In this document: positions 1 to 64,000 of the stretch, piece by piece
How positions within the stretch are numbered: the stretch's first letter is position 1
How the letters are laid out: each line of letters begins with the position of its first letter
IMG/VR virus record: IMGVR_UViG_3300022660_000042
Origin: a virus
Lineage: Duplodnaviria > Heunggongvirae > Uroviricota > Caudoviricetes
Reading direction: 5' to 3' (one strand)
DNA length: 64,000 nucleotides
Notes under the pieces: generated by a model
Told to the model about the DNA's origin: nothing
The model's database searches: none
The model's input: only the letters and a program-made list of their open reading frames with translations
Translations under genes and position numbers: made by a program

Positions 1-126
1 TGCACAATTCGTTAGTGCAATAGAACTGCTTATGATTTTCAGAAATTGCCAATTCACCGCCACAAATAGGGCAAACGGTCGGCATATTCCAGTTATGAAG
101 GCGGGCTAAAGTCTTAACGTCCATTG
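1..126 (-). CDS. partial CDS (N-terminal part; continues beyond window start); zinc-ribbon-like protein
   Basis: Reverse complement of 1..126 reads MDVKTLARLHNWNMPTVCPICGGELAISENHKQFYCTNELC with no stop before the window edge; CPICGG...C motif. Confidence 0.35.
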
Positions 127-178
127 TAATCTCCAATTTATGACTACAATATAGTATTTTTGTGTCTGTTTGTCAATG

Positions 179-442
179 CTAAATAAACATATAATTTTGC
201 TCGAACGATTCAGATGCTTCCATGCTTTCGCAAACCTGAATTTTCGTGGCTACGAGTCTCCAGCCGTATTTACCGCATTTTTCAGTGGCGAAATCGGTAG
301 CTATAGCCTTATCTGTCCAGCATAATACGTTTTCGTCAAGTTTTGTCTGATATGTATTATATTTGGTAGGAAATACTGGTTCATTCGGAAAATCAAACTG
401 AATAGTCCATTCAATTTCCTTTTTATAAGTCTTACATGTCAT
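179..442 (-). CDS. hypothetical protein
   Basis: 87-aa ORF in the six-frame track, co-oriented with neighbours. Confidence 0.4.
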   Translation of the reverse strand: MTCKTYKKEIEWTIQFDFPNEPVFPTKYNTYQTKLDENVLCWTDKAIATDFATEKCGKYGWRLVATKIQVCESMEASESFEQNYMFI

Positions 443-620
443 CTTGAATTACCTTTTCTGAAAATTCTTCAAGTTTATCCAAACTTTTCTCAGCAGCTAC
501 ACGTTCTTCTGTAACTACGTCAGTATCAAATCTGTCAAGATGGAGCATGGCCCTAGCCAATTCGGCAGCCGGAAACATTTCCATCATCGTTTTCGGTTTT
601 TCTTTATTGTCTTCATCCAT
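432..620 (-). CDS. hypothetical acidic small protein (start moved to internal ATG at 620)
   Basis: Track ORF 432..803 overlaps the uvsX 3' end and would run through the promoter/hairpin at 621-668. The internal ATG at 620..618 (MDEDNKEKP...) lies 8 nt downstream of a TATATT -10 element. Confidence 0.35.
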   Translation of the reverse strand: MDEDNKEKPKTMMEMFPAAELARAMLHLDRFDTDVVTEERVAAEKSLDKLEEFSEKVIQDDM

Positions 621-687
621 AATAATATAATATAGTAAAATAAAAGGGCCCGATTGGACCCTTTTATTTATTTGTTCTGAAAAACAA

Positions 688-1881
688 CTACACATCGTCT
701 TCGTCTTCAGCGAGAATATCACCATCGAGTTCATCGAGGTTGGCACCAGTACGGTTAACCATAGCGATACCAGTGTTTTCACTGAGGTCTTCATAACCTG
801 CATTCATAAGAGCGAGAACGTCTTCGTTTGCGTTGATAAGTACCTGTTCTTCGAATGCGAACTTGGATTCTACATAGTGTCTGAATGTTTCATCCTTATA
901 GAGAGGAATCCAGAATTTAGCACAATAGAGTTCTTCTTCCTTCCACATTCTTTCCGGCTTACCAAGTTCACCAGTTTCCGGGTCAACCTTGGCGTCGTAA
1001 CCGACACGAGCATAATATCCAGGCTTCGGCTTGTAAACTACGCCACATTCCATGGCTTCGTCCAAAAGACCGTAGTAAGGAGATACACCACCTGCATGGA
1101 GAATAAGATACTTGGTTTTGACGAATTCCTTAGCGGAACGACCCTTAGCGACAGCACAGGTAACAACCTTACCAAGAACATTCTTGCCCTTGTCACGTTC
1201 CTTCTTAGAAGAGTAACCGAGAACAATACCGTCAGCGTTGAATATGATACGCATACCACCAGGAATCTTATACGGGTCGCCGAACATTTCAAGAGAAGCA
1301 TAGACGTGGTTCATAACGAGAGTTGTAAATCCACCGCTCAAAATAATGTTTGCGAGCTCGTTCTTGAACTTTGCGGAAGACATGTTAACAGCGGAACTTC
1401 CCTGTTGTGCCTTTTCAAGAACCTGGTCTTCAATAATCGGACCCCAGGAGTCAAACAATACGAAAGTATTGCGACGTTGCTGAAGCGATCCGCATTGAGC
1501 CGAAAGCTTTGCAATAAATTGTTTAATCTTCGGAATACTGTTTGTAGGACCGTGGACACCGACTTCATCCATGTTAATTCCGAGCTTCGTAAGAAGGTCA
1601 TAGTTAACGGAGTTTTCAGTATCGACAATGAAGCAGTCCATACCAGAATCCTGTGCAGCCTTAAGAACAGAATAACCAATCATAGATTTACCCCAGCCGG
1701 AACCGGCCGCAATCATACTAATTGAACCCTTCTTAATACCGCCCTTGATTTTACCAGAAAGAACCAGATTAACCGAAATACAGTTCGTACTGAGCCATTC
1801 CACCGGAATTCGCTCGGTATGGAGAAGATCGGCCAAATCCTTATCCTTCTTCATTTTTGCAAGAAGCATGTTTTTTGCCAT
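688..1881 (-). CDS. uvsX: UvsX/RecA-family recombinase
   Basis: 397 aa. Strong collinear similarity to T4 UvsX (from memory): IPVEWLSTNCISVNLVLSGKIKGG..., P-loop GSGWGKS, and C-terminal GLLDEAMECGVVYKPKPGYYAR versus T4 GLLDMALELGFVVKPKNGWYAR. Confidence 0.9.
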   Translation of the reverse strand: MAKNMLLAKMKKDKDLADLLHTERIPVEWLSTNCISVNLVLSGKIKGGIKKGSISMIAAGSGWGKSMIGYSVLKAAQDSGMDCFIVDTENSVNYDLLTKLGINMDEVGVHGPTNSIPKIKQFIAKLSAQCGSLQQRRNTFVLFDSWGPIIEDQVLEKAQQGSSAVNMSSAKFKNELANIILSGGFTTLVMNHVYASLEMFGDPYKIPGGMRIIFNADGIVLGYSSKKERDKGKNVLGKVVTCAVAKGRSAKEFVKTKYLILHAGGVSPYYGLLDEAMECGVVYKPKPGYYARVGYDAKVDPETGELGKPERMWKEEELYCAKFWIPLYKDETFRHYVESKFAFEEQVLINANEDVLALMNAGYEDLSENTGIAMVNRTGANLDELDGDILAEDEDDV

Positions 1882-1996
1882 GTTTTACCTATTATTTTAT
1901 TTTGTCATCGAATTTGTCATCATTGAGCTTTAATTGACTAACGCACTTCTGAATCGCCCTTTTCATTGTACTTTTACTGTTAGTCAGAATATTTAT

Positions 1997-2028
1997 AATA
2001 TAGAAAAAATGGTAAACTTTCGTTTACC
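1997..2028 (-). promoter_or_regulatory. -10 TATATT element plus GAAA-tetraloop hairpin (GGTAAACgaaaGTTTACC on the minus strand) upstream of uvsX
   Basis: Plus-strand AATATA at 1997..2002; perfect 7-bp stem hairpin at 2011..2028; weak -35. About 110-nt leader to the uvsX ATG. Confidence 0.45.
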
Positions 2029-2049
2029 ATTTTAATTTTTATTCCGATT

Positions 2050-2415
2050 TTATCGACCGAGGAACTCATTGAGAACTTCACCTTCCGACGGATATAAATC
2101 GCGGTACGGATTGTGATATTCATTCTTTTGTTTTACAAATTCGTTCTTCTCAGCCTTTTCGACAACGAAATCCTTATCTACCTTGACAGCCGGAGTTTCA
2201 AGAATTTCCTTGGATTCCTTAATCTGTTTCGGTTGAATCAAAGCTTCAGCAGCCTTAGGCTTTGATGATTCGTTAATCTGCGGATTCGGAGTTTCAGAAG
2301 AGTGAGCAGCTTCATATTCCTTAAGCTTGGTCTTATGCTTTGTCCACATATGAGAACCGAGCTTCATACGGTTTTCAAAAGTCTCACCGCAAATAGGGCA
2401 AATTACTTGATCCAT
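2050..2415 (-). CDS. C2H2 zinc-finger-like small protein
   Basis: N-terminus ICPICGETFENRMKLGSHMWTKHK matches a CxxC...HxxxxH (C2H2-type) pattern. Confidence 0.5.
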   Translation of the reverse strand: MDQVICPICGETFENRMKLGSHMWTKHKTKLKEYEAAHSSETPNPQINESSKPKAAEALIQPKQIKESKEILETPAVKVDKDFVVEKAEKNEFVKQKNEYHNPYRDLYPSEGEVLNEFLGR

Positions 2416-2427
2416 AGTCTACTCCAA

Positions 2428-3066
2428 TTATTTCTTTTTAGAATTCTTCTTTGCAGGCTTCTTCTTGTTCTTCTTTCCGTTAACAGCCTCATTTTGGCGG
2501 GGCTTAGTTTTCTTCGGAGTGCTCTTGCTTGGCTTGACAGTTTTCTCAGTCGTCTTCTTGGTGTCATTTGTCTTTTCCTTACGTGAACGTTTCTTGTCAG
2601 TAGACTTCTTGTCGGCGGACTTCTTAGCCGGCTTGAGAGCCTTTGCGATATTCTTCAAGTCTTCGTCAGAAATCTTTTCAATTTCTTCCTTAGTTACTTC
2701 GGTAACTTCATTTTCACCGGTAACGACAGCGACTTTCGGAGTATCTTCAACCTTATCAAGAACCTTACCGGCGAGCTCTTCAGTCATTGTGTAAGTCGGA
2801 TCCAATTCTACCATCGGCTCAGGCTTATTTGCTTCTTCGCAAATAATATTTCCAGCTTCCATGATGTCGCATGCAGTCTGCTTGCATTCTTCTTCATGCT
2901 TTACAGGATCTTCGCCTTCAGTTTCGACAAAAGCATCGAGCGGATTTTCATCGAACTTTGCAAGTTCCGGTTCCTGTTCGCGCAATGCCTTACGGAGCAA
3001 GAAATATCCAGTTACTACCAAGATTACGGCAAGCGCAATCAAACCAATTATCAATGTTGTATTCAT
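2428..3066 (-). CDS. membrane-anchored protein with lysine-rich, histone H1-like basic C-terminal tail
   Basis: N-terminal hydrophobic helix (LIIGLIALAVILVVTGYFLL), acidic middle, and a C-terminal ~60 aa dominated by K/R/T/S. Confidence 0.5.
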   Translation of the reverse strand: MNTTLIIGLIALAVILVVTGYFLLRKALREQEPELAKFDENPLDAFVETEGEDPVKHEEECKQTACDIMEAGNIICEEANKPEPMVELDPTYTMTEELAGKVLDKVEDTPKVAVVTGENEVTEVTKEEIEKISDEDLKNIAKALKPAKKSADKKSTDKKRSRKEKTNDTKKTTEKTVKPSKSTPKKTKPRQNEAVNGKKNKKKPAKKNSKKK

Positions 3067-3115
3067 ATTTTCACCTCATTAAAATAATAACTTGTGTATT
3101 GTATATATAAAAATT

Positions 3116-4192
3116 TTAACTGAAAAACTCGAACATCGTCGGGCGTTCCAAATTAATTTCTTCCTTTGGACCTAACCAACCGGCAATTCTGAACATCGTA
3201 TCAAAAAGCTGACAGAACGATTTTCTGAACGCGGTTTCATAGTCAATCTCAAAGTATTTATTAAATTCTTTCGGCCAAGATTCAAGATATGCAACCGCTT
3301 CAATCGGTTCTATCTTTCCGTCCATATCCTTAGCTGAAATCTTTTGAGAAGGCTTTACATATACATAACGCAATTTTGAGTTATTACGAATCGGATTATA
3401 TTTCAACCTGTCCTTTGTGATAATATAGTTGTAGATAATGGAAATCTTTGCACCGAAAATAAGACCTGTCGGAAGAATCAAACCATGGTCCATATAATAG
3501 TCCATAAGAGTTTCGTATTTCGTGTCGAACGGCTGTGTATTCATCGAACTTTCCATATATTGTTCTCTGAATTTATCCATTGCGATTGTAGTATATTTCG
3601 TATAGTTCTTGATACCAATAACAGACGAAATAACATTCAAATCTGAGCTCTTAAACTGGTCATAAACCTTGTAGATATATTCCTGTGCTTCTTCCTTACC
3701 GATACCGTCACAAATTTTGAACGCGAGTTCTTCGGCTGCAACCTTACAGAAGTCAGGCATTATAGATTTCTTAATAGGAATACCCATGATTTTGTGTTTC
3801 ATGTGGTCCAACGGAAACTTCTTACCTTCACTGTCGATAATATTACCGATATACAACTTCTTCGCAAAACAGAACATGTTTTTGAAGATATTTTCACGGT
3901 TAAAATTAATCTTATTGACTGTATGGAATTGTGTGGCTCGAATTTCAAGAATCCTATCAAAAAAGCGCTGGAATATGTTTTCGCATTTCTCAAAATATCT
4001 ACGATATTCATCTTCATTCGTAATCGATAAACCAGATTCTAATAAACGACGCTTAAGTTCGATAATCGAGAAATAAACGGAGTCCGTGTCATTATGTACG
4101 GCACAGACATCACGTCCTTTCACAACAAGCGGACTCATGTTGTTCATTTGAAATTTATCAATCTTTACATCTAATGCTTTCTTAAATTCCAT
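3116..4192 (-). CDS. family-B DNA polymerase, C-terminal subunit (palm motif C / thumb)
   Basis: Contains the HNDTDSVYF motif C (YGDTDS-type). Real start ATG at 4192..4190 (MEFKKALDV...) with GAGGA Shine-Dalgarno 6 nt upstream. The junction with the upstream gene is TAA-A-ATG. Confidence 0.8.
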   Translation of the reverse strand: MEFKKALDVKIDKFQMNNMSPLVVKGRDVCAVHNDTDSVYFSIIELKRRLLESGLSITNEDEYRRYFEKCENIFQRFFDRILEIRATQFHTVNKINFNRENIFKNMFCFAKKLYIGNIIDSEGKKFPLDHMKHKIMGIPIKKSIMPDFCKVAAEELAFKICDGIGKEEAQEYIYKVYDQFKSSDLNVISSVIGIKNYTKYTTIAMDKFREQYMESSMNTQPFDTKYETLMDYYMDHGLILPTGLIFGAKISIIYNYIITKDRLKYNPIRNNSKLRYVYVKPSQKISAKDMDGKIEPIEAVAYLESWPKEFNKYFEIDYETAFRKSFCQLFDTMFRIAGWLGPKEEINLERPTMFEFFS

Positions 4193-4193
4193 T

Positions 4194-6401
4194 TTAATCC
4201 TCAATACCGAGAAGGTCAGTGTCCTTGTTGAATTCATAAGCATAGATTTCCATTTCGTCATTACCGCGAAGAACGGTAATCTTTTCATAGAAATCATACT
4301 TATATGTCTTTTCTTCTGTAATAATGGAAACTGTCGAGAATTCCTTAATTACATCCTTGAGCAAGTACGGAGAAACATAGTATTCGTTAAGATGCTTAGT
4401 CAACCAGTCTCTCAAGGTAACACGAGCACAACGACAAATTGCACGGGCAACATCCGGGTCATACAATGCGAAGCTGTTTGCAAGAGATACACCGTAAACC
4501 GAGTTAATAATCAACTTCTTGGTCATTTGTCGGTTATGATAAAGATGTGCACCAGCCTTGTCACCATTCTTTTCACATTCCTTTTCCTTATTCTTATATA
4601 TCTTACGTTCTGCAAACACCTGCTTAACAACGTTCGGAAGAATACCATCGTCACGGTTATAGAACCCAAGTTCTGCAACATCCGTCGGAATAACCTCACC
4701 GGATTCAATCTGTTCCTTAGTAGGATGAACAACCTTCAATTCTGGAGAGATATGGAATTCCATAATATGGTGCGGATATGAAGACGTAATATCGAAAGAC
4801 ATACAGTCGTCATGTCGGCCAGGGAAGTCATAACAATAACCGGCTTTTACCTGGAATTCTGGGAATGGATGAGGATCCTTCTTATAAGCATTCCATGCTT
4901 CTATGAAAGCATCTTCAGTTTTCCAATGTTCAAATCGTTTCTGACCAACTATTGACCTAATCGTGGCATAATCGGCTTTTCCTACTTTCTGAGCTTCCTT
5001 ATAGGCATCATAGAAAATCCTGAACTTACAATAATCCTTGTAACGTTTTGCACCAGGTTCCCATTCAGTGTTCTCGAAGTAATCGTTTCCATCCTTATCC
5101 TTGATAATATAGCAACGTTCGTTTCTCCACCAGTCAACATGATGGTCTTCGCGGTCATTAAGCACACGGTTTGTCTTGTGCAAGAACTTCAAGATATAAC
5201 CGGTAGTCGTCGGAACTTTCTGTTCAACCTTATCGAGAGTTACAAGGCAATCGAACGCATATTCAATAATAAGGTCGAAAAGCTTATTCTTTGTTTCCAA
5301 GTCGACCATAATCATAACGTCCTTTCGGTTATACTTCAGGAAGTTATTACCGTCAATCTTGTAGGTTTCAGAAATCGCACCGCTATACTCCAATTTCTGG
5401 TCATTCAATTCGAGGTTGGCCACATAGTTAAGAGAATACGAAGAAAGAGGCGGATGAGATCCGAAGACTTCGTACAGTTTCATGTAGTCAAGCGAATACA
5501 AACCAGGAATGGTATATTTAGTTCCGAGTTCGACATTTTCCATCTTGCGGTCAGTAATCTTTTCCGCAATAGGCATCATGCCAAGAGGAGACAACTGCTT
5601 TTCCCATTCTACCTTTATATCCAGTTTTTCTCTAAGGACTTCACAACGACGCATGATATACGGAATATCGTATGCAAGCGAATTCCAACCTGTAATGATG
5701 TCAAAATGGTTATTGGCGAACCACTTTATCCATTCTCGGATAAGTACCGCTTCTGACTTACAATACGTATAGTTAGGCAAATCCTTAGGGTCATCCGTAT
5801 ATCTGATTGTACTCCAGGTATAAGATTGCTTTGTCTTTGTAGAATAACAAGTAATTGCGTTAATCGGCCATTGTGCTATTTCAGGAGACGGGAAATCATA
5901 GGAAACGAAACAGCTGTCTTCGTACGGAAGATATTTATCAACTTCAATATCATAAACGAAATACTTATCATGGTCAAACTTCATGTCGAAATCAATAAGA
6001 CTAACATCGATAGTCTTATTGGTTTTCTTCTCACAAACTTTAATCAACGTTTCGTCATAATACTTACTGCCAGACGCAACTTCAATATCGAAGAAACAAA
6101 TGTTCCACAAACTCATGTCTACATGGAGTTCTTCGTTATCGTACAGCTGATGCATGTATTTGACTTCAGGACGCAAATTACCTTCACAGACGCCTTTCAG
6201 ACCTATTAACGAATTTCGGTCCTTATAAGGGAACCTTTCCATTGGAGTCTTATGAATATCGGTAAGCTTGCTCTTTTTTGTCTTATCAGGAATGTAGCAC
6301 CAGTTATTGAATTCTACTTCCTTAAATTCAGTATCTTCTTGGGCCTTAAAGTATAACTTTTGTTTCTTAAAGTCCCAATAACAATTTTTAAATCCACTCA
6401 T
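4194..6401 (-). CDS. family-B DNA polymerase, N-terminal subunit (3'-5' exonuclease plus palm motifs A and B)
   Basis: 735 aa; Exo I FFDIEVASGS; motif A SFDITSSYPHHIM (DxxSLYPS-type); motif B KKLIINSVYGVSLANS (KxxxNSxYG). Ends with TAA at 4196..4194. Confidence 0.85.
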   Translation of the reverse strand: MSGFKNCYWDFKKQKLYFKAQEDTEFKEVEFNNWCYIPDKTKKSKLTDIHKTPMERFPYKDRNSLIGLKGVCEGNLRPEVKYMHQLYDNEELHVDMSLWNICFFDIEVASGSKYYDETLIKVCEKKTNKTIDVSLIDFDMKFDHDKYFVYDIEVDKYLPYEDSCFVSYDFPSPEIAQWPINAITCYSTKTKQSYTWSTIRYTDDPKDLPNYTYCKSEAVLIREWIKWFANNHFDIITGWNSLAYDIPYIMRRCEVLREKLDIKVEWEKQLSPLGMMPIAEKITDRKMENVELGTKYTIPGLYSLDYMKLYEVFGSHPPLSSYSLNYVANLELNDQKLEYSGAISETYKIDGNNFLKYNRKDVMIMVDLETKNKLFDLIIEYAFDCLVTLDKVEQKVPTTTGYILKFLHKTNRVLNDREDHHVDWWRNERCYIIKDKDGNDYFENTEWEPGAKRYKDYCKFRIFYDAYKEAQKVGKADYATIRSIVGQKRFEHWKTEDAFIEAWNAYKKDPHPFPEFQVKAGYCYDFPGRHDDCMSFDITSSYPHHIMEFHISPELKVVHPTKEQIESGEVIPTDVAELGFYNRDDGILPNVVKQVFAERKIYKNKEKECEKNGDKAGAHLYHNRQMTKKLIINSVYGVSLANSFALYDPDVARAICRCARVTLRDWLTKHLNEYYVSPYLLKDVIKEFSTVSIITEEKTYKYDFYEKITVLRGNDEMEIYAYEFNKDTDLLGIED

Positions 6402-6409
6402 ATAGTTTA

Positions 6410-6446
6410 AATATAGAAAAAACCTACAAATGATTAAATTTGTAGG
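6410..6446 (-). promoter_or_regulatory. -10 TATATT plus hairpin (CCTACAAAT...ATTTGTAGG) upstream of DNA polymerase
   Basis: Plus-strand AATATA at 6410..6415, 8 nt from the polymerase ATG (6401); hairpin at 6423..6446 followed by a T-run. Confidence 0.45.
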
Positions 6447-6470
6447 TCTTTTTATTCCAAAATTCTTTAA

Positions 6471-6677
6471 TTATGCATTCAACGTCTTGATGAAGGTCTG
6501 CATATCCTGGAAAGCCTGGAGATAGCCGGCCTTGAATTCAGCCTTAGCTTCCGGGACTTCAGTCTTACGGACTTCATCGATCTTTGCGACCACGATTTGC
6601 TTGATTGCACGGAGGTTGTTAACAACAACGTCTTCGGCGTCAACTGCATCATTAAAGTTATTAGCATTAGTCATCAT
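6471..6677 (-). CDS. hypothetical protein
   Basis: 68-aa ORF, co-oriented, in an otherwise noncoding gap. Confidence 0.4.
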   Translation of the reverse strand: MMTNANNFNDAVDAEDVVVNNLRAIKQIVVAKIDEVRKTEVPEAKAEFKAGYLQAFQDMQTFIKTLNA

Positions 6678-6880
6678 ATTATGTTTTCCTTTATCGTTTA
6701 GTTAACCATATATTATAGGTTCTTGTGTCTTCTTGTTGTTTCTTCGCATTGTCAGGAATCATAGACTGATATTCTTCCGGAATTTCAGAAAAATCTGGAG
6801 CCTGCTCATATTGTTTCCATACATTGATATTACCGATAGCATTTGCTATTTCTGGCATACCTTCTGTAACTTCTTCAATA

Positions 6881-7171
6881 TCAAGCGGTAGTCGTCTCTT
6901 TCTGCTGTACTCTGGTATCATATCTAAACTTTATCCTTCCTTTACTCATATCATAGATGTTCACACCGATAAGGCATTTATCACCTGGAGTGATATGAAT
7001 ATGCTTAACACGAATTTTGCCAGATATAGTGCAAAGCACTCTCTGACCATTTTCTAGTTCAACGTCAAACATCGCATTAGGGCGGGCTTCTAAAACCGTG
7101 CCGATAACGTCGACTTCTGACAAGTTTTGTTTTTCTGCTTTATCTTTTTTATTAGTTTTAATTTTCTTCAT
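6881..7171 (-). CDS. infA: translation initiation factor IF-1 homolog (S1-like OB fold)
   Basis: GTVLEARPNAMFDVELENGQRVLCTISGKIRVKHIHITPGDKCLIGVNIYDMSKGRIKFRY aligns nearly position by position with E. coli IF1 ([60 protein letters not shown], from memory). Confidence 0.8.
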   Translation of the reverse strand: MKKIKTNKKDKAEKQNLSEVDVIGTVLEARPNAMFDVELENGQRVLCTISGKIRVKHIHITPGDKCLIGVNIYDMSKGRIKFRYDTRVQQKETTTA

Positions 7172-7173
7172 TT

Positions 7174-8193
7174 TTAATTCGCAGCTGTCTCAAGCTCAGC
7201 ATCAGTGGTCGTGTTTTCTTCATTAGATGGCATTTCAAAAGTCGATTCTCCGTCTGCTACAACTTCGAATTCTTCAACAGGTTCATTAGATTCTTCTTTA
7301 TGCTGTGCTTCTTGTTTTTCTTCAGATAGCTTCTTAATTCTTTCACTATTAGCCTTCACCAAAGCAAGTCGCTTAGCACCTTCGTCTACTTGGACAGAAG
7401 ATTGCTTAGTAAGCGTACTTCCCAATTCACTCAGATCTGCGGTTTCGAGCATTGCATCGAGGTTAGCTTTCTTTTCTTTCAAGATTTCTTCTTCAGTTTT
7501 CGCAGGTTCTGCTTTTTTAACAACTTTAGGTTTCGTTACTTGCGGTGCTGCTGCAGTTTCAGTTACTTTTTCAGTCTTCTTTTCGACAACTTTGGCTGCA
7601 ACGGGCTTTTTCTTAATAACAGTCTTTTTAACCGGAGCAGGTGCTACAACAACTTCCGGTTCTTTTTCTTTGTAAATAATCTTTGGAGCTGGCGGTGGTG
7701 GATTCATGATTTCATCACACATGTCCAACATGCATTCATTAAGCTTTGTGAGGCCAGTCATTCCATATTTAAAAAACATTGCGGTCATTTTCTCTTTCAT
7801 TTCGTCAATAAGAGAAAAAGCTTCAGAAAAAGCGGGGTTATTAATATAACCCGCACTTTCTGTAAATGTTTGTGGCTTTTTAGCTGGACGTCTGCGAACA
7901 GGCGCCGGCTCTACATAATTCGTATCATCGTCAAAATCGGGTTCAGCAGGAACTGGTGCAGGACGCGGTGCCGGAGCAGGAGCCGGACGTGGCGCAGGCC
8001 TTGGTGAAGGACGCTGCGTACGATGGGCTTCATTTATTTCCGGAACTTCGTCATTATAGAATTCATCATCTTCAAGCTCATCGACATTGACTGTCTGAGC
8101 CTTATAATTCTTATATGCCTCAAGTTTCTGTTCTTCGGTATAAGACGGGTCGTTTCTATGTAGATAGCTTATAAAAGAATCACCATTACTCAT
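7174..8193 (-). CDS. hypothetical Pro/Ala-rich protein
   Basis: 339 aa with a PRPAPRPAPAPAPRPAPVP repeat and K/E-rich coiled segments. Confidence 0.5.
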   Translation of the reverse strand: MSNGDSFISYLHRNDPSYTEEQKLEAYKNYKAQTVNVDELEDDEFYNDEVPEINEAHRTQRPSPRPAPRPAPAPAPRPAPVPAEPDFDDDTNYVEPAPVRRRPAKKPQTFTESAGYINNPAFSEAFSLIDEMKEKMTAMFFKYGMTGLTKLNECMLDMCDEIMNPPPPAPKIIYKEKEPEVVVAPAPVKKTVIKKKPVAAKVVEKKTEKVTETAAAPQVTKPKVVKKAEPAKTEEEILKEKKANLDAMLETADLSELGSTLTKQSSVQVDEGAKRLALVKANSERIKKLSEEKQEAQHKEESNEPVEEFEVVADGESTFEMPSNEENTTTDAELETAAN

Positions 8194-8238
8194 AATTATA
8201 CCTTATTTATAGAAGTTATTTTTAAAATATAGAAAATT

Positions 8239-8982
8239 TTAAACCAACTTCGTCTTTACCTTATCAATTAATCCGATTTTCTTTGCTTCATTTGCCGACA
8301 TAAAGTTGTCAAACGAAGTAAGTTCACGGAGTTCTTCAGTAGTCTTCCCAGTCTGTTTCTTGAATACACGATTCATGCTATCAGTCCAGTTCTGCAATTC
8401 CTTCTGGAGAATGCTAACGTCCTTAAGACGACCAGCAAAACCATCGGCGACAATACCAGCCTGATGAATCATGATACGAGAAGACGGGAATGCATAACGA
8501 TGGCCAGGAGTTCCGTTTGCAAGAATGACAGAAGCCATACTAGAGCAAGAACCGCAAGCAATCGTGTTAATAATAATACCTTTACGCTTCAATTCATCCA
8601 TAACGTCGATGAGAGCAAAACCAGCATCGCAATCTCCACCAGGAGAAGAGAGGTAAATGGTAACGGGATCCTTAATGTCGTCATCGTAAAACGAAAGACG
8701 TTGAATAGTGCGAATGGCGATATTCCAATCAATCGCACCAGTAATCCAAATACAACGCTTGACTTCAAAGTAATTCTGACGCATTACTTCAAAATAACCG
8801 CCCATTTCACCAAGAGGAATGGCTTGTTGTTCAGGTTCTTCAGGCTGACCTTCCGGAGGAACATCACCAGGATTTTCCGGTACAGGAGGCATTTGACCCG
8901 GATTCGGAGTAACCATAGGAGCAATAGGTGCTTCTACAGGCTTATTTTCAGTTTTCTTCTTTACGATGCGCTTTAAAGACAT
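8239..8982 (-). CDS. ClpP-family serine peptidase (S14) with Pro-rich N-terminal extension
   Basis: Core IYLSSPGGDCDAGFALIDVM...GSCSSMASVILANG...RIMIHQAG matches the ClpP Ser/His/Asp regions. Confidence 0.8.
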   Translation of the reverse strand: MSLKRIVKKKTENKPVEAPIAPMVTPNPGQMPPVPENPGDVPPEGQPEEPEQQAIPLGEMGGYFEVMRQNYFEVKRCIWITGAIDWNIAIRTIQRLSFYDDDIKDPVTIYLSSPGGDCDAGFALIDVMDELKRKGIIINTIACGSCSSMASVILANGTPGHRYAFPSSRIMIHQAGIVADGFAGRLKDVSILQKELQNWTDSMNRVFKKQTGKTTEELRELTSFDNFMSANEAKKIGLIDKVKTKLV

Positions 8983-9292
8983 TTAAATATCCTTCATTAT
9001 TTAAGTTAATTTCAATTTGCTTTCTGTATTTCGATTTTTCTTCAACATCGATTTCCGAGTCGAATCTAAGTTTGAATGGACCAGCAGACAATAACGGCTT
9101 TCCATATTGGATTACAGTATCATTGCCAGAATACAGTACATACCTAAATCGTTTCGTGACATTGCGGAACTTAACGTTTATATAGTTTTCATCTAGCGAT
9201 AAAACAGTATATTCGTTTCCATCAACGCCTTTGTAAGTTTTTCCGACTTCAAATTTCATGTTACACCAATTTGTTCTTTTCGAGGAAAACAC
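8948..9292 (-). CDS. hypothetical protein
   Basis: 114-aa ORF; the real start is probably the internal MKFEVGK. Confidence 0.4.
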   Translation of the reverse strand: MFSSKRTNWCNMKFEVGKTYKGVDGNEYTVLSLDENYINVKFRNVTKRFRYVLYSGNDTVIQYGKPLLSAGPFKLRFDSEIDVEEKSKYRKQIEINLNNEGYLNVFKAHRKEEN

Positions 9293-9485
9293 TAATTTTA
9301 TGGTTAAAATCTTCGTTCTTCAAGAAAATGGCCTTGAGTTCTTCATCATTGTAGTTGTCATAATTCTTTACAAAAACTTTCGCATAGTCCGTAAAGTTCT
9401 TATAGACATCTTCAAGAACCGACGCATAGACGGTCTTAACAAGATTCAGCGGTGTTACTTCCTTTTGATTCATTCGAATATTCAT
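9261..9485 (-). CDS. hypothetical protein
   Basis: 74-aa ORF. Confidence 0.35.
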   Translation of the reverse strand: MNIRMNQKEVTPLNLVKTVYASVLEDVYKNFTDYAKVFVKNYDNYNDEELKAIFLKNEDFNHKISVFLEKNKLV

Positions 9486-9726
9486 TTACTAGATCCTTTA
9501 GTTTTTCACAGAATTCTGTGTCAGTTTCAAATTTGGGCAAAATAGAAATAACATAAACCATCCAATCATTAAGATTCTTCGGATGAACGATGTTATCCGT
9601 AACCTGTTTTGACTGGTTGACCATTTCCTTCAATGTCTCAAGGGTCTTAGGGTTACTAATGACCTTGAGATAATCTTTTTCCTTTCGGAACAAAGGCTGC
9701 ATCTTTATTGGTTTATGTTTCTTCAT
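9436..9726 (-). CDS. hypothetical protein
   Basis: 96-aa ORF. Confidence 0.4.
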   Translation of the reverse strand: MKKHKPIKMQPLFRKEKDYLKVISNPKTLETLKEMVNQSKQVTDNIVHPKNLNDWMVYVISILPKFETDTEFCEKLKDLVNEYSNESKGSNTAESC

Positions 9727-9729
9727 ATT

Positions 9730-10173
9730 TTACTCGACGATTTCAAGTTCTTCGGGGTCTGTCATAGGTTCTGGACCATTTGACGGCTGAGTATTCTCGA
9801 GATACTTACCAGCATAGAGCACGGCAGTTTCGCCTTGAATAGTATCAACCATGTCTTTAATTCCAGCCATGAAAGCGGACTCATCAGATTCTTCAGTTTT
9901 TTCTATTTTTTCTTCGACATTGATATTCATCTTGTCATAGGCTTCGAACACAGCCTTATTAATCTTGTCCGCAAGCGGCTTCTTAATAGGCTGGACGAAA
10001 CAAAGCTCACGCTTGTTATTCACGTTCTTAGGGTAAATAACATAACGCTTGCCATAATAGTCCATCAATGTAAGGCCAGTAAGTAAGAGTTCGTGGTCAA
10101 GAATAACCTGACACTTGCCGAGCTTACCGTACTTCACATTATATGGATAAATTTTGACTTTTGTTACTTCCAT
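9730..10173 (-). CDS. spoVG: SpoVG-family nucleic-acid-binding regulator homolog
   Basis: MEVTKVKIYPYNV...GKCQVILDHELLLTGLTLMD...RELCFVQPI...KINKAVFEAY parallels SpoVG (MEVTDVRLRRV...ASITLDHEFVVHDIRVI...RDIAHPI...IQDAVLNEY, from memory). Start moved to the internal MEVTKV. Confidence 0.65.
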   Translation of the reverse strand: MEVTKVKIYPYNVKYGKLGKCQVILDHELLLTGLTLMDYYGKRYVIYPKNVNNKRELCFVQPIKKPLADKINKAVFEAYDKMNINVEEKIEKTEESDESAFMAGIKDMVDTIQGETAVLYAGKYLENTQPSNGPEPMTDPEELEIVE

Positions 10174-10174
10174 A

Positions 10175-10630
10175 TTATGGTAGATCCTTTCTGTACTCTT
10201 CAAGAGCTTCAATATCCTTGGAAACCTTCATCAGGTCAATTTCCTTAGCCACAGCTATGGAAATAATATCATTGAAGATACTCTGTACAGCCGGAACCGG
10301 TTCAACATCTGCAACCTTAATCATACGTTCTACAACTTCTGCAGGAGGAACCGGATGTTCATTAGTTACATTACCACTTCCGTCAACGAAATTCTTGAGG
10401 AAGTCATTGAGATAGAAAATCGCCTTACCGAGGTCCTGATACGGCGTAGCATGTTCAGGGTCAGTCTTGGTCTTATCGAGGTAACGCATGGAATATTTCC
10501 ATACATTTGCGCAGTCACAATCAAGATAGCGAGTAATCGTAATAGTTTCAATACCAGATGCGTTATTGCAATAATGACTAGGATGATTAACGGCCTGGTC
10601 AATTTTCTTAAGCTGTTCTTCAGTATGCAT
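10175..10630 (-). CDS. phage protein with N-terminal HPSHY motif (DUF3310-like)
   Basis: VNHPSHYCN motif near the N-terminus, typical of a widespread phage family of unknown function. Confidence 0.45.
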   Translation of the reverse strand: MHTEEQLKKIDQAVNHPSHYCNNASGIETITITRYLDCDCANVWKYSMRYLDKTKTDPEHATPYQDLGKAIFYLNDFLKNFVDGSGNVTNEHPVPPAEVVERMIKVADVEPVPAVQSIFNDIISIAVAKEIDLMKVSKDIEALEEYRKDLP

Positions 10631-10645
10631 TGTCTTTTACCTAAA

Positions 10646-11044
10646 TTATTTAAATGTTTCGTTTGTTTTCAATGCTTTTAATATATTTTCTTGTAATTCA
10701 TGAGACTTCGCAGCATGTTCAGAAAGCTTTTTATCGAATTCACGGTCCTCTTTGAGCTGCTTATTACGAGCAAGAGCTTGACTGATACGAATAGGAAGGA
10801 AAATTGCCATGAAATAACCGAATGCCATTGCAATATATGGTACAATGTCGGTCATAAAATACATTATTCCTTTCTTAAGTGTATCTCCAAACACACCAAA
10901 TCCGCCTAAAACTAGGGTATAAACCAAGACCATAATAAGAGTACCGATAACCAGTCCCTTATTGGCCTTGATATTCACCCAAAAATTCTTAATTTTGGCA
11001 GGAAATTTAGACGTATTTTGATTAGATGTCTTCATTGTCTTCAA
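10646..11044 (-). CDS. small membrane protein
   Basis: Two hydrophobic helices (GLVIGTLIMVLVYTLVLGGFGVF, IVPYIAMAFGYFMAIFLPI). Confidence 0.5.
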   Translation of the reverse strand: MKTMKTSNQNTSKFPAKIKNFWVNIKANKGLVIGTLIMVLVYTLVLGGFGVFGDTLKKGIMYFMTDIVPYIAMAFGYFMAIFLPIRISQALARNKQLKEDREFDKKLSEHAAKSHELQENILKALKTNETFK

Positions 11045-11351
11045 GAATTACTTCCACTGCAGAATCAGGAATCTGGTAATACTTCGTCTTAACGTAAGCA
11101 CCCTTATCATTCTTTGCAGCGATATTGAGTTCGATTGCCTTCAAATCTGTAAAAATAATGCGGTCACCGACAGATACGGTGCACGGAATTCGAGAATCCG
11201 TAACGGCATTATACTTACCTGGGCCAACGGCAACAACTTCGCCATAAACAAGCTTACCCGAGCTATCAAGTTCCGGAATATAAATACCGCCTGCAGTCTT
11301 CGTATCACCGCTACGGCGCTTTACAAGCACATAGTTATCGTTCATCTTCAT
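11022..11351 (-). CDS. GroES/gp31-like co-chaperonin (copy 1)
   Basis: 109 aa, GroES/Cpn10-like pattern: TAGGIYIP, mobile-loop-like segment, GEVVAVGPGK, GDRIIF. Confidence 0.7.
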   Translation of the reverse strand: MKMNDNYVLVKRRSGDTKTAGGIYIPELDSSGKLVYGEVVAVGPGKYNAVTDSRIPCTVSVGDRIIFTDLKAIELNIAAKNDKGAYVKTKYYQIPDSAVEVILEDNEDI

Positions 11352-11365
11352 AGTTAAATTTCCTT

Positions 11366-11695
11366 TTACTTAATTTCTTCGTTATCGTCAAGAATGCAGG
11401 TACATTCGTTTTCGGCAACCTTGACCAACTTGAGCTTACTGACATTTCCCTGTTCATCCTTAACAGAAACAGTTACTTCAGTTGTGACACCCGGATTATA
11501 AATCACACGGTCACCAACCTTGAGTTCAATCGGAGTAAGTTTCTTGGTAAACGGATTATACTTACCCGGTCCAAGTTTTACAACTGTACCGAGAGCCATA
11601 GGAATCGTTCCAATTCGGGGAATAAATAAGCCTCCGACAGTCATTTTGTCGAAAGGTTCCTCTTTTACGAGTACGTTATTTTCTGTAGTTTTCAT
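11366..11695 (-). CDS. GroES/gp31-like co-chaperonin (copy 2, tandem paralog)
   Basis: 109 aa, the same architecture as copy 1 (MTVGGLFIP...GTVVKLGPGK...GDRVIY). Confidence 0.7.
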   Translation of the reverse strand: MKTTENNVLVKEEPFDKMTVGGLFIPRIGTIPMALGTVVKLGPGKYNPFTKKLTPIELKVGDRVIYNPGVTTEVTVSVKDEQGNVSKLKLVKVAENECTCILDDNEEIK

Positions 11696-11705
11696 CTCAG
11701 TTTCC

Positions 11706-12347
11706 TTAAATTTTAAATAGAAAGTCTTTCTTAGTGTATTTTGTGCTCTTATCGATGCACGAATTATTTATTAAAAACGTGTCACCGATTTCGCAAATGG
11801 ACTTTTTCTTATCCTGTCCAAAATGCCAGATCTTTCCATTTACATTTAAATTCATTTTCCGTGGGTCATAATAAGAAACAACGACGTCGGGAATAGATTC
11901 CGCAATTTTACGAAACCTATCAACTTCATCGTTGTACATCTCATTAATATCAGTGGTCCACCAATTCCATCGTTTAATATTAACACTGGGGTCAATTCCA
12001 GTCGCTCCGCCAAAAACATGCTTATCAACCATAACTACTTGCCCATCTAACCTAATTGGCGAACAAAGTTTGCGCTGGAATGACCTCAGTGAATCTTTAA
12101 CTTTTTCAAATTTCAAATCAAGCGGCATATCAGATTTCATATCACAGCCACCATAAACATACAGCACATTTTTGTAGTGCTGTCCAAGATAAACCAGAAA
12201 ACGCCTAGTCATCTCGTAATCTTCAGATATGCCGCTTATACACAATACATCAGCAGGGAGAAATTCTTCATCAAGTAGTTTCTTAAAATCAGCAAACATG
12301 TGCTTGCTGGGCTTAAGATTCAAATTATTGATGAAGAAACAATCCAT
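11706..12347 (-). CDS. hypothetical protein (possibly a degenerate phosphoesterase-like fold)
   Basis: 213-aa ORF with no clean catalytic motif. Confidence 0.4.
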   Translation of the reverse strand: MDCFFINNLNLKPSKHMFADFKKLLDEEFLPADVLCISGISEDYEMTRRFLVYLGQHYKNVLYVYGGCDMKSDMPLDLKFEKVKDSLRSFQRKLCSPIRLDGQVVMVDKHVFGGATGIDPSVNIKRWNWWTTDINEMYNDEVDRFRKIAESIPDVVVSYYDPRKMNLNVNGKIWHFGQDKKKSICEIGDTFLINNSCIDKSTKYTKKDFLFKI

Positions 12348-12349
12348 AC

Positions 12350-12526
12350 TTACTTAGTCCAGATAGTAGTCCACTTTCCACCGATAAACTGTTCAATCTT
12401 GACAACCGAACGAAGACGCGGATTCTTATAGGATTCCATGAGTTCTTCAGTATAGCAGTCAGAAGTAAACGGTTCACCATACGGTGTACCAGTTTCGTCA
12501 ACGTGATAACGAGTAATGCGCCACAT
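12350..12526 (-). CDS. small hypothetical protein (58 aa, below the ORF-track cutoff)
   Basis: ATG at 12526..12524 and TAA at 12352..12350 (MWRITRYHVDETGTPYGEPFTSDCYTEELMESYKNPRLRSVVKIEQFIGGKWTTIWTK). It exactly fills the gap between neighbouring genes. Confidence 0.3.
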   Translation of the reverse strand: MWRITRYHVDETGTPYGEPFTSDCYTEELMESYKNPRLRSVVKIEQFIGGKWTTIWTK

Positions 12527-12816
12527 TAGGCCATAACCTCCTGTTGAAGTGTTCGATATAATGCAACCATGTTACGGTCGAGTTCAGAACGCTTGTGCTT
12601 ACCACGAAGAACCTTTTCAGCCATGAAACAAATAGTTGCTTCAGTCTGAGAAAGAGCTACGAGACTTGACACAGCATAACGGGTATGTTCCGGTGAACGG
12701 ATTTCCATACCTTCGAGCTGAACACGGTTACGGGTTTGTTCATTGCCGGTTGTGACCACATAGGCCTTACCGGTCTTTCGATTCATTGCATAATTCATAT
12801 TAATCTCCTCTATCAA
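12526..12816 (-). CDS. hypothetical protein
   Basis: 96-aa ORF. Confidence 0.45.
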   Translation of the reverse strand: MIEEINMNYAMNRKTGKAYVVTTGNEQTRNRVQLEGMEIRSPEHTRYAVSSLVALSQTEATICFMAEKVLRGKHKRSELDRNMVALYRTLQQEVMA

Positions 12817-12889
12817 TTTTATCGATATTACAAATATAGTTAATCGCCTGTAAAAAATTGTTTAACATAGGAAAAAGATTTGAGTTTTC

Positions 12890-13465
12890 TTACAGGGTTG
12901 ATACGGGAAGCAATATGAGCTCATTTTTGAGAGAATACAACTTGGACATCATGTTTTTTACAAATGTATGATGTTTATCCGAATTTTTGTCAAATATCGG
13001 ATCTGTTGATTCTGTATAATTAACTATTCTACAAAGGTCACCGAGAGCCGCGTCAAATTTATTCAGAACTTTGAAAAAGGTAAATAGCTTTTCAAAAGTA
13101 AACCAGCTCTTAAATTGAGAAATACTATCAAACCGCATGGTCTGATATTTATCGATGCCATCCTGGAAAAATTCTTGGTCAAAGTATTCATACATAGCCT
13201 TACGGCAAAGATTTTCCTCACCTTCAGTATAAAAACTTTGAATATAAGTATCGGCTACATAAACTATTCCGACTTTCTTATCATCAGTAACTGTAATTTT
13301 AATATCATGCACCCCGAAAGGTACGACAATACAGGTAGTATATACCTTAATAAGTGGAATCTGCCGTGTAGTATTATGTAGAGCAGTTTCCACTATTTCT
13401 GCTACTTCTTTATCAAATAGACCGTAGTCTAAATATTCAATTCTGTCTTTTTTAGTCATATACAC
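12890..13465 (-). CDS. hypothetical protein
   Basis: 191-aa ORF. Confidence 0.5.
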   Translation of the reverse strand: MYMTKKDRIEYLDYGLFDKEVAEIVETALHNTTRQIPLIKVYTTCIVVPFGVHDIKITVTDDKKVGIVYVADTYIQSFYTEGEENLCRKAMYEYFDQEFFQDGIDKYQTMRFDSISQFKSWFTFEKLFTFFKVLNKFDAALGDLCRIVNYTESTDPIFDKNSDKHHTFVKNMMSKLYSLKNELILLPVSTL

Positions 13466-13498
13466 TTCAAAGTGTAATACATTGCATTACACTATCAT

Positions 13499-13533
13499 AA
13501 TATAGTAAAATGACGGGCTTTTGTAAACCCGCC
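13499..13533 (-). promoter_or_regulatory. sigma70-type promoter TTTACA-17-TATATT with -35 inside hairpin
   Basis: Plus-strand AATATA at 13499..13504, TGTAAA at 13522..13527, hairpin GACGGGCttttgtaaaCCCGCC at 13512..13533. Confidence 0.55.
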
Positions 13534-13541
13534 ATGCTACA

Positions 13542-14084
13542 TTATTTTAGTCTTTCAATTATCTTTTTGACAATTTCGTTATATCCGTCTTCAGTTCCGT
13601 CAGCAGTTTCATATTTCAGATTATTTGAATCCAAAAATTCCAATAATCTTCCATCGATTGCCCTAGCTTCTTCTTCAGTCTGGTTTCGACCGTTAGGATT
13701 ATACTTCTTTGCACGCTTTACGAAAATATTAAAAGTATTTGGATATTTCTTTGCTTCATAAAGGCATACATCCTGATACGGTTTTTCTTCGGTATACATA
13801 GCGCCCATTGCAATAGGACTATCTGTAACAATTACGTCAACCTTTCCGAGAAGTCTCGCAACTTTCAGGCATTGCTTACCGGTTACATATAACTGACAAT
13901 ACTTGAGCGGAAACTGATCATCTTGCCATACACGATCTTTCGCATATTCTGAAACATATTCACAATCAACGCCAGCCATCTTAAGTTTCGCAAAAATATA
14001 AGCAGCTCCTGTCGACTTTCCCGAACCAGGACCCGCATAAAGATTAACCAATAGAGTATTACATGTTCTTTTCATAATTTTCAC
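13542..14084 (-). CDS. P-loop NTPase / nucleotide kinase-like protein
   Basis: Walker A AGPGSGKST near the N-terminus; apparent GTG start. Confidence 0.6.
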   Translation of the reverse strand: MKIMKRTCNTLLVNLYAGPGSGKSTGAAYIFAKLKMAGVDCEYVSEYAKDRVWQDDQFPLKYCQLYVTGKQCLKVARLLGKVDVIVTDSPIAMGAMYTEEKPYQDVCLYEAKKYPNTFNIFVKRAKKYNPNGRNQTEEEARAIDGRLLEFLDSNNLKYETADGTEDGYNEIVKKIIERLK

Positions 14085-14095
14085 CTGTGATTACA

Positions 14096-14101
14096 AATAT
14101 A
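14096..14101 (-). promoter_or_regulatory. -10 element (TATATT on minus strand) for the 13542..14084 gene
   Basis: Plus-strand AATATA at 14096..14101. Part of a bidirectional promoter region shared with the plus-strand CCA gene. Confidence 0.4.
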
Positions 14102-14144
14102 GTAAATTTTTTATTGCCTATTGAAATGTTTATAAAAATCTGTA

Positions 14145-14173
14145 TTTACAAAAACGCTTCAGTTTGCTATATT
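14145..14173 (+). promoter_or_regulatory. sigma70-type promoter for the CCA-adding enzyme gene (TTTACA-17-TATATT)
   Basis: -35 TTTACA at 14145..14150, a 17-nt spacer, -10 TATATT at 14168..14173, and ATG at 14181 only 7 nt downstream, i.e. a leaderless arrangement. Confidence 0.55.
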
Positions 14174-14180
14174 TATTAAC

Positions 14181-15368
14181 ATGAAGATTGATTTATCGAC
14201 TATCAAAAATGACCTCCTCACTTCTGGTATGAAACTCGCTTCCGCTATCGAAAGCAAGGGTTACGAAGCATATCTGGTTGGCGGTTGCGTTCGTGACATG
14301 GTTCGTTGGACTATTGGCCAATGTGGTTTTCCGGATATTCACGATATTGACATCAGCACGAACATGCCTATCGATGAACTTCAGAAAAACTTCAAAACTG
14401 CCAGTAACAATGGCGAAGCTCACGGCACTATTCTGGTTTTCCAGGACGGTGAGCCTTTTGAAGTGACTCAGTTCCGTACCGATGGCGCTTATACCGATGG
14501 TCGTCACCCGGATTCAATCAAGTTCGCCAAGACTTTCAAGGAAGACTGCTTACGCCGCGATTTTACTATCAACGCAATGGGTCTTACCGGTCAGGGTGAA
14601 GTCATTGACTATTACGGTGGTATCGATGATGTTACGAACGGCATTATCCGAGCTGTCGGTAAGGCAGAAGACCGTTTTGCTGAAGATTATCTCAGAATTT
14701 TCCGCGGTGTTCGTTTCATGGTCAACTTCGACTATTCTTTGGCTGATAGTACCTATGAAGCGATGAAGACAACCGTTGATACTTATACTTATAAGATTAA
14801 CTCTCTGTCTTATCCTCGTATTCGTGATGAAATCAGCAAGGTCAAGAATCCTTCTAAGAATCTCGCTTTGTTTTTCACGACACTGTATCGTACCGGTATT
14901 CTGAAATACTTGGTTACTTTCGAAGATGTTGATATTCCGGGTCTGATTGCACGTTTAGAATCTGTAAATCATCTCACTGCGGATAACATCTTTGCGGTTA
15001 TCGCTTTCGGCGAATACGACGTAATGTTACATCGTCTTGCTGCTACTCGAGAAGATTCTCGTTTGCTCAAGTGGTATTATTACATGCTCAAGAAGCTGAA
15101 AGAACCTAACGAAAATACAAGCTGGGACACTATTGTTAAATTCGTCGAAGGTGATTACAAAACTCTCCTCGAACTGTCCAAGATTGTTCCTGCCTGGTAT
15201 AACAGAATTCCTATCGCTTTGAAGCTTAAAAAGGATAAACCCGATTTACATGCTATCTCTGAAAGAGTTCAGAACGAATTTCATGTTAAACCAGGTCCTA
15301 AGTTCGGTGCAGCTGTTAGCTACCTGCTCGAAGAGGCTTACGAAGCAAAAGCAAGGCATCTTCAATAA
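14181..15368 (+). CDS. cca: tRNA nucleotidyltransferase (CCA-adding enzyme) / poly(A) polymerase family
   Basis: Class II nucleotidyltransferase head motif GGCVRD with downstream D.D and RRDFTINA-like signature; 395 aa. It is the only convincing plus-strand gene. Confidence 0.8.
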   Translation: MKIDLSTIKNDLLTSGMKLASAIESKGYEAYLVGGCVRDMVRWTIGQCGFPDIHDIDISTNMPIDELQKNFKTASNNGEAHGTILVFQDGEPFEVTQFRTDGAYTDGRHPDSIKFAKTFKEDCLRRDFTINAMGLTGQGEVIDYYGGIDDVTNGIIRAVGKAEDRFAEDYLRIFRGVRFMVNFDYSLADSTYEAMKTTVDTYTYKINSLSYPRIRDEISKVKNPSKNLALFFTTLYRTGILKYLVTFEDVDIPGLIARLESVNHLTADNIFAVIAFGEYDVMLHRLAATREDSRLLKWYYYMLKKLKEPNENTSWDTIVKFVEGDYKTLLELSKIVPAWYNRIPIALKLKKDKPDLHAISERVQNEFHVKPGPKFGAAVSYLLEEAYEAKARHLQ

Positions 15369-15370
15369 AA

Positions 15371-15400
15371 ATAAACCCGGTTTTAAAAACCGGGTTTTCT
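15371..15400. terminator. bidirectional rho-independent terminator between convergent genes
   Basis: AAACCCGG-ttttaaaaa-CCGGGTTT perfect inverted repeat flanked by A-run and T-run (TCTTTT), between the + gene end (15368) and the - gene end (15402). Confidence 0.75.
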
Positions 15401-15401
15401 T

Positions 15402-15650
15402 TTACTTAGCGGTAGATTCCCAACTGAAAGTAATTGTGTTATTGTCTTCGTCCATTCGAAGGAACTTAAATTCAAATTCAGAGAATTCAATATCCTTACG
15501 TTTCATCGTGGGCGATTTTACTTGAACTTCAAGAACTGGCAAACAGCATTCTCGGAATCGTGTGATTTGACGAGATGCTCCAGGAGTTCCTTCAGCTTCA
15601 TCTACAATAGAACATGCTTTAGTTTTCTTATTAACTCTTACAATAACCAT
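15402..15650 (-). CDS. hypothetical protein
   Basis: 82-aa ORF immediately downstream of the kinase gene. Confidence 0.4.
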   Translation of the reverse strand: MVIVRVNKKTKACSIVDEAEGTPGASRQITRFRECCLPVLEVQVKSPTMKRKDIEFSEFEFKFLRMDEDNNTITFSWESTAK

Positions 15651-16091
15651 TTAGATTCTCCGTTTAATTTTAATTTCGTTTTCCAGATCCTTAAACTGTT
15701 CTTTCATGTATGCAACCTTATCTGGCGGTACATTATGAACATTTTGGAATTCGTTATCCATACGATAAATCGTGACCTCAATGCCACGAGCTGCCGCCTC
15801 TTTCAAATACGGTTTCATATCCTTACGGGTTACAAAAGTATTTGCGACGATAACATACTGAATTCCGTCGTCTAATGCCTTAAACGCTCTTTCATAACAA
15901 TTTTTATGGGCATAATAAATTCGTTTTTGGTCGAAATTATAATTACCCTTATCATCATACCAAAAATCGTCGGCCTCGAAGTGCTTGACTGTATAGCCCT
16001 GCTTTTCGAGGTCGGCTTTAAGCGCTTTGGCATAAGTAGACTTTCCGGATCCAGGGATTCCCCTGATAATTATTAATGTCTGCTTTGCCAT
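15651..16091 (-). CDS. polynucleotide kinase-like P-loop kinase (Pnk kinase domain only)
   Basis: IIRGIPGSGKSTYA Walker A. C-terminal VANTFVTRKDMKPYLKEAAARGIEVTIYRMD...VPPDKV parallels the T4 Pnk kinase domain ([30 protein letters not shown], from memory). No phosphatase domain. Confidence 0.65.
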   Translation of the reverse strand: MAKQTLIIIRGIPGSGKSTYAKALKADLEKQGYTVKHFEADDFWYDDKGNYNFDQKRIYYAHKNCYERAFKALDDGIQYVIVANTFVTRKDMKPYLKEAAARGIEVTIYRMDNEFQNVHNVPPDKVAYMKEQFKDLENEIKIKRRI

Positions 16092-16103
16092 TTTTCTGAT
16101 TTC

Positions 16104-16286
16104 CTATTCTGTGAACCGATATATTATCGCAACCAGTAGAACATTCAGTAAATAGAATTTAAAGAATATTCCTAGGATTGTACGACAACATAAGTCTTTG
16201 CTTGTGGTTCCTATTGAAGATATGACTAAAAAGAAACATTCCAATAGGAACAACGCCGTTCCATATTCAAATATAGTTAAAATCAT
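16104..16286 (-). CDS. small hydrophobic protein
   Basis: 60-aa ORF with two hydrophobic stretches, filling the gap between the kinase and ligase genes. Confidence 0.3.
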   Translation of the reverse strand: MILTIFEYGTALFLLECFFLVISSIGTTSKDLCCRTILGIFFKFYLLNVLLVAIIYRFTE

Positions 16287-17551
16287 TCTTCAATAGTCCT
16301 CTGCACGTTAGAAGGTTCCAATTTTTTGTGAACTGCACGCTTAACAGATGCATAATTAGTGATATTACGATTAATGCACTTGATAGCCTGCATAATAGCC
16401 CCAATATCGCTCTTATAGTGCTCCAGAGCGTATTCGTAGCGAGAACGCTGGTCTTCGCAAGCCTTCATGGTTTCGCGAGCCTCAGCGAGAACTTCTTCAG
16501 TACGTTCCTTAACCTGAATGCGGACACTTTCGGCGTATGCACGTAAATCAGGGAATTCTTCAGGAATATACAGAACTTCATCATCTACAGGCTTGTAACC
16601 GTTAGTCTTGTCGACATGGGCATGGAAGAAATCCTTTTCACAGTCATACGCTACCCAGATATTCCACTCGCTGAGGCATTCGAATATCTTTGCGAGCTGG
16701 CACCATTCATCGGATTTAACCTTGACCTTGAATCCATATTCCGGGAAAGTTACAACATAACCTTCCTGAGACGAAGGAAGCTTGGTCGCAGTATTTCGAG
16801 CGTCATTGAAATTATCGTATTCATAGATTTCTGCCATCTTGATTTGCCAAGTATTGGCATAAGCGCTAAGTCCAATAATATGCTCTTCAGCACCAGTTTC
16901 ATTGTCGATAACTGCCAAAAGAACAAGACCTTCAAAATCATAACGAATCGGGTGAAAATCTTCATTTGAAACAATTTCAAACAAATAAGTTTTCTTCGGA
17001 TTCAAAGTTGCCGCATGAGGACCGCCGATATGCTGGTCAAACCAACGCTGTCCCCAAATTGCCTGGTCAGAATCGAAAGATCCACCGGTCTTCAACTGCC
17101 AATGCTTAAGATAAGGATTCCAGAATACAATACCTAAAGAACCGTCCACCTTTTCCATAGTCAGGAAACGAATAGACTTGAGAATCTTTCGAATATCAAT
17201 TTTCTTCTGGTACTTCATTACCTTTTTTGCAAGGTCGGTAAGTTCGCCAGTTTCGTTGTTAATCAATTCGCCATAGTTGAAGAATTTATCAAAAGGACGT
17301 GCTACAATTTCGCCGGTTTCAGAATCGAAAACAATACCACGAGCATTGAGAGTAATTTCATCCCAATCCGATGAATATACTGTTTCACGAGTATACTTGA
17401 AACCAACCAGCTTACCATACCAGTGAGCTGAAATACGTCCCTTCTTTGCTGCCTTCAAATACTTACGGAGTCTGTGCTTGTTCCGCAGTTTCCGGAGTAG
17501 GTTCTTCAGCCAAGTCATCATTTTTCTTTTCCACCTTTTTCTTAGGCTCAT
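16283..17551 (-). CDS. Rnl1-type RNA ligase (T4 RnlA-like tRNA repair ligase); start uncertain
   Basis: KxDG nucleotidyltransferase motif MEKVDGSL. YSSDWDEITLNARGIVF / RPFDKFFNYGE parallels T4 Rnl1 YSDWLLPDALECRGIMF / RPMEKFFNLNE. The first ~30 codons overlap the 17463..17738 ORF in another frame and look like out-of-frame translation. Confidence 0.8.
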   Translation of the reverse strand: MSLRKRWKRKMMTWLKNLLRKLRNKHRLRKYLKAAKKGRISAHWYGKLVGFKYTRETVYSSDWDEITLNARGIVFDSETGEIVARPFDKFFNYGELINNETGELTDLAKKVMKYQKKIDIRKILKSIRFLTMEKVDGSLGIVFWNPYLKHWQLKTGGSFDSDQAIWGQRWFDQHIGGPHAATLNPKKTYLFEIVSNEDFHPIRYDFEGLVLLAVIDNETGAEEHIIGLSAYANTWQIKMAEIYEYDNFNDARNTATKLPSSQEGYVVTFPEYGFKVKVKSDEWCQLAKIFECLSEWNIWVAYDCEKDFFHAHVDKTNGYKPVDDEVLYIPEEFPDLRAYAESVRIQVKERTEEVLAEARETMKACEDQRSRYEYALEHYKSDIGAIMQAIKCINRNITNYASVKRAVHKKLEPSNVQRTIEE

Positions 17552-17738
17552 ACTTATGAGTCTTATCGAGTTCTACCGTTTCAATAGTACATCCAGCTTC
17601 ATACTTTTCACGAATGAAACTTTCAAGTTCTCCGCGAACTTCAGTTTCCGTTTCGCCATAACGCTTAAAAACAAGCGGTCCTGGAATACCTTCAATTAAA
17701 ACCAAGCACTTATAACGTTGTTTCATTATTTTTCCCAC
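17463..17738 (-). CDS. hypothetical acidic protein
   Basis: 91-aa ORF whose 3' end overlaps the annotated 5' end of the RNA ligase ORF. Confidence 0.4.
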   Translation of the reverse strand: MGKIMKQRYKCLVLIEGIPGPLVFKRYGETETEVRGELESFIREKYEAGCTIETVELDKTHKYEPKKKVEKKNDDLAEEPTPETAEQAQTP

Positions 17739-18391
17739 ATGGCATCGGTTTTGACCAGTTCATCAATGCTTACTGGACGATACCATGCTTCCCAGCTAAC
17801 ATTGTTTTCGACCATTTTGCCGTTATGGTTATCGACAACGCTAGTCTTGTTGAATTCATGCGTATGACCATGAACGAGATAGTCAATAGGCTTACCTTCC
17901 GCAAGATACTGGTTCAATGCGGTCGGGTCACCAGTTGTACCGTCATGTTCATTAATCGTTTCATCATAATTATAATGCTGCAACAGATAGTTCTTACCAT
18001 TATACGTAAGGTAAATGTTATCCTTTACCATAGTAATGTTCGGAAACATAGTTTCCTTGACCGGATAGAGCTTCTTGAACAGAGCATAGTCATGATTACC
18101 ACGAATCATATACATGTGCTTGAAATTCAACTTGTTCGTGTAATAATCGCCAAACACTTCAAGCAACTTGCTACCGGGAGTACCGAGAGTAAAATCACCG
18201 AGGAAAATGACAATATCATTCGGAGAAACAACAGAATTCCATTGCTTCACAATATCTTCATTCATTTCCTCGACGGTTACGTACTTTCGTGTACGGTCAA
18301 AATGATCCTCGTAACTCGTGCAGAGTTTACGATGATTAACGTGCAAGTCACTGACAATAAAAATCTTTTCGTTGTGTAATTCTAGTTCCAT
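17726..18391 (-). CDS. calcineurin-like metallophosphoesterase
   Basis: Motifs SDLHV (DxH), GDF, GNHD and GHTH in canonical order. Start moved to ATG at 18391 (MELELHNEK), 6 nt downstream of a TATATT -10. Confidence 0.75.
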   Translation of the reverse strand: MELELHNEKIFIVSDLHVNHRKLCTSYEDHFDRTRKYVTVEEMNEDIVKQWNSVVSPNDIVIFLGDFTLGTPGSKLLEVFGDYYTNKLNFKHMYMIRGNHDYALFKKLYPVKETMFPNITMVKDNIYLTYNGKNYLLQHYNYDETINEHDGTTGDPTALNQYLAEGKPIDYLVHGHTHEFNKTSVVDNHNGKMVENNVSWEAWYRPVSIDELVKTDAMWEK

Positions 18392-18397
18392 AATGCA

Positions 18398-18432
18398 AAT
18401 ATAATAAAAATAAGGCATTTTGTAAATGCCTT
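18398..18432 (-). promoter_or_regulatory. promoter (TTTACA-17-TATATT) with -35 inside a terminator-like hairpin
   Basis: Plus-strand AATATA at 18398..18403; hairpin AAGGCATTttgtAAATGCCTT at 18412..18432 contains the -35 (plus-strand TGTAAA). Confidence 0.5.
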
Positions 18433-18600
18433 ATTTTTTGTCACCAGATTTTGGAAACCGGTAACAGAGCAATACTAATAAAATTGTTTCAAGAATTACA
18501 TAGATTATCGAAAACTGAAGCTGTAACAATGAACAGAAAATGAACATTGTAAAGAACACTGATAAAAACGTGTTAATAATGAATAATAACAGTTTTTCCA

Positions 18601-18807
18601 TTATTCCTCAACTTCTTCTACCAAATCCTTGATTTTTACAATTTTAGGTTTTTGACCATTCAATTCAAACGCATGTGTATTGATATAGTCAGTACACTGT
18701 GCGGAAGAATCGAAAGTATATGCTGAGCGCGGATTTCTGGTGGTTCCCCAACCATTCCAATATTCTGAATCAATCTTAAGAACGTAATAATATTTAAGCA
18801 TAGCCAT
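18601..18807 (-). CDS. hypothetical protein
   Basis: 68-aa ORF. Confidence 0.35.
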   Translation of the reverse strand: MAMLKYYYVLKIDSEYWNGWGTTRNPRSAYTFDSSAQCTDYINTHAFELNGQKPKIVKIKDLVEEVEE

Positions 18808-18819
18808 CTTTATATATGA

Positions 18820-19938
18820 TTACTTCTGCAGATAATCTTGAATAATCTTTTCATGATGGAAACCCATCTTCGGAAGATTACCGACACTGAACCATGCTGC
18901 ATCCTTCGCATCGTCGCCGGCCTTAGCCATCTTCTTTTCCTTACCAGTAACCCTTACAGATACTGCTGTATCGATAATACGCAAGCGTGGGTCAAACATA
19001 TGGCTATAGGTCTTAATCTGTTCGAACTTTTCAACTGGGAGGTTCAGAGACGTTTCTTCGCGGAATTCACGCTGTGCTGCATGTTCCAAAGAAGCATCAG
19101 CCTTTTCAGGAAGTCCGGTTTCCTTATTGATATAATCAACCGGATTAAAGAATCCACCAGGAGTACAGAAGTAATTCATATACGGTGGTTTCCTACGGCG
19201 AATCAACAGAACTTCATCACCGGAAATACCGACAATATCAACCGTGTTTGCAAACTTTCCCCAACCCTGCTTCTTATAGTTTTCAATCCACTGCTTTTCA
19301 AGTTCAGTATAGTTGGTCGGATTCTGGTCATAAAGACTGTTTGTCTTAATCGGATTATCACGGTCATCCGTAAGTTCGCCTTCTTTTCGGATATATTCAA
19401 ACACTGGCTTGCTAATCAGTGTCTTAACATCCTTATAGTGGCATTCCGGATTACGGTAGAAAATTTTACGAGCTTCGCTACTGGAAATACCTTCAGTCTT
19501 AATACCCATGAGATAAGTACAATCATAACCGTACTTCGATTTCAATGCACCATCATTATCATCACGAGGAATAACCAAGAACTTATAGTTATTCAAAAGC
19601 TGATTACCGAACTTCCACTTTCCGTTAACCAAAGAATACCATTCGTCTTCGCCGATAACAATAGTAATATCCTTATCCTTGGTACCGAACTTATGGGAAA
19701 TGAATTCATAAGTCCTGTTATTCTGAACGAGAATCGTAGGATTCAACTTTCGTGCAGTCATTGCGACCTTAACCATCGCGACACGTTCATCTACCGGAGT
19801 CTTATAATTCTTTTCGTCCGTATTGGAAACAAGAACATAAAGTTCATCGCCCTTACGAACCTTTTTGCTCACTGCCTTAATAATAGCTTCATGAGCGTGA
19901 GTAATCGGATCAAATGCACCACCAATCAAATACTTCAT
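18820..19938 (-). CDS. bifunctional NMN adenylyltransferase / Nudix ADP-ribose pyrophosphatase (NadM-Nudix, NatV-like)
   Basis: N-terminal GGAFDPITHAHEAIIK ((H/T)xGH nucleotidyltransferase motif). C-terminal Nudix box GGFFNPVDYINKETGLPEKADASLEHAAQREFREETSL. Confidence 0.8.
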   Translation of the reverse strand: MKYLIGGAFDPITHAHEAIIKAVSKKVRKGDELYVLVSNTDEKNYKTPVDERVAMVKVAMTARKLNPTILVQNNRTYEFISHKFGTKDKDITIVIGEDEWYSLVNGKWKFGNQLLNNYKFLVIPRDDNDGALKSKYGYDCTYLMGIKTEGISSSEARKIFYRNPECHYKDVKTLISKPVFEYIRKEGELTDDRDNPIKTNSLYDQNPTNYTELEKQWIENYKKQGWGKFANTVDIVGISGDEVLLIRRRKPPYMNYFCTPGGFFNPVDYINKETGLPEKADASLEHAAQREFREETSLNLPVEKFEQIKTYSHMFDPRLRIIDTAVSVRVTGKEKKMAKAGDDAKDAAWFSVGNLPKMGFHHEKIIQDYLQK

Positions 19939-19940
19939 AA

Positions 19941-20333
19941 TTATCTCCTAATATTTCCACAAGATGTATGAGCGTCACCCATAATATCGCCCTTGACTGT
20001 AATGTTTCCTGCATGGGTTTCAACATCACCTGAAACATCACCACCAATTTCGATATTACCTGCTGCACTTTCAACATTACCCATGACGTCGCCAGAAACT
20101 GTAATGTTGTTTCCCTTACATACCTTATCTACGTCACCATAGACCGTAATGTTAATAACTTTATCTTTTACAGTAAAAGACTGATTACCAACAATAACAG
20201 TTTCACCCGAAATCTTAACAGAATCTGCGCAAATAGGTTCTTCAACCTTTTTACCGTTAATTTCAATACTATCTGTGAGGCATAAACCTTTGAGAATATC
20301 TTCAGCCATAGTTTTCCTTATGTTTTTATACAA
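19941..20333 (-). CDS. bactofilin-like protein (beta-helical repeat)
   Basis: Repeated VxGxVxGNIxxGGDVSGDVETHAGNITVKGDIMGD pattern typical of the bactofilin (DUF583) domain. Confidence 0.55.
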   Translation of the reverse strand: MYKNIRKTMAEDILKGLCLTDSIEINGKKVEEPICADSVKISGETVIVGNQSFTVKDKVINITVYGDVDKVCKGNNITVSGDVMGNVESAAGNIEIGGDVSGDVETHAGNITVKGDIMGDAHTSCGNIRR

Positions 20334-20365
20334 TATAGCAAAATTAAAGGGCTTTGTAAGCCCTT
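20332..20365 (-). promoter_or_regulatory. promoter/-10 (TATATT) plus hairpin AAGGGCTTtgtAAGCCCTT
   Basis: Plus-strand AATATA at 20332..20337 and hairpin at 20347..20365, between two minus-strand genes. Confidence 0.45.
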
Positions 20366-20369
20366 ATAA

Positions 20370-20651
20370 TTATTTAATCGTATATGTTTGACCTTCGTAC
20401 TCTACAACACGTTCTTTCTTAGGATTTTTAACTTCGACTGCGCACATCTTAAGAGAAAAACCACTTGTAGTTTCAGCTGTTACTTTTCGTCCAGCGTCAT
20501 CATCTCGATATGCAAAGCAAGGACCCATACCAGTAATATCCGCTTTTTCATGGAGGTCGCTAAGAATCATTATAGGAATCCCGAAAAAAAACAATCCCAA
20601 AATTAAAAACAAAACTGGAACTGTCCTATCTAATTTCCACATTATATCCAT
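20370..20651 (-). CDS. hypothetical membrane-associated protein
   Basis: 93-aa ORF with one hydrophobic helix. Confidence 0.4.
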   Translation of the reverse strand: MDIMWKLDRTVPVLFLILGLFFFGIPIMILSDLHEKADITGMGPCFAYRDDDAGRKVTAETTSGFSLKMCAVEVKNPKKERVVEYEGQTYTIK

Positions 20652-21061
20652 TATTTACCACCTTTAATGAATGTTTCATATTTTGAAAGGGTATTACTGT
20701 CAATTTCCGGTTTTTTATGTGTGTGCACCAACCGATACAAAAAACAAGCAAATGTATACGGTGACTTTAAAATTGTTAAAATTAGTGCAAACAAATTATG
20801 TACTATTGCTATACCTGTAATAATTTCAGCTATTGCCAAACCTAGAAGTGCAGCACCGCTATTAATTACAGACCATCCAAGATAGCATGCATACGAATGT
20901 TCATGCAAATAACAATTTTGTGCCGCACAAACAATTGTCTGGTTTTCATTGTACATTACAAAACAGGTTATAATGGATGCAATAATTATTGTTGGAAGCC
21001 AGTCAAAAAGAAACAGATTCAAGCTATCTGAATCGTTATCTGTCATATATTTCCAAGTCAT
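20651..21061 (-). CDS. membrane protein
   Basis: 136 aa with multiple hydrophobic segments. Confidence 0.45.
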   Translation of the reverse strand: MTWKYMTDNDSDSLNLFLFDWLPTIIIASIITCFVMYNENQTIVCAAQNCYLHEHSYACYLGWSVINSGAALLGLAIAEIITGIAIVHNLFALILTILKSPYTFACFLYRLVHTHKKPEIDSNTLSKYETFIKGGK

Positions 21062-21065
21062 TCAA

Positions 21066-21407
21066 TTACCCCTTATGCTTAAAATATGTTCTGAACAACC
21101 ATGGCGCTTTCTTAACCTTTTCGGCAAATTCTTCCATAGCTTTATATGCAAAAATTGCTCGATTATCGTCGTCAATCTTTACAGTATCTCCGTAATACAG
21201 TTCATTAAACAATGTGACAAAATCATCGGAATCCAAATACTTTCGAGTAGTATTATGTTTTTCATGAATTTCGCCGAGAGTTTCGCGAACATGAACTGAA
21301 CTGTTCTTGATAACCTGATTTGCCGCAAGATACTGGGCAAAATAAGCACCGATACCGATACCGATACCAATACTAACAATTACAAGTATTACAATAAAGA
21401 CTCCCAT
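21066..21407 (-). CDS. membrane protein
   Basis: N-terminal TM helix with a GIGIGIG motif. Confidence 0.45.
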   Translation of the reverse strand: MGVFIVILVIVSIGIGIGIGAYFAQYLAANQVIKNSSVHVRETLGEIHEKHNTTRKYLDSDDFVTLFNELYYGDTVKIDDDNRAIFAYKAMEEFAEKVKKAPWLFRTYFKHKG

Positions 21408-21409
21408 AA

Positions 21410-21964
21410 TTACCCCTTCAGAATACCGGCGTGACGTGCCGCAGTAATTGTGGTCAAATCTGTTCCTTGTCCATCAGCAAAAGTAAGCTTCGTTGCGGAA
21501 AAAGAAACAGTATAATACGGATCCTGATTTGGCCTGCTGTTAGTCAACTCCAAAGCGCTGAGTCCACAAACCTTCACATTTTCATACTTGTACTGGCCCA
21601 AAGGCATATGCGGATTATGATTATAAATTTCAAGGGTAATCTTTGCGACTTCGTTTCCATTCTTCAACAAATCAACCCAGAATGCGTAATCAACAATAGA
21701 TGTACGCTTAAAGACGAGCTTAAAACTAAGGTTAGAAGAATCCGTAAATTCACGCATTGCATCAGATTCTCCCGGGTGACTTGCAGTAATTGCTGAACCT
21801 TGACTGGAATTAAGATGGTCGCTAAAATGACCACCCCATGCAGCAATCAAAGCATTATTGCTTGTAAAGCGAGATTCTGCATTTATATTGAAATCAAACT
21901 GTGCCTTTAAACCGTAACCGTCGGGATTTGCAACTTCTTTTTCAGGATAGACTTGATTGTTCAT
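21410..21964 (-). CDS. hypothetical protein (beta-rich; possibly Hcp/tail-tube-like fold)
   Basis: 184 aa, alternating beta-strand-like pattern. Any Hcp resemblance is weak. Confidence 0.4.
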   Translation of the reverse strand: MNNQVYPEKEVANPDGYGLKAQFDFNINAESRFTSNNALIAAWGGHFSDHLNSSQGSAITASHPGESDAMREFTDSSNLSFKLVFKRTSIVDYAFWVDLLKNGNEVAKITLEIYNHNPHMPLGQYKYENVKVCGLSALELTNSRPNQDPYYTVSFSATKLTFADGQGTDLTTITAARHAGILKG

Positions 21965-21988
21965 ATTGGTTCCTTTTGTTTATGCATA

Positions 21989-22017
21989 TAATATAGTAAA
22001 AATATTCATATTTGTCA
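21989..22017 (-). promoter_or_regulatory. sigma70-type promoter TTGACA-17-TATATT
   Basis: Plus-strand AATATA at 21989..21994, TGTCAA at 22012..22017, exact 17-nt spacer; followed upstream by hairpin AGGCTGACttgcGTTAACCT at 22030..22051. Confidence 0.6.
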
Positions 22018-22082
22018 ACCTAAAAAATAAAAGGCTGACTTGCGTTAACCTTTTACCCTCACACATCCAATATTCTTTTTTC

Positions 22083-24011
22083 TTACTTCTTTGTTTCGGA
22101 GAACAAATCAATAAGAGTGTCCTTGCTCAACTGAGTCAAATCAAGTCCAACTTCAGAATCCTTATCGGAATCGTCAACAAATGTAAAGCCTGCTTTTTCA
22201 AGAATCGGCTTCAGGTTGACGAACGAACGACACTTATTCTTGAGGTTTTCAATATACACGTCTGCATATTCATGATTTGGCACACGTCCACCACCTTGAG
22301 TAAGGTCCATGAGGAATACCTTATTGTCTACAATAAGTGCACACTGCTTTTCGCGTTCATTATCAACTGGAATGATAAATTCAGCGAGAACATTGTTCGG
22401 ATCCACCTTTACATCCACACGCTGGCTATAATAAGCATCTTTCTTAAGCTTCTTCTCTTGACGAGCAACGAAGAACTTAAACTGAGACTTAGGAGAACCA
22501 TTGTACTGGTTTACCGATACCTTGCCATCAGGACACTTACAGTCAATGTAGAACAATTCTGTTGCTTCCGGACGAGCTGTAGTCATATCACCCGAGTAAA
22601 TGATCTTATTCTCATGGTCCTTGTAACTTGCGTTCCAACCATAAGTACCTCCATTAATGTCATACATATGAAGGTCAAAATCCTGGGTTCCCCATTCTCC
22701 ACGCCAATAGATACCAACAACGTTGTGGTCGTCGGACATATCAACGGAAGTGCCAAACGGATAATTACCGATGAAGTTCTTTTCAGAAGTCGGCATTGTC
22801 AGATTGACATGCTGAGGATAACGAACAGTACATGCCTTATCCTTGATAGACTTGACCAACGAATCTTCAAGAAGATTGTAGACAACCATCAAGTAGGAAT
22901 TCAATTCCTGATTAGGCACCGGAGCATCCTTACGAACCCACATCTTGCCGTTACGAATTACATACATCTTTCCGCTAGCATTCTGGAGCTTAGCGAGAAT
23001 ACCCTGCATGAGCGTGACCTTCTTGAAATTGGTGATTTCACCCTTTGCAAGACGTTCACGAACTTCGTCCAGCTTCTTGTGTTCAGAAAGTACAGTTTCC
23101 CAGAAACCTGCAGTAAACGGCTTATGGTCAGTAACAGCCAAACGACGGATATGGTTAATAACCGAGGAGTTTGTCTTCTGTCCAACAACAACGGCCTTAA
23201 GCTTTGCTGCGGCCTTTCTGAAAGCTTCATTCTTGAAAACTGCCGGCTTACCGTCAACCTTTTGGTTCTTGAACGCTAAGAATAACGGCTTGAAACGATA
23301 GAAAATCGAAGCGAGAGCGTGTAGCTGCTCATCCGACAACTTCGTAAAGTCGACAGTTTCTGCCTTTTCCTTAATGGCCTTGATAGTCTTTCGGTCCTTG
23401 ATAAGCATGGCGCTGCCAGTTGCCTTAAAGACGAAATAACGTAACATGTTGAACGGGTCCTTGCCGTAGATACCTGTTGCATCCATCAATGCTATGGAAG
23501 CTTCCTTATTCTTGATGGAATCGACGTCGAGTCCATAAGTATTGAAACGCTTATCTTGCGTAATGAAGTTCACAAGGACATTAATGGTTTCAGTTTCAAG
23601 GGCAATCCCGGACTGGAGCATCTTTACACAGCGTGTATAAATTTCCTCGTCAGTCGCAGGCATAATAACCTTGAATGAATTGTACGGAATTTCTACGTCC
23701 GGAGCGTTGTTTGGAATATACGCATCGCCCGTATAATTTGTGCCATAAGTAGAGGCATAATGAAGAAGTTGATCTACCAACAGTTCAAAACGCGTCTTGG
23801 ACGTAATGTCAGACCACTTAGCATAAAACGTCTTATTGTAATTGGTCTTAGCTTCAGCATTCACCCAGTCAAGGGCAAGCTTCGAGCAACAGTCGGGATG
23901 AATAATCCAACCATACTTTGCTGATTCTGCGTTAACCTCTTCAAAAGAGCGCTTAGAGTTACCTTCTGCCTTAGGCATGACATTGAACATTGTAATCAAC
24001 TTAAGATTCAT
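22083..24011 (-). CDS. large hypothetical protein (642 aa)
   Basis: Long uninterrupted ORF with RBS AGGAAAAATT-ATG and an upstream promoter at 24103..24131. No motif I could assign. Confidence 0.6.
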   Translation of the reverse strand: MNLKLITMFNVMPKAEGNSKRSFEEVNAESAKYGWIIHPDCCSKLALDWVNAEAKTNYNKTFYAKWSDITSKTRFELLVDQLLHYASTYGTNYTGDAYIPNNAPDVEIPYNSFKVIMPATDEEIYTRCVKMLQSGIALETETINVLVNFITQDKRFNTYGLDVDSIKNKEASIALMDATGIYGKDPFNMLRYFVFKATGSAMLIKDRKTIKAIKEKAETVDFTKLSDEQLHALASIFYRFKPLFLAFKNQKVDGKPAVFKNEAFRKAAAKLKAVVVGQKTNSSVINHIRRLAVTDHKPFTAGFWETVLSEHKKLDEVRERLAKGEITNFKKVTLMQGILAKLQNASGKMYVIRNGKMWVRKDAPVPNQELNSYLMVVYNLLEDSLVKSIKDKACTVRYPQHVNLTMPTSEKNFIGNYPFGTSVDMSDDHNVVGIYWRGEWGTQDFDLHMYDINGGTYGWNASYKDHENKIIYSGDMTTARPEATELFYIDCKCPDGKVSVNQYNGSPKSQFKFFVARQEKKLKKDAYYSQRVDVKVDPNNVLAEFIIPVDNEREKQCALIVDNKVFLMDLTQGGGRVPNHEYADVYIENLKNKCRSFVNLKPILEKAGFTFVDDSDKDSEVGLDLTQLSKDTLIDLFSETKK

Positions 24012-24102
24012 AATTTTTCCTCATTAAAAGTGTTAAAGCGAGAAGTAAGTATTTTGCCTAAATTATAATGATATAGGAACATCCTTTGCTTTAACGGTGT
24101 TA

Positions 24103-24131
24103 AATATAGTAAATTGTTTGTGTTTTGTAAA
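24103..24131 (-). promoter_or_regulatory. sigma70-type promoter TTTACA-17-TATATT for the 22083..24011 gene
   Basis: Plus-strand AATATA at 24103..24108 and TGTAAA at 24126..24131, 17-nt spacer. Confidence 0.55.
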
Positions 24132-24139
24132 CCCTATTT

Positions 24140-24307
24140 TTAAAGGTTTTTTAATGCTTTTTTCCAAGCCTTTACTTTCTTCTTGGATTCTTTGCTCAGT
24201 TTTAATCCGAAAATATCCATTAGTGCATTGGCAGTATCAACACCTGCCAAACGACTTTCGAGTTCTTTCTTCTTTAACGAATTTTCCGTTTCCAATGAAC
24301 TTCCCAT
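24140..24307 (-). CDS. small basic hypothetical protein (55 aa, possibly leaderless)
   Basis: ATG at 24307 lies 8 nt downstream of the -10 of the promoter at 24316..24344. The track ORF start at 24325 would sit inside the promoter. Confidence 0.35.
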   Translation of the reverse strand: MGSSLETENSLKKKELESRLAGVDTANALMDIFGLKLSKESKKKVKAWKKALKNL

Positions 24308-24315
24308 ACATGTAT

Positions 24316-24344
24316 AATATAGCAAGTGTATTTTATTTTGTAAA
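24316..24344 (-). promoter_or_regulatory. sigma70-type promoter TTTACA-17-TATATT
   Basis: Plus-strand AATATA at 24316..24321 and TGTAAA at 24339..24344, 17-nt spacer. Confidence 0.55.
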
Positions 24345-24356
24345 CCCCTAAATATA

Positions 24357-24388
24357 AAAAAGTAGAGCCGGTTGACTCTACTTTTAAA
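24357..24388. terminator. rho-independent terminator hairpin
   Basis: AAAAGTAGAG-ccggttga-CTCTACTTTT inverted repeat with flanking A- and T-runs, downstream of the patatin gene. Confidence 0.65.
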
Positions 24389-24402
24389 TTAAAACCCGAA
24401 TA

Positions 24403-25272
24403 TTATCGATTTTTTACAAAATCTAAAATATCCTTTTTAACTGATTCGTAGTAGTCATCCCAGATTTTCATAACTAAATTAATAGTTTTATCTGATACAT
24501 CATCCATTTTTATCTTTTTTGTATAATTCGGAGATGCATTGAAAACATACTTATCGCCGAGAATGGCTTGTGCTTCATAAATTGGTGATTTTGAACTTCT
24601 TGCTACCCAATCTCCAATCATATATTCTGCCCATCCTAACAATGTTTTATTTCCATGTTCTGTATTTGGTGTATTCATTCCAGTATTAAAATTTAAAAGT
24701 TTAAGATTTCGATTGCCTTGTTTAAATTGACCAGCAATAACTATATCGGCAGGGTTATTTGCCCAACAGCCACCGTCCATATAAGAGTTTCCATCTTTTT
24801 CTATAACATCAAAATATGTAGGTGCTGCTGTTGATGTAAGTACAGCAAATGCCTTTGTTGTATCTTTATCACCTAAATCCCACACTTTTTCTACAGAAGC
24901 ACCATTCATAAATGTTGTTGTAATATAGATAGGTTTTTTCCAATCACTAACTTTACCTTTAAGTTTTTCTTCTAAAATTTTTTTAAGATTTGTATTATCA
25001 TATGTTGGACACGTTGGTTTAAGTCGTTTATACCAGGAATTTTTTGTAAAAATTTTCTTTAAATTATCTTGGTATAATTTAAATATATCATGTGCACTCA
25101 TACCTTCATTCATACATGCAGCAACTATTGAACCCGTAGAAGTACCAGTATATGCTGATACATAATCACCTAATTTTTTACCTAGATCTTGTTCCAATCT
25201 GCACATAAATGCTAAAGGTCCCATAGCCAAGGCTCCACCACCTTCAATACTTAAACACAATTGTTTGCCCAT
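24403..25272 (-). CDS. patatin-like phospholipase
   Basis: Oxyanion-hole GGGALAMG (GGGxxG) near the N-terminus and nucleophile elbow GTSTGS (GxSxG); DGG near the end of the domain. Confidence 0.8.
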   Translation of the reverse strand: MGKQLCLSIEGGGALAMGPLAFMCRLEQDLGKKLGDYVSAYTGTSTGSIVAACMNEGMSAHDIFKLYQDNLKKIFTKNSWYKRLKPTCPTYDNTNLKKILEEKLKGKVSDWKKPIYITTTFMNGASVEKVWDLGDKDTTKAFAVLTSTAAPTYFDVIEKDGNSYMDGGCWANNPADIVIAGQFKQGNRNLKLLNFNTGMNTPNTEHGNKTLLGWAEYMIGDWVARSSKSPIYEAQAILGDKYVFNASPNYTKKIKMDDVSDKTINLVMKIWDDYYESVKKDILDFVKNR

Positions 25273-25303
25273 AAAATTCTCCTAATATAATTTTATATTA
25301 TAT

Positions 25304-25822
25304 TTATATAATTATATTATTCCGAATTTTTTCTATAAGTATATCCAACTCTTTTCTTTTTAAAATAATAACATTATTTTTTATCATGCATTCTTGTTTT
25401 TCCAGTTGTAATTCTTTTGTAAATGGATTTATTAATTGATTATTATCATTAAAGAAAAAATCTCCTTTAACTTCATAAAATTTACCATTTATAATAAAAT
25501 CTGGCTTATATTTATGTTCTTGTTCTTCTTTAATATAAGTAAACGTAATTTTTGGATGATATTCAAACACATTCTTACTGGACTGTAATGCTTCATATAA
25601 TTCATATTCCCAGTGAGAATCGAAATATATATCATTATAATAAAAACCATATACTGTATGTGATTGTGTATTTGGATTTTGACCGGGATTTTTATAACCA
25701 GTTTTTTCATAATATGTTTGCTGACATTTAGCAAATGATTCAGGATTCGACCAATTATGGTAATACCCTGTTTTTCTAAAATATTCTTCAGAACGTTGTT
25801 TTAAATGTTCTGGATTTTTCAT
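25304..25822 (-). CDS. repeat-containing protein (tandem ~23-aa YFxKTGYYHNWSNPES repeats); same frame as upstream ORF across a single TAA
   Basis: Repeats continue upstream of the annotated ATG through 25823..25927 with no stop until the TAA at 25930..25928. Confidence 0.5.
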   Translation of the reverse strand: MKNPEHLKQRSEEYFRKTGYYHNWSNPESFAKCQQTYYEKTGYKNPGQNPNTQSHTVYGFYYNDIYFDSHWEYELYEALQSSKNVFEYHPKITFTYIKEEQEHKYKPDFIINGKFYEVKGDFFFNDNNQLINPFTKELQLEKQECMIKNNVIILKRKELDILIEKIRNNIII

Positions 25823-25927
25823 ATTATGAGTATAACCAGTTTCTTTAAAATATGTATCTATACATTTTTGTCGTGAATCTGGATTAGACCAATTATGATA
25901 ATATCCGGTTCTTTGAAAATATGTATT

Positions 25928-26260
25928 TTATGTTCGAAGCCTAACATCTTGTTTCCATTCATCAGTATGAGAATGCCATGTTTCTGATGCAGATAATTTT
26001 GCTTCTTCACTTTGTCTTGCACACAATGTACAACAATAACGTCTATAACCGTATGTAAAATTTATAAATTTTGTTTCTTTACCACAATTTTTACAAATAT
26101 TTTCATCAGGTTCTTTTAAATATTTATCATAATATTCACGAGAATGTATATTGTGCTTAACTAATAAATGTGTAGAAATTCCCAATGATTTTATTTGTTT
26201 ATGACAGAATTTACATTCTATTATATCATGTCTTACTATATTAAATTTACTTATACTCAT
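25928..26260 (-). CDS. zinc-ribbon protein
   Basis: Two CxxC pairs (CKFCHK...CKNCGK) plus CCTLCARQ; 110 aa. Confidence 0.5.
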   Translation of the reverse strand: MSISKFNIVRHDIIECKFCHKQIKSLGISTHLLVKHNIHSREYYDKYLKEPDENICKNCGKETKFINFTYGYRRYCCTLCARQSEEAKLSASETWHSHTDEWKQDVRLRT

Positions 26261-26403
26261 TAAAAAACTCCTACCTAATTCTTGCCCAATTAGATAGGAG
26301 ATAATACGATAACGTATTTTTCAAATTTTTCTACTATTAAAAGGGCAAGTTTTAATAATACTTATATAGTATTTATAATATTTGCCCGTTTTATTTTGTA
26401 ATA

Positions 26404-26883
26404 TTACGCTAAATTTTTCAATAATGCGGTTTCAATCTCGAAATCACTCATGGCCTTTTTATATTCAAAACTATCTTCATGTCCAGAAAGTCTCGAATAT
26501 GGAACTCCCATAGAATCCCAGATTTTATGCTGCATAACTATCCAGCCATACGCAGCATAAAAATTTTCCCATCTATTAAGAAATTCAATCAGCTCATTTA
26601 GCTTAGATTTTGTCAGCCATTCCAACATTTTAAAGACATTATCTTTATAGTCAAAAATCATTATTGAACATCTGTCTTTAATGGGCATAAGAGTACATGC
26701 GACCATAATTTCAAACTTTTCATCATCTTCGTACCAACTGAATTCAACCTCAAATCGATTATCCTTATCGCGAAGACAAATACTATCATGGGTTTTAGAA
26801 GTATTTACCCTCATGTAATAATCATTCGGTTTAATCCGAAGAATATAGTTTTGAAAATGTTGGAATGTATATGCTTCAGACAT
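26404..26883 (-). CDS. hypothetical protein
   Basis: 159-aa ORF. Confidence 0.5.
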   Translation of the reverse strand: MSEAYTFQHFQNYILRIKPNDYYMRVNTSKTHDSICLRDKDNRFEVEFSWYEDDEKFEIMVACTLMPIKDRCSIMIFDYKDNVFKMLEWLTKSKLNELIEFLNRWENFYAAYGWIVMQHKIWDSMGVPYSRLSGHEDSFEYKKAMSDFEIETALLKNLA

Positions 26884-26970
26884 TAATTCTTACCTAAAAG
26901 CTTATTAAAAGCATTTACAAGCTTACTGATTTCACCTTCATCGCTTGTAGGTTCATAATCAATACTTGTA

Positions 26971-27330
26971 TCATAAACCACGCGACGCTGAACTGGGGGC
27001 TTTCTTCATTTTTTCCTTATGTTCATTCATAAGTTTTTCAGCAAGTTCATATGACGGAATATAAGAACCAACATCCCATGAAGCATCTTTTGAACAAATA
27101 TGAGGTTTAGATTCTTCTTTCCAAATATGACTATCACGGTATCTTAAATATCGTTCCATATTATAGGTCAAGCGAAACCAATTCTTCGAACCGCTATTTA
27201 TCTTACGATATTCAACAACAAACCATGACGGGTCTCTGTTTACAATACTTGGAGCAACATCAAAATCGAACGTCGGATATTCATATGTACCGAGTTCTAT
27301 AATACGATATTCATAAAGCGATTTTTCCAT
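26971..27330 (-). CDS. hypothetical protein
   Basis: 119-aa ORF. Confidence 0.45.
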   Translation of the reverse strand: MEKSLYEYRIIELGTYEYPTFDFDVAPSIVNRDPSWFVVEYRKINSGSKNWFRLTYNMERYLRYRDSHIWKEESKPHICSKDASWDVGSYIPSYELAEKLMNEHKEKMKKAPSSASRGL

Positions 27331-28484
27331 TAGAACACATATCCTTCACGAGATTTACCGGTTGTAACATTACGCAAGATAGTCGGAATAATTTCACCAG
27401 CCTTCGTAATAATAACTTCATGACCGATTTCGATGCCCATATATTCAAGCATGTCAATATTGCACATATTTGCACGCTGAACTGTAGTTCCGCAAAGTTC
27501 AACAGGTTCAACTACTGCAACCGGAGTCAAATTGCCATTCTTGATAGACCATTCAATGTTAATGAGCTTGGTCTGAGCAAGAGAATACTTCGGCTTGAGT
27601 GCAATCGAGAATTCCGGCAAATAATTGGTTTCAAGATCTTCATAATCAATCAAAGACGTCTTCCAAACAAGACCGTCAATCTGATAATCACGTTCTTCAT
27701 GCCAAATCTGGTCCATAAGAGCGACAGCCTTTTCACCGTTCATGGTTTTAAGGTCGTAAATCTTGTAGTCAACAACATCAAAACCCTGGTTTTTCATCCA
27801 ATCAAGCATATCAGACTGAAGTCGGAAATGACGCTTGGTGTTAGAGGCATAGCGAGCTTCATAAACCTTGATATTAAGCTTTTCACAATCTGCACCGTCG
27901 AGATGCTTCATAATACCAGAAGCAGCATTTCGGCAGTTCTTATACTTCGGGAAATACTTTTCCTTAACGGACTTGTAAAGCAAAATTTCGCCGCGAATAG
28001 TTCCTGTAAAATCCTTATCGACTTTCTTGACGAGACCATTCATCTTAAGAATATTATTGGTAATGTCGTCACCGTATGTACCATCACCACGGGTAGTACC
28101 CTGAACGAACTTTCCATCGACGTATTTAAGCGCAATAGAGCAGCCATCGAGCTTCAAAGGAGCAACGACATATTCATGACCATTCATACGGCACTTATTG
28201 AACCAGACATCCATTTCTGGAGCCGTATTGGCCTTATTCTGAGAACCCATGATAATATCATGCTTGACTTTTTCAAAACCTTCAGTATGGTCCTTACCAA
28301 CTTCCTTCAAAACATCAGAATCAGGATATTTAGTCTTCAGTTCATCCCAGAGTGCATCAAATTCAATGTCGCTCATGATAGGAGAATCGGAATTATAATA
28401 GGCATCTTGTGCCTGACGGATTTTTGCTTCAAGTTCGTTCTTATTCATGTGATACAATATAGTAAAAAATATAGGCTTTGTCAA
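27330..28484 (-). CDS. ligA: NAD-dependent DNA ligase (LigA-type adenylation domain, compact phage form)
   Basis: N-terminal LigA-like opener AQDAYYNSDSPIMSDIEFDALWDEL; adenylation lysine motif KLDGCSIALKYVDGKFVQGTTRGDG (compare LigA [25 protein letters not shown]). Confidence 0.85.
   Translation of the reverse strand: MTKPIFFTILYHMNKNELEAKIRQAQDAYYNSDSPIMSDIEFDALWDELKTKYPDSDVLKEVGKDHTEGFEKVKHDIIMGSQNKANTAPEMDVWFNKCRMNGHEYVVAPLKLDGCSIALKYVDGKFVQGTTRGDGTYGDDITNNILKMNGLVKKVDKDFTGTIRGEILLYKSVKEKYFPKYKNCRNAASGIMKHLDGADCEKLNIKVYEARYASNTKRHFRLQSDMLDWMKNQGFDVVDYKIYDLKTMNGEKAVALMDQIWHEERDYQIDGLVWKTSLIDYEDLETNYLPEFSIALKPKYSLAQTKLINIEWSIKNGNLTPVAVVEPVELCGTTVQRANMCNIDMLEYMGIEIGHEVIITKAGEIIPTILRNVTTGKSREGYVF
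28456..28484 (-). promoter_or_regulatory. sigma70-type promoter TTGACA-17-TATATT embedded in hairpin
   Basis: Plus-strand AATATA at 28456..28461, TGTCAA at 28479..28484, and hairpin TATAGGctttgtcaaCCTATA at 28470..28490. Confidence 0.55.
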
Positions 28485-28485
28485 C

Positions 28486-28752
28486 CTATATTTTAGTTAA
28501 AGAGTTAAGTATTATAAAATCATTCACAAATTGCATATTCTGAAATTTGTCATCGAGGTCATACTTTTTTCCATCCATTTCGACGATTATATCATGTATA
28601 CCCATTAAATGTGAACTTACGTTATCTTTAACAACTATACCGCCAGCTCTATCATGATGAAGTGTCATACGAATAATTTTTTCAATATGACATTCAATAT
28701 CTTCTTCATGTAGGCTTTTATATTTGAGTATTACCGGAATCATATTTATCAT
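28486..28752 (-). CDS. hypothetical protein
   Basis: 88-aa ORF. Confidence 0.4.
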   Translation of the reverse strand: MINMIPVILKYKSLHEEDIECHIEKIIRMTLHHDRAGGIVVKDNVSSHLMGIHDIIVEMDGKKYDLDDKFQNMQFVNDFIILNSLTKI

Positions 28753-29128
28753 CTAATGCATGTTCGATTTCATAAGCTTCCGTTTGATTCTTTACATACA
28801 TTTGGGCTTTCTGAAAATCTTTTCCGTATTTTTGGTATAAATCGTAAAGCATATCTGTAGCGACATCCATACCAGGATGTCTAGTATAAAACTCGTTCAA
28901 TCTATAATTCGGTTTTAAATTAGTTTCAATGATATATGACATTCCGTGTTCCCACATATTTTCTATACGAAAACCATTTCCAATCATTGCCTGTGCATAT
29001 TCATACGCATGGTCACCAATCATTTTATGGTTTTCGACTATTTCTTTATAATAGCAACAACGCATTACGTCAGTTACGTAATCTTTCCAGTCTTCTTTAG
29101 TTTTAAAATAATCTAAAAAACTAAGCAT
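28718..29128 (-). CDS. hypothetical protein
   Basis: 136-aa ORF. Confidence 0.45.
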   Translation of the reverse strand: MLSFLDYFKTKEDWKDYVTDVMRCCYYKEIVENHKMIGDHAYEYAQAMIGNGFRIENMWEHGMSYIIETNLKPNYRLNEFYTRHPGMDVATDMLYDLYQKYGKDFQKAQMYVKNQTEAYEIEHALDDKYDSGNTQI

Positions 29129-29129
29129 A

Positions 29130-29486
29130 TTATAAATTGTCCAAAGAATTTAATGTGTTAAAATACTCGATAAAAGCTCTTCGTTGGTCATCATCACGTA
29201 ATTTAAATTTTTGAGTACCAATATAGACAGTTTTTGATATATCAATATTCTTTACATCAATTTGAGACTTAGACTTTCGGCATTCACCCCAAATTTTATC
29301 ACATTTACGTTTTGACGGTGGAGCCGGAGTAAAATAAAATCGACTTTTGAAATGAATTTCTAAAGACTTAGGTGAACCTGAACCAGCTAACTTTTCTCGC
29401 CATCGTCTAAATACATCATTCCAATCATATTCCCAGCTAATATCGGAAACCTTATAAATATGTCCATCTATTTTCAGCTCTACCAT
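29130..29486 (-). CDS. hypothetical protein
   Basis: 118-aa ORF. Confidence 0.45.
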   Translation of the reverse strand: MVELKIDGHIYKVSDISWEYDWNDVFRRWREKLAGSGSPKSLEIHFKSRFYFTPAPPSKRKCDKIWGECRKSKSQIDVKNIDISKTVYIGTQKFKLRDDDQRRAFIEYFNTLNSLDNL

Positions 29487-29487
29487 A

Positions 29488-30387
29488 TTAAAGTCCGGTT
29501 TGTCTTCCAGAGAAATTAACAGAACCTCTACCTTCTACTGTAAGGTAATCATCATAACTGCGCCATTCGTTTTCCTTTCCTGCATGACGAACGAAAGAAA
29601 TATCACCAGTAAAATCCTTAATTACTGTAGCACACCAGTCTTTCTTCTTAAATTCTTCAACGGCATTCTTATCAAGCAACGGTTCATCAAGCGGATAAAC
29701 ACATACCATACCCGCATCTGCACAGAACTGTCCAATTTCTTCCTTTGTATCTAAATCGAATACAGTACAAGACCAATCGCCATAAAGCGTATCAGTGCAC
29801 ATTCCAGACTTGATAGATTCAGCCTTGGAAACCCAATCATGGTCATCATTTACGATATAGCAAGGATCCGTGATAATAATATCCTTATGCTCGAAATGCA
29901 TTGTTCTCGGATGTTTAATTTGATATTCTCGACGAAGAATAAATGCAATCAAATTCCAATAATCATGAGCAAATCCAAGTAATCGTTTCTTTCGCCATGT
30001 TTCAGCGGTATAATTTTTAGCTTTTTCTTTTGTACCGTCTGCACGGGTAATAAACATGTCATCATATTCCATATCATATGCAATATTCCAGTCAAGCTTT
30101 TGACACAGATTAGCCCTACGCTGGCATTCTTCATAACCGAGCTTATAGTGATATTTCTTGATATGTAATTTCTTAAATTCAGAGCATTTAATTTTACGAA
30201 GTTCGTCATTTCGGTTAACCCAATAACGCATATTTTCTACTTCGCGCTTAGCTTTAAGAACCTCTTCAAGTTCTGCGCCTTTAAGCAAGCCCTTATCTGC
30301 CATACAGAACTTACACATAAAATTCTTAACATCCTTAACGCCTTTGGCACAATATTCGCCACCACATACAATACACTTTGCTGTCAT
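29488..30387 (-). CDS. Cys-rich hypothetical protein (N-terminal zinc-binding-like CxxC...C...CxxC)
   Basis: MTAKCIVCGGEYCAKG...CKFC; 299 aa. RBS AAGGAG 8 nt upstream of the ATG. Confidence 0.5.
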   Translation of the reverse strand: MTAKCIVCGGEYCAKGVKDVKNFMCKFCMADKGLLKGAELEEVLKAKREVENMRYWVNRNDELRKIKCSEFKKLHIKKYHYKLGYEECQRRANLCQKLDWNIAYDMEYDDMFITRADGTKEKAKNYTAETWRKKRLLGFAHDYWNLIAFILRREYQIKHPRTMHFEHKDIIITDPCYIVNDDHDWVSKAESIKSGMCTDTLYGDWSCTVFDLDTKEEIGQFCADAGMVCVYPLDEPLLDKNAVEEFKKKDWCATVIKDFTGDISFVRHAGKENEWRSYDDYLTVEGRGSVNFSGRQTGL

Positions 30388-30411
30388 TAAAAACTCCTTT
30401 TATAATTTTGT

Positions 30412-30444
30412 AATATAGAAAAAGGGGAGACTTTCGTCAACCCC
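30412..30444 (-). promoter_or_regulatory. sigma70-type promoter TTGACG-17-TATATT with -35 and spacer inside a GAAA-tetraloop hairpin followed by T5
   Basis: Minus strand reads GGGGTTGACGAAAGTCTCCCCTTTTTCTATATT. Plus coordinates: AATATA 30412..30417, CGTCAA 30435..30440, hairpin 30424..30444. Confidence 0.65.
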
Positions 30445-30649
30445 TATAATTCGGGTACATTCTGCAAGTGTCCCAAATATTTGCCTGTTCTTCATCTGAC
30501 AAATAAATTGTCTGGTCTTCCGGAACTGACTTTCCTTCCAATCGATTCATAAATGAATTACGCATTTTTAAAATAGCATCTTGTCGTTCATCAATGCCAT
30601 TGATACACATGTCGAATTTTTCAGCTAACTGTTGTGCTTTGGATTTCAT
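30437..30649 (-). CDS. hypothetical protein
   Basis: 70-aa ORF. Confidence 0.4.
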   Translation of the reverse strand: MKSKAQQLAEKFDMCINGIDERQDAILKMRNSFMNRLEGKSVPEDQTIYLSDEEQANIWDTCRMYPNYRG

Positions 30650-30661
30650 TCTTGTTCTCCA

Positions 30662-31090
30662 TTAATAAAGTTCTTTTGCAAAAAATTCTTTAGTAGCACT
30701 TTGCATAGCAACGGCTTTCCAATCCGATACAGTTTTGGTATTCATCCATTTATCCATATCATCAATCATACATTGAGTTTTAGTCTTCAAACCAACAGAC
30801 TTCAACAATTCACGTTGACGCCATTCATTAAAGTCTCGCTTTTTAGCATCTTGTTTTGCTCTGTATGCCAAAACCGCGGCTTCACCTTGTCTCTTTCGTC
30901 TTTCTCGTTTTTCTACACCAGTTTCCGTATCTGACAAAAGGTCATCGAATTCTTCAATCAGCTTTCCAAGCTTGTAATCTACACTATTTCGATAATCTTT
31001 TTGGAAAATGCATTCTAACATGCCTTGCATGTACAGAATAACAGCACCTATAAGAAGGACGCAAGCTGCAGAAATAATGATTGTTGCCAT
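30662..31090 (-). CDS. membrane protein (N-terminal TM, basic coiled C-terminal region)
   Basis: MATIIISAACVLLIGAVILYM TM helix; RBS AAGAGGAG upstream. Confidence 0.5.
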   Translation of the reverse strand: MATIIISAACVLLIGAVILYMQGMLECIFQKDYRNSVDYKLGKLIEEFDDLLSDTETGVEKRERRKRQGEAAVLAYRAKQDAKKRDFNEWRQRELLKSVGLKTKTQCMIDDMDKWMNTKTVSDWKAVAMQSATKEFFAKELY

Positions 31091-31116
31091 GATGAACTCC
31101 TCTTGTTTATGTTCAT

Positions 31117-31148
31117 AATATAGAAAAAGGGCCGACTTTCGTCAACCC
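31117..31148 (-). promoter_or_regulatory. sigma70-type promoter TTGACG-17-TATATT inside GAAA-tetraloop hairpin plus T-run
   Basis: Minus strand reads GGGTTGACGAAAGTCGGCCCTTTTTCTATATT. Plus coordinates: AATATA 31117..31122, CGTCAA 31140..31145, hairpin 31129..31148. Confidence 0.65.
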
Positions 31149-31178
31149 TTTATTATTATAGGAGAAAATATATACTTA

Positions 31179-32819
31179 TTAGCGACGACGGCGACGAGAA
31201 AGTTCAGCAATAACTGTCGGATCGTTCATCATGTCCGAAAGGCTACGTCCAATAGAAGTATTAGCTTCAGCCGGTTCCTTAGTCTTGTCAACATTCGGAG
31301 TTTCCGGACGAGCTTCAGCCTTAGGTTCATTTACGACTTCTGCTTCGGTCTTTTCAACCTTTGGAGCACCGGAAACACCAGCGAGTCGGGCACCGAACAT
31401 AGAACCGAGAACAGTCTTGAGGTCCATACCGAGAGAATCGGTCAAACCGCTAGAAATCTGAGTAAGCGTCTTGGTAATATCGCCGGTGAGCTTTGCAGTA
31501 CCGCTTTCACCGTACATATTGATGTTACCAATCTTTTCCATCGGCTTAGCAACTGCACCAGCGATAGCCGGGAGCTGTTCGAAATACTTTTCAATAGTCT
31601 TGAGCTGCATTTCCTGACGAGCTGCATCACCATACTTCTTCATGGCTTCAGCCTTCTGGTCAAGAGCTGCTGCTTCTGCAAGACCCTTAGCCTTTACAGC
31701 ATCAGCTTCAGCTTCACCCTTAGCCTTAGTAGCTGCAGCTTCAGCGAAAGCCTTTTCCTTATCAGCTTCAGCCTTGGCGATAATTGCCTTAGCTTGCTGC
31801 TGCTGGGTAAAGAGTGCTGCTTCAGCTTCCTTCTGCTGCTTATAAAGTTCAGCATCAGAACGCTGCATCTGAGCCTGCTTATCGGCTTCAGCCTTCTTCT
31901 GAATTTCAGCTTCGAGTTCCTTCTGACGGACAGCTACCATGCGTTCACGAATTTCAATCTGCTTTTCCTGCTTTGCAACTTCTGCAGCTGCTGCAGTAAT
32001 ATTGATGGTCTTCTGCTGTTCCTGCTTCTGAATTTCATAAGCGGCATCAGCTTCGGCCTTCTTAGTATCAGAAATTCGCTTAAGGTCAGCCTTCTTAACT
32101 TCGAGGTCGTTCTGCTTCTGAGCGATTTCAAGGTTTGCTGCAACCTGAGCATCGTTTGCTGTCTTCGCTGCTTCAGCCTGAGCAATCTTCACGTCACGTT
32201 CTGCATTTGCTCGAGAAATTGATGCAGCCTTCTGAATTGCTACAGCCTTATCAACACCGAGGTTTTCAATTACCTTACCGTCGTCCGAGAAGTTCTGAAT
32301 ATTGAAGGTCTTAACGATAATACCGAGCTTTTCAAGATCTGGAATAGCATTTTCAAGAACCTTCTCAGAAACCTGCTTTCGGTCCGTAACCATGTCGACA
32401 AGATTCATCTGGCCGACAATCTCACGCATATTACCCTCAAGCACGTCAACAATCATCGCCTTAATCTGTTCAATCGGCTTATTGAGGAAGTTCTGGGCAG
32501 CTTTCTTAATTGCTTCAGGTTCATCAGAAATCTTTGCATTAACAACAGCGTCAACTGTTACATTAATGTAGTCCTTGGTCGGAACTGCCTGCTTAGTCTT
32601 GACGTCAATCGGAATCAACTTCAAGCTAAGAACGTCAGCACGTTCAAGGAACGGGATCTTGAAACCGGCATGCCCGATAATTGTTCGAAGCTGTCGGAAA
32701 CCCGAAATAATAATTACTTCATCCGGCGCCGCCTTAATATAAGACGTAATGAAGAGGATAACGAGGAAAAGTACGAGCAGGCCGATACCCGCACCGATGA
32801 GGATATTTGAACTAAGCAT
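31179..32819 (-). CDS. flotillin-like SPFH/band-7 domain protein with long Ala/Glu/Lys-rich coiled coil
   Basis: N-terminal TM helix, then an SPFH-like region (APDEVIIISGFRQLRTIIGHAGFKIPFLERADVLSLKLIPIDV...), then a ~200-aa AEA/AKA-repeat coiled coil typical of flotillin/YqiK. Confidence 0.75.
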   Translation of the reverse strand: MLSSNILIGAGIGLLVLFLVILFITSYIKAAPDEVIIISGFRQLRTIIGHAGFKIPFLERADVLSLKLIPIDVKTKQAVPTKDYINVTVDAVVNAKISDEPEAIKKAAQNFLNKPIEQIKAMIVDVLEGNMREIVGQMNLVDMVTDRKQVSEKVLENAIPDLEKLGIIVKTFNIQNFSDDGKVIENLGVDKAVAIQKAASISRANAERDVKIAQAEAAKTANDAQVAANLEIAQKQNDLEVKKADLKRISDTKKAEADAAYEIQKQEQQKTINITAAAAEVAKQEKQIEIRERMVAVRQKELEAEIQKKAEADKQAQMQRSDAELYKQQKEAEAALFTQQQQAKAIIAKAEADKEKAFAEAAATKAKGEAEADAVKAKGLAEAAALDQKAEAMKKYGDAARQEMQLKTIEKYFEQLPAIAGAVAKPMEKIGNINMYGESGTAKLTGDITKTLTQISSGLTDSLGMDLKTVLGSMFGARLAGVSGAPKVEKTEAEVVNEPKAEARPETPNVDKTKEPAEANTSIGRSLSDMMNDPTVIAELSRRRRR

Positions 32820-32858
32820 TTATGTTCCTTTTGTTATGTGTTTTTGTTTAGTTAAAAT

Positions 32859-33599
32859 CTAATCGTTCAGCCATGAGTTTTCCATTGCAATAAAGATACA
32901 ACATATTACAATAATAACTATCGAGAAAATTATCCAGAAATACAATACTGTATGTTTCCAGCTAAAATCCTCTACTGCTTGATCGATTTTTACATTGTCA
33001 CGATATTCTGCATCATTCATTCGATGATTATCGATATTTGCATATACCGTTCCAGTAAAACTTAATGGGCGACAATAATAAACATATCGTTTATTATGTG
33101 CGAAATTGATTGTCTTTACATAATGACCGCTTGGCAATTCCGGAAACTGACCGTAGTAAAAGTCTTTCTTAATAAAATTAACTTTATCTACATTCCAGTC
33201 TTTTGCTCCATGATAGTCCCATGTCCAATAGACCTTAGTATGACAGCTACGTGTCTTTCCAGAACCAGTACAAACAAGCTTCGTATGCATCGTATAGACC
33301 TCGAGCACTCGATGGACTGACATATACTTACCTGGCAAACCGTCGTCTGTAACACTGCCTATCGCGGAAACAGTTCCGTATGCCAAAGTATGCCCAGCAT
33401 TAGTATTGAATGCATATTGAAACTGTGTAGAATCGTTATCGATTTTCACAGCCTGATTGTACTTCGCATTATGGTCATCTTGCCAAAGATCCATCCTATT
33501 ACCTACGTAGAAACCTACTGCTAGGGAAATAAGAGCGAATACAAGCGCTACAATAACTTCACGCTGAGTTACTTCAATATTGGTATCACCAATATACAT
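32859..33599 (-). CDS. membrane protein (TM helices at both ends) cotranscribed with LemA
   Basis: Start overlaps the LemA stop by 1 nt. Hydrophobic helices near the N- and C-termini. Confidence 0.5.
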   Translation of the reverse strand: MYIGDTNIEVTQREVIVALVFALISLAVGFYVGNRMDLWQDDHNAKYNQAVKIDNDSTQFQYAFNTNAGHTLAYGTVSAIGSVTDDGLPGKYMSVHRVLEVYTMHTKLVCTGSGKTRSCHTKVYWTWDYHGAKDWNVDKVNFIKKDFYYGQFPELPSGHYVKTINFAHNKRYVYYCRPLSFTGTVYANIDNHRMNDAEYRDNVKIDQAVEDFSWKHTVLYFWIIFSIVIIVICCIFIAMENSWLND

Positions 33600-34156
33600 T
33601 AATTCTTTTCCTTAAGAAGTCCTGTGGGTGCGTCTACTGGCGCATTTGCAAATTCAAGAACCTTATAGTCCTTTTCCTGATAACCTAGAATACTCAAACA
33701 GATGTTTGACGGGAACATACGAACATGCTGATGATATTCGGTTACATTTTTATTATAATACTTACGATGCGACGCAATTCGATTTTCAGTCATGGATAAT
33801 TCATTCATGTACTGCTTATAATTTTCTATTGAACGCAATTCTGGATAACGTTCTACAACACCACGGATATATGCAGAAGCATTAACATTTCCGTTGCCTT
33901 CTGCTGGTGTACGAGCCTGTGATAGCTGTACCAAAACTTCGGCTTCATGCTTGTTATACGACATTACTGCTTCTGCCAAGTTAACAAGCAAGCCTGCACG
34001 TCGATTATATTCGGTGTTCAAATCGCTCAAAGAACTTTCAATGAGCAATTCCTTTGCGATTGCCTTATTTTGTGAGCTTTGTACGCCAAACACTGTGGCG
34101 ATAATCAATGCTACAATAATAGCAAGACTTGAAATTAAGACTGTTACGGGTTTCAT
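33599..34156 (-). CDS. lemA: LemA-family protein
   Basis: N-terminal TM plus conserved LemA-like core (...YNRRAGLLVNLAEAV...VERYPELRSIENYKQYMNELSMTENRIASHRKYYNKNVTEYHQHVRMFPSNI...). Confidence 0.7.
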   Translation of the reverse strand: MKPVTVLISSLAIIVALIIATVFGVQSSQNKAIAKELLIESSLSDLNTEYNRRAGLLVNLAEAVMSYNKHEAEVLVQLSQARTPAEGNGNVNASAYIRGVVERYPELRSIENYKQYMNELSMTENRIASHRKYYNKNVTEYHQHVRMFPSNICLSILGYQEKDYKVLEFANAPVDAPTGLLKEKN

Positions 34157-34168
34157 TGGTTTCTCCTA

Positions 34169-34681
34169 TTAGTTGTTATTTAAAAGCTTGGAAATGTCTT
34201 CAACGATCTTGGCTGTATCAAGTTCATTGACCGGCGGGTTATTTTTGCCTAAAAGTGTGTCTTCATTTCCTATATACTGGTAATCCCATGTAATAGACTT
34301 ACCATCACTAGTTTCTAACATGGGAACAAGAACATGATAAATACCCTTATAGTTCTTATTCTTTTCATTAAGCTGGTTTAAAATCTTATTTGCTGCGTTT
34401 TTAACAATTTTACTACGCATTTGAATACGGTCTGATTCAAATATCTTATTCAAAGAATCATTATAAGCCCAGAAACGTAATCTTTCATACCTAAACCATT
34501 CAACAACGTTAGGACCGTAATTTTCTCGCATATACGCTTCCATAGTCGGCGTAGTATCTGATTTTTCAGAAGTTCTTGAATTCAAAAGTTTTTCATAATG
34601 GTCAATATAAGCCTTAGCCGTAAGTCGATTGACCAAAACAGTCCATGCTACCAATAAACAAACAATAATGACCGCTGCCAT
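34169..34681 (-). CDS. membrane protein
   Basis: N-terminal TM helix MAAVIIVCLLVAWTVLV. Confidence 0.5.
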   Translation of the reverse strand: MAAVIIVCLLVAWTVLVNRLTAKAYIDHYEKLLNSRTSEKSDTTPTMEAYMRENYGPNVVEWFRYERLRFWAYNDSLNKIFESDRIQMRSKIVKNAANKILNQLNEKNKNYKGIYHVLVPMLETSDGKSITWDYQYIGNEDTLLGKNNPPVNELDTAKIVEDISKLLNNN

Positions 34682-34706
34682 TTTAAATCTCCATGTTTAC
34701 GTGGTA

Positions 34707-34739
34707 AATATAAAAAAAGAGGTGACTTTCGTCAACCCC
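34707..34739 (-). promoter_or_regulatory. sigma70-type promoter TTGACG-17-TATATT inside GAAA-tetraloop hairpin plus T-run
   Basis: Plus-strand AATATA at 34707..34712, CGTCAA at 34730..34735, hairpin GAGGTGACtttcGTCAACCCC at 34719..34739. Confidence 0.6.
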
Positions 34740-34761
34740 TTTTTAATAATTATTTACAGGC

Positions 34762-36072
34762 TTAGTCCTTAAATAGTGTATATCCTGCTTGTAAGAGAAG
34801 TTTCTTTGCTTCGTTGAAATCGTCGACATCAGAAATCTCTTCCTTATTTTTCCAGTATTCGGCTGTTTCCTTATCGAGCTGGTCAATCATGAATGTAGTG
34901 ACTTCATCGAAAATCTTAAACAGCGTTCTTGTAGTATAGCCACGGTTGAATACAATCTTGAACTTATCGTAGAATTCCTGAATTGTACCGTCGAACGCAC
35001 CCTTCTGACCGACATGGAACTTGCGGTTAAGCTGGTTCATGCAATACTTATAGCTTTCTACAACTTGTTTCTTGTCAACCTTACCAATCTTAGCCTTATC
35101 GACAGCACCATCTTCAGCGGCAACTGCTACAATCTTTCTAAGAACCGGAGTAGGAATCGAGAATCCACCGAAGTTACCTTCAAAACTTCCGAAATAGCCG
35201 CCTTCATCATCATCATTGCTGAGATTACTGGAAGCGACACGGCGTTTTTCTTCAGCTTCAATCTGGTCAATATACTCTGGGTTATCAAGAGCTCTCATAA
35301 TACGCTTTAATTCGCGGTCCAAAGCTGTTTCATCAGCGTTAATAACCTTACGGCCAAGCATTGCACCTACAGTCTTTGCTACATAGAAGAATAGGCCCTT
35401 ATTTCCGATAATACGTTCAGCATCCGGCATATTGAGAAGGTCTTCAAGTTTTTCAAGAACTGCTGTACTGAGTGTATATTCCTTACCGTTCTTATGAGCA
35501 CGGTGCCAATCCCAGAATTTGTCGATAGCACCTTCATAGCTGTTTTCAAAATCGTCGACAATATACGGAGCGAGCCAACGAGCAGCCTTTGAATAATCCT
35601 TTCCGAAAACTTCCTGAGCTTTTTCATGGTCATTCTTGAAAAGGTTAACAAGTTGCTGCATTGTCTTGTCTTGTGACGGGTCAAACGAAGAAAGATCCTT
35701 TCCTTCAGACTTGGCCTTGTAGTATGCCCAGAAAACATCAATCATATCGTCATATTTGTCTTTGTTTTCTTCGACATATGCCCAATCATCACCCAAATTA
35801 ATATTATTCTTCTTTGCAATATCTTCGATTTTCCATTTCAAGTCAACTTTAGCGGTACTACCTTTCCAGAAGTTAATACCAAGCTTAGTTAACATATTTT
35901 CAGCGTCATCGCCATAATAACGTTCAATAAACTTGTAAACCTGGTTGGCTGTTACCTTTCCATTGTTTTCTGCAAAATCCTTAAGAATATAAAGGGCATT
36001 GGCAATGGAATCTCTTCCGAGAGTCCTATCAGAAGCTCTGGACATTTCATTAATAATATTCTTAAATCTCAT
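34762..36072 (-). CDS. hypothetical protein
   Basis: 436-aa ORF. Confidence 0.5.
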   Translation of the reverse strand: MRFKNIINEMSRASDRTLGRDSIANALYILKDFAENNGKVTANQVYKFIERYYGDDAENMLTKLGINFWKGSTAKVDLKWKIEDIAKKNNINLGDDWAYVEENKDKYDDMIDVFWAYYKAKSEGKDLSSFDPSQDKTMQQLVNLFKNDHEKAQEVFGKDYSKAARWLAPYIVDDFENSYEGAIDKFWDWHRAHKNGKEYTLSTAVLEKLEDLLNMPDAERIIGNKGLFFYVAKTVGAMLGRKVINADETALDRELKRIMRALDNPEYIDQIEAEEKRRVASSNLSNDDDEGGYFGSFEGNFGGFSIPTPVLRKIVAVAAEDGAVDKAKIGKVDKKQVVESYKYCMNQLNRKFHVGQKGAFDGTIQEFYDKFKIVFNRGYTTRTLFKIFDEVTTFMIDQLDKETAEYWKNKEEISDVDDFNEAKKLLLQAGYTLFKD

Positions 36073-36099
36073 AATAACCTCTATAACTATTTATAAAAG

Positions 36100-36127
36100 A
36101 AAGACTAGAACCCGAAAGTTCTAGTCT
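36100..36127. terminator. rho-independent terminator hairpin
   Basis: AAGACTAGAAC-ccgaaa-GTTCTAGTCTT inverted repeat, T-rich on the minus strand, downstream of the 36155..36943 gene. Confidence 0.6.
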
Positions 36128-36154
36128 TGGATTAAATAGAGTAAATGAATAAAC

Positions 36155-36943
36155 TTACTTTTCGTAACGTCCGCCAGTCTTCTGACGATTTACGTTTTCG
36201 ATATTCTTATCACGATAGCACTTATAGATTTCAGCCGGTGTCATACCAAGATTTACGAAAATCTTCACAAACTTGATAAACATCTTGTCACCGAGTTCCT
36301 GAATCTTAAGAGGATCTTCCTTCCATACATCGTAAGTCTTCCAATCCTTATAAGATGCACAATTCTGATACAAGTCACCGACAGCGACAATAAAGTCGCC
36401 GATAAGATACTGAAGGCTATTGGAACCGATAGTACCGGTCTTAGTATCTTCGACTGCAATATCATAGAACTTCTGAAGAGTCATCTTCGGACGATACTTA
36501 AGATAGAGCAACTGGTTATAAACGAAGTGTAATGCGTCAACTGCTTCAGCCTTACCTTCTGCGGTAACTTCGAAATTGTCCTTTTCAAGCTGTTCCATGA
36601 GTTCGAACAATTCAGTGACTGTACTCATCATGAAATAACCTGAACGCTTTGCATTCTGATGGTTATCTTCCTTATTCGTCGGAGCAAGAGTACCACGCTT
36701 TGCAGCAAGAATATTTTGAAGTGCTTCCTGCATATTATACATGGTTTCAAGAGCTGTTGCTTCAATGTATTCTTCTGGAAAATCCGGAAGCTTAATTTCA
36801 GAAGCCTTCAACTGTAACGGAAGCGGAACTGATTCTGCGAACTTCTTCGCTTCTTCTGCACGCTTTGCCAACTTTTCCTGAAGGACAACGAATTCATCCT
36901 TTTCTTCTTGTACGTTTCCGTACATTTCACCTGTACTAATCAT
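36155..36943 (-). CDS. hypothetical protein
   Basis: 262-aa ORF; its start overlaps the upstream gene's stop (ATGA). Confidence 0.5.
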   Translation of the reverse strand: MISTGEMYGNVQEEKDEFVVLQEKLAKRAEEAKKFAESVPLPLQLKASEIKLPDFPEEYIEATALETMYNMQEALQNILAAKRGTLAPTNKEDNHQNAKRSGYFMMSTVTELFELMEQLEKDNFEVTAEGKAEAVDALHFVYNQLLYLKYRPKMTLQKFYDIAVEDTKTGTIGSNSLQYLIGDFIVAVGDLYQNCASYKDWKTYDVWKEDPLKIQELGDKMFIKFVKIFVNLGMTPAEIYKCYRDKNIENVNRQKTGGRYEK

Positions 36944-37296
36944 TAGTTAACCTTTTCCTTTCGGCCCTTCTTTGCCGGACGAGTTTCAACTACTTCAGCC
37001 GGAACTTCGTTTCTATTCTCAAGAGATTCCAATAATTGCTTCTGCATTTTAATTGCATTGAGAATATTCTGAGATTCCTTGGTAAGAAGGTCTTGATTCA
37101 AGTTATATTCTTCTTCTGTAAGTCCCAAGAGATTCTTCAACACGAATTCCTGTGAAAGAACTGGAATACATTCTCCACTTAAGCTAGGCATGAACGGTGC
37201 AAAAATTCCCAAAAGACCTGCAATCTTTTCTGAACGTTCGAAATCAAATTTCTTTGATTCTTTCTTTGTTGTTTTTGTTTTCTTTGTAGTTTTCAT
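36943..37296 (-). CDS. hypothetical protein
   Basis: 117-aa ORF; its ATG sits 9 nt downstream of a TATATT element (plus-strand 37306..37311). Confidence 0.45.
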   Translation of the reverse strand: MKTTKKTKTTKKESKKFDFERSEKIAGLLGIFAPFMPSLSGECIPVLSQEFVLKNLLGLTEEEYNLNQDLLTKESQNILNAIKMQKQLLESLENRNEVPAEVVETRPAKKGRKEKVN

Positions 37297-37358
37297 AATA
37301 TTGCAAATATAGTAAATATTTTTTAACCAATTTTATTTTGTCTTACAAACTTCTGAAA

Positions 37359-38456
37359 TTAAAGGATTTCAAAATACGGTGCATATTTTTCCATGACTTC
37401 AATAACCTTCTTGTAATCAATCTTATTAAGATTCTTCGGAAGGTCCATACCGCCCTTGTTAATCAAATCGCCACAATTTGCAAAATAAAGAAGCTTCTTT
37501 TCTTCACGACAAATTGTTTCCTGCTGAATTACAAGATTAAATTCCTTCTTAGGAAGATACTTCTTGAAATTGGAAATATACTTCGTATAAACAGACTTCA
37601 ATTCTTCAGCATGTTCAGGATCCGTAGTTGCAGAAAGCATCAAAATACCGTTATTGACATATTCAATTACTCCAGCACGAGACTGATATGCAAGACCACG
37701 CTTTTCTCGAATTTCATGATAAAGCGGAGAAGTCAACTTACCGTTAAGCATTTCAAGGGCAATGACTACATACGGATAATCCTTCTTGGAAACCGGCTTC
37801 TTACAGATTGCAAAAACAGTTTCTTTTTCAGGAGCCGGAACAGGCATCAAGCTAACCTTATAATCCTTCTTCCAACGAAGCTTTGTTGTAATTTCAGGCA
37901 TCTTGGTCAAGAACTTAACCTTTACGCCAGTTGTCTGGCGAGGGCCGACTTCAACAATACGAACAGGTTTGAAAAGTTCCTTAAAAAGCTTCTTAGCGTC
38001 TGCAAGAGTAAAATTCATAATATCTTCAGTCTTGCCAAGAACGAAATCGTTATTGAAATGTTGACGAAGCAGGTTATGAAGCTTACCTTCTACAGGACGG
38101 TTAAATGCATCCAAAATTTCCTGGTAAACAATCTTTTGTTCTTTTTCGAAAACTTCCTTTGTGACATAAGTATCGAAACCGGTAGTAACACGTTCAATAA
38201 GCAACTTCTTCCATTCCGGAGTAAGATACTTATCCATGCCAGTAAAATGAACTACGAGCAAATCTGTGCTTGTATAGGCATTAAAATCGATGTTATATTT
38301 CTGAAAGTCATCAAATTGGTCTTGAATAGTATTCGTAATCAAGTGTTCCATCAAATGATGACAACCATGCTGACCATCTTTTTCATAACTAGAACCTGCC
38401 TGGAATACGATATACAAGCCAGTCTTCTTAAAAGATTTCTTCTTATAGATATACAT
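37359..38456 (-). CDS. M16-family (pitrilysin/insulinase-like) zinc peptidase
   Basis: Inverted zincin motif HxxEH as HLMEHL near the N-terminus (GCHHLMEHLITNT); ~365 aa, consistent with a single M16 domain. Confidence 0.55.
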   Translation of the reverse strand: MYIYKKKSFKKTGLYIVFQAGSSYEKDGQHGCHHLMEHLITNTIQDQFDDFQKYNIDFNAYTSTDLLVVHFTGMDKYLTPEWKKLLIERVTTGFDTYVTKEVFEKEQKIVYQEILDAFNRPVEGKLHNLLRQHFNNDFVLGKTEDIMNFTLADAKKLFKELFKPVRIVEVGPRQTTGVKVKFLTKMPEITTKLRWKKDYKVSLMPVPAPEKETVFAICKKPVSKKDYPYVVIALEMLNGKLTSPLYHEIREKRGLAYQSRAGVIEYVNNGILMLSATTDPEHAEELKSVYTKYISNFKKYLPKKEFNLVIQQETICREEKKLLYFANCGDLINKGGMDLPKNLNKIDYKKVIEVMEKYAPYFEIL

Positions 38457-38465
38457 TGTTTTTCC

Positions 38466-38960
38466 TTATATTTTTTCAACCGTTACGCCATTTCGTTCAA
38501 GGAACTGAATTCCTTTAGACCCACGGTCATATTTGTTTACGTACATGACATTCTTGATACCTGCGGCATAAATAAGTCTTGCACACGATTCACAAGGTTC
38601 ATGAGAAATAACCATAGAAGCACCGGTTATATTCATTGTCCATTTCAAAGCATAGCCGAGACAGCTTTGCTCTGCATGGATTTCTTGTTCATTTGCGAAT
38701 TCATGATGTTTAGCTCTCCATTCCATTTCTGGAACTTCCTTCCACTCTTCTTCCTTATTATCTCGCAGATAAAACTTTCCGTTTTCAGATTTGAAAATTT
38801 CGTTACAGTTAATTTGTCCTGCTGGAGTACCATTGTAGCCACATGAAATAATACGGCCTTTTTCAACGAGCAATGCTGCAACTTTCATCCTAGAGCATTT
38901 ACTAAGAGCTTGATATTCCTTAAGAACTGTTTTATAAAGATGTTTATATTTTAATTCCAT
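38466..38960 (-). CDS. dCMP deaminase
   Basis: Cytidine/dCMP deaminase zinc motifs HAEQSCL and SHEPCESCARLI (HAE...PCxxC). Confidence 0.8.
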   Translation of the reverse strand: MELKYKHLYKTVLKEYQALSKCSRMKVAALLVEKGRIISCGYNGTPAGQINCNEIFKSENGKFYLRDNKEEEWKEVPEMEWRAKHHEFANEQEIHAEQSCLGYALKWTMNITGASMVISHEPCESCARLIYAAGIKNVMYVNKYDRGSKGIQFLERNGVTVEKI

Positions 38961-39565
38961 AAAATAGTCCTCTTCGTAGAAAGAGTTTTAGAATAGTTTT
39001 TAATTTCAGAAAGATAGATTCTTACGAGTTGACTTTTATCCTTTATGATATTTCCATAATCATCTTCATGACTTCCTTGAAATACTTGGCCACTCATAAT
39101 TTTCATGTCAATTAAGCTAGAAATATATCCGCAATTCGGCATATATAATTCTGGCGAACCTTTATAAGCCAAAATTGATGGGATCTTTCTAAATTTGTTA
39201 ACTGCATTTGTTGATTCGCCAGCGCGATTTCGAACCGTAATAGTAAGATACGATTCTGCAAATTCTCCTTGTGCAGTTTTAATTTGAACAGGAAAAGTGT
39301 TTGCCGTAAGTTTATTTACAACTACAGCATCTATTCCAGCTATATCCGCTTTTGACTTATTTTCCATTTGGACAATAGTAAAATATTTGTTATAAAGTAA
39401 ATTCAAATTTTGTATAATAGATGCCTCATCGGCTAATCCATTAGCACGACCCTTATTGGTATTACCCATATATAATTTCCTCATTAAATTGTTAAAAGAA
39501 AACAAAATAATAGGAAGTTTAATTCCTATTATTTTGCAATTAAGATTTAGAATATTTCTACCCAT
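38951..39565 (-). CDS. hypothetical protein
   Basis: 204-aa ORF. Confidence 0.45.
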   Translation of the reverse strand: MGRNILNLNCKIIGIKLPIILFSFNNLMRKLYMGNTNKGRANGLADEASIIQNLNLLYNKYFTIVQMENKSKADIAGIDAVVVNKLTANTFPVQIKTAQGEFAESYLTITVRNRAGESTNAVNKFRKIPSILAYKGSPELYMPNCGYISSLIDMKIMSGQVFQGSHEDDYGNIIKDKSQLVRIYLSEIKNYSKTLSTKRTILWN

Positions 39566-40176
39566 GCACTCTGCGGAAGATGATTAACTGTAACATATGC
39601 CGTACATTTAATCGCTCCATTTCCAGCAGTTTTTTGAGCTGCAATATTCTTTATTTCTTTCTTCAACTTAGAGTCCGACATTGCATAGTCCCATGCAGCA
39701 TCGGCATCAACTACGAACATTCTCGACCAATCCTTACTTACGCAAAGGTAAAGAGAAAATCCGTCATTTTGATGGAAATCATATAAAGAGGAGACGGGAA
39801 TCGACCCAGCTACATAAGACGGAAGACCTTTACCAGTATCAACCATATCACAGGATGCTACTTTAAGATCTACACGAAATCCGTTTTGATACCAGTCACC
39901 GTTTGTTCTATCGAAATCGGTAAATTCCCAGTTGTTCTTATCTTTAAGATGTTTGCTATACTTTACAAGATACTCAGGATTCTGAGTCTTATGCAAAATA
40001 TTGATTTGCGGAGCAACCTTCTTAACGATGCTGATAAATCCCTGTTCTTCAGAATTTCCGTACGTATTCGGAATTACCGTAGGAGGATTTGCAATACATG
40101 CACCCTTAATTAAAGTTGAACTTCCATTAAACAATGTAGTAACGATGTTACCATTCATTTTATTACTTTGCGCCAA
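39547..40176 (-). CDS. hypothetical protein
   Basis: 209-aa ORF. Confidence 0.45.
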   Translation of the reverse strand: MAQSNKMNGNIVTTLFNGSSTLIKGACIANPPTVIPNTYGNSEEQGFISIVKKVAPQINILHKTQNPEYLVKYSKHLKDKNNWEFTDFDRTNGDWYQNGFRVDLKVASCDMVDTGKGLPSYVAGSIPVSSLYDFHQNDGFSLYLCVSKDWSRMFVVDADAAWDYAMSDSKLKKEIKNIAAQKTAGNGAIKCTAYVTVNHLPQSAWVEIF

Positions 40177-40273
40177 ACCACTTTTAGCGACTTCAAGATG
40201 AAAGAATGAGTTTATACCGTTATTGGTAGTTCGCTCACCCGAACGTAGTGGTAACGTTCGGTTAGATGAAACC

Positions 40274-41128
40274 TTACTTTATATTTTTTATTATATTGGT
40301 ATATTCAATTAAATTGACCATTAAGAGCGAAATACCAGAATTCATAGCGAATTCATTAAACTTCTTTGCTCTCGGTTCAGGAACATATTCAAAAGAATTA
40401 ACTACTCGTTTAATTGCTTCAGTATATTCCGTTGGTATATTTTCAAATGAAATAAGCTTAGAATTCAACATGAACTTTTCAGTAAGTTGATTTTCTTCAA
40501 GCCATTTATCGAGCTCGCCAGAATTAACAATCTTTTCAGCAGTCTTAATTCCAACGCCTTTTTTAATTCCCGGAATATCATCGGATTTATCGCCTGTAAT
40601 AATCTTGACAAGCAAATCTGTTTCCGGATTCAATGTACTTAAATACTGTTTTTTTATCCCGTCGTACTGGTGATAATTTGCGCAAACAAAAAGTTGCATA
40701 AAGTCTCTGTCAGAAGAAACATTATAGCATTCCCATTCAGGATGGGATTTGACAATAACCGAAATCTGGTCATCAGCTTCGGTCTTGGGTACATCTACGA
40801 AATAAATATTCGTACCTTCAAATGCAACCTTCAAGCGTTCGAGCAAATCACTCCATACTGCAAAAAATGCGTCGAAATTAACGATTGACGCAGAACGCTT
40901 TGCGGCACGACTGGCTTTATAACCTTCAAAAATATCTTTACGCCAGCTACTTCCATCAATACAACAAAAAACCCTATTAGGATTAATTTCACTAATAGCC
41001 TTAAAGAATGATGAAAAGAATGTCGCCTTAAATAACATGAACTCCTTTTCTTCTGGTCCAGGAGTTTGCGCAAATAAGCAGCGCATAATCATGTTTGAAA
41101 TATCGAGGGTCAATATCTTGTTGTTCAT
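40274..41128 (-). CDS. rnh: RNase H / flap endonuclease (5'-3' exonuclease, T4 rnh-like)
   Basis: ILTLDISNMIMR N-terminal motif, TEADDQISVIV, SSDRDFMQL, GDKSDDIPG; collinear with T4 RNase H (EADDHIAVLV, SSDGDFTQL, GDKKDNV, from memory). Confidence 0.8.
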   Translation of the reverse strand: MNNKILTLDISNMIMRCLFAQTPGPEEKEFMLFKATFFSSFFKAISEINPNRVFCCIDGSSWRKDIFEGYKASRAAKRSASIVNFDAFFAVWSDLLERLKVAFEGTNIYFVDVPKTEADDQISVIVKSHPEWECYNVSSDRDFMQLFVCANYHQYDGIKKQYLSTLNPETDLLVKIITGDKSDDIPGIKKGVGIKTAEKIVNSGELDKWLEENQLTEKFMLNSKLISFENIPTEYTEAIKRVVNSFEYVPEPRAKKFNEFAMNSGISLLMVNLIEYTNIIKNIK

Positions 41129-41169
41129 GTCCTCAAATATAGGTAAAAATAATTTTTTAGTTTTATGCT

Positions 41170-41661
41170 TTATGGCATTTTATCTGACTTTTTAACATGG
41201 CTCATTATGCAACGGCCAATAAAGCCTTCAATATCGCTGACATCGGTATCAATATAATAATATTCCTTTTTCAGCTCTTCAATACTTCCATAAAAATACT
41301 TCTTAATATAGCATTGAGTATTTACATCAACCATGGAATATCCAGAATTGTTGACAAAAGTATAATAATTGAGCATTTCATTTCCGTTATAGTATTCGCG
41401 GACTTTGAATGCCTGACTTATAACACCTTCCGTATTTACCTTATTATACGTATTGGTATCGATTACATATTCATAAAGGTTTTGCTTCATGTCGATAACC
41501 GTTACCTTAGTTTTTGTAGCGGAAATCTTAGATTCAGTAGGCATTACTGCACAATACCGAATATCATCGACCGCAGTGCATATTGCATAGGTATTGAATG
41601 TCTTAGCCTGTGCGAAAATACAAACTACAGAAAAAAGAATAGGTAATACGAACTTAATCAT
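41170..41661 (-). CDS. secreted/periplasmic hypothetical protein (signal peptide)
   Basis: MIKFVLPILFSVVCIFAQA signal-peptide-like N-terminus. ATG lies 7 nt downstream of the promoter -10. Confidence 0.45.
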   Translation of the reverse strand: MIKFVLPILFSVVCIFAQAKTFNTYAICTAVDDIRYCAVMPTESKISATKTKVTVIDMKQNLYEYVIDTNTYNKVNTEGVISQAFKVREYYNGNEMLNYYTFVNNSGYSMVDVNTQCYIKKYFYGSIEELKKEYYYIDTDVSDIEGFIGRCIMSHVKKSDKMP

Positions 41662-41668
41662 ATTACCT

Positions 41669-41697
41669 AATATAGAAAAATATCGTAATTTTGTAAA
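41669..41697 (-). promoter_or_regulatory. sigma70-type promoter TTTACA-17-TATATT
   Basis: Plus-strand AATATA at 41669..41674 and TGTAAA at 41692..41697. Confidence 0.55.
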
Positions 41698-41700
41698 TAG

Positions 41701-41826
41701 TTAAATTAAAGCGAACATAACGATAATACCGCCAATCAATCCTACAAGGATAATAGTCGCTATTATCTTCAGCGCCAATTCTTCTATACCGCCGCCGAAT
41801 AGATTTTTATCTTCGTCTTTTGTCAT
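41701..41826 (-). CDS. small membrane protein (41 aa, below the ORF-track cutoff)
   Basis: MTKDEDKNLFGGGIEELALKIIATIILVGLIGGIIVMFALI; ATG at 41826, TAA at 41703..41701. Confidence 0.3.
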   Translation of the reverse strand: MTKDEDKNLFGGGIEELALKIIATIILVGLIGGIIVMFALI

Positions 41827-41830
41827 ACAA

Positions 41831-42247
41831 TTAACCTGTTGTATAAAGCATTTTCTTATAGTCTAAATAATTCTTAATAGTAAATCCAAGATTCTTAATA
41901 TTCGTCAATGTTTCTTCGATAAAATCAAAGTAATACTTCTGTGTATCGTATTCTTTTACTGCTGCAAGATATTTCGGATCCTTATAAATTTGGGATTCGA
42001 TTTCTTTTGTAGTTCCCCAGCTCACATTATCGTTAAACTTATAATAATAATAGCATTCTCCATATATCTTATTCAAATTAACCTTGAGCTGAGATATAAG
42101 ATACTTTTGTGTCGTATATAGTTTTGTCCATTTCTGAACAGTAGAAGGTAAAAGGTTATTTACTTGCATTACCTGTTCAATATTGTCAGGCAATGCAGTA
42201 TCTTCTTCAGCGTATTTCTTTAATGTCTCAAAATCTTCTACTTTCAT
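41831..42247 (-). CDS. hypothetical protein
   Basis: 138-aa ORF. Confidence 0.45.
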   Translation of the reverse strand: MKVEDFETLKKYAEEDTALPDNIEQVMQVNNLLPSTVQKWTKLYTTQKYLISQLKVNLNKIYGECYYYYKFNDNVSWGTTKEIESQIYKDPKYLAAVKEYDTQKYYFDFIEETLTNIKNLGFTIKNYLDYKKMLYTTG

Positions 42248-42754
42248 AACTTATCCTTAACAATTAAATATAGCAAAACTGTAACAAATAGTTTACAACC
42301 TATATATAAAAGTTCTATGATTTTTAAAACGACAGAATATTTTATTTTTAGTTAAAAAAATTTTTACAAAAACTTTCTATTATTGTTTTCACATATTCAA
42401 GTCTGATTCCTCGGAACGAAAACCAATCCAATGGAATTATCGGTAGAGGGTCAGCCATTGAAAACTTCAGATACGGGTTTTCCAGAAATGAGCTGGAATA
42501 TCGTTTTGAAATATACTCGGTAACAGCTAGTGAAAGTATCAGCGAAGTACAGATTAGCAATCTGCACGTTTAGCCGCCATGGTTTTAACGGATGTAGCCG
42601 AAGTACAGGATGACCGCCTCGTAAGCCGTTATGTAAATCCCTAAAGATTGACGATGAAGCTTTATACCAAAAGTGGAATAGTCATAGTCTGGAAGTTCCT
42701 TCTAGGCTTATGATCTCTGAATCGCATTACCCAAAAGATAGAACAGATAAAAAT

Positions 42755-42780
42755 AAAACCTAGTTTAACAACTAGGTTTT
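42755..42780. terminator. bidirectional terminator hairpin
   Basis: AAAACCTAGTT-taacaa-CTAGGTTTT perfect inverted repeat with flanking A/T runs. Confidence 0.65.
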
Positions 42781-42799
42781 AAAATTAAAGATATTTGAA

Positions 42800-42949
42800 T
42801 TATTCTACTGATAAATCGATTTCATCAGAAAGTTCTTGTAATTCATCAAGCTCTTCTTCAGAATATTTCTTTTTCTTCTTATTCAAGACTGTTTCATCAA
42901 TCTGAATCGAATCCAACTCGACGAAATTTTCTTCTGTATTATACATCAT
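42800..42949 (-). CDS. small acidic protein (49 aa)
   Basis: GGAGAAATTT-ATG RBS; MMYNTEENFVELDSIQIDETVLNKKKKKYSEEELDELQELSDEIDLSVE. Confidence 0.4.
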   Translation of the reverse strand: MMYNTEENFVELDSIQIDETVLNKKKKKYSEEELDELQELSDEIDLSVE

Positions 42950-42959
42950 AAATTTCTCC

Positions 42960-43844
42960 TTATTTTAACTCACCGATAGGTTCTTCTTTTCTAATCATGC
43001 CCTTAGGGAATCTTGAATCTCTATAATATTTTGTCATATCCCTACTTGCACGAATATTAGTGAATTCTTCCGGTTTCAATGTTGGCCATTCTCTGGTCCA
43101 TTTTCCTTTATAATAACTAGGTATACCAGCTTCGCTTGCAGATTTTCCATCCTTTATAGCATTTAGGATTTTATTAAGCTGTGTGTTATTTTTAGAAATA
43201 CAGAAATAGCAAGTTCCCAAAGGACCGCCTTCAACTTTTACAATAACGTTTTTAAGACAGAAATCAACAACGTACTTTTTATCCATCATTGCAACGCCAG
43301 TTTCTGTATTTTGAACCGCATATCTTTCAATATTGCCAAGTTCTGGATATTTAAGCGACATTTCATCTGCTAATTGTTTCCAAACACCAGTATGAGCAGT
43401 TTCGGCAGTATTATTCAGAATCTGGCGATAACGTGTAATAGCACGATAGCTTAAAGCACGTCTAGCGGCATCCCATTCAGCTTCCGTAAAACCTACAACG
43501 CAGTCACGGTAATAGTGAAGCATTTCATGAACAAATGTATTTCTAAAAGCGGCAAAAGTACCACAAGCATTGATATTAAGTTTAATTTCGACACCTTCAA
43601 CTTTACTTTCGTAAACATTCGGTCTCGGTCTAAAATAGCCATGAACACTTGTACCCTTGAACCAGCCTAATGAAATCGGTTGAAGCTTACCTCCGAAGTA
43701 AGTATCGTTAAATTCATTAAAATACTTCTTTAACGCTGCGTCATTCTTTTCGAATTCTTCGCCGGTATCTGGGTCTGTAAGCTTAAAGCTTTCGTCTAAT
43801 AAAAATTCTTCATTTTCCATATTATATTTATGACAATTCTTCAA
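42960..43844 (-). CDS. SprT-like zinc metallopeptidase domain protein
   Basis: HEMLHY (HExxH) preceded by an SprT-like N-terminal region (KKYFNEFNDTYFGGKLQPISLGWFKGTSVHGYF...NTFVHEMLHYY). Confidence 0.6.
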   Translation of the reverse strand: MKNCHKYNMENEEFLLDESFKLTDPDTGEEFEKNDAALKKYFNEFNDTYFGGKLQPISLGWFKGTSVHGYFRPRPNVYESKVEGVEIKLNINACGTFAAFRNTFVHEMLHYYRDCVVGFTEAEWDAARRALSYRAITRYRQILNNTAETAHTGVWKQLADEMSLKYPELGNIERYAVQNTETGVAMMDKKYVVDFCLKNVIVKVEGGPLGTCYFCISKNNTQLNKILNAIKDGKSASEAGIPSYYKGKWTREWPTLKPEEFTNIRASRDMTKYYRDSRFPKGMIRKEEPIGELK

Positions 43845-44643
43845 CGAAGGTAATGAACTTCATCGGAATGTTTTGGTTAGTAAAGCATGCACATGAAGAC
43901 AATTCGTCATCGTCGTCGAATTCCGGATCTTTATGAACAGGCCAGTTTTCAGGAAGGTCGATTCTGTACATATACATCTGCGGCATTGATTCATCATGGT
44001 CTTCTTCCCATTCAATGACTATCTGGCCGAACATAGACTGTGCGAGGTTGTACATTTCGTCATTAAGCTTATGCTGGGCTGTTCTTACGTTCGTGTCTAT
44101 ATCTATATCACCTCTGAGGATAAGGACCTTTAAAGCCATCTTACCGTTAATCATATAGATACGAGGAGGATAGTTGACCTTCATAGACTTCCTCTTACAA
44201 CGAAGACCACCGGTTTTGACCAAATCATCCGGCGATGCACTGCTTATATGATAGAACTTCGTAAAATCGAGTTTTCCAAGGAACTTATTGAATGTAGCCA
44301 TATATTCCTTGTTTTTGAAAAGCTCAAGTTCGTAATAAGGCTTTACATTATCGACATCTTCTCTTCCTTGGCGGAAAATAAGTTCATCTGTCGTATATTG
44401 TCCTTTAGAATTGACTAGAGAACAATCATCCCAACCGTTAGCGGCGAAAAACTTCGAAATTTCGTCGACTTCAAGTCCTTTATCCGTTAAGGTTGAAATT
44501 GCGAACTTAACTTCCATGCCGTTCAAAATGAGACGCTTTGCACAGTCTTGTAATGGAATATGAAATCTTACTCTGAACTTCTTTACTAATTCAGGCAAAT
44601 CTACAAATTTAAGCGATTCTGTCAAAATATTTAAAAGTCTCAT
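43828..44643 (-). CDS. hypothetical protein, paralog family ending in ...xCACFT
   Basis: Shares the N-terminal MRL start and the C-terminal HKDPEFDDDDELSSCACFTNQNI motif with the adjacent 44644..45366 gene. Confidence 0.5.
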   Translation of the reverse strand: MRLLNILTESLKFVDLPELVKKFRVRFHIPLQDCAKRLILNGMEVKFAISTLTDKGLEVDEISKFFAANGWDDCSLVNSKGQYTTDELIFRQGREDVDNVKPYYELELFKNKEYMATFNKFLGKLDFTKFYHISSASPDDLVKTGGLRCKRKSMKVNYPPRIYMINGKMALKVLILRGDIDIDTNVRTAQHKLNDEMYNLAQSMFGQIVIEWEEDHDESMPQMYMYRIDLPENWPVHKDPEFDDDDELSSCACFTNQNIPMKFITFVEELS

Positions 44644-45366
44644 TTATTCTCCAATCATTTTCTTTAACTTTTGAATTGTATCTGCATATTTATCATTAGA
44701 ACTTACGAGTTCAATCCAAGAAGGGTCAATCTTATGCGTTGTAAAACAGGCACCAGTCGAAACTTCTTCTTCTAACTCTGTATATTCCGGGTCTTTATAA
44801 ACTTTTACTGTATCTGGCAATCTTACAAGGTAAATATTCTTGCCATACGGTCTCATTGCTTCGATGACATAGTAAACATTGTCCCAAAATTCAAACTTAT
44901 TCTTTGTATGTGCTGCAATTTCTTCGAGACTCCAAAGATATACACGAGCTTCGTTATAAATCGGACCAACCTTTGTATCGTTAGGATGTTCGTCGTCCCA
45001 GCTGTTATACTTTGCCGGACGAAATCCAATCTTAGAAAATACTTCAATATTTCTATGTGCGGCACGAAGATATAAACCGTGGAATTTCTTGGCGAACTTG
45101 GAATCTGTCTTATATTCTGTTTTAGAATTTCTCAAAACCAATGACCAATCGCTATAGGCTCCGATTCTCCAGCCATAAGCGTCCAATAGTTCATCGAATT
45201 CTTTAACAGTGTATTTAATCTTGTCAAAAATGGAAGGATCCATTTCAATAACACCGTCGTTTTCGTCAAGGACATAATGTGCCACATCGATTCCTAGTTT
45301 TCCCTTTAGGAATCCAACCAACTGCTGTGGTGTTGTTGTATGTGTAAGAAATTCAACTAGACGCAT
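44644..45366 (-). CDS. hypothetical protein, paralog of 43828..44643
   Basis: C-terminal YKDPEYTELEEEVSTGACFTTHKI motif; 240 aa. Confidence 0.5.
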   Translation of the reverse strand: MRLVEFLTHTTTPQQLVGFLKGKLGIDVAHYVLDENDGVIEMDPSIFDKIKYTVKEFDELLDAYGWRIGAYSDWSLVLRNSKTEYKTDSKFAKKFHGLYLRAAHRNIEVFSKIGFRPAKYNSWDDEHPNDTKVGPIYNEARVYLWSLEEIAAHTKNKFEFWDNVYYVIEAMRPYGKNIYLVRLPDTVKVYKDPEYTELEEEVSTGACFTTHKIDPSWIELVSSNDKYADTIQKLKKMIGE

Positions 45367-45668
45367 TCTTTACCTATAATCATCTTGACATTTTTCTCAA
45401 TTTCATAAGTCAAAGTTTCTGGGACAATCGGAAGAACCTTTATTGTACTGTCGTCAATAACCATGGTAACATGACTGTTTCCGAAAATATAGTAGAAGTT
45501 AATTTCAGTTCCGCATTCTTCAATCGAAAGTGAAAGTGCTTTCGTACTTTTATTTTCATTTGTTTTTGACATTATAACGTTTCTATCTCGAATAGCCTTG
45601 TCCATATCGACAAAAACTTTCTTGACATTATCGTAATTGAGTGCTCGCCAGTTTATATTGTCGTTCAT
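45357..45668 (-). CDS. hypothetical protein
   Basis: 103-aa ORF. Confidence 0.45.
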   Translation of the reverse strand: MNDNINWRALNYDNVKKVFVDMDKAIRDRNVIMSKTNENKSTKALSLSIEECGTEINFYYIFGNSHVTMVIDDSTIKVLPIVPETLTYEIEKNVKMIIGKECV

Positions 45669-45688
45669 ATCATATTTATAAGTATAAA

Positions 45689-45718
45689 AAGAGCATAGAA
45701 CTTTTCATCTATGCTCTT
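45689..45718. terminator. rho-independent terminator hairpin downstream of MFS gene
   Basis: AAGAGCATAG-aacttttcat-CTATGCTCTT inverted repeat. Confidence 0.55.
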
Positions 45719-45738
45719 AAACTTAAAATTTATAGTTG

Positions 45739-46890
45739 TTAGGCTACATTGTCTCGTTTTACGAAAATGGTAAATCCAAGGAAACCAATAAAATAGAGAA
45801 GTGCCAAAACAAGATATAAAGTATTGTCAGTAAACAAGTTTCCAAGAATAGGTCCCGCAATTCCAGCAAATCCCCAGGCACTAAGCGTCATAGAGTGAAC
45901 TGTAGAAAGACAACTATCTCCGAATCTCTTAGCAAGTAAACTTGGCAAACAACTGAATCCTCCGCCGTAGTTCCATTCAATCATCAAAATACCAGCTACA
46001 AGCAAAATCGGATTTTGTGTATAACACAAAAACGCACCAAGAATACCCAAACTTGCAACCCAATGATAAGCAGCCTTTCTACCAATCGAATCACTAGCCG
46101 TACTCATTCCAAATCGACCACCGACATTTGCAACAGCTGTAGCAGCCATAAGTGAAGCGATAGCAGTATATCCAGCATTTAAAAACAGGCTCTTTTCCTG
46201 AGAAATAAGTGCAAGGCCGCATGTAATGTTGATAAAGAACATAAACCAAATCGAAATATATTCTTTAGTCAAAAATTTGGCCTTTATAAGAGTCTTATAC
46301 GGAATAGCAGTATATTTTGTAGAAATATATGCAGGATTAGGTTTATATAGCCATGAAGAGAAACTCATTACAACTAAGAAAATCAATCCCATGAGTAAGA
46401 ATACAACTGGCAACGTAAAGGTTGCAAGCAAATACTCAATCATAGGAGCCGCAACGAACTTTCCCAATCCGAAACCGGTAATAGCCAATCCGGAAGCGAG
46501 TCCTTTATGATTACTGAAGTTTGCAAGCAGCTGTTTAATTGGTGCCGTATAGCCTATGCCGGTACCGCAACCCATAAATGAACAGCCGATATAATAAAGT
46601 GGTAAAAATCCAGTATAGGTTGCAAACGAAAGTAGCAATAATCCTATTGCAAACAGAATTGTTGAAACTATCGCCATTCGTTTCGGGAACATTTCAACGA
46701 ATCTTCCGAAAACCGCAGCACCCATGCCAAGGAAGAAAATAATCAGAGTAAATCCAATATCAGCTGAGAATTTCGAAATATCAAAAGTCTCCATGATATT
46801 CTTGGCATATTGTGAATAGTTATAAACTGAACCTAAACTGACAGGTAACAAAATACCCGGAATTAAAATATTGAGAAATCTATTTGTCAT
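45739..46890 (-). CDS. MFS-family transporter (oxalate/formate antiporter-like)
   Basis: 383 aa with ~11-12 hydrophobic helices spaced throughout, as in major facilitator superfamily transporters. Confidence 0.7.
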   Translation of the reverse strand: MTNRFLNILIPGILLPVSLGSVYNYSQYAKNIMETFDISKFSADIGFTLIIFFLGMGAAVFGRFVEMFPKRMAIVSTILFAIGLLLLSFATYTGFLPLYYIGCSFMGCGTGIGYTAPIKQLLANFSNHKGLASGLAITGFGLGKFVAAPMIEYLLATFTLPVVFLLMGLIFLVVMSFSSWLYKPNPAYISTKYTAIPYKTLIKAKFLTKEYISIWFMFFINITCGLALISQEKSLFLNAGYTAIASLMAATAVANVGGRFGMSTASDSIGRKAAYHWVASLGILGAFLCYTQNPILLVAGILMIEWNYGGGFSCLPSLLAKRFGDSCLSTVHSMTLSAWGFAGIAGPILGNLFTDNTLYLVLALLYFIGFLGFTIFVKRDNVA

Positions 46891-46891
46891 A

Positions 46892-47266
46892 TTAATTGAA
46901 TGCCGTAGTAATAGGGTCTTTGAATACTTCCTTGAATTCGTGTTTGAGTTTCATATTGAAATGCCAATATGGGTCGAATAATGGATCCGTATTTTCAATC
47001 AATCCGATAGTATCAGATTCTTCCTTTGGAATGTCCCATGAAATATCAAATATTCCATTATCAAGAACATTTAAAGTAAACTTTATATTCGGACAAGTAC
47101 CATCCCGGTCAAATATATGACCGAAAATACCAGCAATATCTTCAGTAATGAAATTGCTAGGTGGTTTGATAAGTAATTTGTATACGCCTGTTCTGAATTT
47201 TATATTATTATCATCTATCTTGTCACGCCAAGTAGATGAATATGTTGAATCATATGTCATTTTCAC
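46892..47266 (-). CDS. hypothetical protein
   Basis: 124-aa ORF. Confidence 0.45.
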   Translation of the reverse strand: MKMTYDSTYSSTWRDKIDDNNIKFRTGVYKLLIKPPSNFITEDIAGIFGHIFDRDGTCPNIKFTLNVLDNGIFDISWDIPKEESDTIGLIENTDPLFDPYWHFNMKLKHEFKEVFKDPITTAFN

Positions 47267-48042
47267 CTCGTCTTATAACCAAAGGGCAACATTTCGTCCT
47301 TTATAAATTCTTTATATTTATACAGTCCGATTTCTTCAATTACCCAATTTTCATCGACGGGTTTAGTAAAGTCAAAAACAGGAATACAGTCATATTTCGT
47401 ATGCTGATTAAACTTATAGAGGTAGTTTAAGAACATAGCAATATCAGTATTGCAATAATCTATAAAATTTTTGCACTCATCTACCGTAGCAAATCCGATA
47501 TACTGATTTTTGAGTTTTAAGGCACTTTCGGGGACGTTTTGAACTGGAGTATATCTTTCCTTGGACAAAAGCGTACACCAGTCCCAGGCTCGTCTATGGC
47601 CTCTTATATCGCTTAATTGGATATACCAGGTATTCTTCTTTCCCTGTTCGGTTCCAATAGTCTTTTTTCCAACCAGATATGCATCTACAATCTTCGTAAT
47701 TTCCTTATATTTCTCAGGATCCGAAAATCTGTTAAATCGTAAATCATAGAGGTCAAGTTTCTTTTGGTCAAACTTGAAAATACCTACATCCGAGAAAAAT
47801 TCAGCATCTTCAAACTTTGCATCACCGACAACGGTTTCAATACGGCTAAAAGACTCAAATCTTTCATTGAGAATTTCGATATGCTTATTGTTGATATTTT
47901 CCTTAATACGATGATTGTCTACAAAATCAGTAGGTACAAGCCAAACGGCGGAATCTGCGAATTTCTCACATTCCGACATTACTTTTAAATAAAGCTTTTC
48001 GCCTTTACCGATATATGGTGGATTTCCGATTATTGTAAACAT
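47263..48042 (-). CDS. N6-adenine DNA methyltransferase, C-terminal fragment (motif IV NPPY onward)
   Basis: Starts MFTIIGNPPYIGKG. FTIIGNPPY matches the gamma-class motif IV context (TaqI FDLILGNPPY, from memory). No SAM-binding motif I in this ORF. Confidence 0.7.
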   Translation of the reverse strand: MFTIIGNPPYIGKGEKLYLKVMSECEKFADSAVWLVPTDFVDNHRIKENINNKHIEILNERFESFSRIETVVGDAKFEDAEFFSDVGIFKFDQKKLDLYDLRFNRFSDPEKYKEITKIVDAYLVGKKTIGTEQGKKNTWYIQLSDIRGHRRAWDWCTLLSKERYTPVQNVPESALKLKNQYIGFATVDECKNFIDYCNTDIAMFLNYLYKFNQHTKYDCIPVFDFTKPVDENWVIEEIGLYKYKEFIKDEMLPFGYKTR

Positions 48043-48431
48043 AGAAGGTCACGTTCAGCTTGTAGATTAGAAATAACTTTTAAAAAATCTCCGTCGTTAT
48101 TTATTGTAATGGTCCAATCCTTACCGCTAACTACGTCGCCGTGCAAAAATTTGACATCACAAGAACTCGGTTGAATACTGAAAACTTTATCATCATATTT
48201 TTCTTGACTTTCATAGATGGCTTTAAATTTCTTTGAACAAAAACCAACACCAGAATATAAATTCGGGGCTTTAAATAAACCATAACAACATGGCAATCTT
48301 CCAAGGTTACTACTATAGTCCTGGCTTGAGAAATAACAGACTCTATCTATTAAATCGGAAGTAACAGAATGTTTAATTGTCTTATCATTTCGAACAATCG
48401 AGAATTTAATCTTTTTCTTAAACCAAAGCAA
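48030..48431 (-). CDS. small protein, tandem paralog A (C-terminal GDxVxGKDWTIxINxDGDFxKVIxNLxxE motif)
   Basis: 133 aa; C-terminal ...HGDVVSGKDWTITINNDGDFLKVISNLQAERDL is shared with the next two ORFs. Confidence 0.5.
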   Translation of the reverse strand: MLWFKKKIKFSIVRNDKTIKHSVTSDLIDRVCYFSSQDYSSNLGRLPCCYGLFKAPNLYSGVGFCSKKFKAIYESQEKYDDKVFSIQPSSCDVKFLHGDVVSGKDWTITINNDGDFLKVISNLQAERDLLCLQ

Positions 48432-48813
48432 TTTCAGTCTCCAGGTTATAAATCAATTTTTCAAAACTAAATTGAGAATCTAATGTAATCGTCCAGTCAT
48501 GGCATTTAACAGTATCGCCAAGCTTGAAACTCGCGCCACAATCATCAAGATTCTTATAGCTAGAGCCAAACATTACATCCTGATATTCTTCCGGGTACAA
48601 TACCATGTATTTTGTAAATTCTTGATTATCATTAGTAAAACTTAATCGGGTATCGTCTTTTCGAGAAGAATTACAAAGGTAATATTTTCGTGTTTTACCG
48701 TTATGAACAATCTTTACTCTTAAAGTATTAGAACTATGTCTTCTACTGCAATACATATTCCATTTCCAAGTTGTTGAAGAGACGTTTAAAATCACCAGTA
48801 GTATTAAGTTCAA
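48418..48813 (-). CDS. small protein, tandem paralog B
   Basis: C-terminal ...LGDTVKCHDWTITLDSQFSFEKLIYNLETEIAL. The real start is probably the internal MYCSRR. Confidence 0.5.
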   Translation of the reverse strand: MNLILLVILNVSSTTWKWNMYCSRRHSSNTLRVKIVHNGKTRKYYLCNSSRKDDTRLSFTNDNQEFTKYMVLYPEEYQDVMFGSSYKNLDDCGASFKLGDTVKCHDWTITLDSQFSFEKLIYNLETEIALV

Positions 48814-49201
48814 TAGTCCAGGTAGGAAATACTACCTTATCGCCACGTTTGAGAATATATGTTGCATCACATGGATATACATGAGAACCATAATGTACAC
48901 GTGTTTCAACTTCATCATGTTCAGACATATATCTTACACCAAATCCATAAATTTCTTCAGGTGTTGGATTATGCAGCTGACCCATCGAAAGAATATCATA
49001 ATATTGCGACATACTATCAAAACGTTGTGTCAAATCCGGCTTATATTTATCGCTGCTATAAATTGTAGTCTTAAACCAAGGCGCATATTCGAGACGACTT
49101 GAACGACCATTTCGAAAAACAGTAAATAAAACCGGTTTTTCATGTTTCACCGATTCTTTGGTTTCAGGCTCATCATAGATATGTTTATAATCTGTCAACA
49201 T
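48743..49201 (-). CDS. small protein, tandem paralog C
   Basis: C-terminal ...RGDKVVFPTWTIELNTTGDFKRLFNNLEMEYVL. Confidence 0.5.
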   Translation of the reverse strand: MLTDYKHIYDEPETKESVKHEKPVLFTVFRNGRSSRLEYAPWFKTTIYSSDKYKPDLTQRFDSMSQYYDILSMGQLHNPTPEEIYGFGVRYMSEHDEVETRVHYGSHVYPCDATYILKRGDKVVFPTWTIELNTTGDFKRLFNNLEMEYVLQ

Positions 49202-49647
49202 ACAAATTCCGCAAATCCGCTATTTTCAATTTTTGTTTCATCGACTTCTTCTTTAGGTTTCCAGTTTTCAAAATCCCACTTAAAGAAATCGGCACATACA
49301 ATATTTTTGTTTACAATTTTACTGTATTTAGGTCCAACAATTTCAAGAATTCTTTGGACACACAAATCTCTGTTATCCTGCATTAATTCAACACCGTAAA
49401 GTGTCTTTACTGCATCTTCAACCGAAATTCCAGAAGCAAGACGTTTTTCAAGCATACGAACAAGGATGTTTCCGCTTCCCGCTGTAGGATCCAAAAATGT
49501 GGCTTTAGGGTCTTTCCATTTTTCTTCAGGAATTTTAGTAATCATTTGGTCAATAACTGCAAATGGTGTAAATACTTCACCGTTCTTGGTGATACGTTCT
49601 TTAGAACGTTGAATTCCATCATTAGTAGTAAATAACTCTTTAGACAT
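49195..49647 (-). CDS. N6-adenine DNA methyltransferase, N-terminal fragment (motifs X, I, II, III)
   Basis: EVFTPFAV (FTP motif), FLDPTAGSGN (motif I FxGxG), YGVEL (motif II) and VCADFFKW (motif III, compare TaqI ADFLLW). The ORF then stops before any NPPY. Confidence 0.7.
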   Translation of the reverse strand: MSKELFTTNDGIQRSKERITKNGEVFTPFAVIDQMITKIPEEKWKDPKATFLDPTAGSGNILVRMLEKRLASGISVEDAVKTLYGVELMQDNRDLCVQRILEIVGPKYSKIVNKNIVCADFFKWDFENWKPKEEVDETKIENSGFAEFVC

Positions 49648-49684
49648 AATTTAAATATAACAATTTTTCTTAATTTTGTAAGCG

Positions 49685-50467
49685 CTATCGTGATGCATAG
49701 CTTTCAGACCAGTCTTCTTTTTCGATAGCATGCATTTTTGCATATGAATCTTTACTGTCACCTTCAAATTTAGCCAAATCACTTAGTAAATCACAGTTAT
49801 GCATAATTGCTTTTGCGGTACATTCCTTAAATCTTCTAACATCATCACTGTTTTTAATTGAAAGTATGGCATTCAAGTTATAGAAAAAACAATCCATATC
49901 TTCTTTATCTGAATTTACTCTAATAGTCTGACATGTATGATAAAAACCTTTTGTTTTTCCAATAGAATATATACAATTTTTTATAATGTTTGCTCTGGCA
50001 GAATTTTTATTTACAAACATTTTTCCAAGTTCATAAGTATCAAAACTATATTCTAGTTCATAAAATCTATATTCATATCTATATGTTTTAGGGTCATTTT
50101 TCAAATGATATTTTCCAACTCTTTTATTATATCTTGCACGTATATTTAAAATAACATCATTATCCGAATGTTTTATATTGAAAATGATGGTAGAATATGG
50201 TATAATATCTGTAACTTCTTCAGGTTCAATTATAGAACCATTATATGTTACTGGTGCTTTATTAAATGCCGAAACATCATAACCGCATACTTCAATACCA
50301 TATTTTTCAAACAGTTTAATAATCTGAAAAATTTCACCTTTTCTAGCTGTTATTTCTTTCTTTGTCTGTTTGATTTTATCAATAACTTTATTATACTGCT
50401 TGATGGGTTTATCAAGAAGTTTGTTAATATCGTTTCCAATTTTAATATCTAAATCTTTCATAATCAA
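49685..50467 (-). CDS. hypothetical protein, array family X (copy 1)
   Basis: 260 aa. C-terminal ...ECTAKAIMHNCDLLSDLAKFE resembles X2 (...CKAAKQNLLMLKSINKLE) and X3 (...CYMARQDMETLKCIEKLD). Also shares a mid-protein GY-II and an RYY/RLY-x-S/T-x-R motif. Confidence 0.5.
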   Translation of the reverse strand: MIMKDLDIKIGNDINKLLDKPIKQYNKVIDKIKQTKKEITARKGEIFQIIKLFEKYGIEVCGYDVSAFNKAPVTYNGSIIEPEEVTDIIPYSTIIFNIKHSDNDVILNIRARYNKRVGKYHLKNDPKTYRYEYRFYELEYSFDTYELGKMFVNKNSARANIIKNCIYSIGKTKGFYHTCQTIRVNSDKEDMDCFFYNLNAILSIKNSDDVRRFKECTAKAIMHNCDLLSDLAKFEGDSKDSYAKMHAIEKEDWSESYASR

Positions 50468-50862
50468 CCAGGCAAAACATCAAATGTTTGTTCAACAGCA
50501 TGCATTTTTAAACGTAAATCGATTTTATAAAAATCAACCTCTCCATCATAGATAGCTTTCAAAAAGATTTTAAGATCTTCTCTTTCCATCTTATTAAACC
50601 AGAACATATGCATATCATCGTTCGGTTTATTTCCATTATGGATTGACATAGCGCTACTGTGAAGTTTTACGCACAACTGATGTCCTGGTAAATGATAATA
50701 AACCGAATGATAACCCTTTATAAATCCAAAAGTTTTCAAAAATGCATCCATAATATCACGTATATGGTCAGCAAACGCTGGAGCTTCATCCAGACATTGC
50801 ATAAAATACGCAAGTTTCATCTCTTTTGGCATATCTGCAAAATTTGAAAGTTTAAATTTCAT
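50464..50862 (-). CDS. hypothetical protein, array family Y (copy 1)
   Basis: 132 aa ending ...VLPG, the same length and C-terminal LPG as Y2. ATGA overlap with X1. Confidence 0.5.
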   Translation of the reverse strand: MKFKLSNFADMPKEMKLAYFMQCLDEAPAFADHIRDIMDAFLKTFGFIKGYHSVYYHLPGHQLCVKLHSSAMSIHNGNKPNDDMHMFWFNKMEREDLKIFLKAIYDGEVDFYKIDLRLKMHAVEQTFDVLPG

Positions 50863-50863
50863 A

Positions 50864-51436
50864 TTATTCGAGTTTGTTAATTGATTTTAACATCAATAAG
50901 TTTTGTTTTGCTGCCTTACATGTAAAATCTCTGTATCTGATAAAATCATCTTCAGTAGTTATTTCGGTTAATGCATCAATTAGCATAAAGAATGTATCTA
51001 CCTTTTCTGGTTCGGTATCGGCAAAAATCTGAATGAACGGTGTTTCATTAGTAGCCCTAGCGTAATGATATTTTATTGTATCTTTCTTAGCTACATATCC
51101 GCCTTTATGACGAATAGACAAATATAGACGACCATTTAATTCTTCTTTTTTAGAAGCAGAAACATTATAATTTAAAACTACAGAATGTGTATTTTCTTTA
51201 CGAATATGAATTGCTGCAAACTTATTATCATTAACTGCATCAATAGATGGTTCTATTACTTCATGGTATATAATTTTATATCCTCTTGAAGTAATCATAT
51301 TTTCAAGAATTTCTGCATCTTCTTTATTTTTCTCATATATAGAACGAAACCGGTTAATAGCCCGGTCGCGTAAATTATTATAATATTCTTTTATACGCTC
51401 AATATTGTCGTCTACTATATTTGAAAATTTACACAT
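50864..51436 (-). CDS. hypothetical protein, array family X (copy 2)
   Basis: 190 aa; paralog of X1 and X3. Confidence 0.5.
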   Translation of the reverse strand: MCKFSNIVDDNIERIKEYYNNLRDRAINRFRSIYEKNKEDAEILENMITSRGYKIIYHEVIEPSIDAVNDNKFAAIHIRKENTHSVVLNYNVSASKKEELNGRLYLSIRHKGGYVAKKDTIKYHYARATNETPFIQIFADTEPEKVDTFFMLIDALTEITTEDDFIRYRDFTCKAAKQNLLMLKSINKLE

Positions 51437-51439
51437 ATA

Positions 51440-51838
51440 TTACCCAGGTAATTTGTCGATTGCTTCTTTCACTTCGGCTTCTTTAATTGCTAAACAATAC
51501 TTTCTGTAATATTCTAAAAAGTCTTCTTTAGATTCGTCATCTACATAATGCATTATAACCGCTGGAAGAAGAGTCATTTCATCACTGCAAATTTTAAAAC
51601 TCTGCTCAAGATTTATTATCTCCAGCAATGTACAAAAATTATTAGTCTTTGCAGATTCAATAGCTGCATTTTCCGGCGCAGTTACAACAATATTTCCATC
51701 AATGTAAAATTTTACTAATTCTTTATAAAGATTACTAACTTCACATGTAATAACTTTGCATTTGGCAAAATTTAAACACGTGTATTTATTAGTACCAGGT
51801 GAAGAATGTAGTAACAGCATATTAATCCAGCTTTTCAA
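51440..51838 (-). CDS. hypothetical protein, array family Y (copy 2)
   Basis: 132 aa ending ...KLPG. Confidence 0.5.
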   Translation of the reverse strand: MKSWINMLLLHSSPGTNKYTCLNFAKCKVITCEVSNLYKELVKFYIDGNIVVTAPENAAIESAKTNNFCTLLEIINLEQSFKICSDEMTLLPAVIMHYVDDESKEDFLEYYRKYCLAIKEAEVKEAIDKLPG

Positions 51839-52415
51839 TGCATTTCAATGTTTCCATATCTTGACGTGCCATATAGCATACGCCAGTTCTGTAACGTTCT
51901 GAATTCTGGTTTTTACGTACTTCTTCCAATTCGTTGAGCAAATTGAAGAAAATATCCTTCAATTCTTTCGGGCTGTCGACACGTACATGACAACGAGGAC
52001 GTGCATTCATAGCGCTAATCATAACATTTCGCTGTGCTTCCCAATCATCGCTATATGCATTGTTGTACATGGTATCGTCGAATGTCGCACGCATAGTTAC
52101 ATAGTAACGGCCGGTTTTCTTCTTGTTGTTACTGGCCATATCGATATGGTGCTTAATTCCGTCTTTTCCCTTTTGAACAATAAACGGAACACGGTTTGAT
52201 TCAAAATTGAAAACAGAAAAACCGATAATGGAATATCCATATTCAGCAAACATGGTTTCAAAATGCTTAAGCTGATTTTCATAGATCTCTTGGAGTTCTA
52301 TGCTTCTACGACGCTTGGAGTCGATAGCATGCTTAATATGCTCGATTTGTTCAAGCATTTTGTTTTCGTCTTTTGTAACTGCGGCATTTACTGCTTCTAA
52401 GAAATTTTTATACAT
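51822..52415 (-). CDS. hypothetical protein, array family X (copy 3)
   Basis: 197 aa; paralog of X1 and X2. Confidence 0.5.
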   Translation of the reverse strand: MYKNFLEAVNAAVTKDENKMLEQIEHIKHAIDSKRRRSIELQEIYENQLKHFETMFAEYGYSIIGFSVFNFESNRVPFIVQKGKDGIKHHIDMASNNKKKTGRYYVTMRATFDDTMYNNAYSDDWEAQRNVMISAMNARPRCHVRVDSPKELKDIFFNLLNELEEVRKNQNSERYRTGVCYMARQDMETLKCIEKLD

Positions 52416-52421
52416 GACTAT

Positions 52422-52452
52422 AATATAATAAAAAGGCTGACTTTCGTCAACC
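52422..52452 (-). promoter_or_regulatory. sigma70-type promoter TTGACG-17-TATATT inside GAAA-tetraloop hairpin plus T-run (drives the X/Y array)
   Basis: Plus-strand AATATA at 52422..52427, CGTCAA at 52445..52450, hairpin AGGCTGACtttcGTCAACCT at 52433..52452 followed by a T6 run. Confidence 0.6.
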
Positions 52453-52478
52453 TTTTTTATTTTAACTATTACAGTGTG

Positions 52479-53795
52479 TTAATCTTGTTTCAAAGTTACA
52501 TTAATTTCATAACCCTTACCGTACTTATAGTTAGGAATATACTTAGTAATGAATTCTTCGAAATATTCCTTATTTTCCGGATAAGTAAGGTTATAAGTAT
52601 TACCGTCCATATCTTCTTCAGCTAGGTCGTAATTCAATTCTTTACTACAGAACTTAGTCCAGTTTTCCGGAGTTCCTGTAATCTTGAGAGCCCAGGTTCT
52701 TTCGGAATATGTGGTAAAGTAAGTAATATAGTTGGAATTTTCACCATATGGACCATAGTGACCCCAGTCTGCAACCGGTTCTTCATCAACATCCTGAGAA
52801 ACAGTAGCTTGTGTATGCTGTTCGGAAACATTCAAACCGAAATCGGCAAAGAAATCCTTGATAGCAGCAGTATCTACCCATGTCCAAGATTTACTAGAAT
52901 CAAAATCGGCCTTTCTGTGAATCATACCAATGGTAGTGCTACCCATTTGTTGAGCATCCTTACCGAGTGCATTAGCTTCAGCACGTTTTTTCATAGCACG
53001 CTGAAGCATTTCCTTACGGGTTTCAGCAGTCTCCTTCGGAGCTTCTTCACCCTTCTTAGGTCTGTAATCTTCAAGACCATAGGCCTTTGCATTCATGTGA
53101 TATGTTCTACGGCCTTCCGGTGTACGATTGTCCGCAGCCTTTGTCGTTTCGTGCTTAATGTAAGTATTGACAATAAGAGTAATTTCGTTAGTTGCTTCGT
53201 TGAGAACCGCTTCATAGCCTAGACGCTTGAGGGTTTCAAGTGCTTCTTCAACTTTGTTTTTACCCTTATCAGACTTCTTAGACTTAAACGCAAACCACTT
53301 GGACTTCTTGTTTTTCTTCTTACCTCCACAGCAGCAACTTTCGTTTTCGAGGTTCGTTTCTGGATCCACATAGGAATCATCTTCGAGACCTGTTTGCTGT
53401 TCGTCCTGGACTGCCTGTTCTGGAGTACCGAACATCTTAACGAATTCATCATAAGAAGTTTCATTGAACCATACCGGAATTTCAGTATCGTTCATTTCCG
53501 CCTTCCAAAGTTCATCGTCACCGTCAAACGGATAATTGAGGTCCTGTAAACCATTTACCGGCAATGCGTCATGCCAAAGAGTATACTGGTCATCTTTACC
53601 GCCGAGTGCTTCGTATTCTTCGAACCAATCATTACCGGTCTTTCCGGAATTATCACAAGAACCGTCAGCACAAGAACCGTCGCCGCATTCATTTATGAAA
53701 TTATTGCGGAAAGCACGGAATTCATTCCTGAACTTGAATTCTGCAGGAAGTGAATCTAAATGTTGTTCATCGTGAGAATACATTAACACCTCCAA
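52479..53795 (-). CDS. hypothetical protein (acidic N-terminus, CCCGGKKKNKKSK basic patch)
   Basis: 438-aa ORF. Confidence 0.5.
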   Translation of the reverse strand: MEVLMYSHDEQHLDSLPAEFKFRNEFRAFRNNFINECGDGSCADGSCDNSGKTGNDWFEEYEALGGKDDQYTLWHDALPVNGLQDLNYPFDGDDELWKAEMNDTEIPVWFNETSYDEFVKMFGTPEQAVQDEQQTGLEDDSYVDPETNLENESCCCGGKKKNKKSKWFAFKSKKSDKGKNKVEEALETLKRLGYEAVLNEATNEITLIVNTYIKHETTKAADNRTPEGRRTYHMNAKAYGLEDYRPKKGEEAPKETAETRKEMLQRAMKKRAEANALGKDAQQMGSTTIGMIHRKADFDSSKSWTWVDTAAIKDFFADFGLNVSEQHTQATVSQDVDEEPVADWGHYGPYGENSNYITYFTTYSERTWALKITGTPENWTKFCSKELNYDLAEEDMDGNTYNLTYPENKEYFEEFITKYIPNYKYGKGYEINVTLKQD

Positions 53796-53798
53796 AAA

Positions 53799-54176
53799 TT
53801 AAGCGGTGAAAGTATTCTTAGCGTTAGAAATGTCAACACCAATGTGACGGAAAAGGTCAACCATTGTACCACCGGCAGTAAGACCGATTTTCTGGTCAAC
53901 GAAGTTTTCGTACTTGGCCTTGGCGTCAATAGAATCGAACTGGTCTTCGGAAACGACCTGATTCTTAGCATAGTCGACAATAGCCTGAACGAGGTCCTGA
54001 GCAAGGTTCTTGAAACCTTCCTTAAGGTCACCATTCTTAACATACTGTGCAATCATGCTAGCGGCACCACCCATCGGAGCTGCAGCAGGCTGAGCCTGAG
54101 GAGCAGCGGCAAGAGCAGCTTCTTCGTCGAGCTTCTGACGCATATAGGTCTTGAAATCTACATCTTTTAAATCCAT
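53799..54176 (-). CDS. hypothetical protein
   Basis: 125-aa ORF with an Ala/Pro/Gln-rich linker. Confidence 0.45.
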   Translation of the reverse strand: MDLKDVDFKTYMRQKLDEEAALAAAPQAQPAAAPMGGAASMIAQYVKNGDLKEGFKNLAQDLVQAIVDYAKNQVVSEDQFDSIDAKAKYENFVDQKIGLTAGGTMVDLFRHIGVDISNAKNTFTA

Positions 54177-54202
54177 AATTGTTTCTCCTAATTTTTTATT
54201 AT

Positions 54203-54553
54203 TTATAGTTCCTTGGCCAGTTCCTTAACTGCGTCCTTGTATTTCTTGATAAGAATACGAGATTCCGCACCGACTTCAAGCAAAGCCTGTCCAGCCTTAA
54301 AAATTCGCTTGTTTGCCTTCATCAATGTCTTGATTTTGCCCTTATTTTTACTTCCGGTAAGAGTGAATGTTACTTCGCCTCCCTTAGAAACAGTAATAGA
54401 ACCAATTTCTCCGGTTTCATCGGTACAAGTCATTGAATTGTCGACGATTTTAATCTTGGAGTCCCTATAAAAACTGTACTTGAATCCAGCCTTTGTAAGA
54501 ATATCCAAGATTTTGTTTAATTTTGGGTCAATTTCTTTAAAATCTCTAGTCAT
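54203..54553 (-). CDS. hypothetical protein
   Basis: 116-aa ORF. Confidence 0.45.
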   Translation of the reverse strand: MTRDFKEIDPKLNKILDILTKAGFKYSFYRDSKIKIVDNSMTCTDETGEIGSITVSKGGEVTFTLTGSKNKGKIKTLMKANKRIFKAGQALLEVGAESRILIKKYKDAVKELAKEL

Positions 54554-54570
54554 ATATTATTTATAGAAGG

Positions 54571-55086
54571 TTAGTAAAATTTGGCATTTTTATATACATA
54601 GAAATCGACGTCAAAATCGTCTCCTTCCTGACCATGTGCTTCACCAGTCTTTTCCTTTTTCCAAAATTTTTCATCTACTTCTGGAAAGAAAACGTCTGCT
54701 TCCGGGAATTCCTGATTTACTTCCGTAATATAGAGATAGTCTACACAGCCCGTATTCATCATCTGGCGATATATTGTAGCTCCGCCTATAACAAATACTT
54801 CCGTCTCGTTTTTTGAGGCCACGTAGTCCATTGCGAGCTGTAAAGTGGGCTTTACGACACAACCTTCTGCCTTATATTCAGGATTGCTTGAAACTACTAC
54901 ATTTGTTCGATTCGGAAGAGCCTTGCCTATAGATTCAAAACAGCGACGGCCCATAATGACACAGTGTCCGCTGGTTAGTTCCTTGAAATGCTTCAAGTCA
55001 GATTTGATATGCCAAGGCATACAATTTTTGGAACTTATACCGATTTCGTTTTTAAGCCCCTTGGCAACGATTAAACTAATTTTCAT
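54571..55086 (-). CDS. frd: dihydrofolate reductase
   Basis: MKISLIVAKGLKNEIGISSKNCMPWHIKSDLKHFKELTSGHCVIMGRRCFESIG... carries the canonical DHFR N-terminal signature (IxLIxA...IG...LPW...D...F...T...VIMGR). Confidence 0.85.
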   Translation of the reverse strand: MKISLIVAKGLKNEIGISSKNCMPWHIKSDLKHFKELTSGHCVIMGRRCFESIGKALPNRTNVVVSSNPEYKAEGCVVKPTLQLAMDYVASKNETEVFVIGGATIYRQMMNTGCVDYLYITEVNQEFPEADVFFPEVDEKFWKKEKTGEAHGQEGDDFDVDFYVYKNAKFY

Positions 55087-55408
55087 ATTCTAGTCCTTCA
55101 AATTCAAGTTGTCGTTCTTTATACATTTTACGACTTTCACGAGTTTTAATTTTTCGTTTTTCTGTTTCTTTCATCTTAATATATTGATGAGCATTAACAT
55201 GCCTGTAACAATACTTAAGACACTTACCCATTTTAATAAGCAGCAAATGACAGATATGATGTTCTTTCGGAGAAAGCTCGATTTTATTTTCTTTCTTGTT
55301 ACTTCCGCCTTCAGACCTTGGAATTATGTGATGGTTTTCTATTTGTCCTATTAATAATCTGTTTTTTGCTCTTTCAATTATTCTATTATAGATTTTCTCG
55401 TAATCCAA
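55076..55408 (-). CDS. HNH endonuclease (free-standing homing-endonuclease-like)
   Basis: HHIIPRSEGGSNKKENKIELSPKEHHICH matches the HNH motif. Its 3' end overlaps the frd start by 11 nt. Confidence 0.7.
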   Translation of the reverse strand: MDYEKIYNRIIERAKNRLLIGQIENHHIIPRSEGGSNKKENKIELSPKEHHICHLLLIKMGKCLKYCYRHVNAHQYIKMKETEKRKIKTRESRKMYKERQLEFEGLEYEN

Positions 55409-55409
55409 A

Positions 55410-55871
55410 CTAATATCCTTTGTTGGAGGTTGTAGACAATTCTCTCAGAGCGTTCTTTTGAATGTCATTCGACATAAAGAATTCTGACGGAATACCAAGT
55501 ATTTCACCGATGTATTCGTTTTTAATTCGATAACAGCTTCTAACTCTCTCCTTTCTATACATTTTCAAGCCATAACCAATATTTGAATAACATCTATTGA
55601 GCTCATAGCCATTGAAAATAGTTGGAACGTCCTTATCCATAATATTCTTCATTTTCTGCATATTAACAAGTATCTTCATAACAATATCGGTATTGAAGTA
55701 ATGAAAATTTATTCCAGCAAAATGCGGATCCATCGGAGGTGCAAAAGCACAGTAAATAACTGGCGATTTATCACTTCCGATAATATCTTTTGCCTGATAA
55801 TTGAATGTATAAAAATAGCCAGCAATAACTTGACTGGTATATACAAGCGCTTCATTAGTATCAACTGCCAT
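55410..55871 (-). CDS. hypothetical protein
   Basis: 153-aa ORF; not thymidylate synthase (no PCH motif). Confidence 0.45.
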   Translation of the reverse strand: MAVDTNEALVYTSQVIAGYFYTFNYQAKDIIGSDKSPVIYCAFAPPMDPHFAGINFHYFNTDIVMKILVNMQKMKNIMDKDVPTIFNGYELNRCYSNIGYGLKMYRKERVRSCYRIKNEYIGEILGIPSEFFMSNDIQKNALRELSTTSNKGY

Positions 55872-55917
55872 ACGTTATTTATGTTAATATAGCTTTATTT
55901 TAATAACAATAAACAAA

Positions 55918-55943
55918 AAACTCAGTAATAATACTGAGTTTTT
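55918..55943. terminator. rho-independent terminator hairpin
   Basis: AACTCAGTA-ataa-TACTGAGTT with flanking A/T runs, downstream of the acidic-repeat gene. Confidence 0.55.
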
Positions 55944-55966
55944 GAATATAAAGGATTGTTTATCTA

Positions 55967-56833
55967 TTACTTCTTAAGAGCAGCCTCACGAAGTTCCTTC
56001 TTAGCTTCTTCGATACGCTTTCTGATTTTTGCATTGATAGCAGTCATAATCGGATCAAAGAGTAAGTCAAAACGGGATTCGTTGAGCTTACCGATGAGGT
56101 AATCGCTCTTGGCGTTCAAGTAACGACCCTTACGATGCCAGTAGTTATAGGCTTCAGACTTAGTAGCGTCGTCTTCAGAAGTATCTTCTTCTTCAGCTTC
56201 GCCTTCGCCTTCGGAACCTTCTTCAGATTCACCTTCGCCTTCAGTACCTTCTTCGGATTCGCCTTCACCACCTTCAGTACCTTCTTCGGATTCGCCTTCG
56301 CCTTCAGCACCGTTATCTTCGTCGCCGAGTTCAGCATCGCCGAAATCTTCAGTAGCAGCATCTTCGGATTCGCCTTCACCTTCACCTTCAGAACCTTCGT
56401 CGTTATTGTTACCAAGGTTTTCTACCTTGTCAGACAAAGTTTGAATAGCGGTGGTAAGGGTGGTAAGAATGTCCTTAAGTTCGGTAGTAACTCCGGATTC
56501 GTCTTCCTTAGAAGAACCGTCGTCTTCTTCACCTTCGCCCTTGAAATCTTCGAGGTTGTCGGAATTTTCTTCGCCTTCACCTTCAGTGCCTTCTGCATCA
56601 GAAGCAGATTCATCGTCAGAAGCACCTTCGCCTTCAGCACCTTCTTCTGGTTCTTCAGAAATATCGAGATCTGAATTCTTTTCGTCCTCGTTAGAAAGTT
56701 CTTCGAGGTTTTCTTCACCAGTAGAATCGTCGGAAGTTACCGGCTTTTCTTCGTCACCATCCAAGAAACCTTCGTTGAGGCCCTTCTTGTTGGCACGCTT
56801 CCATTCTTCAAAAATTTGCTGTTCGTTTTTCAT
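55967..56833 (-). CDS. highly acidic low-complexity repeat protein (EGEGESEEGTEG repeats)
   Basis: 288 aa with a Glu/Gly/Ser/Asp-dominated core; underlying ~27-30 nt tandem DNA repeats (ttcgccttcggaaccttcttcagattc...); folded basic C-terminal segment. Confidence 0.55.
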   Translation of the reverse strand: MKNEQQIFEEWKRANKKGLNEGFLDGDEEKPVTSDDSTGEENLEELSNEDEKNSDLDISEEPEEGAEGEGASDDESASDAEGTEGEGEENSDNLEDFKGEGEEDDGSSKEDESGVTTELKDILTTLTTAIQTLSDKVENLGNNNDEGSEGEGEGESEDAATEDFGDAELGDEDNGAEGEGESEEGTEGGEGESEEGTEGEGESEEGSEGEGEAEEEDTSEDDATKSEAYNYWHRKGRYLNAKSDYLIGKLNESRFDLLFDPIMTAINAKIRKRIEEAKKELREAALKK

Positions 56834-56893
56834 AATTTAAAATCCTCTATATTCTTATTTATAAAAATTTTAAAAAGGCTCGTTTTTGCAAAA

Positions 56894-57298
56894 TTAAAGG
56901 GTATTTCTAAATGTTAACATTTCTGGAGAATTATACATTTCGTTAAATTTCTTGGTAAGTTCTACACACTTCATGAAACTTGTCGTGTTATTTGTAATAA
57001 TATCACGGAAATCCATGTAATATTCATCAAGAGTAGTCTTATAGTTCTTGCTGAGCTTGAACATATCCAGAACTGCTGCATTCTTAAATTCCTTCTTGAG
57101 CTGCTTGATAGTTGCCGGAGTCAAAGTCTTGATATAGCGTTCAACACAGTCAACTGCAACCTTAAGAACAACATCAGCCTTAATTTCTTTCTTATCGGCA
57201 CAAGTGATAAGACGTGGGCTAATGAGAGTGTAAATCAATGGATTGTTTTCCATCGAACTAAACTCTGCAGATTCATTCATTAAGTAGTCTCTTAACAT
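56894..57298 (-). CDS. hypothetical protein
   Basis: 134-aa ORF. Confidence 0.45.
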   Translation of the reverse strand: MLRDYLMNESAEFSSMENNPLIYTLISPRLITCADKKEIKADVVLKVAVDCVERYIKTLTPATIKQLKKEFKNAAVLDMFKLSKNYKTTLDEYYMDFRDIITNNTTSFMKCVELTKKFNEMYNSPEMLTFRNTL

Positions 57299-57645
57299 AT
57301 TATTTTTCCCTTCGAACTCTTATATTGGTATTTTGCCGCAATGCTAGCAAGCGACAAAGCCATTTGATTCAATGTTTCCTTGATGTCTTTAATATCAGCC
57401 TTAACTGTGGATGTTTCATCTTTCAAATACGAAATATCCTTTTGCATCAATTCTTTTTCAATTTCTAACTTATTAATTTTATCTTTGTACTTGTCATCAA
57501 GTGCCTGGATTTGAGACTCTCTCGAAGCACTTGTAGACTTACGTTGGAAGTAAATAACCAAATACACAAATGCACAACAAAAAATAGTAACCACTATAGC
57601 CAATGCGTTTCCTGAATCAATAATTTTTAAAACCAAATTCTCCAT
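57292..57645 (-). CDS. membrane protein with coiled-coil region
   Basis: N-terminal TM (ALAIVVTIFCCAFVYLVIYF), then a K/E-rich heptad-like segment. Confidence 0.45.
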   Translation of the reverse strand: MENLVLKIIDSGNALAIVVTIFCCAFVYLVIYFQRKSTSASRESQIQALDDKYKDKINKLEIEKELMQKDISYLKDETSTVKADIKDIKETLNQMALSLASIAAKYQYKSSKGKIIC

Positions 57646-57660
57646 AATGCGAACCTCCTT

Positions 57661-58440
57661 TTAATTATTTATTTTATTTTTTAAAGCGTTCACATCTTGT
57701 TTTAGAACCGTATTTTCGTTCTTAAGTGCATCAATTTCAATCTGTAATTCATGAACTTTATTGTATAAAGTTTGAATAGATGCGAAATTATCACTAAGTG
57801 CAGAAAATACCTGGTCACATTCTTTATTAGTTACGAGAGTCCATGGATAACTAGCCTCGTCTAATGGATTTCCAGAACCAGCATATGTAACATCTAAAAC
57901 TTTATCTATTGCAATTCTTGCATTAGGCGAAAGTCTTAATACGTTATTTCTAGTTCCGTTTCCAGCAAAATAGTTTGGATCTGCATAAACAGCACTAAGA
58001 TGTGCGCTAGCTGCAGAACAATATTCCTTTTGGTCAACTTTAGCAGAAATAGCAGAAAGTTGCTCATAAATGTTTGGAACATATTGCGCAGAAGACCACA
58101 TTTCATAGTTGTCACCAACAATCAATGCAGCCGAAACCATTTCAGAAAGACCAGATAAAGCGGTTAATCCACTAAGAGCCCCAATATCGAGCTGTGCAAA
58201 GGCACTAACTGCAGAAATTGTATTCCACATGTCAATATCTTGATATGTCACACAAACACATTCATCAGCAGAAGGCGGACAACAAGGCATATTCCAAGGA
58301 ACTAGCGCAGCTGGTTCAGAATCATTCCAATGATGCCAATATCTATAATGCGGCCAGTCAGGATGAACGTGCGGACCTGGCCAATCCGGGCCGTATGGAC
58401 TCGGATAATGTGGTGGAAATGGTGGATAACCGTTATTCAT
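57661..58440 (-). CDS. hypothetical protein (Pro/aromatic-rich N-terminus, C-terminal coiled coil)
   Basis: MNNGYPPFPPHYPSPYGPDWPGPHVHPDWPHYRYWHHW...; C-terminal LQIEIDALKNENTVLKQDVNALKNKINN. Confidence 0.5.
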   Translation of the reverse strand: MNNGYPPFPPHYPSPYGPDWPGPHVHPDWPHYRYWHHWNDSEPAALVPWNMPCCPPSADECVCVTYQDIDMWNTISAVSAFAQLDIGALSGLTALSGLSEMVSAALIVGDNYEMWSSAQYVPNIYEQLSAISAKVDQKEYCSAASAHLSAVYADPNYFAGNGTRNNVLRLSPNARIAIDKVLDVTYAGSGNPLDEASYPWTLVTNKECDQVFSALSDNFASIQTLYNKVHELQIEIDALKNENTVLKQDVNALKNKINN

Positions 58441-58460
58441 ATTATATTTATAAATTTTGA

Positions 58461-58484
58461 AAACACCCTGATTTTGGGTGTTTC
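58461..58484. terminator. rho-independent terminator hairpin
   Basis: AAACACCC-tgatttt-GGGTGTTT. Confidence 0.55.
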
Positions 58485-58509
58485 AAAACTTTTTATATAA
58501 ATTATTCTA

Positions 58510-58920
58510 TTAAAGATACCTAGAAGCAATGTCCATAGAATAATCAAATGCTGTCTTCTTTGGCTGTTCTTCAGCAGGAGCAGGAGCCGGAGCAGCAGAT
58601 GTTTCTGTGCCAGTCGGAGCCGGAGCTGGATTTGCTTCAGGAGCCGCAGGAGCAGCAGGAGCCGGAGCAGGATTTGCTTTAGGTGCAGGAGCAGCGGCCG
58701 GTTTTGTTTCCGGAGTAGCAGCCGGAGCCGGAGCTTCAGCAGGCTTAGCGGCAGGAGCCGGTTCATCAGCCTTACGAACATTATAACCAGCAGCCATTGC
58801 GATATTGCGAGCCTGTTCTACTTCATCCTTCGGGAGTTCAACGGTATAACCGCTGTTGCGAACAATACGCTTTGCTCTAATAATATCTTCAACACTGTAA
58901 TCACTCATATTTTTCCTCAC
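58510..58920 (-). CDS. hypothetical protein with Pro/Ala-rich linker
   Basis: 136 aa; PAPAAKPAEAPAPAATPETKPAAAPAPKANPAPAPAAPAAP. Confidence 0.45.
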   Translation of the reverse strand: MRKNMSDYSVEDIIRAKRIVRNSGYTVELPKDEVEQARNIAMAAGYNVRKADEPAPAAKPAEAPAPAATPETKPAAAPAPKANPAPAPAAPAAPEANPAPAPTGTETSAAPAPAPAEEQPKKTAFDYSMDIASRYL

Positions 58921-58947
58921 TATGTTTTAATTGTTATAACTTATTTA

Positions 58948-60357
58948 TTAAATTTTTGCGGTGCCATATTTCTTGGCAGTATCATCATTCTTTGCCCAGG
59001 CATTTAATGTTCTCCAAATCTTTTCACAACGTTTTGCGATTTGGGAATCCGGTTCTTGAATGATTTTAATTGCAGTCTGAGTAACAGAAAGGAATTCACC
59101 AGTTTCCTTATCATAAAGAACTGAATTACTTCCTGTATCATCACTGAAATATTCAACTTCAATAGGTTCTTCAAGTCTATCAGGGTAAATCTGAACTAAG
59201 TCACAACCCTGTCTCATATATACATTTCCTTCTGCGTCGACTTCAAGACCATCTGCAAGTTCATCAGTTGTAAATAACTGATTATTAACGGATCTGTCTC
59301 TATTCCATGCAGCTTGAATTGCATCTTTCTTTTGAGAATAATATTGAACCATTTTGTTCTTTTTCCAGGTTTCTTTACTTGTAAGTTTAGTCCAGCTAAA
59401 CTTACCGTCTTCAGTAGTCACATCGGACCAAGAAATTCCGCCCGGGAAAATATTTTTAGAAAGGTCAAATGCATTATTTGCCTTGCTTAATTCTGTCGGA
59501 TTAACCAGAACATCACACATCGTATCAATGTCATTTATACAGTCATTGATTGTCGACGTACTTCCTTCGATTGCACCATAAGTGCTATTTTTATATTCCG
59601 GGTCAACATACCAAGTATCTCCGCTCTTCGTAATGTGCATTGTGGCGCATGCATTAGCATAATAATTACTGGAAGTTGCGATAGAAGCACATGTTTCATC
59701 GGAATCAATAACGCAGTTAAACAAACCTTCGATTTTGTTAAGATAATCGACAATACCTGTACTGAAAGTCCATTCAAGGAACTGTTCCAAGAATTTTTTA
59801 ATAGATTCAATTTTCTTGTTTACTAATTCACGATTGACAAGAAGTTGTTTTTTGAGACCCAATAAAATTTGCTTAATAGTTTCAACACCGAAACTAAATG
59901 TAAAACCGTAATTACAAACCGTTTTCTGGAATGTTTGAATATCTGAAAGAATTTCACGAATATTATTAAATAAATCCGCATTTACAAAATTATCTTTACA
60001 TTGCTTTGTAAACCATTTATCCAACTGTTTAAAAAGTAAGGAACTTGGGTCAAGAAGTTCATTAACGAAAGTCAAGCAGTCGAAAAGACGGTTACACCAG
60101 ATATTATGTCCAGCACTGTCTTGAGCTGACGGATCATATATCATATCCGCCAGTTTCTTTTGATATAGTCGCACCGCATCTACAGCGGTTTCAATTAACT
60201 TTGCAACTGTATAATTCCATAAGGTAATAAGAGACTGAGCCAAAGCTTCAATCTTTTCGAGCATACCTTTTGCCATTTCCTGATATGCTTCAATAGCACC
60301 GCAAATGACCTGAAAGGTTCCGTAAATATATGTACATATTAAAGATGTAACGCTCAT
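58948..60357 (-). CDS. hypothetical protein (possibly virion-associated)
   Basis: 469-aa ORF. Confidence 0.5.
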   Translation of the reverse strand: MSVTSLICTYIYGTFQVICGAIEAYQEMAKGMLEKIEALAQSLITLWNYTVAKLIETAVDAVRLYQKKLADMIYDPSAQDSAGHNIWCNRLFDCLTFVNELLDPSSLLFKQLDKWFTKQCKDNFVNADLFNNIREILSDIQTFQKTVCNYGFTFSFGVETIKQILLGLKKQLLVNRELVNKKIESIKKFLEQFLEWTFSTGIVDYLNKIEGLFNCVIDSDETCASIATSSNYYANACATMHITKSGDTWYVDPEYKNSTYGAIEGSTSTINDCINDIDTMCDVLVNPTELSKANNAFDLSKNIFPGGISWSDVTTEDGKFSWTKLTSKETWKKNKMVQYYSQKKDAIQAAWNRDRSVNNQLFTTDELADGLEVDAEGNVYMRQGCDLVQIYPDRLEEPIEVEYFSDDTGSNSVLYDKETGEFLSVTQTAIKIIQEPDSQIAKRCEKIWRTLNAWAKNDDTAKKYGTAKI

Positions 60358-60383
60358 TATTATCCTTGTTGTAGTATATATAG

Positions 60384-60935
60384 TTATTTATCTTCTAAGT
60401 TCTGTAACTGCAATTCGATAGTTTCGTAATCGAATGTGCAAGCAAAAGTACAAATATCCGAAGTACCATATTCAAGAGAGACATTTTGAAGGTTAGTCAA
60501 AATTGCATGCTTGAATTTCATCTTTGACTGAATCTTATTGTCATTGTTTAACGAAACGATTTCAATGGCGTCGATACAGTCCATACGTAAAAGTTCTTCG
60601 CCTTTAAGGCTCTTCTTTCCGCAAGTTTCACCATGACGCATAGCGTCAATCCAACAATAGAAATAATAAAAATTCTTTAACTCTTCATCAAGCTTGAATT
60701 CGACAGTAATAGACTGGAGTTCACGAGCACCAATCGGATTCGGGTGCAACTGACGTTCATGCATATACATGGAAGTAAGCATGGGAATAGACAAATCCGG
60801 AATACTGACCGAGCGAACATAGTTGTCAAGAATATGAGTATCTAAGTCGATACCTGTAAAATTAACAAGATTCGAGAATCGCACCACGAATTTGTTTTTA
60901 TTAAAATCATTAATACTGGTTGTAATTCCTGCCAT
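60384..60935 (-). CDS. hypothetical protein
   Basis: 183-aa ORF. Confidence 0.5.
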   Translation of the reverse strand: MAGITTSINDFNKNKFVVRFSNLVNFTGIDLDTHILDNYVRSVSIPDLSIPMLTSMYMHERQLHPNPIGARELQSITVEFKLDEELKNFYYFYCWIDAMRHGETCGKKSLKGEELLRMDCIDAIEIVSLNNDNKIQSKMKFKHAILTNLQNVSLEYGTSDICTFACTFDYETIELQLQNLEDK

Positions 60936-60966
60936 AATTATCCTCTGATTATATTTATAAACGAAA

Positions 60967-60995
60967 AAATCACCCCTCCAGGAAGGGTGATTTTT
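60967..60995. terminator. rho-independent terminator hairpin
   Basis: AATCACCC-ctccaggaa-GGGTGATT followed by TTTT. Confidence 0.55.
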
Positions 60996-61010
60996 GGAAA
61001 TGAATAAAAA

Positions 61011-61715
61011 TTACTTATTACTTACAGAAGTATCAACCTTGGAAGTATTTGCGAAGTTGTAAATAAATCCGTATGGTGCTTTCTTCTTAATAAGCGTTGT
61101 TAAGCGGCTAATAAACTTCTTAAAGAAATTTTCTCCTGCTCCAGAAATAGTCAACTTAATGAAGTCTTGTTTTTCATCGCCTTCGATTAAATCAACGTTT
61201 ATTTTAACAGGATTGTCTTCCTTATCAAGATTTTCCAAATAATTATCGGAAATTACCTGAATTGCTTCCTTAAGATTCTGTTCGATTTTTTGAACAACAA
61301 CGCCCCTAAGTTTTTCATTAGAGAAATCAAAACCAGTTTCTTTTTCGGCTTCAAGAATAATACTATCCAAATCTAAACCAAAAGCTTCAGAAACATTAAT
61401 TTCGATAAGTTTGATGTTGGAAAAACTTTTAATCTTATTGATAATTTCAGTATATTTTTTATTTGCACCAGCCTTATCAAATTCGCCTTCCGGTGTCTGC
61501 ATATTACCAAGGGATTCAATAGCTTGCTTAATATTTGACTTATTGATAGCAACTTTATAGACAAAATTACGGCTGTTCATTTCCTTAACTTTGTCCTGCT
61601 TATCCTGTTCGTCTTTTTCTGCCTGTGCAATGTCGAATTTATCTTTTGCAATCTTTGCAACACGATCGAAAAGTTTTTGTGCTTTAAAAACGGATGCTTC
61701 AAATAAATTTGTCAT
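61011..61715 (-). CDS. hypothetical protein
   Basis: 234-aa ORF; ATGA overlap with the upstream gene. Confidence 0.5.
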   Translation of the reverse strand: MTNLFEASVFKAQKLFDRVAKIAKDKFDIAQAEKDEQDKQDKVKEMNSRNFVYKVAINKSNIKQAIESLGNMQTPEGEFDKAGANKKYTEIINKIKSFSNIKLIEINVSEAFGLDLDSIILEAEKETGFDFSNEKLRGVVVQKIEQNLKEAIQVISDNYLENLDKEDNPVKINVDLIEGDEKQDFIKLTISGAGENFFKKFISRLTTLIKKKAPYGFIYNFANTSKVDTSVSNK

Positions 61716-62815
61716 TATGCTTCTCCTCGATTCATGTTCTTCTTAATAATCATTGTGTTAACCTTGACTTCCTTCGGTTCACCGAATTCGCCAATGATAT
61801 TTTCATCATCGATTTCATCAAGGAAGTTCTGACAGTCGGCAACAGTTTCGAAATTCAAGAACACATTGCCCTTCTGAGAACCACGACCATACAAGAAGTG
61901 ACCAACGTCTTCAGCTTTCTTATTGATTGCTGCAAAGAGTTTATTAAGTTCTTCGCCGATACCAGACAAGTCGATATTCGGATTTTCTTTACGCTTTGCT
62001 TCGATAAATTCTTCAATATCACTATCGGAAAGCTTCCAAACAATACGTCCAATCTTTCTATCGTTACCATAGCGGTTATTCTTTACTGCATCCATAATTT
62101 CATCTTTGATTTTGTCAAAGATAACTTCGGAACTCTTGTCAGTAAACTTAGCCTTTTCAATGGTCTTACTCTGCTTCCAACCGCGGTTTTCACTTTCAAC
62201 CTTGTCGTAAACAATTCCCTTACGGCGAGTACATTTTTCAATTTTAATCATCGCCTTAAGAGTATCTTCCGAAACTTCAAGAATCTTCTGTTCGAACAAC
62301 TTTTCATTCATGAAATCTTCAGCATGGTCCTTGGAATCATAATACATGTACAAATGACCGTCCTGAACCCAAGAATACTTATAGCCCTTGATAGCGTCAG
62401 TGTAAAGTTTTTCGTCTTCATCACTTCCGGGATTAGTATCTGGACTATCGTATTTTGTATTGGCACCACGAGCAAATCCGACAATTTTATCGATTGTGCT
62501 ATTGACTGTATCTGTAATAGTCTTTATAATTTCAGTCTTAGCATTGTCAATATCGTCGCTGTTTTTGCTGTCCTTAAGTGTCATAGCACACTTTTCGATA
62601 AGGCCTTGACGGAAATTACGATTACTGAAATCGAAATTCAAACGCCAAAGTTCAATCTTTTCATCCGAAAGATTACCGGTAAGGTGCTTCTTTGTATTAT
62701 GCCAGCTTTTCTTAAAAATATCACCAATGCCTTCGTCAAGCTGAAGGTCGTAGGTATAATTACCCTTTAGCTTTTCTTTCGCTAAATACTGTGAAAATGT
62801 TGTATCTTTATTCAT
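61715..62815 (-). CDS. hypothetical protein
   Basis: 366-aa ORF. Confidence 0.5.
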   Translation of the reverse strand: MNKDTTFSQYLAKEKLKGNYTYDLQLDEGIGDIFKKSWHNTKKHLTGNLSDEKIELWRLNFDFSNRNFRQGLIEKCAMTLKDSKNSDDIDNAKTEIIKTITDTVNSTIDKIVGFARGANTKYDSPDTNPGSDEDEKLYTDAIKGYKYSWVQDGHLYMYYDSKDHAEDFMNEKLFEQKILEVSEDTLKAMIKIEKCTRRKGIVYDKVESENRGWKQSKTIEKAKFTDKSSEVIFDKIKDEIMDAVKNNRYGNDRKIGRIVWKLSDSDIEEFIEAKRKENPNIDLSGIGEELNKLFAAINKKAEDVGHFLYGRGSQKGNVFLNFETVADCQNFLDEIDDENIIGEFGEPKEVKVNTMIIKKNMNRGEA

Positions 62816-62847
62816 TCCGGAATTCCTTTTAAAATCTTTTATATTAT

Positions 62848-63210
62848 TTATAAAGATTCAAAAGTTTCGAGATCCTTGGCGAAATGCTTACGGTTAGCCT
62901 TAATCCAGGATTTTATATCCTGAAGTGCCCTGTGCATATCGTTCCAATCGATAGTTGTACCCTTTGGGACATCCTCTTCACGAATATCCATAGCCCAATT
63001 ACCGGAATTGAACCTAAATGTATGATTATCAAGACTATCAGAAATACGGTCACACTCTTCAAGAGCCCAATCCGGGTATCTCTTGACAGTATCGACACAA
63101 AGTTTCAGAAGTGGGTTAAAAGTCGGCATCTGAAGGATGTTTTCCATAGTTCTAAAGCCAGTGAACTTTGCAATAGTGTAAAATCTTAGAATTTGTACAA
63201 TCGGTCTCAT
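62848..63210 (-). CDS. hypothetical protein
   Basis: 120-aa ORF. Confidence 0.45.
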   Translation of the reverse strand: MRPIVQILRFYTIAKFTGFRTMENILQMPTFNPLLKLCVDTVKRYPDWALEECDRISDSLDNHTFRFNSGNWAMDIREEDVPKGTTIDWNDMHRALQDIKSWIKANRKHFAKDLETFESL

Positions 63211-63237
63211 TTTAATTTCTCCTATAAAAATAAATGA

Positions 63238-63261
63238 AAGCCTAATTTGAAAATTAGGCTT
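63238..63261. terminator. rho-independent terminator hairpin
   Basis: AAGCCTAATTT-tgaa-AATTAGGCTT followed by CTTT. Confidence 0.6.
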
Positions 63262-63292
63262 CTTTAACGTTATGTCTTATTATATATGAAAA

Positions 63293-63985
63293 TTAATCCT
63301 GGATTTTTGTCGCTGTAAAGTTATGTTTTTTGAGGACCAAAAGAGCTTCTTCCAGATTTTTATCCATTTCTTCGGATTTGTCTTCTTGTTCTGGTTGTTC
63401 CTTAGTTTCTTCTTCCTTTTCTTCAGCAATTGGACTGTCTACAGGCATTATATAAGTAATAGCCTCATCCCAAGACATACCCTTATATTTTGAATCTGGT
63501 TCAAAATATGTGGACTGATTTTCTTTACCAAGGTCTGCACGATAAACGAGCTTCGCACCGTCGGCATATTCAAGGAAGTTGTTTCCGTCGACTAACTTAC
63601 CCTTTCCAATAACACCGTTAGTGACCTTTGCATTTGCAACATCTTCAACATCGGATTTCATTCCAGCTGCAAACTGCTTAAATCTTCCAAGAATTTCTTC
63701 AGCCTTTTCGATACCTGCCGTTATACGAGAATTGATAGCTGACATATTCGGAGATTCCTTTGCGTTTCCAGAAGTATTAAGGAAAAGGACTGCCGCGACG
63801 ATAGTGCTCAAGAGAATCTGTGTAAGATTGTTATCTACATTAGAATTCTGAATTTCCTGTTTAATATCACCGGCATCAGACATAAGCTGTTCTTTTTCGT
63901 TTTCGGTTTTTGCGCCTTTTGCAAAATTTACAAATGTCTTAACCTTGTTAAATAGATTGTCTAGTTTCTGTGCTTCGTTAATCAT
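63293..63985 (-). CDS. hypothetical protein
   Basis: 230-aa ORF. Confidence 0.5.
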   Translation of the reverse strand: MINEAQKLDNLFNKVKTFVNFAKGAKTENEKEQLMSDAGDIKQEIQNSNVDNNLTQILLSTIVAAVLFLNTSGNAKESPNMSAINSRITAGIEKAEEILGRFKQFAAGMKSDVEDVANAKVTNGVIGKGKLVDGNNFLEYADGAKLVYRADLGKENQSTYFEPDSKYKGMSWDEAITYIMPVDSPIAEEKEEETKEQPEQEDKSEEMDKNLEEALLVLKKHNFTATKIQD

Positions 63986-64000
63986 ATCTTATTTATAAAT

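Follow-up and report, generated by a model that had tools for sequence, protein, structure and literature searches.

A lysine-tailed homologue of translation initiation factor IF1 in a fixed gene neighbourhood of large phages

Introduction

Why should a bacterial virus encode a protein that resembles bacterial translation initiation factor IF1, and would such a protein act on the ribosome as its cellular counterpart does? The question is raised by a short open reading frame (ORF) on the minus strand of a 64,000-nucleotide stretch of tailed-virus DNA (Caudoviricetes; the whole stretch is referred to below as the window). An earlier note, made from the letters of this DNA alone, had read the product as a phage-borne IF1 with an additional basic N-terminal extension, and had suggested that it manipulates initiation, possibly in connection with leaderless messages.

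Results

The open reading frame encodes an IF1-family protein

The gene and its parts are laid out as follows.

6881..7171, minus strand: coding sequence of the IF1 homologue, 96 aa plus TGA (ATG at 7171-7169, TGA at 6883-6881)
7115..7171, minus strand: lysine-rich N-terminal tail MKKIKTNKKDKAEKQNLSE, codons 1-19, with 7 K and 3 D/E
6920..7114, minus strand: OB-fold IF1 core, codons 20-84, as delimited by the AF2 model, Foldseek and alignment
6881..6919, minus strand: strain-specific C-terminal read-on DTRVQQKETTTA, codons 85-96 plus stop, recognised by comparison with relatives

The translation of the ORF is MKKIKTNKKDKAEKQNLSEVDVIGTVLEARPNAMFDVELENGQRVLCTISGKIRVKHIHITPGDKCLIGVNIYDMSKGRIKFRYDTRVQQKETTTA, and the elements to which the earlier note had drawn attention are all present: VELENG spans residues 37-42, SGKIR residues 50-54 and the basic stretch KKIKTNKKDKAEK residues 2-14. 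The central claim of that note, homology to IF1, is borne out by profile and structure searches alike. The HMM search that it had proposed, against PF01176, returned 70 bits against a cut-off of 30.2 (E = 1.3e-19) and covered the whole profile (positions 3-64 of 64), and the infA equivalog model TIGR00008 was matched at 79.7 bits against a cut-off of 61.15 (E = 1.1e-22, positions 5-69 of 69). As for the competing assignment named in advance, a generic cold-shock or S1 domain, no Pfam CSD or S1 profile matched the ORF at E <= 1, and the remaining Pfam matches were below their cut-offs (RsgA_N, 16 bits; EF_0837-like_N, 13 bits). Archaeal and eukaryotic IF1A models scored 16-24 bits against cut-offs of 91-202; among them were NF003082 (24.4 bits, cut-off 108) and TIGR00523 (18.1 bits, cut-off 102.9). 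The best match of a sequence search of the PDB was 2N8N (E = 1.6e-19), and every significant match was an IF1 except for one eIF-1A, which came last in the list (E = 1.6e-5). The core of the protein is about 50% identical to E. coli and Firmicute IF1, and the PHROG that it matches, 30201, bears the label 'unknown function'.

An AF2 model built on an alignment with 38 homologues reaches a pLDDT of about 90 in the core and reproduces the topology of IF1, a five-stranded OB beta-barrel (strands 19-30, 34-39, 44-49, 65-71 and 77-83) with a short helix (51-55) in the beta3-beta4 loop. All of the top 11 Foldseek matches to this model are IF1 (11/11; target-normalised TM 0.77-0.95), and the crystal and cryo-EM IF1 chains among the Foldseek matches superpose at TM 0.88-0.95, likewise normalised to the target, with an rmsd of 0.8-1.1 A. 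The ORF is an IF1-family OB-fold protein, and its likeness to IF1 is far above chance.

The reading frame is confirmed because the substitutions found in relatives sit on third codon positions: within codons 1-83, 12 of 12 substitutions in L003 and 4 of 4 in L001 do so. Two antisense ORFs (6824-7057 and 7098-7226, both on the plus strand) are without comparable substitution support. Nei-Gojobori (NG86) estimates of dN/dS for the gene are 0.00-0.04 when it is compared with close relatives and 0.16-0.23 when it is compared with L006, a 73%-identical homologue; against the latter the tail (~0.49) is less constrained than the core (~0.18), yet it is retained. The IF1 gene is under purifying selection.

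The surrounding genome is that of a phage, very probably a huge one

That the gene is phage-borne, as had been claimed, holds up well when its surroundings are considered. Nearly all ORFs of the window lie on the minus strand, and IF1 is flanked on that same strand by genes for UvsX, a T4-type DNA polymerase (PolB) split into genes of 735 and ~358 aa, ClpP, DUF3310, RNase H and an Rnl1-type ligase. The window further encodes a SpoVG-like protein, an NAD-ligase and a dCMP deaminase, and its RNA-repair set comprises, in addition to the Rnl1-type ligase, a kinase, a phosphoesterase and a CCA-adding enzyme; no tRNA genes were found within the 64 kb.

The gene array recurs on IMG/VR viral contigs, and near-identical forms of it are found on contigs of ~418 kb. 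A search that covered contigs of 0.2-1 Mb in five index blocks recovered a contig of 418,491 bp with the same gene order and a 96-aa IF1 whose end overlaps gene Y (below). More distant relatives are on IMG/VR contigs of 415,750 and 424,163 bp. These relatives exceed the 200 kb by which huge phages are defined, the window itself being 64 kb, and the source is therefore very probably a huge phage of ~420 kb. A megablast of the 3 kb around IF1 against 50,697 phage records returned no near DNA relative, and by its PolB the lineage has no more than a distant affinity to T4-like phages (25-35% identity).

The window also contains an Rfam 'cow-rumen-2' RNA, consistent with an origin in the rumen. The best profile of the CCA-adding enzyme is NF009814 (PRK13299), which we take to be the Bacillus-type enzyme, and together with the strong use of Shine-Dalgarno (SD) sequences described below it argues weakly for an SD-reading, non-Bacteroidota host, possibly one of the Bacillota. 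We gave up inferring a donor or host from IF1 itself: the 80 best cellular loci span many phyla (Actinomycetota, Bacillota and Bacteroidota included), each at 42-62% identity, and none of the cellular matches listed among these 80 exceeds 62%.

IF1 is the second gene of a four-gene unit

Between ClpP, which ends at 8239, and the DNA polymerase lies a unit of four genes, which we call X-IF1-Y-Z, with the following features besides IF1.

8232-8225, minus strand: promoter-like motif CTATATTT upstream of X-IF1-Y-Z, found by motif enrichment
8211-8204, minus strand: promoter-like motif TATAAATA upstream of X-IF1-Y-Z, found by motif enrichment
7174..8193, minus strand: gene X, 339 aa, Pro/Ala/Lys-rich and of low complexity, no family match
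6691..6921, minus strand: gene Y, 76 aa, acidic (MIPEY...NIWLTK), downstream neighbour of the tailed IF1
6471..6677, minus strand: gene Z, 68 aa, last of the unit, kept in closer relatives only
6417..6452, minus strand: terminator-like hairpin, 15-bp stem and T run, closing the unit
6416-6409, minus strand: second copy of CTATATTT, directly after the hairpin and followed by PolB

Gene X is conserved only weakly in relatives. No family of Pfam, PHROGs or NCBIfam matches gene Y, and the AF2 model of its product (pLDDT 59, pTM 0.22) does not allow a fold to be assigned. Both upstream motifs sit between ClpP and gene X, and both are overrepresented in the window, CTATATTT with 16 copies observed against 7.5 expected and TATAAATA with 15 against 6.0, in each case almost all on the coding strand and just upstream of genes; the copy of TATAAATA upstream of gene X is conserved in L006. 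We infer that the two motifs act as promoters. The hairpin at the far end of the unit has a predicted energy of -16.8 kcal/mol (z-score -4.8 against shuffles).

The junction of X and IF1 (TAAAAATG) leaves 2 nt between the stop codon of X and the start codon of IF1, and no Shine-Dalgarno sequence was found for the IF1 gene itself; IF1 is therefore probably made by translational coupling to gene X.

A tailed IF1 lineage in large phages

Checking the distribution in related phages, as the earlier note had advised, turned up a widespread family. A pattern scan of IMG/VR identified 168 viral contigs with a relative of this IF1, and the best 80 of these 168 yielded 53 distinct IF1 proteins. Within this sample, 30 of the 53 are 80-93 aa long, start with MKK.K..K... 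and carry a tail that counts 5-9 Lys/Arg among its 14-23 residues; no syntenic relative lacks it. Of the remaining 23, most are ordinary IF1s of 64-73 aa from unrelated viral contigs, and the lysine-rich tail occurs in none of the 23 (0/23); five of these untailed proteins reach 81-92 aa, owing to a C-terminal read-on, to an over-called start or to an 8-residue N-terminal extension.

Synteny was assessed by tblastn with the neighbouring genes of the window. In the same best 80 of 168 contigs, a ClpP homologue was found upstream of every tailed IF1, and the tailed IF1s usually stand in the full block DUF3310-SpoVG-ClpP-(X)-IF1-Y, to which closer relatives add Z and PolB; the block with X recurs in ~50 viral loci, over which the identity of IF1 falls as low as 45%. 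Gene Y went undetected by tblastn in L144 and in the partial contig L124. Beside the short viral IF1s, tblastn detected none of the window's neighbour genes (0/23).

A neighbour-joining tree of the IF1 core, in which 76 cellular IF1s were included, places 28 of the 30 tailed proteins in a clade of 29 tips that is free of non-syntenic proteins. Its 29th tip is one of two outliers, L144 or L145, and the other attaches nearby; the common ancestor of all 30 tailed proteins also includes two short viral IF1s. One of the two outliers, L145, combines the tail with a core of bacterial type (FRV, EMSPYD), which suggests that the tail arose before the core substitutions described below. Judged from these sequence comparisons, IF1 is a vertically inherited core gene of a diversified large-phage (~420 kb) lineage.

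Some database records named as phages were set aside in this survey. The tblastn match to 'Acinetobacter phage MD-2021a' is a fragment of a bacterial chromosome, with infA between gadX, truA and leuB, and was discarded as phage evidence; the 'Enterococcus/Listeria/Staphylococcus phage' records (OR84xxxx) were likewise discarded as unverified, host-like contigs. Among the records with IF1, 'Enterococcus phage Efs 1-1-1' carries an UNVERIFIED_ORG flag and an IF1 of standard length and bacterial type with its own GGAGG Shine-Dalgarno sequence.

The tail is predicted to be unstructured and the C-terminus is variable

In the AF2 model the tail is without secondary structure (pLDDT 53-64) and is thus predicted to be unstructured. 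At the opposite end, the read-on is modelled as a low-confidence helix and, in the window, extends over the first 41 nt of gene Y; it is absent in L006 and L005, in which the IF1 stop and the Y start overlap by 4 nt (ATGA). Among near-identical variants the final residues of IF1 also differ (TTTA, TTTT, KAPA, KTSA).

The notion that such a tail is exclusive to phages was rejected, as a few cellular IF1 ORFs, provided that their start codons are right, may bear short basic extensions; an Anaerolineae MAG contains one candidate (MARKARKPRKIKKDK...). An exhaustive search of representatives added three tailed members (P0044, P0046 and P0057) and is a poor guide to tail frequency, as many representatives are far longer than a normal IF1. 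Some of these over-long representatives look like over-called ORFs.

The ribosome-contacting residues are largely kept, next to substitutions typical of the clade

According to published work, K39 and M42 of IF1 contact the backbone of the 530 loop, R41 and R46 lie at the flipped A1492 and A1493, and H35, Y60, R64 and R66 face S12; in E. coli IF1, a C-terminal arginine (R69/70) is required for 30S binding (PMC10913371, PMC4611024). We mapped these residues by alignment, once the sequences used as references, from E. coli and T. thermophilus, had been checked against the PDB, and obtained K39 to K52, R41 to R54, M42 to V55, R46 to H59, H35 to T48, Y60 to Y73, R64 to K77, R66 to R79 and R69/70 to R83 of the window protein. 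The basic contact set is thus kept or conservatively replaced save at R46, which has become H59. The loss of the A-site contacts, a result that the earlier note had held to be incompatible with its claim, is not what the alignment gives, with K52, R54, K77, R79 and R83 all retained and only R46 changed to H. Other IF1s vary at the position equivalent to R46 (R 65, K 12, N 6, Q 5, H 2), and other members of the tailed clade have R at position 59.

A comparison of 30 tailed-clade proteins with 90 other IF1s brings out a set of signature substitutions. D36 occurs in 23 of the 30 clade members and in none of the others (0/90), 83 of which have R or K there. At position 47, 29 of the 30 members have C and 73 of the 90 others A; at position 69, 24 members have G and 85 of the others E; and at position 72, 21 members have I and 81 of the others P. 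Position 30 is R or F in the tailed clade and L in other IF1s, and R30 was considered as a compensating partner of D36 and dropped, D36 being found with F30 too. Relative to the typical, non-defining pattern of IF1, the window protein therefore lacks the R/K that follows the PNAMF loop (D36) and the E..P of the beta4-beta5 turn (G69, I72). Curated IF1 profiles accept it despite D36, G69 and I72.

D36 reverses the charge in the loop inserting into the minor groove of h44, and G69 and I72 adjoin the Tyr that faces S12. Beyond the signature positions, R79, invariant in the comparison set, is replaced by I in 5 of the 30 clade members, and K52, always basic in the comparison set, by N in 6 of 30; the window protein keeps both. 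The three substitutions, with the losses of K52 and R79 in some members, leave room for a modified binding mode, and the losses hint that the classical 30S interface is perhaps not strictly required in the tailed lineage.

Shine-Dalgarno use and the question of leaderless messages

A Shine-Dalgarno core at normal spacing precedes 43 of 98 genes (44%, against a background of 7%; p ~3e-23), and the host ribosome is therefore a normal, SD-reading one. The remaining 56% of phage cistrons are without such a sequence and, densely packed as they are, must rely on coupling, re-initiation or leaderless starts.

The promoter-like motifs come close to the start codon at some genes. TATAAATA is followed by exactly 4 nt and then ATG at the gene starts 63985, 58440, 54553 and 45668, and CTATATTT by 6-8 nt and then ATG at 41128, 37296, 6401 (PolB) and 14181, the last belonging to the plus-strand CCA-enzyme gene. 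If these motifs are elements of the -10 type, the mRNAs in question would start at the AUG or a few nt from it. Other copies of the two motifs precede ordinary leaders with Shine-Dalgarno sequences, and PolB of L006 is preceded by a 40-nt leader that contains AAAGGAG, the leaderless geometry of the window's PolB not being kept. According to a review, IF1 is a strong stimulator of 70S-scanning re-initiation and in vitro also promotes leaderless translation (PMC9031893). The link between this IF1 and leaderless mRNAs that the earlier note suggested is possible, and the case for it is circumstantial: eight genes have a motif 4-8 nt before their start, whereas SD use at 44% and the altered PolB geometry in L006 speak against it.

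Discussion

A working, phage-adapted IF1 is the favoured reading

We consider it reasonably probable (about 0.65) that the gene encodes a functional, phage-adapted IF1 of bacterial type. Such a protein would bind the A-site cleft of the host 30S subunit (h44, 530 loop, S12) and cooperate with host IF2 and IF3, and IF1 activity would be kept up or raised, so that initiation continues on densely packed polycistronic phage mRNAs. Cistrons without a Shine-Dalgarno sequence would start by coupling or re-initiation, possibly leaderless, and IF1 is reported to stimulate either route; the disordered, lysine-rich tail would probably, as we conjecture, add non-specific RNA affinity near the decoding centre. 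Several lines of evidence lead us to this reading: the contact residues are retained; the phage invests in the upkeep of translation through tRNA repair and CCA addition; its genes are tightly packed, with a Shine-Dalgarno sequence in only 43 of 98; and the alternative routes are stimulated by IF1 (PMC9031893). The IF1 genes of Lak, huge and Jug phages have been given a like interpretation, as genes that augment or redirect translation by the host (PMC6784885, PMC7162821, PMC12880540). D36, G69, I72 and H59 in the window protein, and the losses of K52 or R79 elsewhere in the clade, count against a working IF1.

Alternative readings

E. coli IF1 has RNA-chaperone activity and structural kinship to CspA, and the phage protein may have drifted to a general RNA-binding or chaperone OB protein (S1/cold-shock-like), partnered by Y and acting off the A site, for instance by melting structure in phage transcripts or by antitermination. 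We regard this as unlikely. It would account for the fact that the clade changes D36, G69 and I72 fall on the ribosome-facing surface and that R79 and K52 are replaced (by I in 5/30 and N in 6/30 members, respectively); a disordered lysine-rich tail would boost non-specific RNA affinity, and the strict adjacency of IF1 and Y suggests a lineage-specific partnership. It is hard to square with the window protein itself, which keeps K52, R54, K77, R79, R83 and Y73, passes the infA equivalog cut-off and matches no CSD or S1 profile.

Somewhat less probable still is a competitive or dominant-negative IF1 that would bind the 30S subunit more tightly through its tail and change the selection of start sites or mRNAs, with the effect that host SD-led messages are shut down or the fidelity control exerted by IF1 and IF3 is relaxed; it would then serve takeover of the host and not mere supplementation. 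IF1 and IF3 do set a fidelity checkpoint at subunit docking (PMC4611024), on which such a factor could act; the basic tail and the altered h44 loop are kept clade-wide, which suggests a changed function, and the promoter-like motifs 4-8 nt from the start codons of eight phage genes would be in keeping with it. However, 44% of the phage's own genes are SD-led, and blocking SD initiation would be self-harmful; nor is the leaderless geometry of PolB conserved in L006.

We would give a similarly low chance to the idea of a specificity factor peculiar to, and vertically inherited in, a lineage of ~420-kb rumen phages, in which a tail like that of eIF1A and the recharged h44 loop, maybe together with Y, retune the commitment of the 30S subunit to a start site. 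If this were true, SD-less, coupled or leaderless phage cistrons would out-compete host messages, and the protein would be a bacterial-virus version of eukaryote-style, tail-mediated control of the start codon.

That the gene is a neutral passenger recently acquired from a host, or a contaminant that stems from assembly or from host DNA, and plays no part in infection, is highly improbable and effectively refuted by selection, synteny and clade structure: some database 'phage' records with IF1 are clearly host contigs, but here IF1 is under purifying selection, stands in a co-directional phage operon with its position kept in ~50 viral loci (best 80 of 168), falls in its own clade and, among the matches listed (80 best loci), shares at most 62% identity with any cellular relative.

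Comparison with known translation factors

Phage-encoded IF1 is already known from huge phages, a precedent that the earlier note does not mention: Lak megaphages carry a 'prokaryotic initiation factor-1' (PMC6784885), IF1 genes are on record in 'Clades of huge phages' (PMC7162821), and a 'translation initiation factor 1A' is a core gene of Jug phages (PMC12880540). The window gene is, in this light, real and mostly expected. What is new is a distinct, vertically inherited clade of tailed IF1s with a fixed gene neighbourhood, of which we found no description in the literature searched; nor did that literature yield a functional study of any phage-borne translation factor. The tailed IF1s make up a well-defined, testable family of 30 distinct viral sequences with a fixed position, a tail, signature substitutions and a partner, Y, and a comparison of the 96-residue protein with and without its tail could separate a top-up of host IF1 from a changed choice of mRNAs. 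PHROG 30201, and genes such as DAC19_4 that are labelled 'hypothetical', can now be annotated.

With bacterial IF1 (infA; 1AH9, 1HR0, 2N8N, 4QL5) the window protein shares the family, the five-stranded OB barrel and the contact residues. It differs in length (96 aa against ~72, with a 19-residue N-terminal tail and a 12-residue C-terminal read-on), in the residues D36 (R/K), C47 (A), H59 (R), G69 (E) and I72 (P), and in its context, a phage operon with X, Y and Z. The IF1s of huge phages (Lak, huge and Jug phages; Phosso) resemble it in being phage-borne and in residing in very large genomes, whereas the IF1 of Lak-B5 and the annotated IF-1 of Sinorhizobium phage Phosso are 72-aa proteins with a bacterial-type core and unshared flanking genes. 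The 64-73 aa IF1s of unrelated viral contigs are without the synteny block, the window protein belonging to a separate, diversified clade. Closer in architecture is gp4 of Bacteroides phage DAC19 (QIG63495.1, 'hypothetical'), a 101-aa IF1-domain protein with a 36-residue basic N-terminal extension; it has another tail sequence, the loop SNGNGTF, a K at the position of D36 and another genome context, and it is probably an independent acquisition of a tail (DAC19 gp4 was left out of the tblastn synteny test).

The likeness to eIF1A and aIF1A is one of architecture only, an OB core preceded by a basic, unstructured N-terminal tail. The eIF1A tail promotes interaction of codon and anticodon at the P site (PMC6412873). 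Residues 2-86 of the window protein, tail included, can be aligned to the aIF1A profile, but the conserved C-terminal helical domain and the acidic tail are missing and the core is of bacterial type. A conceptual parallel, and only that, is offered by ribosomal protein S21 of huge phages, another small, initiation-related ribosome ligand with an acquired basic N-terminal extension that is presumed to bind RNA (PMC7162821), in a different protein and at a different ribosomal site.

A conserved partner candidate beside the tailed IF1

Directly downstream of the phage IF1, which carries a lysine-rich N-terminal tail, lies a short gene that we call gene Y:

6691-6921, minus strand: gene Y, acidic product of 76 aa

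Gene Y follows the tailed IF1 in nearly all of the syntenic viral loci examined (those sharing the block DUF3310-SpoVG-ClpP-X-IF1-Y), the exceptions among them being L144 and the truncated L124, in which a match was absent. Its product has 28 invariant positions (MIPEY...W..YE..PD.S.IP.E.Q..IP.N...ED...N.WLTK), returned no family match in the profile search and was modeled by AF2 at a pLDDT of 59. The Y protein may thus be a candidate that works together with the phage IF1.

IF1 genes in other phage and cellular records

In Bacteroides phage DAC19, the product of DAC19_4 (627-932 of its record) is 101 aa long and combines an IF1 domain with a basic N-terminal extension of 36 residues, although the gene is labeled "hypothetical protein"; similarly, PHROG 30201 is an IF1 family with the label "unknown function". 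Two further records in the phage collection encode ordinary bacterial infA and look like host DNA: CAKLQH020000005.1, filed as "Acinetobacter phage MD-2021a", in which infA neighbors ansA, truA, gadX and leuB, and OR846589.1, filed as "Enterococcus phage Efs 1-1-1" and flagged UNVERIFIED_ORG. Short basic N-terminal extensions (such as MARKARKPRKIKKDK...) may also occur on a few of the cellular IF1 ORFs, from MAGs of Anaerolineae, Actinomycetota and Acidobacteriota (among loci L010-L089; for example, L052, L015, L038 and L073), provided that the predicted starts are right.

RNA repair, cargo genes and an RNA motif

A cluster for tRNA/RNA repair and translation support occupies 14181-18418, where it probably serves to counter anticodon nucleases:

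14181-15368, plus strand: CCA tRNA nucleotidyltransferase (NF009814, 219.8 bits, under the cut-off of 290)
15651-16091: AAA_33 kinase
16283-17551: Rnl1-type RNA ligase
17726-18418: metallophosphoesterase

The window also holds four cargo genes that are uncommon in phages:

24403-25272, minus strand: patatin-like phospholipase
31179-32819, minus strand: SPFH/flotillin protein, 546 aa
33599-34156, minus strand: LemA-family protein
37359-38456, minus strand: M16 (insulinase-type) peptidase

In the gap between the ORFs at 41831-42247 and 42960-43844, the full-length Rfam model RF02947 ("cow-rumen-2 RNA") matches at 42541-42645 on the plus strand, opposite to almost every gene of the window, with 102.8 bits (gathering score, 66). 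An orphan metagenomic RNA motif is thereby located within a huge-phage genome, and the match points to a rumen origin.

A split polymerase and promoter-like motifs

The T4-type family-B DNA polymerase (PolB) is split into two adjoining genes (3116-6401, minus strand), the second of which is called in relatives as 355-370 aa, starting right behind the stop of the first:

4194-6401, minus strand: first part, 735 aa
3116-4297, minus strand: second part as its longest ORF, overlapping the first

Two promoter-like motifs, both recurrent, strand-biased and enriched ~2-2.5-fold in the window, each precede the ATG of four genes:

63990-63997, 58445-58452, 54558-54565 and 45673-45680, minus strand: TATAAATA, exactly 4 nt before the ATG
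41135-41142, 37305-37312 and 6409-6416, minus strand, and 14167-14174, plus strand: CTATATTT, 6-8 nt before the ATG

Judged from sequence, these spacings are compatible with leaderless mRNAs; the motif-to-ATG geometry at PolB is not kept in the viral relative L006. We take TATAAATA to be the same as the late-promoter consensus of T4.

Follow-up and report, generated by a model that had tools for sequence, protein, structure and literature searches.

Promoter-like elements four to nine nucleotides before start codons suggest leaderless mRNAs in an uncultured T4-like phage

The window and its gene content

The gene for the CCA enzyme lies at 14181..15368 on the plus strand of a 64,000-nucleotide stretch of viral DNA (IMG/VR record IMGVR_UViG_3300022660_000042), the whole of which is referred to here as the window. 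Its promoter-like region and start, at 14145..14183, consist of a -35 element TTTACA (14145..14150), a 17-nt spacer and a TGc-extended -10 element TATATT (14168..14173), from which 7 nt (tattaac) lead to the ATG at 14181.

The window holds about 103 genes, nearly all co-oriented and tightly packed, and no tRNA gene. It belongs to an uncultured, distantly T4-like phage of the rumen or a herbivore gut. The T4-type replication, recombination and virion genes encoded within the window include a gp43-like family B polymerase (polB, about 32% identical to cyanophage gp43), both UvsX and UvsY, an rnlA-like RNA ligase and an RNase H, together with a prohead protease, a gp2-like protein (phrog_429) and a tail tube protein (phrog_45). 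No gene within the window was recognised as encoding the major capsid, portal or terminase proteins; the window is part of a genome that, from the sizes of contigs, probably exceeds 250 kb, and in the long contigs P0004 (428 kb) and P0007 (303 kb) the RNase H protein is identical. PHROG scans and tblastn with T4 proteins gave no match to gp55, gp33 or gp45 in the 64-kb window, itself part of a genome only, or in the relatives examined; gp44-like and gp32-like proteins are encoded by relatives. A megablast of the window against 50,697 phage records returned no nucleotide match, and tblastn with polB found distant gp43 matches only. The contig scan matched MAG contigs from herbivore guts labelled Bacilli, Clostridia, Bacillota and Paludibacteraceae, labels that may reflect binning of the phage itself. 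An Rfam gathering scan found no known RNA element at the candidate leaderless sites described below; its sole match was an unrelated cow-rumen-2 RNA.

Two classes of promoter-like element next to start codons

An earlier note on this DNA had listed seven genes in which the ATG closely follows a TATATT -10 element (those for the CCA enzyme, polB, a metallophosphoesterase and a secreted protein, a 55-aa ORF, a small acidic ORF and gene 36943..37296), and the coordinates of all seven spacings are correct. The list was incomplete, as cTATATT also stands 6-7 nt before four more ATGs (28448, 41128, 49647 and 52415), which open the genes for an NAD-dependent DNA ligase, RNase H and an N6-methylase-like protein and gene 51822..52415. 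In the window, 11 genes thus have TATATT 6-9 nt before their ATG, and apart from the CCA gene all of them are on the minus strand. At eight of the 11 sites, as well as at sites followed by a Shine-Dalgarno (SD) leader, a -35 element of the form TTGACA, TTTACA, TTGACG or CTTACA lies exactly 17 nt before TATATT, which is a sigma-70-type arrangement. These putative promoters typically sit right behind a hairpin and T-run.

Six minus-strand sites combine an identified -35 element with a short spacing. For the metallophosphoesterase (17726..18391; site 18389..18426), the -35 TTTACA (18421..18426) lies in the loop of a terminator-like hairpin, and the -10 (18398..18403) is followed after 6 nt by the ATG at 18391; the longest ORF, from ATG 18418, would span the promoter. 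The NAD-dependent DNA ligase gene (27330..28448; site 28446..28484) has TTGACA at 28479..28484, a -10 at 28456..28461 and 7 nt before ATG 28448, and here the longest ORF begins at a TTG (28484) within the -35 itself. The 55-aa ORF (24140..24307; site 24305..24344), which has no family match, shows TTTACA at 24339..24344, a -10 at 24316..24321 and 8 nt before ATG 24307. For the signal-peptide (secreted) protein (41170..41661; site 41659..41697), the corresponding elements are TTTACA at 41692..41697, a -10 at 41669..41674 and 7 nt before ATG 41661, and for the N6-methylase-like gene (49195..49647; site 49645..49682) they are CTTACA at 49677..49682, a -10 at 49654..49659 and 6 nt before ATG 49647. 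In gene 51822..52415 (site 52413..52450), the -35 TTGACG (52445..52450) is carried by the hairpin cassette GGTTGACGAAAGTCAGCC with its T-run, and 6 nt separate the -10 (52422..52427) from ATG 52415.

At the small acidic ORF (432..620; site 618..634), a hairpin and T-run precede the TATATT at 629..634, which lies 8 nt before ATG 620; a second TATATT, 3 nt away, overlaps the first. Three sites have no recognisable -35 and consist of a T-rich stretch and cTATATT. They are the N-terminal part of polB (4194..6401; site 6399..6415), where a good -35 is absent and the -10 at 6410..6415 stands behind a hairpin and T-run with an 8-nt spacer to ATG 6401; the RNase H / 5'-3' exonuclease gene (40274..41128; site 41126..41141, ttttacCTATATT), with the -10 at 41136..41141 and 7 nt before ATG 41128; and gene 36943..37296 (site 37294..37311), with the -10 at 37306..37311 and a 9-nt spacer to ATG 37296. 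This last is the weakest case of the class, and its spacer may leave a leader of 1-3 nt.

The earlier note had recognised the -10 class and missed a second one. In this second class, six ATGs, all on the minus strand, follow a T4-type late box, (T/C)ATAAATA, at a constant distance of 4 nt. The box is cATAAATA for gene 42960..43820 (site 43818..43831; box 43825..43831; spacer taat; ATG 43820), where it contains the preceding gene's stop codon, and for the gp2-like DNA end protector (55410..55871; site 55869..55891; box 55876..55882; spacer acgt; ATG 55871), where it is overlapped by a cTATATT at 55886..55891. It is TATAAATA for gene 45357..45668 (site 45666..45680; box 45673..45680; spacer tgat; ATG 45668) and gene 57661..58440 (site 58438..58452; box 58445..58452; spacer taat; ATG 58440), both behind a hairpin and T-run, and likewise for gene 54203..54553 (site 54551..54565; box 54558..54565; spacer atat; ATG 54553) and gene 63293..63985 at the window edge (site 63983..63997; box 63990..63997; spacer agat; ATG 63985). 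About 16 gene-proximal boxes occur on the coding strand, including those before the tail tube and gp2-like genes; as in T4-type late promoters, TATAAATA stands upstream of virion genes and lacks a conserved -35.

Leaders, start codons and controls

The spacings between these elements and the start codons are directly observed and are discontinuous. In the -10 class, the distances to the ATG are 6, 6, 6, 7, 7, 7, 7, 8, 8, 8 and 9 nt, or else at least 19 nt with an SD site, and there are no cases at 10-18 nt; the late box is exactly 4 nt (n = 6) or at least 10 nt from the ATG. Other genes behind the two promoter types have leaders, no shorter than 10 nt for late boxes and 19 nt for TATATT, in which an AGGAG-type site is almost always present, and others are translationally coupled. 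One such comparator on the minus strand (30385..30440; ATG 30387) has a hairpin/-35/-10 cassette like that of the leaderless candidates, with the -10 at 30412..30417, followed by a 24-nt leader with AAGGAG 6 nt before the ATG. The tail tube gene (ATG 60935, minus strand; 60933..60959) likewise has its late box TATAAATA at 60952..60959, followed by 16 nt carrying GAGGA. The note's description of genes 29488..30387 and 30662..31090 as SD-led behind the same promoter type holds, but the distance of 8 nt it gave does not, since AAGGAG or GAGGAG ends 6 nt before the ATG, though this discrepancy is trivial.

The spacings confirm the note's remark that the candidates leave no room for an SD sequence. 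All 17 begin with ATG and have neither an SD site nor the space for one, and the anti-SD duplex energies computed upstream of them lie between -3.0 and +2.7 kcal/mol, whereas 59 SD-led genes have values of -5 or below. Another 27 genes also have a weak SD or none, and many of them overlap the stop codon of the gene upstream. A pyrimidine (C or T) immediately precedes the ATG in 17/17 candidates vs 42/81 other ATG genes (Fisher p = 6e-5), and also in all 19 promoter-adjacent starts of relatives, a preference compatible with transcription beginning at the A. Over their first 45 nt, the candidates have weaker structure (-2.2 vs -4.0 kcal/mol; p = 0.0014).

Chance co-occurrence of AT-rich hexamers with ATG has to be considered in a genome with a G+C content of 29-42%, in which TATATT occurs 142 times on both strands. 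The controls argue against it so consistently that its probability is, in our judgement, close to negligible. There are 11 instances of TATATT followed after 6-9 nt by the ATG of an ORF of 40 aa or more, compared with 0-4 for non-overlapping hexamer permutations; the late box with a 4-nt spacing and ATG occurs six times, and permuted motifs at most once. In the 168.9-kb T4 genome, a generic sigma-70-type scan found no element closer than 11 nt to a gene-like ATG, and late boxes come no closer than 12 nt to a gene start; neither a peak at +4 nor any such pattern appeared in 693 kb drawn from other RNase H loci. In the window, moreover, the sites are accompanied by a -35 at 17 nt and by terminator hairpins upstream, and their geometry is conserved in relatives. 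Chance was rejected as a reading on the permutation, T4 and 693-kb controls. The literature searched contained no report of such leaderless expression in a T4-like phage, which, together with the T4 and RNase H-locus controls, bears out the view that a mixed strategy is unusual for this kind of phage.

It was also suggested that the true starts might lie downstream, behind conventional ribosome-binding sites, with the promoter-adjacent ATGs unused. Within 60 codons of each start, 15 of the 17 genes offer no such in-frame alternative, and SD-like starts were found for two, the CCA enzyme (codon 40) and RNase H (codon 31). Both alternatives would remove conserved residues and were rejected: the first would lose the beginning of the PolyA_pol head domain, and the second residues 1-30, invariant positions included. 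Pfam domains begin at residue 4 in RNase H, whose alignment opens at the conserved core, at residue 9 in the metallophosphoesterase (Metallophos, phosphoesterase) and at residue 30 in the CCA enzyme (PolyA_pol head domain). Conservation begins with the residue encoded by the first ATG, as in MYKN of 52415, MAGITT of the tail tube protein and MNxK(I/V)L of RNase H, and 14 of 16 promoter-adjacent ATGs were picked independently by the source gene callers. Judged by this indirect evidence, the annotated ATGs are real initiation codons, and we regard downstream starts as a very remote prospect.

Relatives, predicted mode of expression and known systems

Among close relatives (L001-L003 and L005-L012), which are 85-100% identical, the geometry is kept, as for the CCA gene in L011 and the late box of 54553 in L009, and polB in L002/L003 has a 7-nt spacer of different sequence. 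These contigs are too similar to count as independent, and the independent comparison is with more distant contigs of 30-70% protein identity. There, the spacing is kept while spacer sequence and N-terminal length vary. For RNase H, TATATT+7+ATG recurs in L013 (61% identity), L015 (50% identity) and L016 with different spacers and N-terminal lengths; the 52415 orthologue in L015/16 has the same cassette with TATATT+9 and the conserved MYKN; and the 43820 orthologue in L015 (L015:18510, 46% identity) keeps ATAAATA+4+ATG with an N-terminus five residues shorter. L015 has late boxes before an amidase gene and before the tail tube gene, the latter 70% identical from residue 1 and with its box 4 nt before the ATG.

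Switching between predicted leaderless and SD-led forms is seen among relatives for four genes. In L004 (68% identity), polB shares the -10, which is separated from the ATG by about 42 nt that include AAGGAG; RNase H is SD-led in L017/18, as is the 37296 orthologue in L013 (GGAG); and the tail tube gene, SD-led in the window, has the 4-nt spacing in L015.

In L015, the methylase-like and gp2-like genes are represented by orthologues coupled to the gene upstream. This is one of several observations expected if these genes were translated mainly from read-through polycistronic transcripts in an SD-independent manner, by termination-reinitiation coupling or from AU-rich S1-dependent sites, with promoter adjacency merely reflecting a compact genome. 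The co-oriented, tightly packed genes and the 27 others with weak or no SD sites, many overlapping an upstream stop, agree with such a scheme, and ATGs 43820 and 54553, 7 and 17 nt past the upstream stop, have coupling on a read-through transcript as an alternative. Compaction, however, predicts a broad spread of distances, and what is seen is 4 nt in the late class and 6-9 nt in the early class, with 0-5 and 10-18 nt empty. Most candidates, moreover, lie behind a hairpin and T-run expected to block read-through, and an invariant -1 pyrimidine and a spacing kept despite an altered spacer are traits of start-site selection, not of coupling. We therefore consider read-through an unlikely general explanation.

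For the late class, the comparison with T4 raises a separate difficulty. The T4 late box spans -13 to -6 (PMC2988020), counted from the transcription start. At that distance, a 4-nt spacer would put +1 on the U of the AUG; for +1 to be the A, this lineage would have to start one nucleotide nearer the box, which would then span -12 to -5. If initiation took place six nucleotides after the box, inside the ATG, the boxes would serve downstream genes or be inactive, and the six adjacent genes would be expressed otherwise, a scheme that accords with the failure to identify a gp55 homologue in the window. The 4-nt spacing is, however, exact in six window genes and at least eight genes of relatives, all with a pyrimidine followed by A at the predicted start, and the 43820/L015:18510 pair keeps it despite the five-residue difference at the N-terminus. 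Bacterial RNA polymerase commonly moves its choice of start site by one nucleotide toward a purine. On balance, we consider initiation at the T4 distance highly unlikely for the late class.

Leaderless expression, as the earlier note proposed, is the reading supported by the start codons, the lack of room for an SD site, a spacing that fits sigma-70 start-site selection, the -1 pyrimidine and the conserved geometry. Altogether, 17 of the approximately 103 genes (~16%, about one in six), behind two promoter classes, probably have mRNAs that begin at the AUG. We infer the temporal classes, like the promoter activity itself, from sequence. An early/middle class would be read by the host primary-sigma holoenzyme through cTATATT placed 17 nt after a -35 TTGACA/TTTACA that is often embedded in the hairpin of the preceding terminator, and a late class would resemble the T4 late promoters, (T/C)ATAAATA. 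RNA polymerase would then start at, or a few nucleotides from, the A of the ATG (6-9 nt after TATATT; 4 nt after ATAAATA), giving mRNAs with a 5'-terminal AUG and no SD leader, to which ribosomes may bind directly at the 5' AUG, on the model of lambda cI and Thermus phages.

Leaderless expression is itself of a known kind. In phage lambda, the sigma-70 promoter PRM starts the cI mRNA at the A of its AUG, and translation proceeds with no SD sequence; this leaderless mRNA was reportedly described by Shean and Gottesman in 1992. Lambda, however, offers a single regulatory gene, whereas the candidates here number 17 and include DNA polymerase, ligase and RNase H, and in a relative the tail tube. 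According to a preprint (bioRxiv 10.64898/2026.04.20.719267, citing Sevostyanova et al. 2007), many transcripts of the Thermus phages phiYS40 and Lalka27a have the A or G of the start codon as their first base, across temporal promoter classes, and the host phylum itself expresses many genes leaderless (PMC12340547). Those lytic phages resemble the present one in having leaderless transcripts across temporal promoter classes, both of which are predicted from motifs here. They differ in that most of their transcripts are leaderless, against a predicted ~16% of genes mixed with strong AGGAG sites here, and in their TAGGGT-type late promoters, against TATAAATA in this T4-like phage. In Deinococcus-Thermus and Actinobacteria, a -10 at a fixed short distance before the start codon marks a leaderless-mRNA promoter, and spacing matters (PMC12340547; see also PMC4007540, PMC4633059). 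Those are cellular genomes of phyla in which leaderless genes are abundant, whereas this is a phage lineage, whose use of SD sites points to a host with a functional anti-SD.

In T4, late promoters dependent on gp55/gp33/gp45 have the same 8-bp box before virion genes, again without a conserved -35. The nearest T4 box is, however, 12 nt from the gene start, and most are at 21-29 nt and are followed by an SD site, whereas six here are at 4 nt; T4 starts 6 nt after the box, whereas the implied start here is 5 nt after it, in a window where no gp55 homologue was seen. On the evidence of these motifs, leaderless expression would be a novelty in a T4-like lineage. The balance tilts slightly towards a broader proposal, that a whole clade of herbivore-gut T4-like, probably jumbo, phages routinely uses leaderless mRNAs from host-sigma and gp55-type late promoters, that enzymes essential for replication and, in some members, a major virion protein are among the products, and that orthologues pass from one form to the other, leaderless or SD-led, within short evolutionary spans.

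In T4, the model against which phage transcription and translation control are judged, a leader always follows the late promoter. A related lineage with this box 4 nt from the AUG would extend the known abilities of the gp55-type machinery. If the broader proposal is true, these would be the first T4-type late promoters for which a start at the AUG is known, and it would imply either a host that is efficient at leaderless translation or a phage-driven shift in translation initiation in its favour. The combination of strong SD sites with frequent leaderless genes is a usable clue to the rumen host, and the leaderless/SD-led orthologue pairs (polB, RNase H, tail tube) offer a natural series for studying the costs and benefits of leaderless initiation. 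Finally, gene callers that favour the longest ORF or an SD site mis-start such genes, as at ATG 18418 and TTG 28484 in the window, at gene 4095 of L015 and in the N-terminal extension of P0011.

Promoters adjoining start codons

Eleven genes of the window have a -10 element 6-9 nt before the ATG. Seven had been described in the earlier note, which suggested leaderless mRNAs (predicted to begin at the AUG), and on rechecking the sequence all seven spacings proved exact to the base. The same arrangement was found in four further minus-strand genes, encoding the NAD ligase (ATG 28448) and RNase H (ATG 41128), both 7 nt from TATATT, a methylase-like protein (ATG 49647) and the product of 51822..52415 (ATG 52415), both 6 nt from it; the 11 spacers are 6, 6, 6, 7, 7, 7, 7, 8, 8, 8 and 9 nt. 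At the -10 position cTATATT is strongly conserved, and TTGACA, TTTACA or TTGACG occurs precisely 17 nt upstream at most sites, the -35 being missing at three early sites. The -35 is often part of a hairpin, in its stem or its loop, which together with a T-run resembles the terminator of the preceding gene. Other genes behind cTATATT promoters have their ATG at 19-26 nt or more, with AGGAG-like sites, and no gene ATG in the window lies 10-18 nt past a true cTATATT promoter.

A second class, missed in the earlier note, involves (T/C)ATAAATA, the late-promoter box of T4, of which about 16 coding-strand copies stand a short way upstream of genes. In six minus-strand genes (ATGs 43820, 45668, 54553, 55871, 58440 and 63985) the box is followed by exactly 4 nt and the ATG, and a hairpin with a T-run precedes four of these six boxes. 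The remaining boxes lie 10-33 nt from the ATG, each with a Shine-Dalgarno (SD) site except in the 10-nt case (ATG 8193, weak AAGG only); the tail tube gene (ATG 60935) is among these SD-led genes. The exceptional gene (7174..8193, minus strand) has both promoter types stacked, cTATATT at 8226..8231 and TATAAATA at 8204..8211. The latter predicts a leader of ~5-6 nt without an SD site, an arrangement that is intermediate between the leaderless and SD-led modes.

In the window, the TATATT arrangement was counted 11 times vs 0-4 for permuted hexamers, and ATAAATA+4 six times vs at most one for permuted heptamers. The complete T4 genome, scanned with identical criteria, has no sigma-70-like promoter <11 nt and no late box <12 nt from a gene-like ATG; its late boxes are concentrated at 21-29 nt. 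Nor was a +4 peak present in other loci with RNase H genes taken from genome collections (693 kb), a heterogeneous set and hence a rough control.

Some promoters show further features. In a terminator-promoter cassette, the hairpin GGTTGACGAAAGTCnnCC is followed by a T-run; the -35 hexamer TTGACG, exactly 17 nt before cTATATT, forms the 5' arm of the hairpin. Cassettes occur on the minus strand of the window with -10 elements at 52422..52427, 34707..34712, 31117..31122 and 30412..30417, and in the related contigs L013 (near 11044) and L015 (near 4065); they are kept in relatives at just 30-60% protein identity. The 39-nt stretch ahead of ATG 13459 (13459..13504, minus strand; promoter -10 at 13499..13504) has no SD site and contains a perfect 8-bp inverted repeat, AGTGTAAT gcaatgt ATTACACT, which could be an operator or leader hairpin. 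Between the -10 at 34707..34712 and ATG 34681 (minus strand), a three-codon mini-ORF, ATG GAG ATT TAA, begins 12 nt past the -10, and its GGAG is at the same time the SD site for the gene that follows.

Start codons and the proposed mode of initiation

A census of 103 ORFs gave 59 with clear SD sites, 27 with weak or no SD sites, many of them coupled to an upstream gene, and the 17 promoter-adjacent ATGs, none of which shows SD complementarity. A downstream in-frame start with an SD-like match was found in only 2/17, and both would delete conserved residues. Pfam domains begin at residue 4 of RNase H, 9 of the phosphoesterase and 30 of the CCA enzyme, and in an alignment of 17 RNase H sequences the conserved core coincides with the start of the window protein, with invariant residues from position 15 onward. 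Translational coupling would be feasible at two late sites, where an upstream stop codon is near enough. Gene callers of the source databases picked 14/16 promoter-adjacent ATGs in relatives as starts. Longest-ORF or automatic calls push some genes upstream across their own promoter, as in 17726..18418 (ATG 18418), 27330..28484 (TTG 28484), 24140..24325 (TTG 24325) and 432..803 (ATG 803), all on the minus strand. The N-terminal extension MPLRGFLLYFDS of a relative's protein (P0011) likewise seems to span a TATATT. L015 shows the reverse error, with a downstream ATG (4095) called in place of 4065.

A C or T immediately precedes the ATG in 17/17 of these genes vs 42/81 other ATG genes (Fisher p = 6e-5), and in 19/19 promoter-adjacent starts of relatives; bacterial RNA polymerase usually prefers a purine at +1 that follows a pyrimidine at -1. 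Folding of the first 45 nt is less stable in the 17 genes than in the others (-2.2 vs -4.0 kcal/mol, p = 0.0014), an expected property if ribosome loading requires a free 5' end.

We infer where transcription starts, which factor acts at the late boxes and how translation begins, as follows. Host RNA polymerase would initiate on the A of the start codon, using its primary sigma factor in the early/middle class and a gp55-like factor in the late class; the resulting 5'-terminal AUG would be bound by ribosomes directly, by analogy with lambda cI and Thermus phages. The T4 late box lies at -13 to -6 (PMC2988020), and the 4-nt spacer therefore needs initiation one nucleotide closer than in T4. PHROG scans and tblastn with T4 proteins detected no gp55, gp33 or gp45 homologues in the 64-kb window.

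In lambda, ribosomes start at the 5'-terminal AUG of cI as proposed here, but the lambda case is a single leaderless gene. Leaderless transcripts are established for the Thermus phages YS40 and Lalka27a (bioRxiv 10.64898/2026.04.20.719267), and direct ribosome binding at a 5'-terminal AUG there resembles the proposed mechanism. Since such transcripts are already known in these phages, the proposed leaderless expression here is not a new mechanism; it would be new for T4-like phages. The earlier expectation that it would be unusual in such a phage is supported by the lack of equivalents in the T4 genome and in the 693-kb control, and of any report for T4-like phages in a full-text literature search. 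The pattern comes as a surprise in the T4 family and can be tested directly. TSS mapping found no leaderless transcripts in phiKZ, and measured 5' UTRs of AR9 are 26-491 nt. Elements of the -10 type adjoining ORFs are typical of Deinococcus-Thermus (PMC12340547) and of Actinobacteria (PMC4007540, PMC4633059).

Conservation and switching among relatives

Motifs, spacings and their conservation can be observed directly across related contigs. Close relatives (85-100% protein identity) preserve the geometry and are not independent evidence; more distant contigs were found via RNase H homologues. TATATT+7+ATG at the RNase H gene is common to the window, L013 (61% identity) and L015/L016 (50%), with spacers tgaggac, ttagttc and tgaacat and N-termini MNNKIL, MNKTKVL and MKVL, respectively. 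The L015 orthologue of 42960..43820 (46% identity) retains ATAAATA+4+ATG despite an N-terminus five residues shorter, and the 51822..52415 orthologue retains the hairpin cassette, TATATT (+9) and the N-terminus MYKN. Six genes each in L015 and L016, within 21 kb, have ATAAATA+4+ATG.

Other genes have switched mode. The polB gene (ATG 6401), leaderless-type in the window, has the same -10 in L004 (68% identity), followed by ~42 nt with AAGGAG. RNase H is SD-led in L017/L018, with an N-terminus 14 residues longer, and the tail tube gene is SD-led in the window (box+16) and box+4 in L015, the proteins being 70% identical from residue 1. Because the pattern is largely missing from relatives whose RNase H is ~40% identical, it is, judged by these comparisons, a feature of one clade.

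The phage and its other features

Nearly all ORFs lie on the minus strand, G+C is 29-42%, and megablast with the window as query returned no similar phage record. By homology, the proteins are those of a distant T4-like phage: a split family B polymerase (~32% identity to cyanophage gp43), UvsX, UvsY, RNase H, NAD ligase, a CCA-type nucleotidyltransferase, an rnlA-like RNA ligase, a prohead protease, a gp2-like DNA end protector and a tail tube protein. Relatives from a rumen sample (STEW19) and from yak omasum and horse faeces MAGs, together with the sole Rfam match, cow-rumen-2 RNA, point to a rumen or herbivore-gut origin. The genome is probably large, because contigs as long as 300-428 kb encode the same RNase H protein or a near-identical one.

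The cow-rumen-2 match (RF02947, an orphan family) is full-length at 42541..42645 (102.8 bits vs a gathering score of 66). It occupies the plus strand, opposite to almost every gene, within ~550 nt of non-coding DNA that separates the uvsY-like gene from ORF 42800..42949. The near-identical contig L006 shares the match, which was absent from the more distant relatives scanned; its presence in the window assigns this orphan motif to a T4-like phage.

The polymerase (3116..6401, minus strand) comprises 4194..6401 (735 aa, stop TAA), with the exonuclease domain and a portion of the polymerase domain, and a 358-aa ORF with a GAGGA SD site and ATG 4192, 2 nt past the end of the first, whose match to phage DNA polymerase profiles is to their C-terminal part (573-741 of 856 positions in phrog_262). 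Two low-G+C islands (0.29-0.30 vs ~0.38 elsewhere) lie at about 24000..26400, with homing-endonuclease-like ORFs 25304..25822 and 25928..26260, and at about 50000..52000, where genes have few SD sites. Adjacent GroES-like co-chaperonin genes (11022..11351 and 11366..11695, minus strand; both phrog_3188) may be the functional equivalent of T4 gp31, in duplicate.

Follow-up and report, generated by a model that had tools for sequence, protein, structure and literature searches.

A NadD-type adenylyltransferase fused to an ADP-ribose-type Nudix domain in a very large metagenomic phage, and its candidate place in nicotinate-based NAD+ salvage

What does a phage gain from a gene that joins a nucleotide adenylyltransferase to a Nudix domain, and to which route of NAD+ rebuilding does such a gene belong? 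Phage-encoded NAD+ rebuilding is an active topic, with NARP1 and NARP2 reported in 2024 and NARP3 in 2026. NARP1 (Adps and Namat) and NARP2 (Nampt and Nmnat) were defined by Osterman et al., NARP3 consists of PnuC and NadR, and each of these characterised routes proceeds through amidated intermediates or nicotinamide riboside. For phages, Iyer et al. (2022) listed no genes of this kind but NadV, NadM and NadR, and stated that every phage with NadM also carries NadV. The gene considered here lies at 18820..19938 on the minus strand of a 64,000-nucleotide stretch of phage DNA, which we call the window. The initial annotation took it for an NadM-Nudix enzyme of the NatV type known from vibriophage KVP40, expected NAMPT as its partner, and connected the gene with host defenses that deplete NAD+.

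The general idea behind that annotation is already in print, since Li et al. 2024 (Microbiome, PMC11662467) reported Preiss-Handler genes together with LigA. Their gut 'NAD-jumbo phages' have genes of the salvage or the Preiss-Handler pathway, among them the pncB-nadD-nadE cluster of Kuafu_71, and LigA was found in 90 of 174 such genomes. Their nadD is treated as ordinary NadD, the KVP40 enzyme is equated with nadD, and a Nudix fusion occurs nowhere in that paper. Our literature searches likewise returned no description of an NadD-Nudix fusion, nor any phage Preiss-Handler route tried against an NAD-depleting defense. The fusion architecture is therefore undescribed in the literature searched, whereas the combination of Preiss-Handler genes and LigA in jumbo phages is known.

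A two-domain gene family of very large phages

The reading frame encodes 372 amino acids plus a stop codon from an ATG start, and both strings by which it was initially recognised are present, GGAFDPITHAHEAI at residues 6-19 and REFREETSL at residues 290-298. Pfam assigns CTP_transf_like to residues 4-158 (3e-12) and NUDIX to residues 230-368 (8e-12), both above their gathering cut-offs. The initial description, in which a pyridine-mononucleotide adenylyltransferase is joined to a Nudix domain of the ADP-ribose type, holds. The gene call on contig k141_2224112 yields an identical gene, and the AlphaFold2 model of the protein is confident (pLDDT 90.2, pTM 0.85). Homologues with the same architecture, 45-96% identical and located on contigs up to 463 kb, form at least 120 clusters at the 90% identity level; together with the domain E-values, these clusters place the fusion far beyond chance.

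Across this large metagenomic family the catalytic motifs of both halves are invariant. An exhaustive search of 1.84 billion proteins using the head only returned only 188 representatives at E<=1e-3. About 35 of these (50% identity level) have the head fused to this tail, and many others consist of a separate protein with a GGAFDPxTxAH motif; canonical HxGH NadDs lie further out. Public databases name members of the fusion family 'nicotinate (nicotinamide) nucleotide adenylyltransferase' or '8-oxo-dGTP diphosphatase', and the alignment of PHROG 395 ('cytidyltransferase') spans both domains.

The window belongs to a very large phage known from metagenomes only, with contigs up to about 428 kb. 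In the two overlaps compared, window positions 1..10442 and 8820..29938, ENA contig k141_2224112 (224,850 bp) agrees with the window at 100% identity. For positions 1..10442, scaffolds of 322-428 kb are also about 98-99% identical, and relatives in IMG/VR lie on contigs of up to 424 kb. No close DNA relative was found among 50,697 GenBank phages, in which the fusion protein has distant NadM-Nudix matches only. Nearly all window genes lie on the minus strand, and the gene content includes T4-type UvsX, a family B polymerase, RNase H and ClpP, as well as an Rnl1 RNA ligase, a CCA-adding enzyme, a patatin-like protein, a flotillin and LemA. The fusion gene adjoins an RNA-repair island composed of Rnl1, a P-loop kinase, a phosphoesterase and the CCA-adding enzyme.

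NadD-type head and NadM-Nudix-type tail

By HMM, profile, fold and motifs, the head (residues 1-190; 19369..19938, minus strand) is an NadD-type adenylyltransferase of the NadD/NMNAT family. Its best NCBIfam match is TIGR00482 (7.5e-20, model positions 1-191 of 194), with 71.8 bits against a trusted cut-off of 112.45, and members of the fusion family score 55-81 bits; scores below this cut-off mark the head as a divergent NadD relative, not an equivalog. A profile of 27 homologues, searched against the PDB, matched Plasmodium falciparum NaMNAT (5llt, 2e-11) and Staphylococcus aureus NadD (2h29, 4e-11) over the full length, as well as B. anthracis NadD, B. subtilis NadD and human NMNAT1, and gave no match to NadM heads. 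Foldseek aligned the AlphaFold2 model to 2h29 with a TM score of 0.76 and an rmsd of 3.0 A over 194 columns, and to dozens of NadD chains at TM values of about 0.7 (range against NadD, 0.70-0.76).

The (H/T)xxH and SxTxxR-type nucleotide-binding motifs are present as GGAFDPITHAH (T13, H16; TxxH replaces HxGH) and ISSSEAR (S152-154, R157), with a VIGEDEW...GKW segment (W108) between them. H16, W108, S153 and R157 are invariant among the 27 homologues, while T13, S152 and S154 are nearly invariant. 5llt has the strings FDPITxAHE and ISSSEARK in common with the phage protein. The full-length homology to NadD is thus accompanied by three differences: a score under the equivalog cut-off, TxAH in place of the bacterial HxGH, and the Nudix fusion, which is absent from canonical NadD. 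The TxAH form also occurs in dual-specificity eukaryotic NMNATs, and the head may for this reason use NMN as well. Its substrate is most likely nicotinate mononucleotide (NaMN); the preference for NaMN over NMN we infer only from the gene context, with pncB upstream and nadE downstream in relatives.

It is very improbable that the protein has nothing to do with NAD, being instead another HIGH-motif nucleotidyltransferase (PPAT, FAD synthetase or a cytidylyltransferase) joined to a housekeeping Nudix domain such as an 8-oxo-dGTPase. The '8-oxo-dGTP diphosphatase' label that JGI gives to several members speaks for such a protein, as does the N-terminal FDPITxxH string, which resembles the PPAT motif. 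However, PPAT model TIGR01510 aligns with residues 4-75 only (1.2e-6) and PPAT structures with residues 4-65 only, whereas NadD matches span residues 4-190; MutT models have no match to the protein, and the conserved linkage to pncB, pncA and nadE described below is specific to NAD metabolism. The case set out initially as counting against the annotation, a head assigned to pantetheine-phosphate adenylyltransferase or glycerol-3-phosphate cytidylyltransferase, is not what these comparisons show: PPAT covers the first 60 or so residues and NadD the full length.

The tail (residues 200-372; 18823..19341, minus strand) consists of a helical lead-in and a Nudix fold of the ADP-ribose-binding clade that contains NadM-Nudix and NrtR. 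Lead-in and fold align to the ADP-ribose pyrophosphatase domains of the Synechocystis and Francisella NadM-Nudix proteins (2qjo and 2qjt, deposited as ADP-ribose pyrophosphatases), at 6.7e-9 for the single sequence against 2qjo; with the family profile the best PDB values are 6e-15 for 2fml and 8e-14 for 2qjo. In blastp the tail is 31% identical to cyanophage B23 gp46 (6e-19). The metal-binding core R290-E291-F-R-E294-E295 is intact; in homologues as distant as 20% identity, R290, E291, E294 and E295 never vary, nor do G261-G262, D316 and H362; R318 and F360 are invariant in the 27-member family and nearly so in the wider set. SHxFDPRxR and FHH motifs are present. Compared with the Nudix box GX5EX7REUXEEXGU, the first E is replaced by A, with the near-invariant D281 adjacent, and the final G by S. 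An insert of 12-14 residues, at positions 266-279 of the window protein, follows GGFF in the Nudix-box loop; it is specific to the window's sub-branch and missing from distant fusions and from the NadM-Nudix proteins of phages Miro and B23. Although these departures from the canonical box speak against it, the tail most probably splits ADP-ribose into AMP and ribose-5-phosphate.

A different role for the same fold would be that of a non-hydrolysing ADP-ribose sensor, as in NrtR, which switches the head on when ADP-ribose accumulates from NAD+ breakdown. Family members match the NrtR model NF050029 (down to 3e-21 in member P0314), and the tail matches the ADPR-bound NrtR Nudix domain 3gz8 (TM 0.71 in Foldseek) and AraR. 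NrtR Nudix domains typically have degenerate boxes, whereas the four core residues are invariant in the fusion family; moreover, the fusion protein is without a DNA-binding domain and the related domains of 2qjo and 2qjt were deposited as pyrophosphatases. We consider a sensor unlikely and continue with the tail as a probable hydrolase.

The likeness to NadM-Nudix (PRK05379; 2qjo, 2qjt; KVP40 NatV, the Nmnat of NARP2) is closest in the tail. Both groups share the layout of head, helical linker and ADP-ribose-type Nudix tail, with tail and linker homologous, and they probably share the overall job, in which NAD+ is rebuilt and ADP-ribose removed. PRK05379 models, however, match the fusion protein at residues ~185-370 only, and the NadM-head models TIGR01527, PRK13793 and PRK01153 have no match in it (NCBIfam search). 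As controls, the phage NadM-Nudix proteins of Klebsiella phage Miro and cyanophage B23 (gp46, encoded three genes from an annotated NAMPT) were passed through the same model library. Both matched PRK05379 end to end (residues 2-352 and 3-340; 1e-78 and 1e-105), their heads matched NadM/archaeal-type models, and neither matched TIGR00482; six members of the window's family gave the opposite pattern. Identity to the controls is only 20-22% in the head (E 2e-3 and 3e-4), compared with 26-31% in the tail (8e-7 and 6e-19). Because the control patterns and the identities of head and tail differ in this way, the protein is a mosaic, an NadD-like head on an NadM-type Nudix tail. The NadM/NatV label given at first is therefore apt for the tail, an ADP-ribose-type Nudix domain of the NadM-Nudix/NrtR group, but not for the head, which belongs to NadD/NMNAT and not to NadM/archaeal NMNAT. 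The extra Nudix-box loop sets the window's sub-branch further apart.

Partner genes and a split DNA ligase

Which substrate reaches the head depends on the enzymes encoded around it. Within the window, tblastn at E<=10 found no homologue of NAMPT, PncB, NadE or PncA, in agreement with the earlier statement that NAMPT is missing there. The 642-aa neighbour at 22083..24011, already judged unlike NAMPT, has no match in Pfam, NCBIfam or PHROGs. NAMPT was also not found in a 9.8-kb extension to the left of the window, and about 20 related loci likewise have none at distances of up to 10 kb from the fusion.

Two other salvage genes lie just outside the window on k141_2224112. At 6.2 kb past the left edge is a gene for a 199-aa PncA-like protein of the isochorismatase family, whose best solved match is the nicotinamidase 2wt9 and whose match to the PncA model is weak, and at 7.2 kb past the edge is a gene for a 409-aa PncB, which exceeds the curated cut-offs of NF003704 (400 vs 379 bits) and TIGR01514 (332 vs 269.55). 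Both are about 25 kb from the fusion gene in this genome and do not form one operon with it, which counts against the pathway reading.

The relatives show tighter arrangements. In most lineages examined a PncA-like gene is found within 10 kb of the fusion, and in a lineage of 56% identity the fusion comes first, immediately followed by the PncA-like gene and then NadE. Homologues of 31-34% identity lie, on contigs of up to 259 kb, in tight same-strand clusters of four genes: pncB (8720-10000), the fusion (10001-11131), the pncA-like gene (11360-11926) and nadE (11926-12711), with PncB and NadE of these clusters exceeding curated cut-offs. The fusion comes after PncB and before NadE, which is the place of NadD in the Preiss-Handler pathway. 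NAMPT, the partner expected initially, is replaced by PncA-like and PncB proteins outside the window and by NadE in relatives.

For the window's own lineage, NadE was not found in 74 kb of the genome, and none of the best 120 homologues in a database-wide search (matches to about 55% identity) lies on the 412-428 kb scaffolds of this lineage. In other lineages, NadE and the fusion are found on contigs of the same length (139,340, 175,633 and 5,345 bp). The pncB gene itself varies between siblings, being present as fragments only in a 98.8%-identical genome (L008) and as a 35%-identical allele in a 98%-identical one (L007), so that the salvage route is not strictly maintained. Such turnover between near-identical genomes looks like that of an accessory, arms-race trait.

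Compared with the published NAD-jumbo phages (PMC11662467), very large genomes, pncB, an NadD-type gene, an NAD-dependent DNA ligase and in some cases nadE are held in common, and the four-gene clusters of loci L024-L028 resemble the published arrangement; the genes of the window's lineage, by contrast, are dispersed.

An enzyme of the KVP40 (NARP2) kind, which would adenylate NMN supplied by a NAMPT encoded elsewhere in the genome, has to be weighed against these partners. It would account for the same two-domain layout, which PHROG 395 spans, for the clearly NadM-Nudix-like tail, and for the best two-domain Foldseek matches, which are NadM-Nudix structures; NAMPT was sought over 74 kb of a phage with some 350 kb more, and the NMN that the phage LigA sets free would be a natural substrate for a head able to use it. 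Against it stand the head, which is missed by PRK05379 models, matches NadD models where the Miro and B23 controls do not, and is less similar to the control heads than the tail is to the control tails; and the partners at the loci examined, which are PncA, PncB and NadE and never NAMPT. The two-domain superposition on NadM-Nudix structures gives an rmsd of ~16 A, the predicted domain arrangement of the fusion being not superposable; the difference in domain orientation makes this comparison uninformative. Taken with the gene context, we regard an NMN-dependent NatV enzyme as improbable and an NadD-type step as the better reading.

Two further genes of the window were considered in connection with pyridine uptake or salvage. 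The AAA_28 protein at 13542..14084 was rejected as an NadR-type nicotinamide riboside kinase: it has no NCBIfam match, weak matches to RecA P-loops only in the PDB, and the PHROG name 'thymidylate kinase'. A reading of the MFS transporter at 45739..46890 as an NiaP-type niacin permease is unsupported, its type being SfMCT / oxalate-formate monocarboxylate, and nicotinate uptake by this phage would be pure speculation.

A consumer of NAD+ is encoded in the same genome. The minus-strand open frame 27330..28484, initially described as a compact LigA, contains KLDG and TRGDG and has Pfam matches to the adenylation domain (PF01653, 5e-34), the OB fold (PF03120, 1e-20) and, weakly, domain Ia (PF22745, 1.4e-4). 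It is indeed an NAD-dependent ligase module, but not a compact one, as it aligns with positions 1-382 of 652 in TIGR00575 (1.6e-83) and makes up the N-terminal half of a LigA encoded in two pieces. The frame reaches back to a TTG at 28484 (384 aa), and the gene call on the identical contig starts at the ATG at 28448 (372 aa), which is the likely start and gives a gene at 27330..28448. The C-terminal half is encoded by a 271-aa gene that runs off the left edge of the window, its first 41 codons lying at 1..124 on the minus strand (tblastn of the L001 homologue aligned with window 2..124). The gene is complete at L005:10319-11134, equivalent to window 124 down to -691, and its product covers TIGR00575 positions 387-652 (2.9e-38) with HhH and BRCT families. 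With positions 1-382 and 387-652 on separate genes about 27 kb apart, LigA is split and all its parts are present.

A proposed deamidated route and its role in infection

The NadD-type head, the PncA-like and PncB partners and the failure to find NAMPT at the loci examined make it most likely that the fusion fills the NadD step. We consider it probable that the fusion takes this place in a phage-encoded deamidated (Preiss-Handler) salvage of nicotinamide, that its Nudix tail disposes of ADP-ribose, and that the likely purpose is to keep NAD+ available in infection, both for the phage ligase and against defenses that deplete it. In the proposed sequence of steps, the PncA-like nicotinamidase would convert nicotinamide to nicotinate, PncB would form NaMN from nicotinate using PRPP, and the head would turn NaMN and ATP into NaAD and PPi. 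NadE, which the phages of some lineages encode themselves and which in the window's lineage presumably comes from the host, would then complete NAD+. The tail would cleave ADP-ribose to AMP and ribose-5-phosphate, and the latter could become PRPP again. Both products of NAD+ cleavage would in this way be handled, nicotinamide by return to NAD+ and ADP-ribose by breakdown, so that NAD+ may stay available to the phage's NAD-dependent ligase and in the face of NAD-depleting host defenses.

This route would share with NARP1-3 the phage-encoded rebuilding of NAD+ from nicotinamide (and ADP-ribose). It differs in its predicted course through nicotinate, NaMN and NaAD, all deamidated, and uses none of the NARP1-3 enzymes.

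The same biochemistry could serve a purely metabolic purpose, namely NAD+ supply for LigA and other NAD-consuming enzymes of the phage, with no part in counter-defense. Li et al. 2024 (PMC11662467) interpret the NAD-jumbo phages in this manner, with reference to the frequency of LigA; the window phage does encode an NAD-dependent ligase, and NARP2 raises NAD+ even where no defense is present. On the other side, the predicted substrates of the enzymes are exactly the two products of defense NADases, an RNA-repair island of counter-defense type adjoins the gene, NARP1, NARP2 and NARP3 all proved to be counter-defenses, and the pncB turnover between near-identical genomes resembles an arms-race trait. 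None of these points is decisive, and purely metabolic supply is a substantial possibility, although we would not bet on it. A link of the fusion to NAD-depletion defenses, as proposed at the outset, is plausible, and from the neighbouring island and the choice of substrates we lean towards counter-defense over general NAD+ supply.

For annotation, the family calls for corrected labels, as its members are named '8-oxo-dGTP diphosphatase' or plain NMNAT in public resources and ordinary nadD in the jumbo-phage survey, and detection tools built on NAMPT plus NadM would overlook it. What follows in practice is limited: three or four defined genes that could be tried against Thoeris, DSR and SIR2-HerA. 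For phage biology, the fusion family is a concrete and widespread candidate for a nicotinate-based route, with at least 120 clusters (90% identity) and about 35 fusion representatives (50% identity), and the preference of the head for NaMN or NMN decides how the pathway closes. More tentatively, and with less confidence than for the NadD step itself, the fusion with PncA-like and PncB proteins, and with NadE where present, might constitute a fourth phage route of NAD+ reconstitution, proceeding via deamidated intermediates, in which the Nudix tail clears or recycles the ADP-ribose released by TIR-, SIR2- and SEFIR-type defense NADases, and which may be a main escape of huge metagenomic, probably gut, phages from NAD-depletion immunity.

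RNA-repair genes beside the fusion and a divided DNA ligase

The gene encoding the adenylyltransferase–Nudix fusion is adjoined on its downstream side by an RNA-repair island (window 14181..18418), which comprises a metallophosphoesterase (17726..18418), an Rnl1-type RNA ligase (16283..17521), a KTI12/AAA_33 P-loop kinase that matches a polynucleotide-kinase PHROG (15651..16091) and, on the opposite strand, a CCA-adding tRNA nucleotidyltransferase (14181..15368). Six further lineages (L014, L016, L017, L022, L023 and L029) also have an Rnl1 homologue no more than 10 kb from the fusion.

The NAD-dependent DNA ligase is encoded by two separate genes with about 27 kb between them. The first half, carrying the Ia, adenylation and OB domains, lies at window 27330..28448 (-) and covers TIGR00575 positions 1-382, while the second, a 271-aa protein of the HhH and BRCT families, occupies window 1..124 (-), continues as L005:10319-11134 on an overlapping, identical contig and covers positions 387-652. 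Because the lineage with a 57%-identical fusion protein likewise has the second half as a standalone gene (L001:12036-12851), the split looks functional rather than a product of pseudogenization.

Host-like and membrane-associated genes

Host-like genes of proteostasis and translation type are grouped at window 6881..12347: two tandem Cpn10/GroES paralogues (11022..11351 and 11366..11695), ClpP (8239..8982), an eIF-1A-like OB protein (6881..7171) and a weakly matched SpoVG-like protein (9730..10173). A 546-aa flotillin/SPFH protein (31179..32819, -) and a nearby 185-aa LemA-family protein (33599..34156, -) form a membrane-scaffold pair that is unusual in a phage; at locus L013, too, a flotillin homologue lies near the fusion. 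The phage also encodes an MFS transporter of the monocarboxylate/oxalate-formate type (45739..46890, -; NCBIfam SfMCT, 2e-60, below cut-off; PDB 6g9x, 9e-13), for which any connection to nicotinate uptake would be speculation.

GC content falls to 0.287 at window 24001..26000, against about 0.37 elsewhere. Encoded in this patch, which may be a recent insertion, are a patatin-like phospholipase (24403..25272) and, at 25304..25822, an ORF matched by endonuclease and homing-endonuclease PHROGs.

Conserved and variable genes

The 642-aa protein at window 22083..24011 (-) had no match in Pfam, NCBIfam or PHROGs. It is strongly conserved, given that it shares 73% identity with its homologue in a lineage where fusion-protein identity is only 57%. 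Directly past nadE in the 56%-identity lineage, L014:12510-13598 encodes a 362-aa two-domain protein, joining a nucleoside 2-deoxyribosyltransferase-like domain (PF15891) to a metallophosphoesterase domain, that may be another enzyme processing nucleotide or NAD derivatives.

The salvage gene pncB, located 7-8 kb left of the window, is strongly divergent among genomes that are 98-99% identical elsewhere (L005:17604-18833, L007:17214-18497, L008:17549-17927). The L005 and L007 alleles share only 35% identity; the L007 copy is similar to the one found in the 57%-identity lineage, and pncB of L008 is reduced to fragments. Such divergence and fragmentation among near-identical genomes suggest gene replacement and loss at the pncB site.
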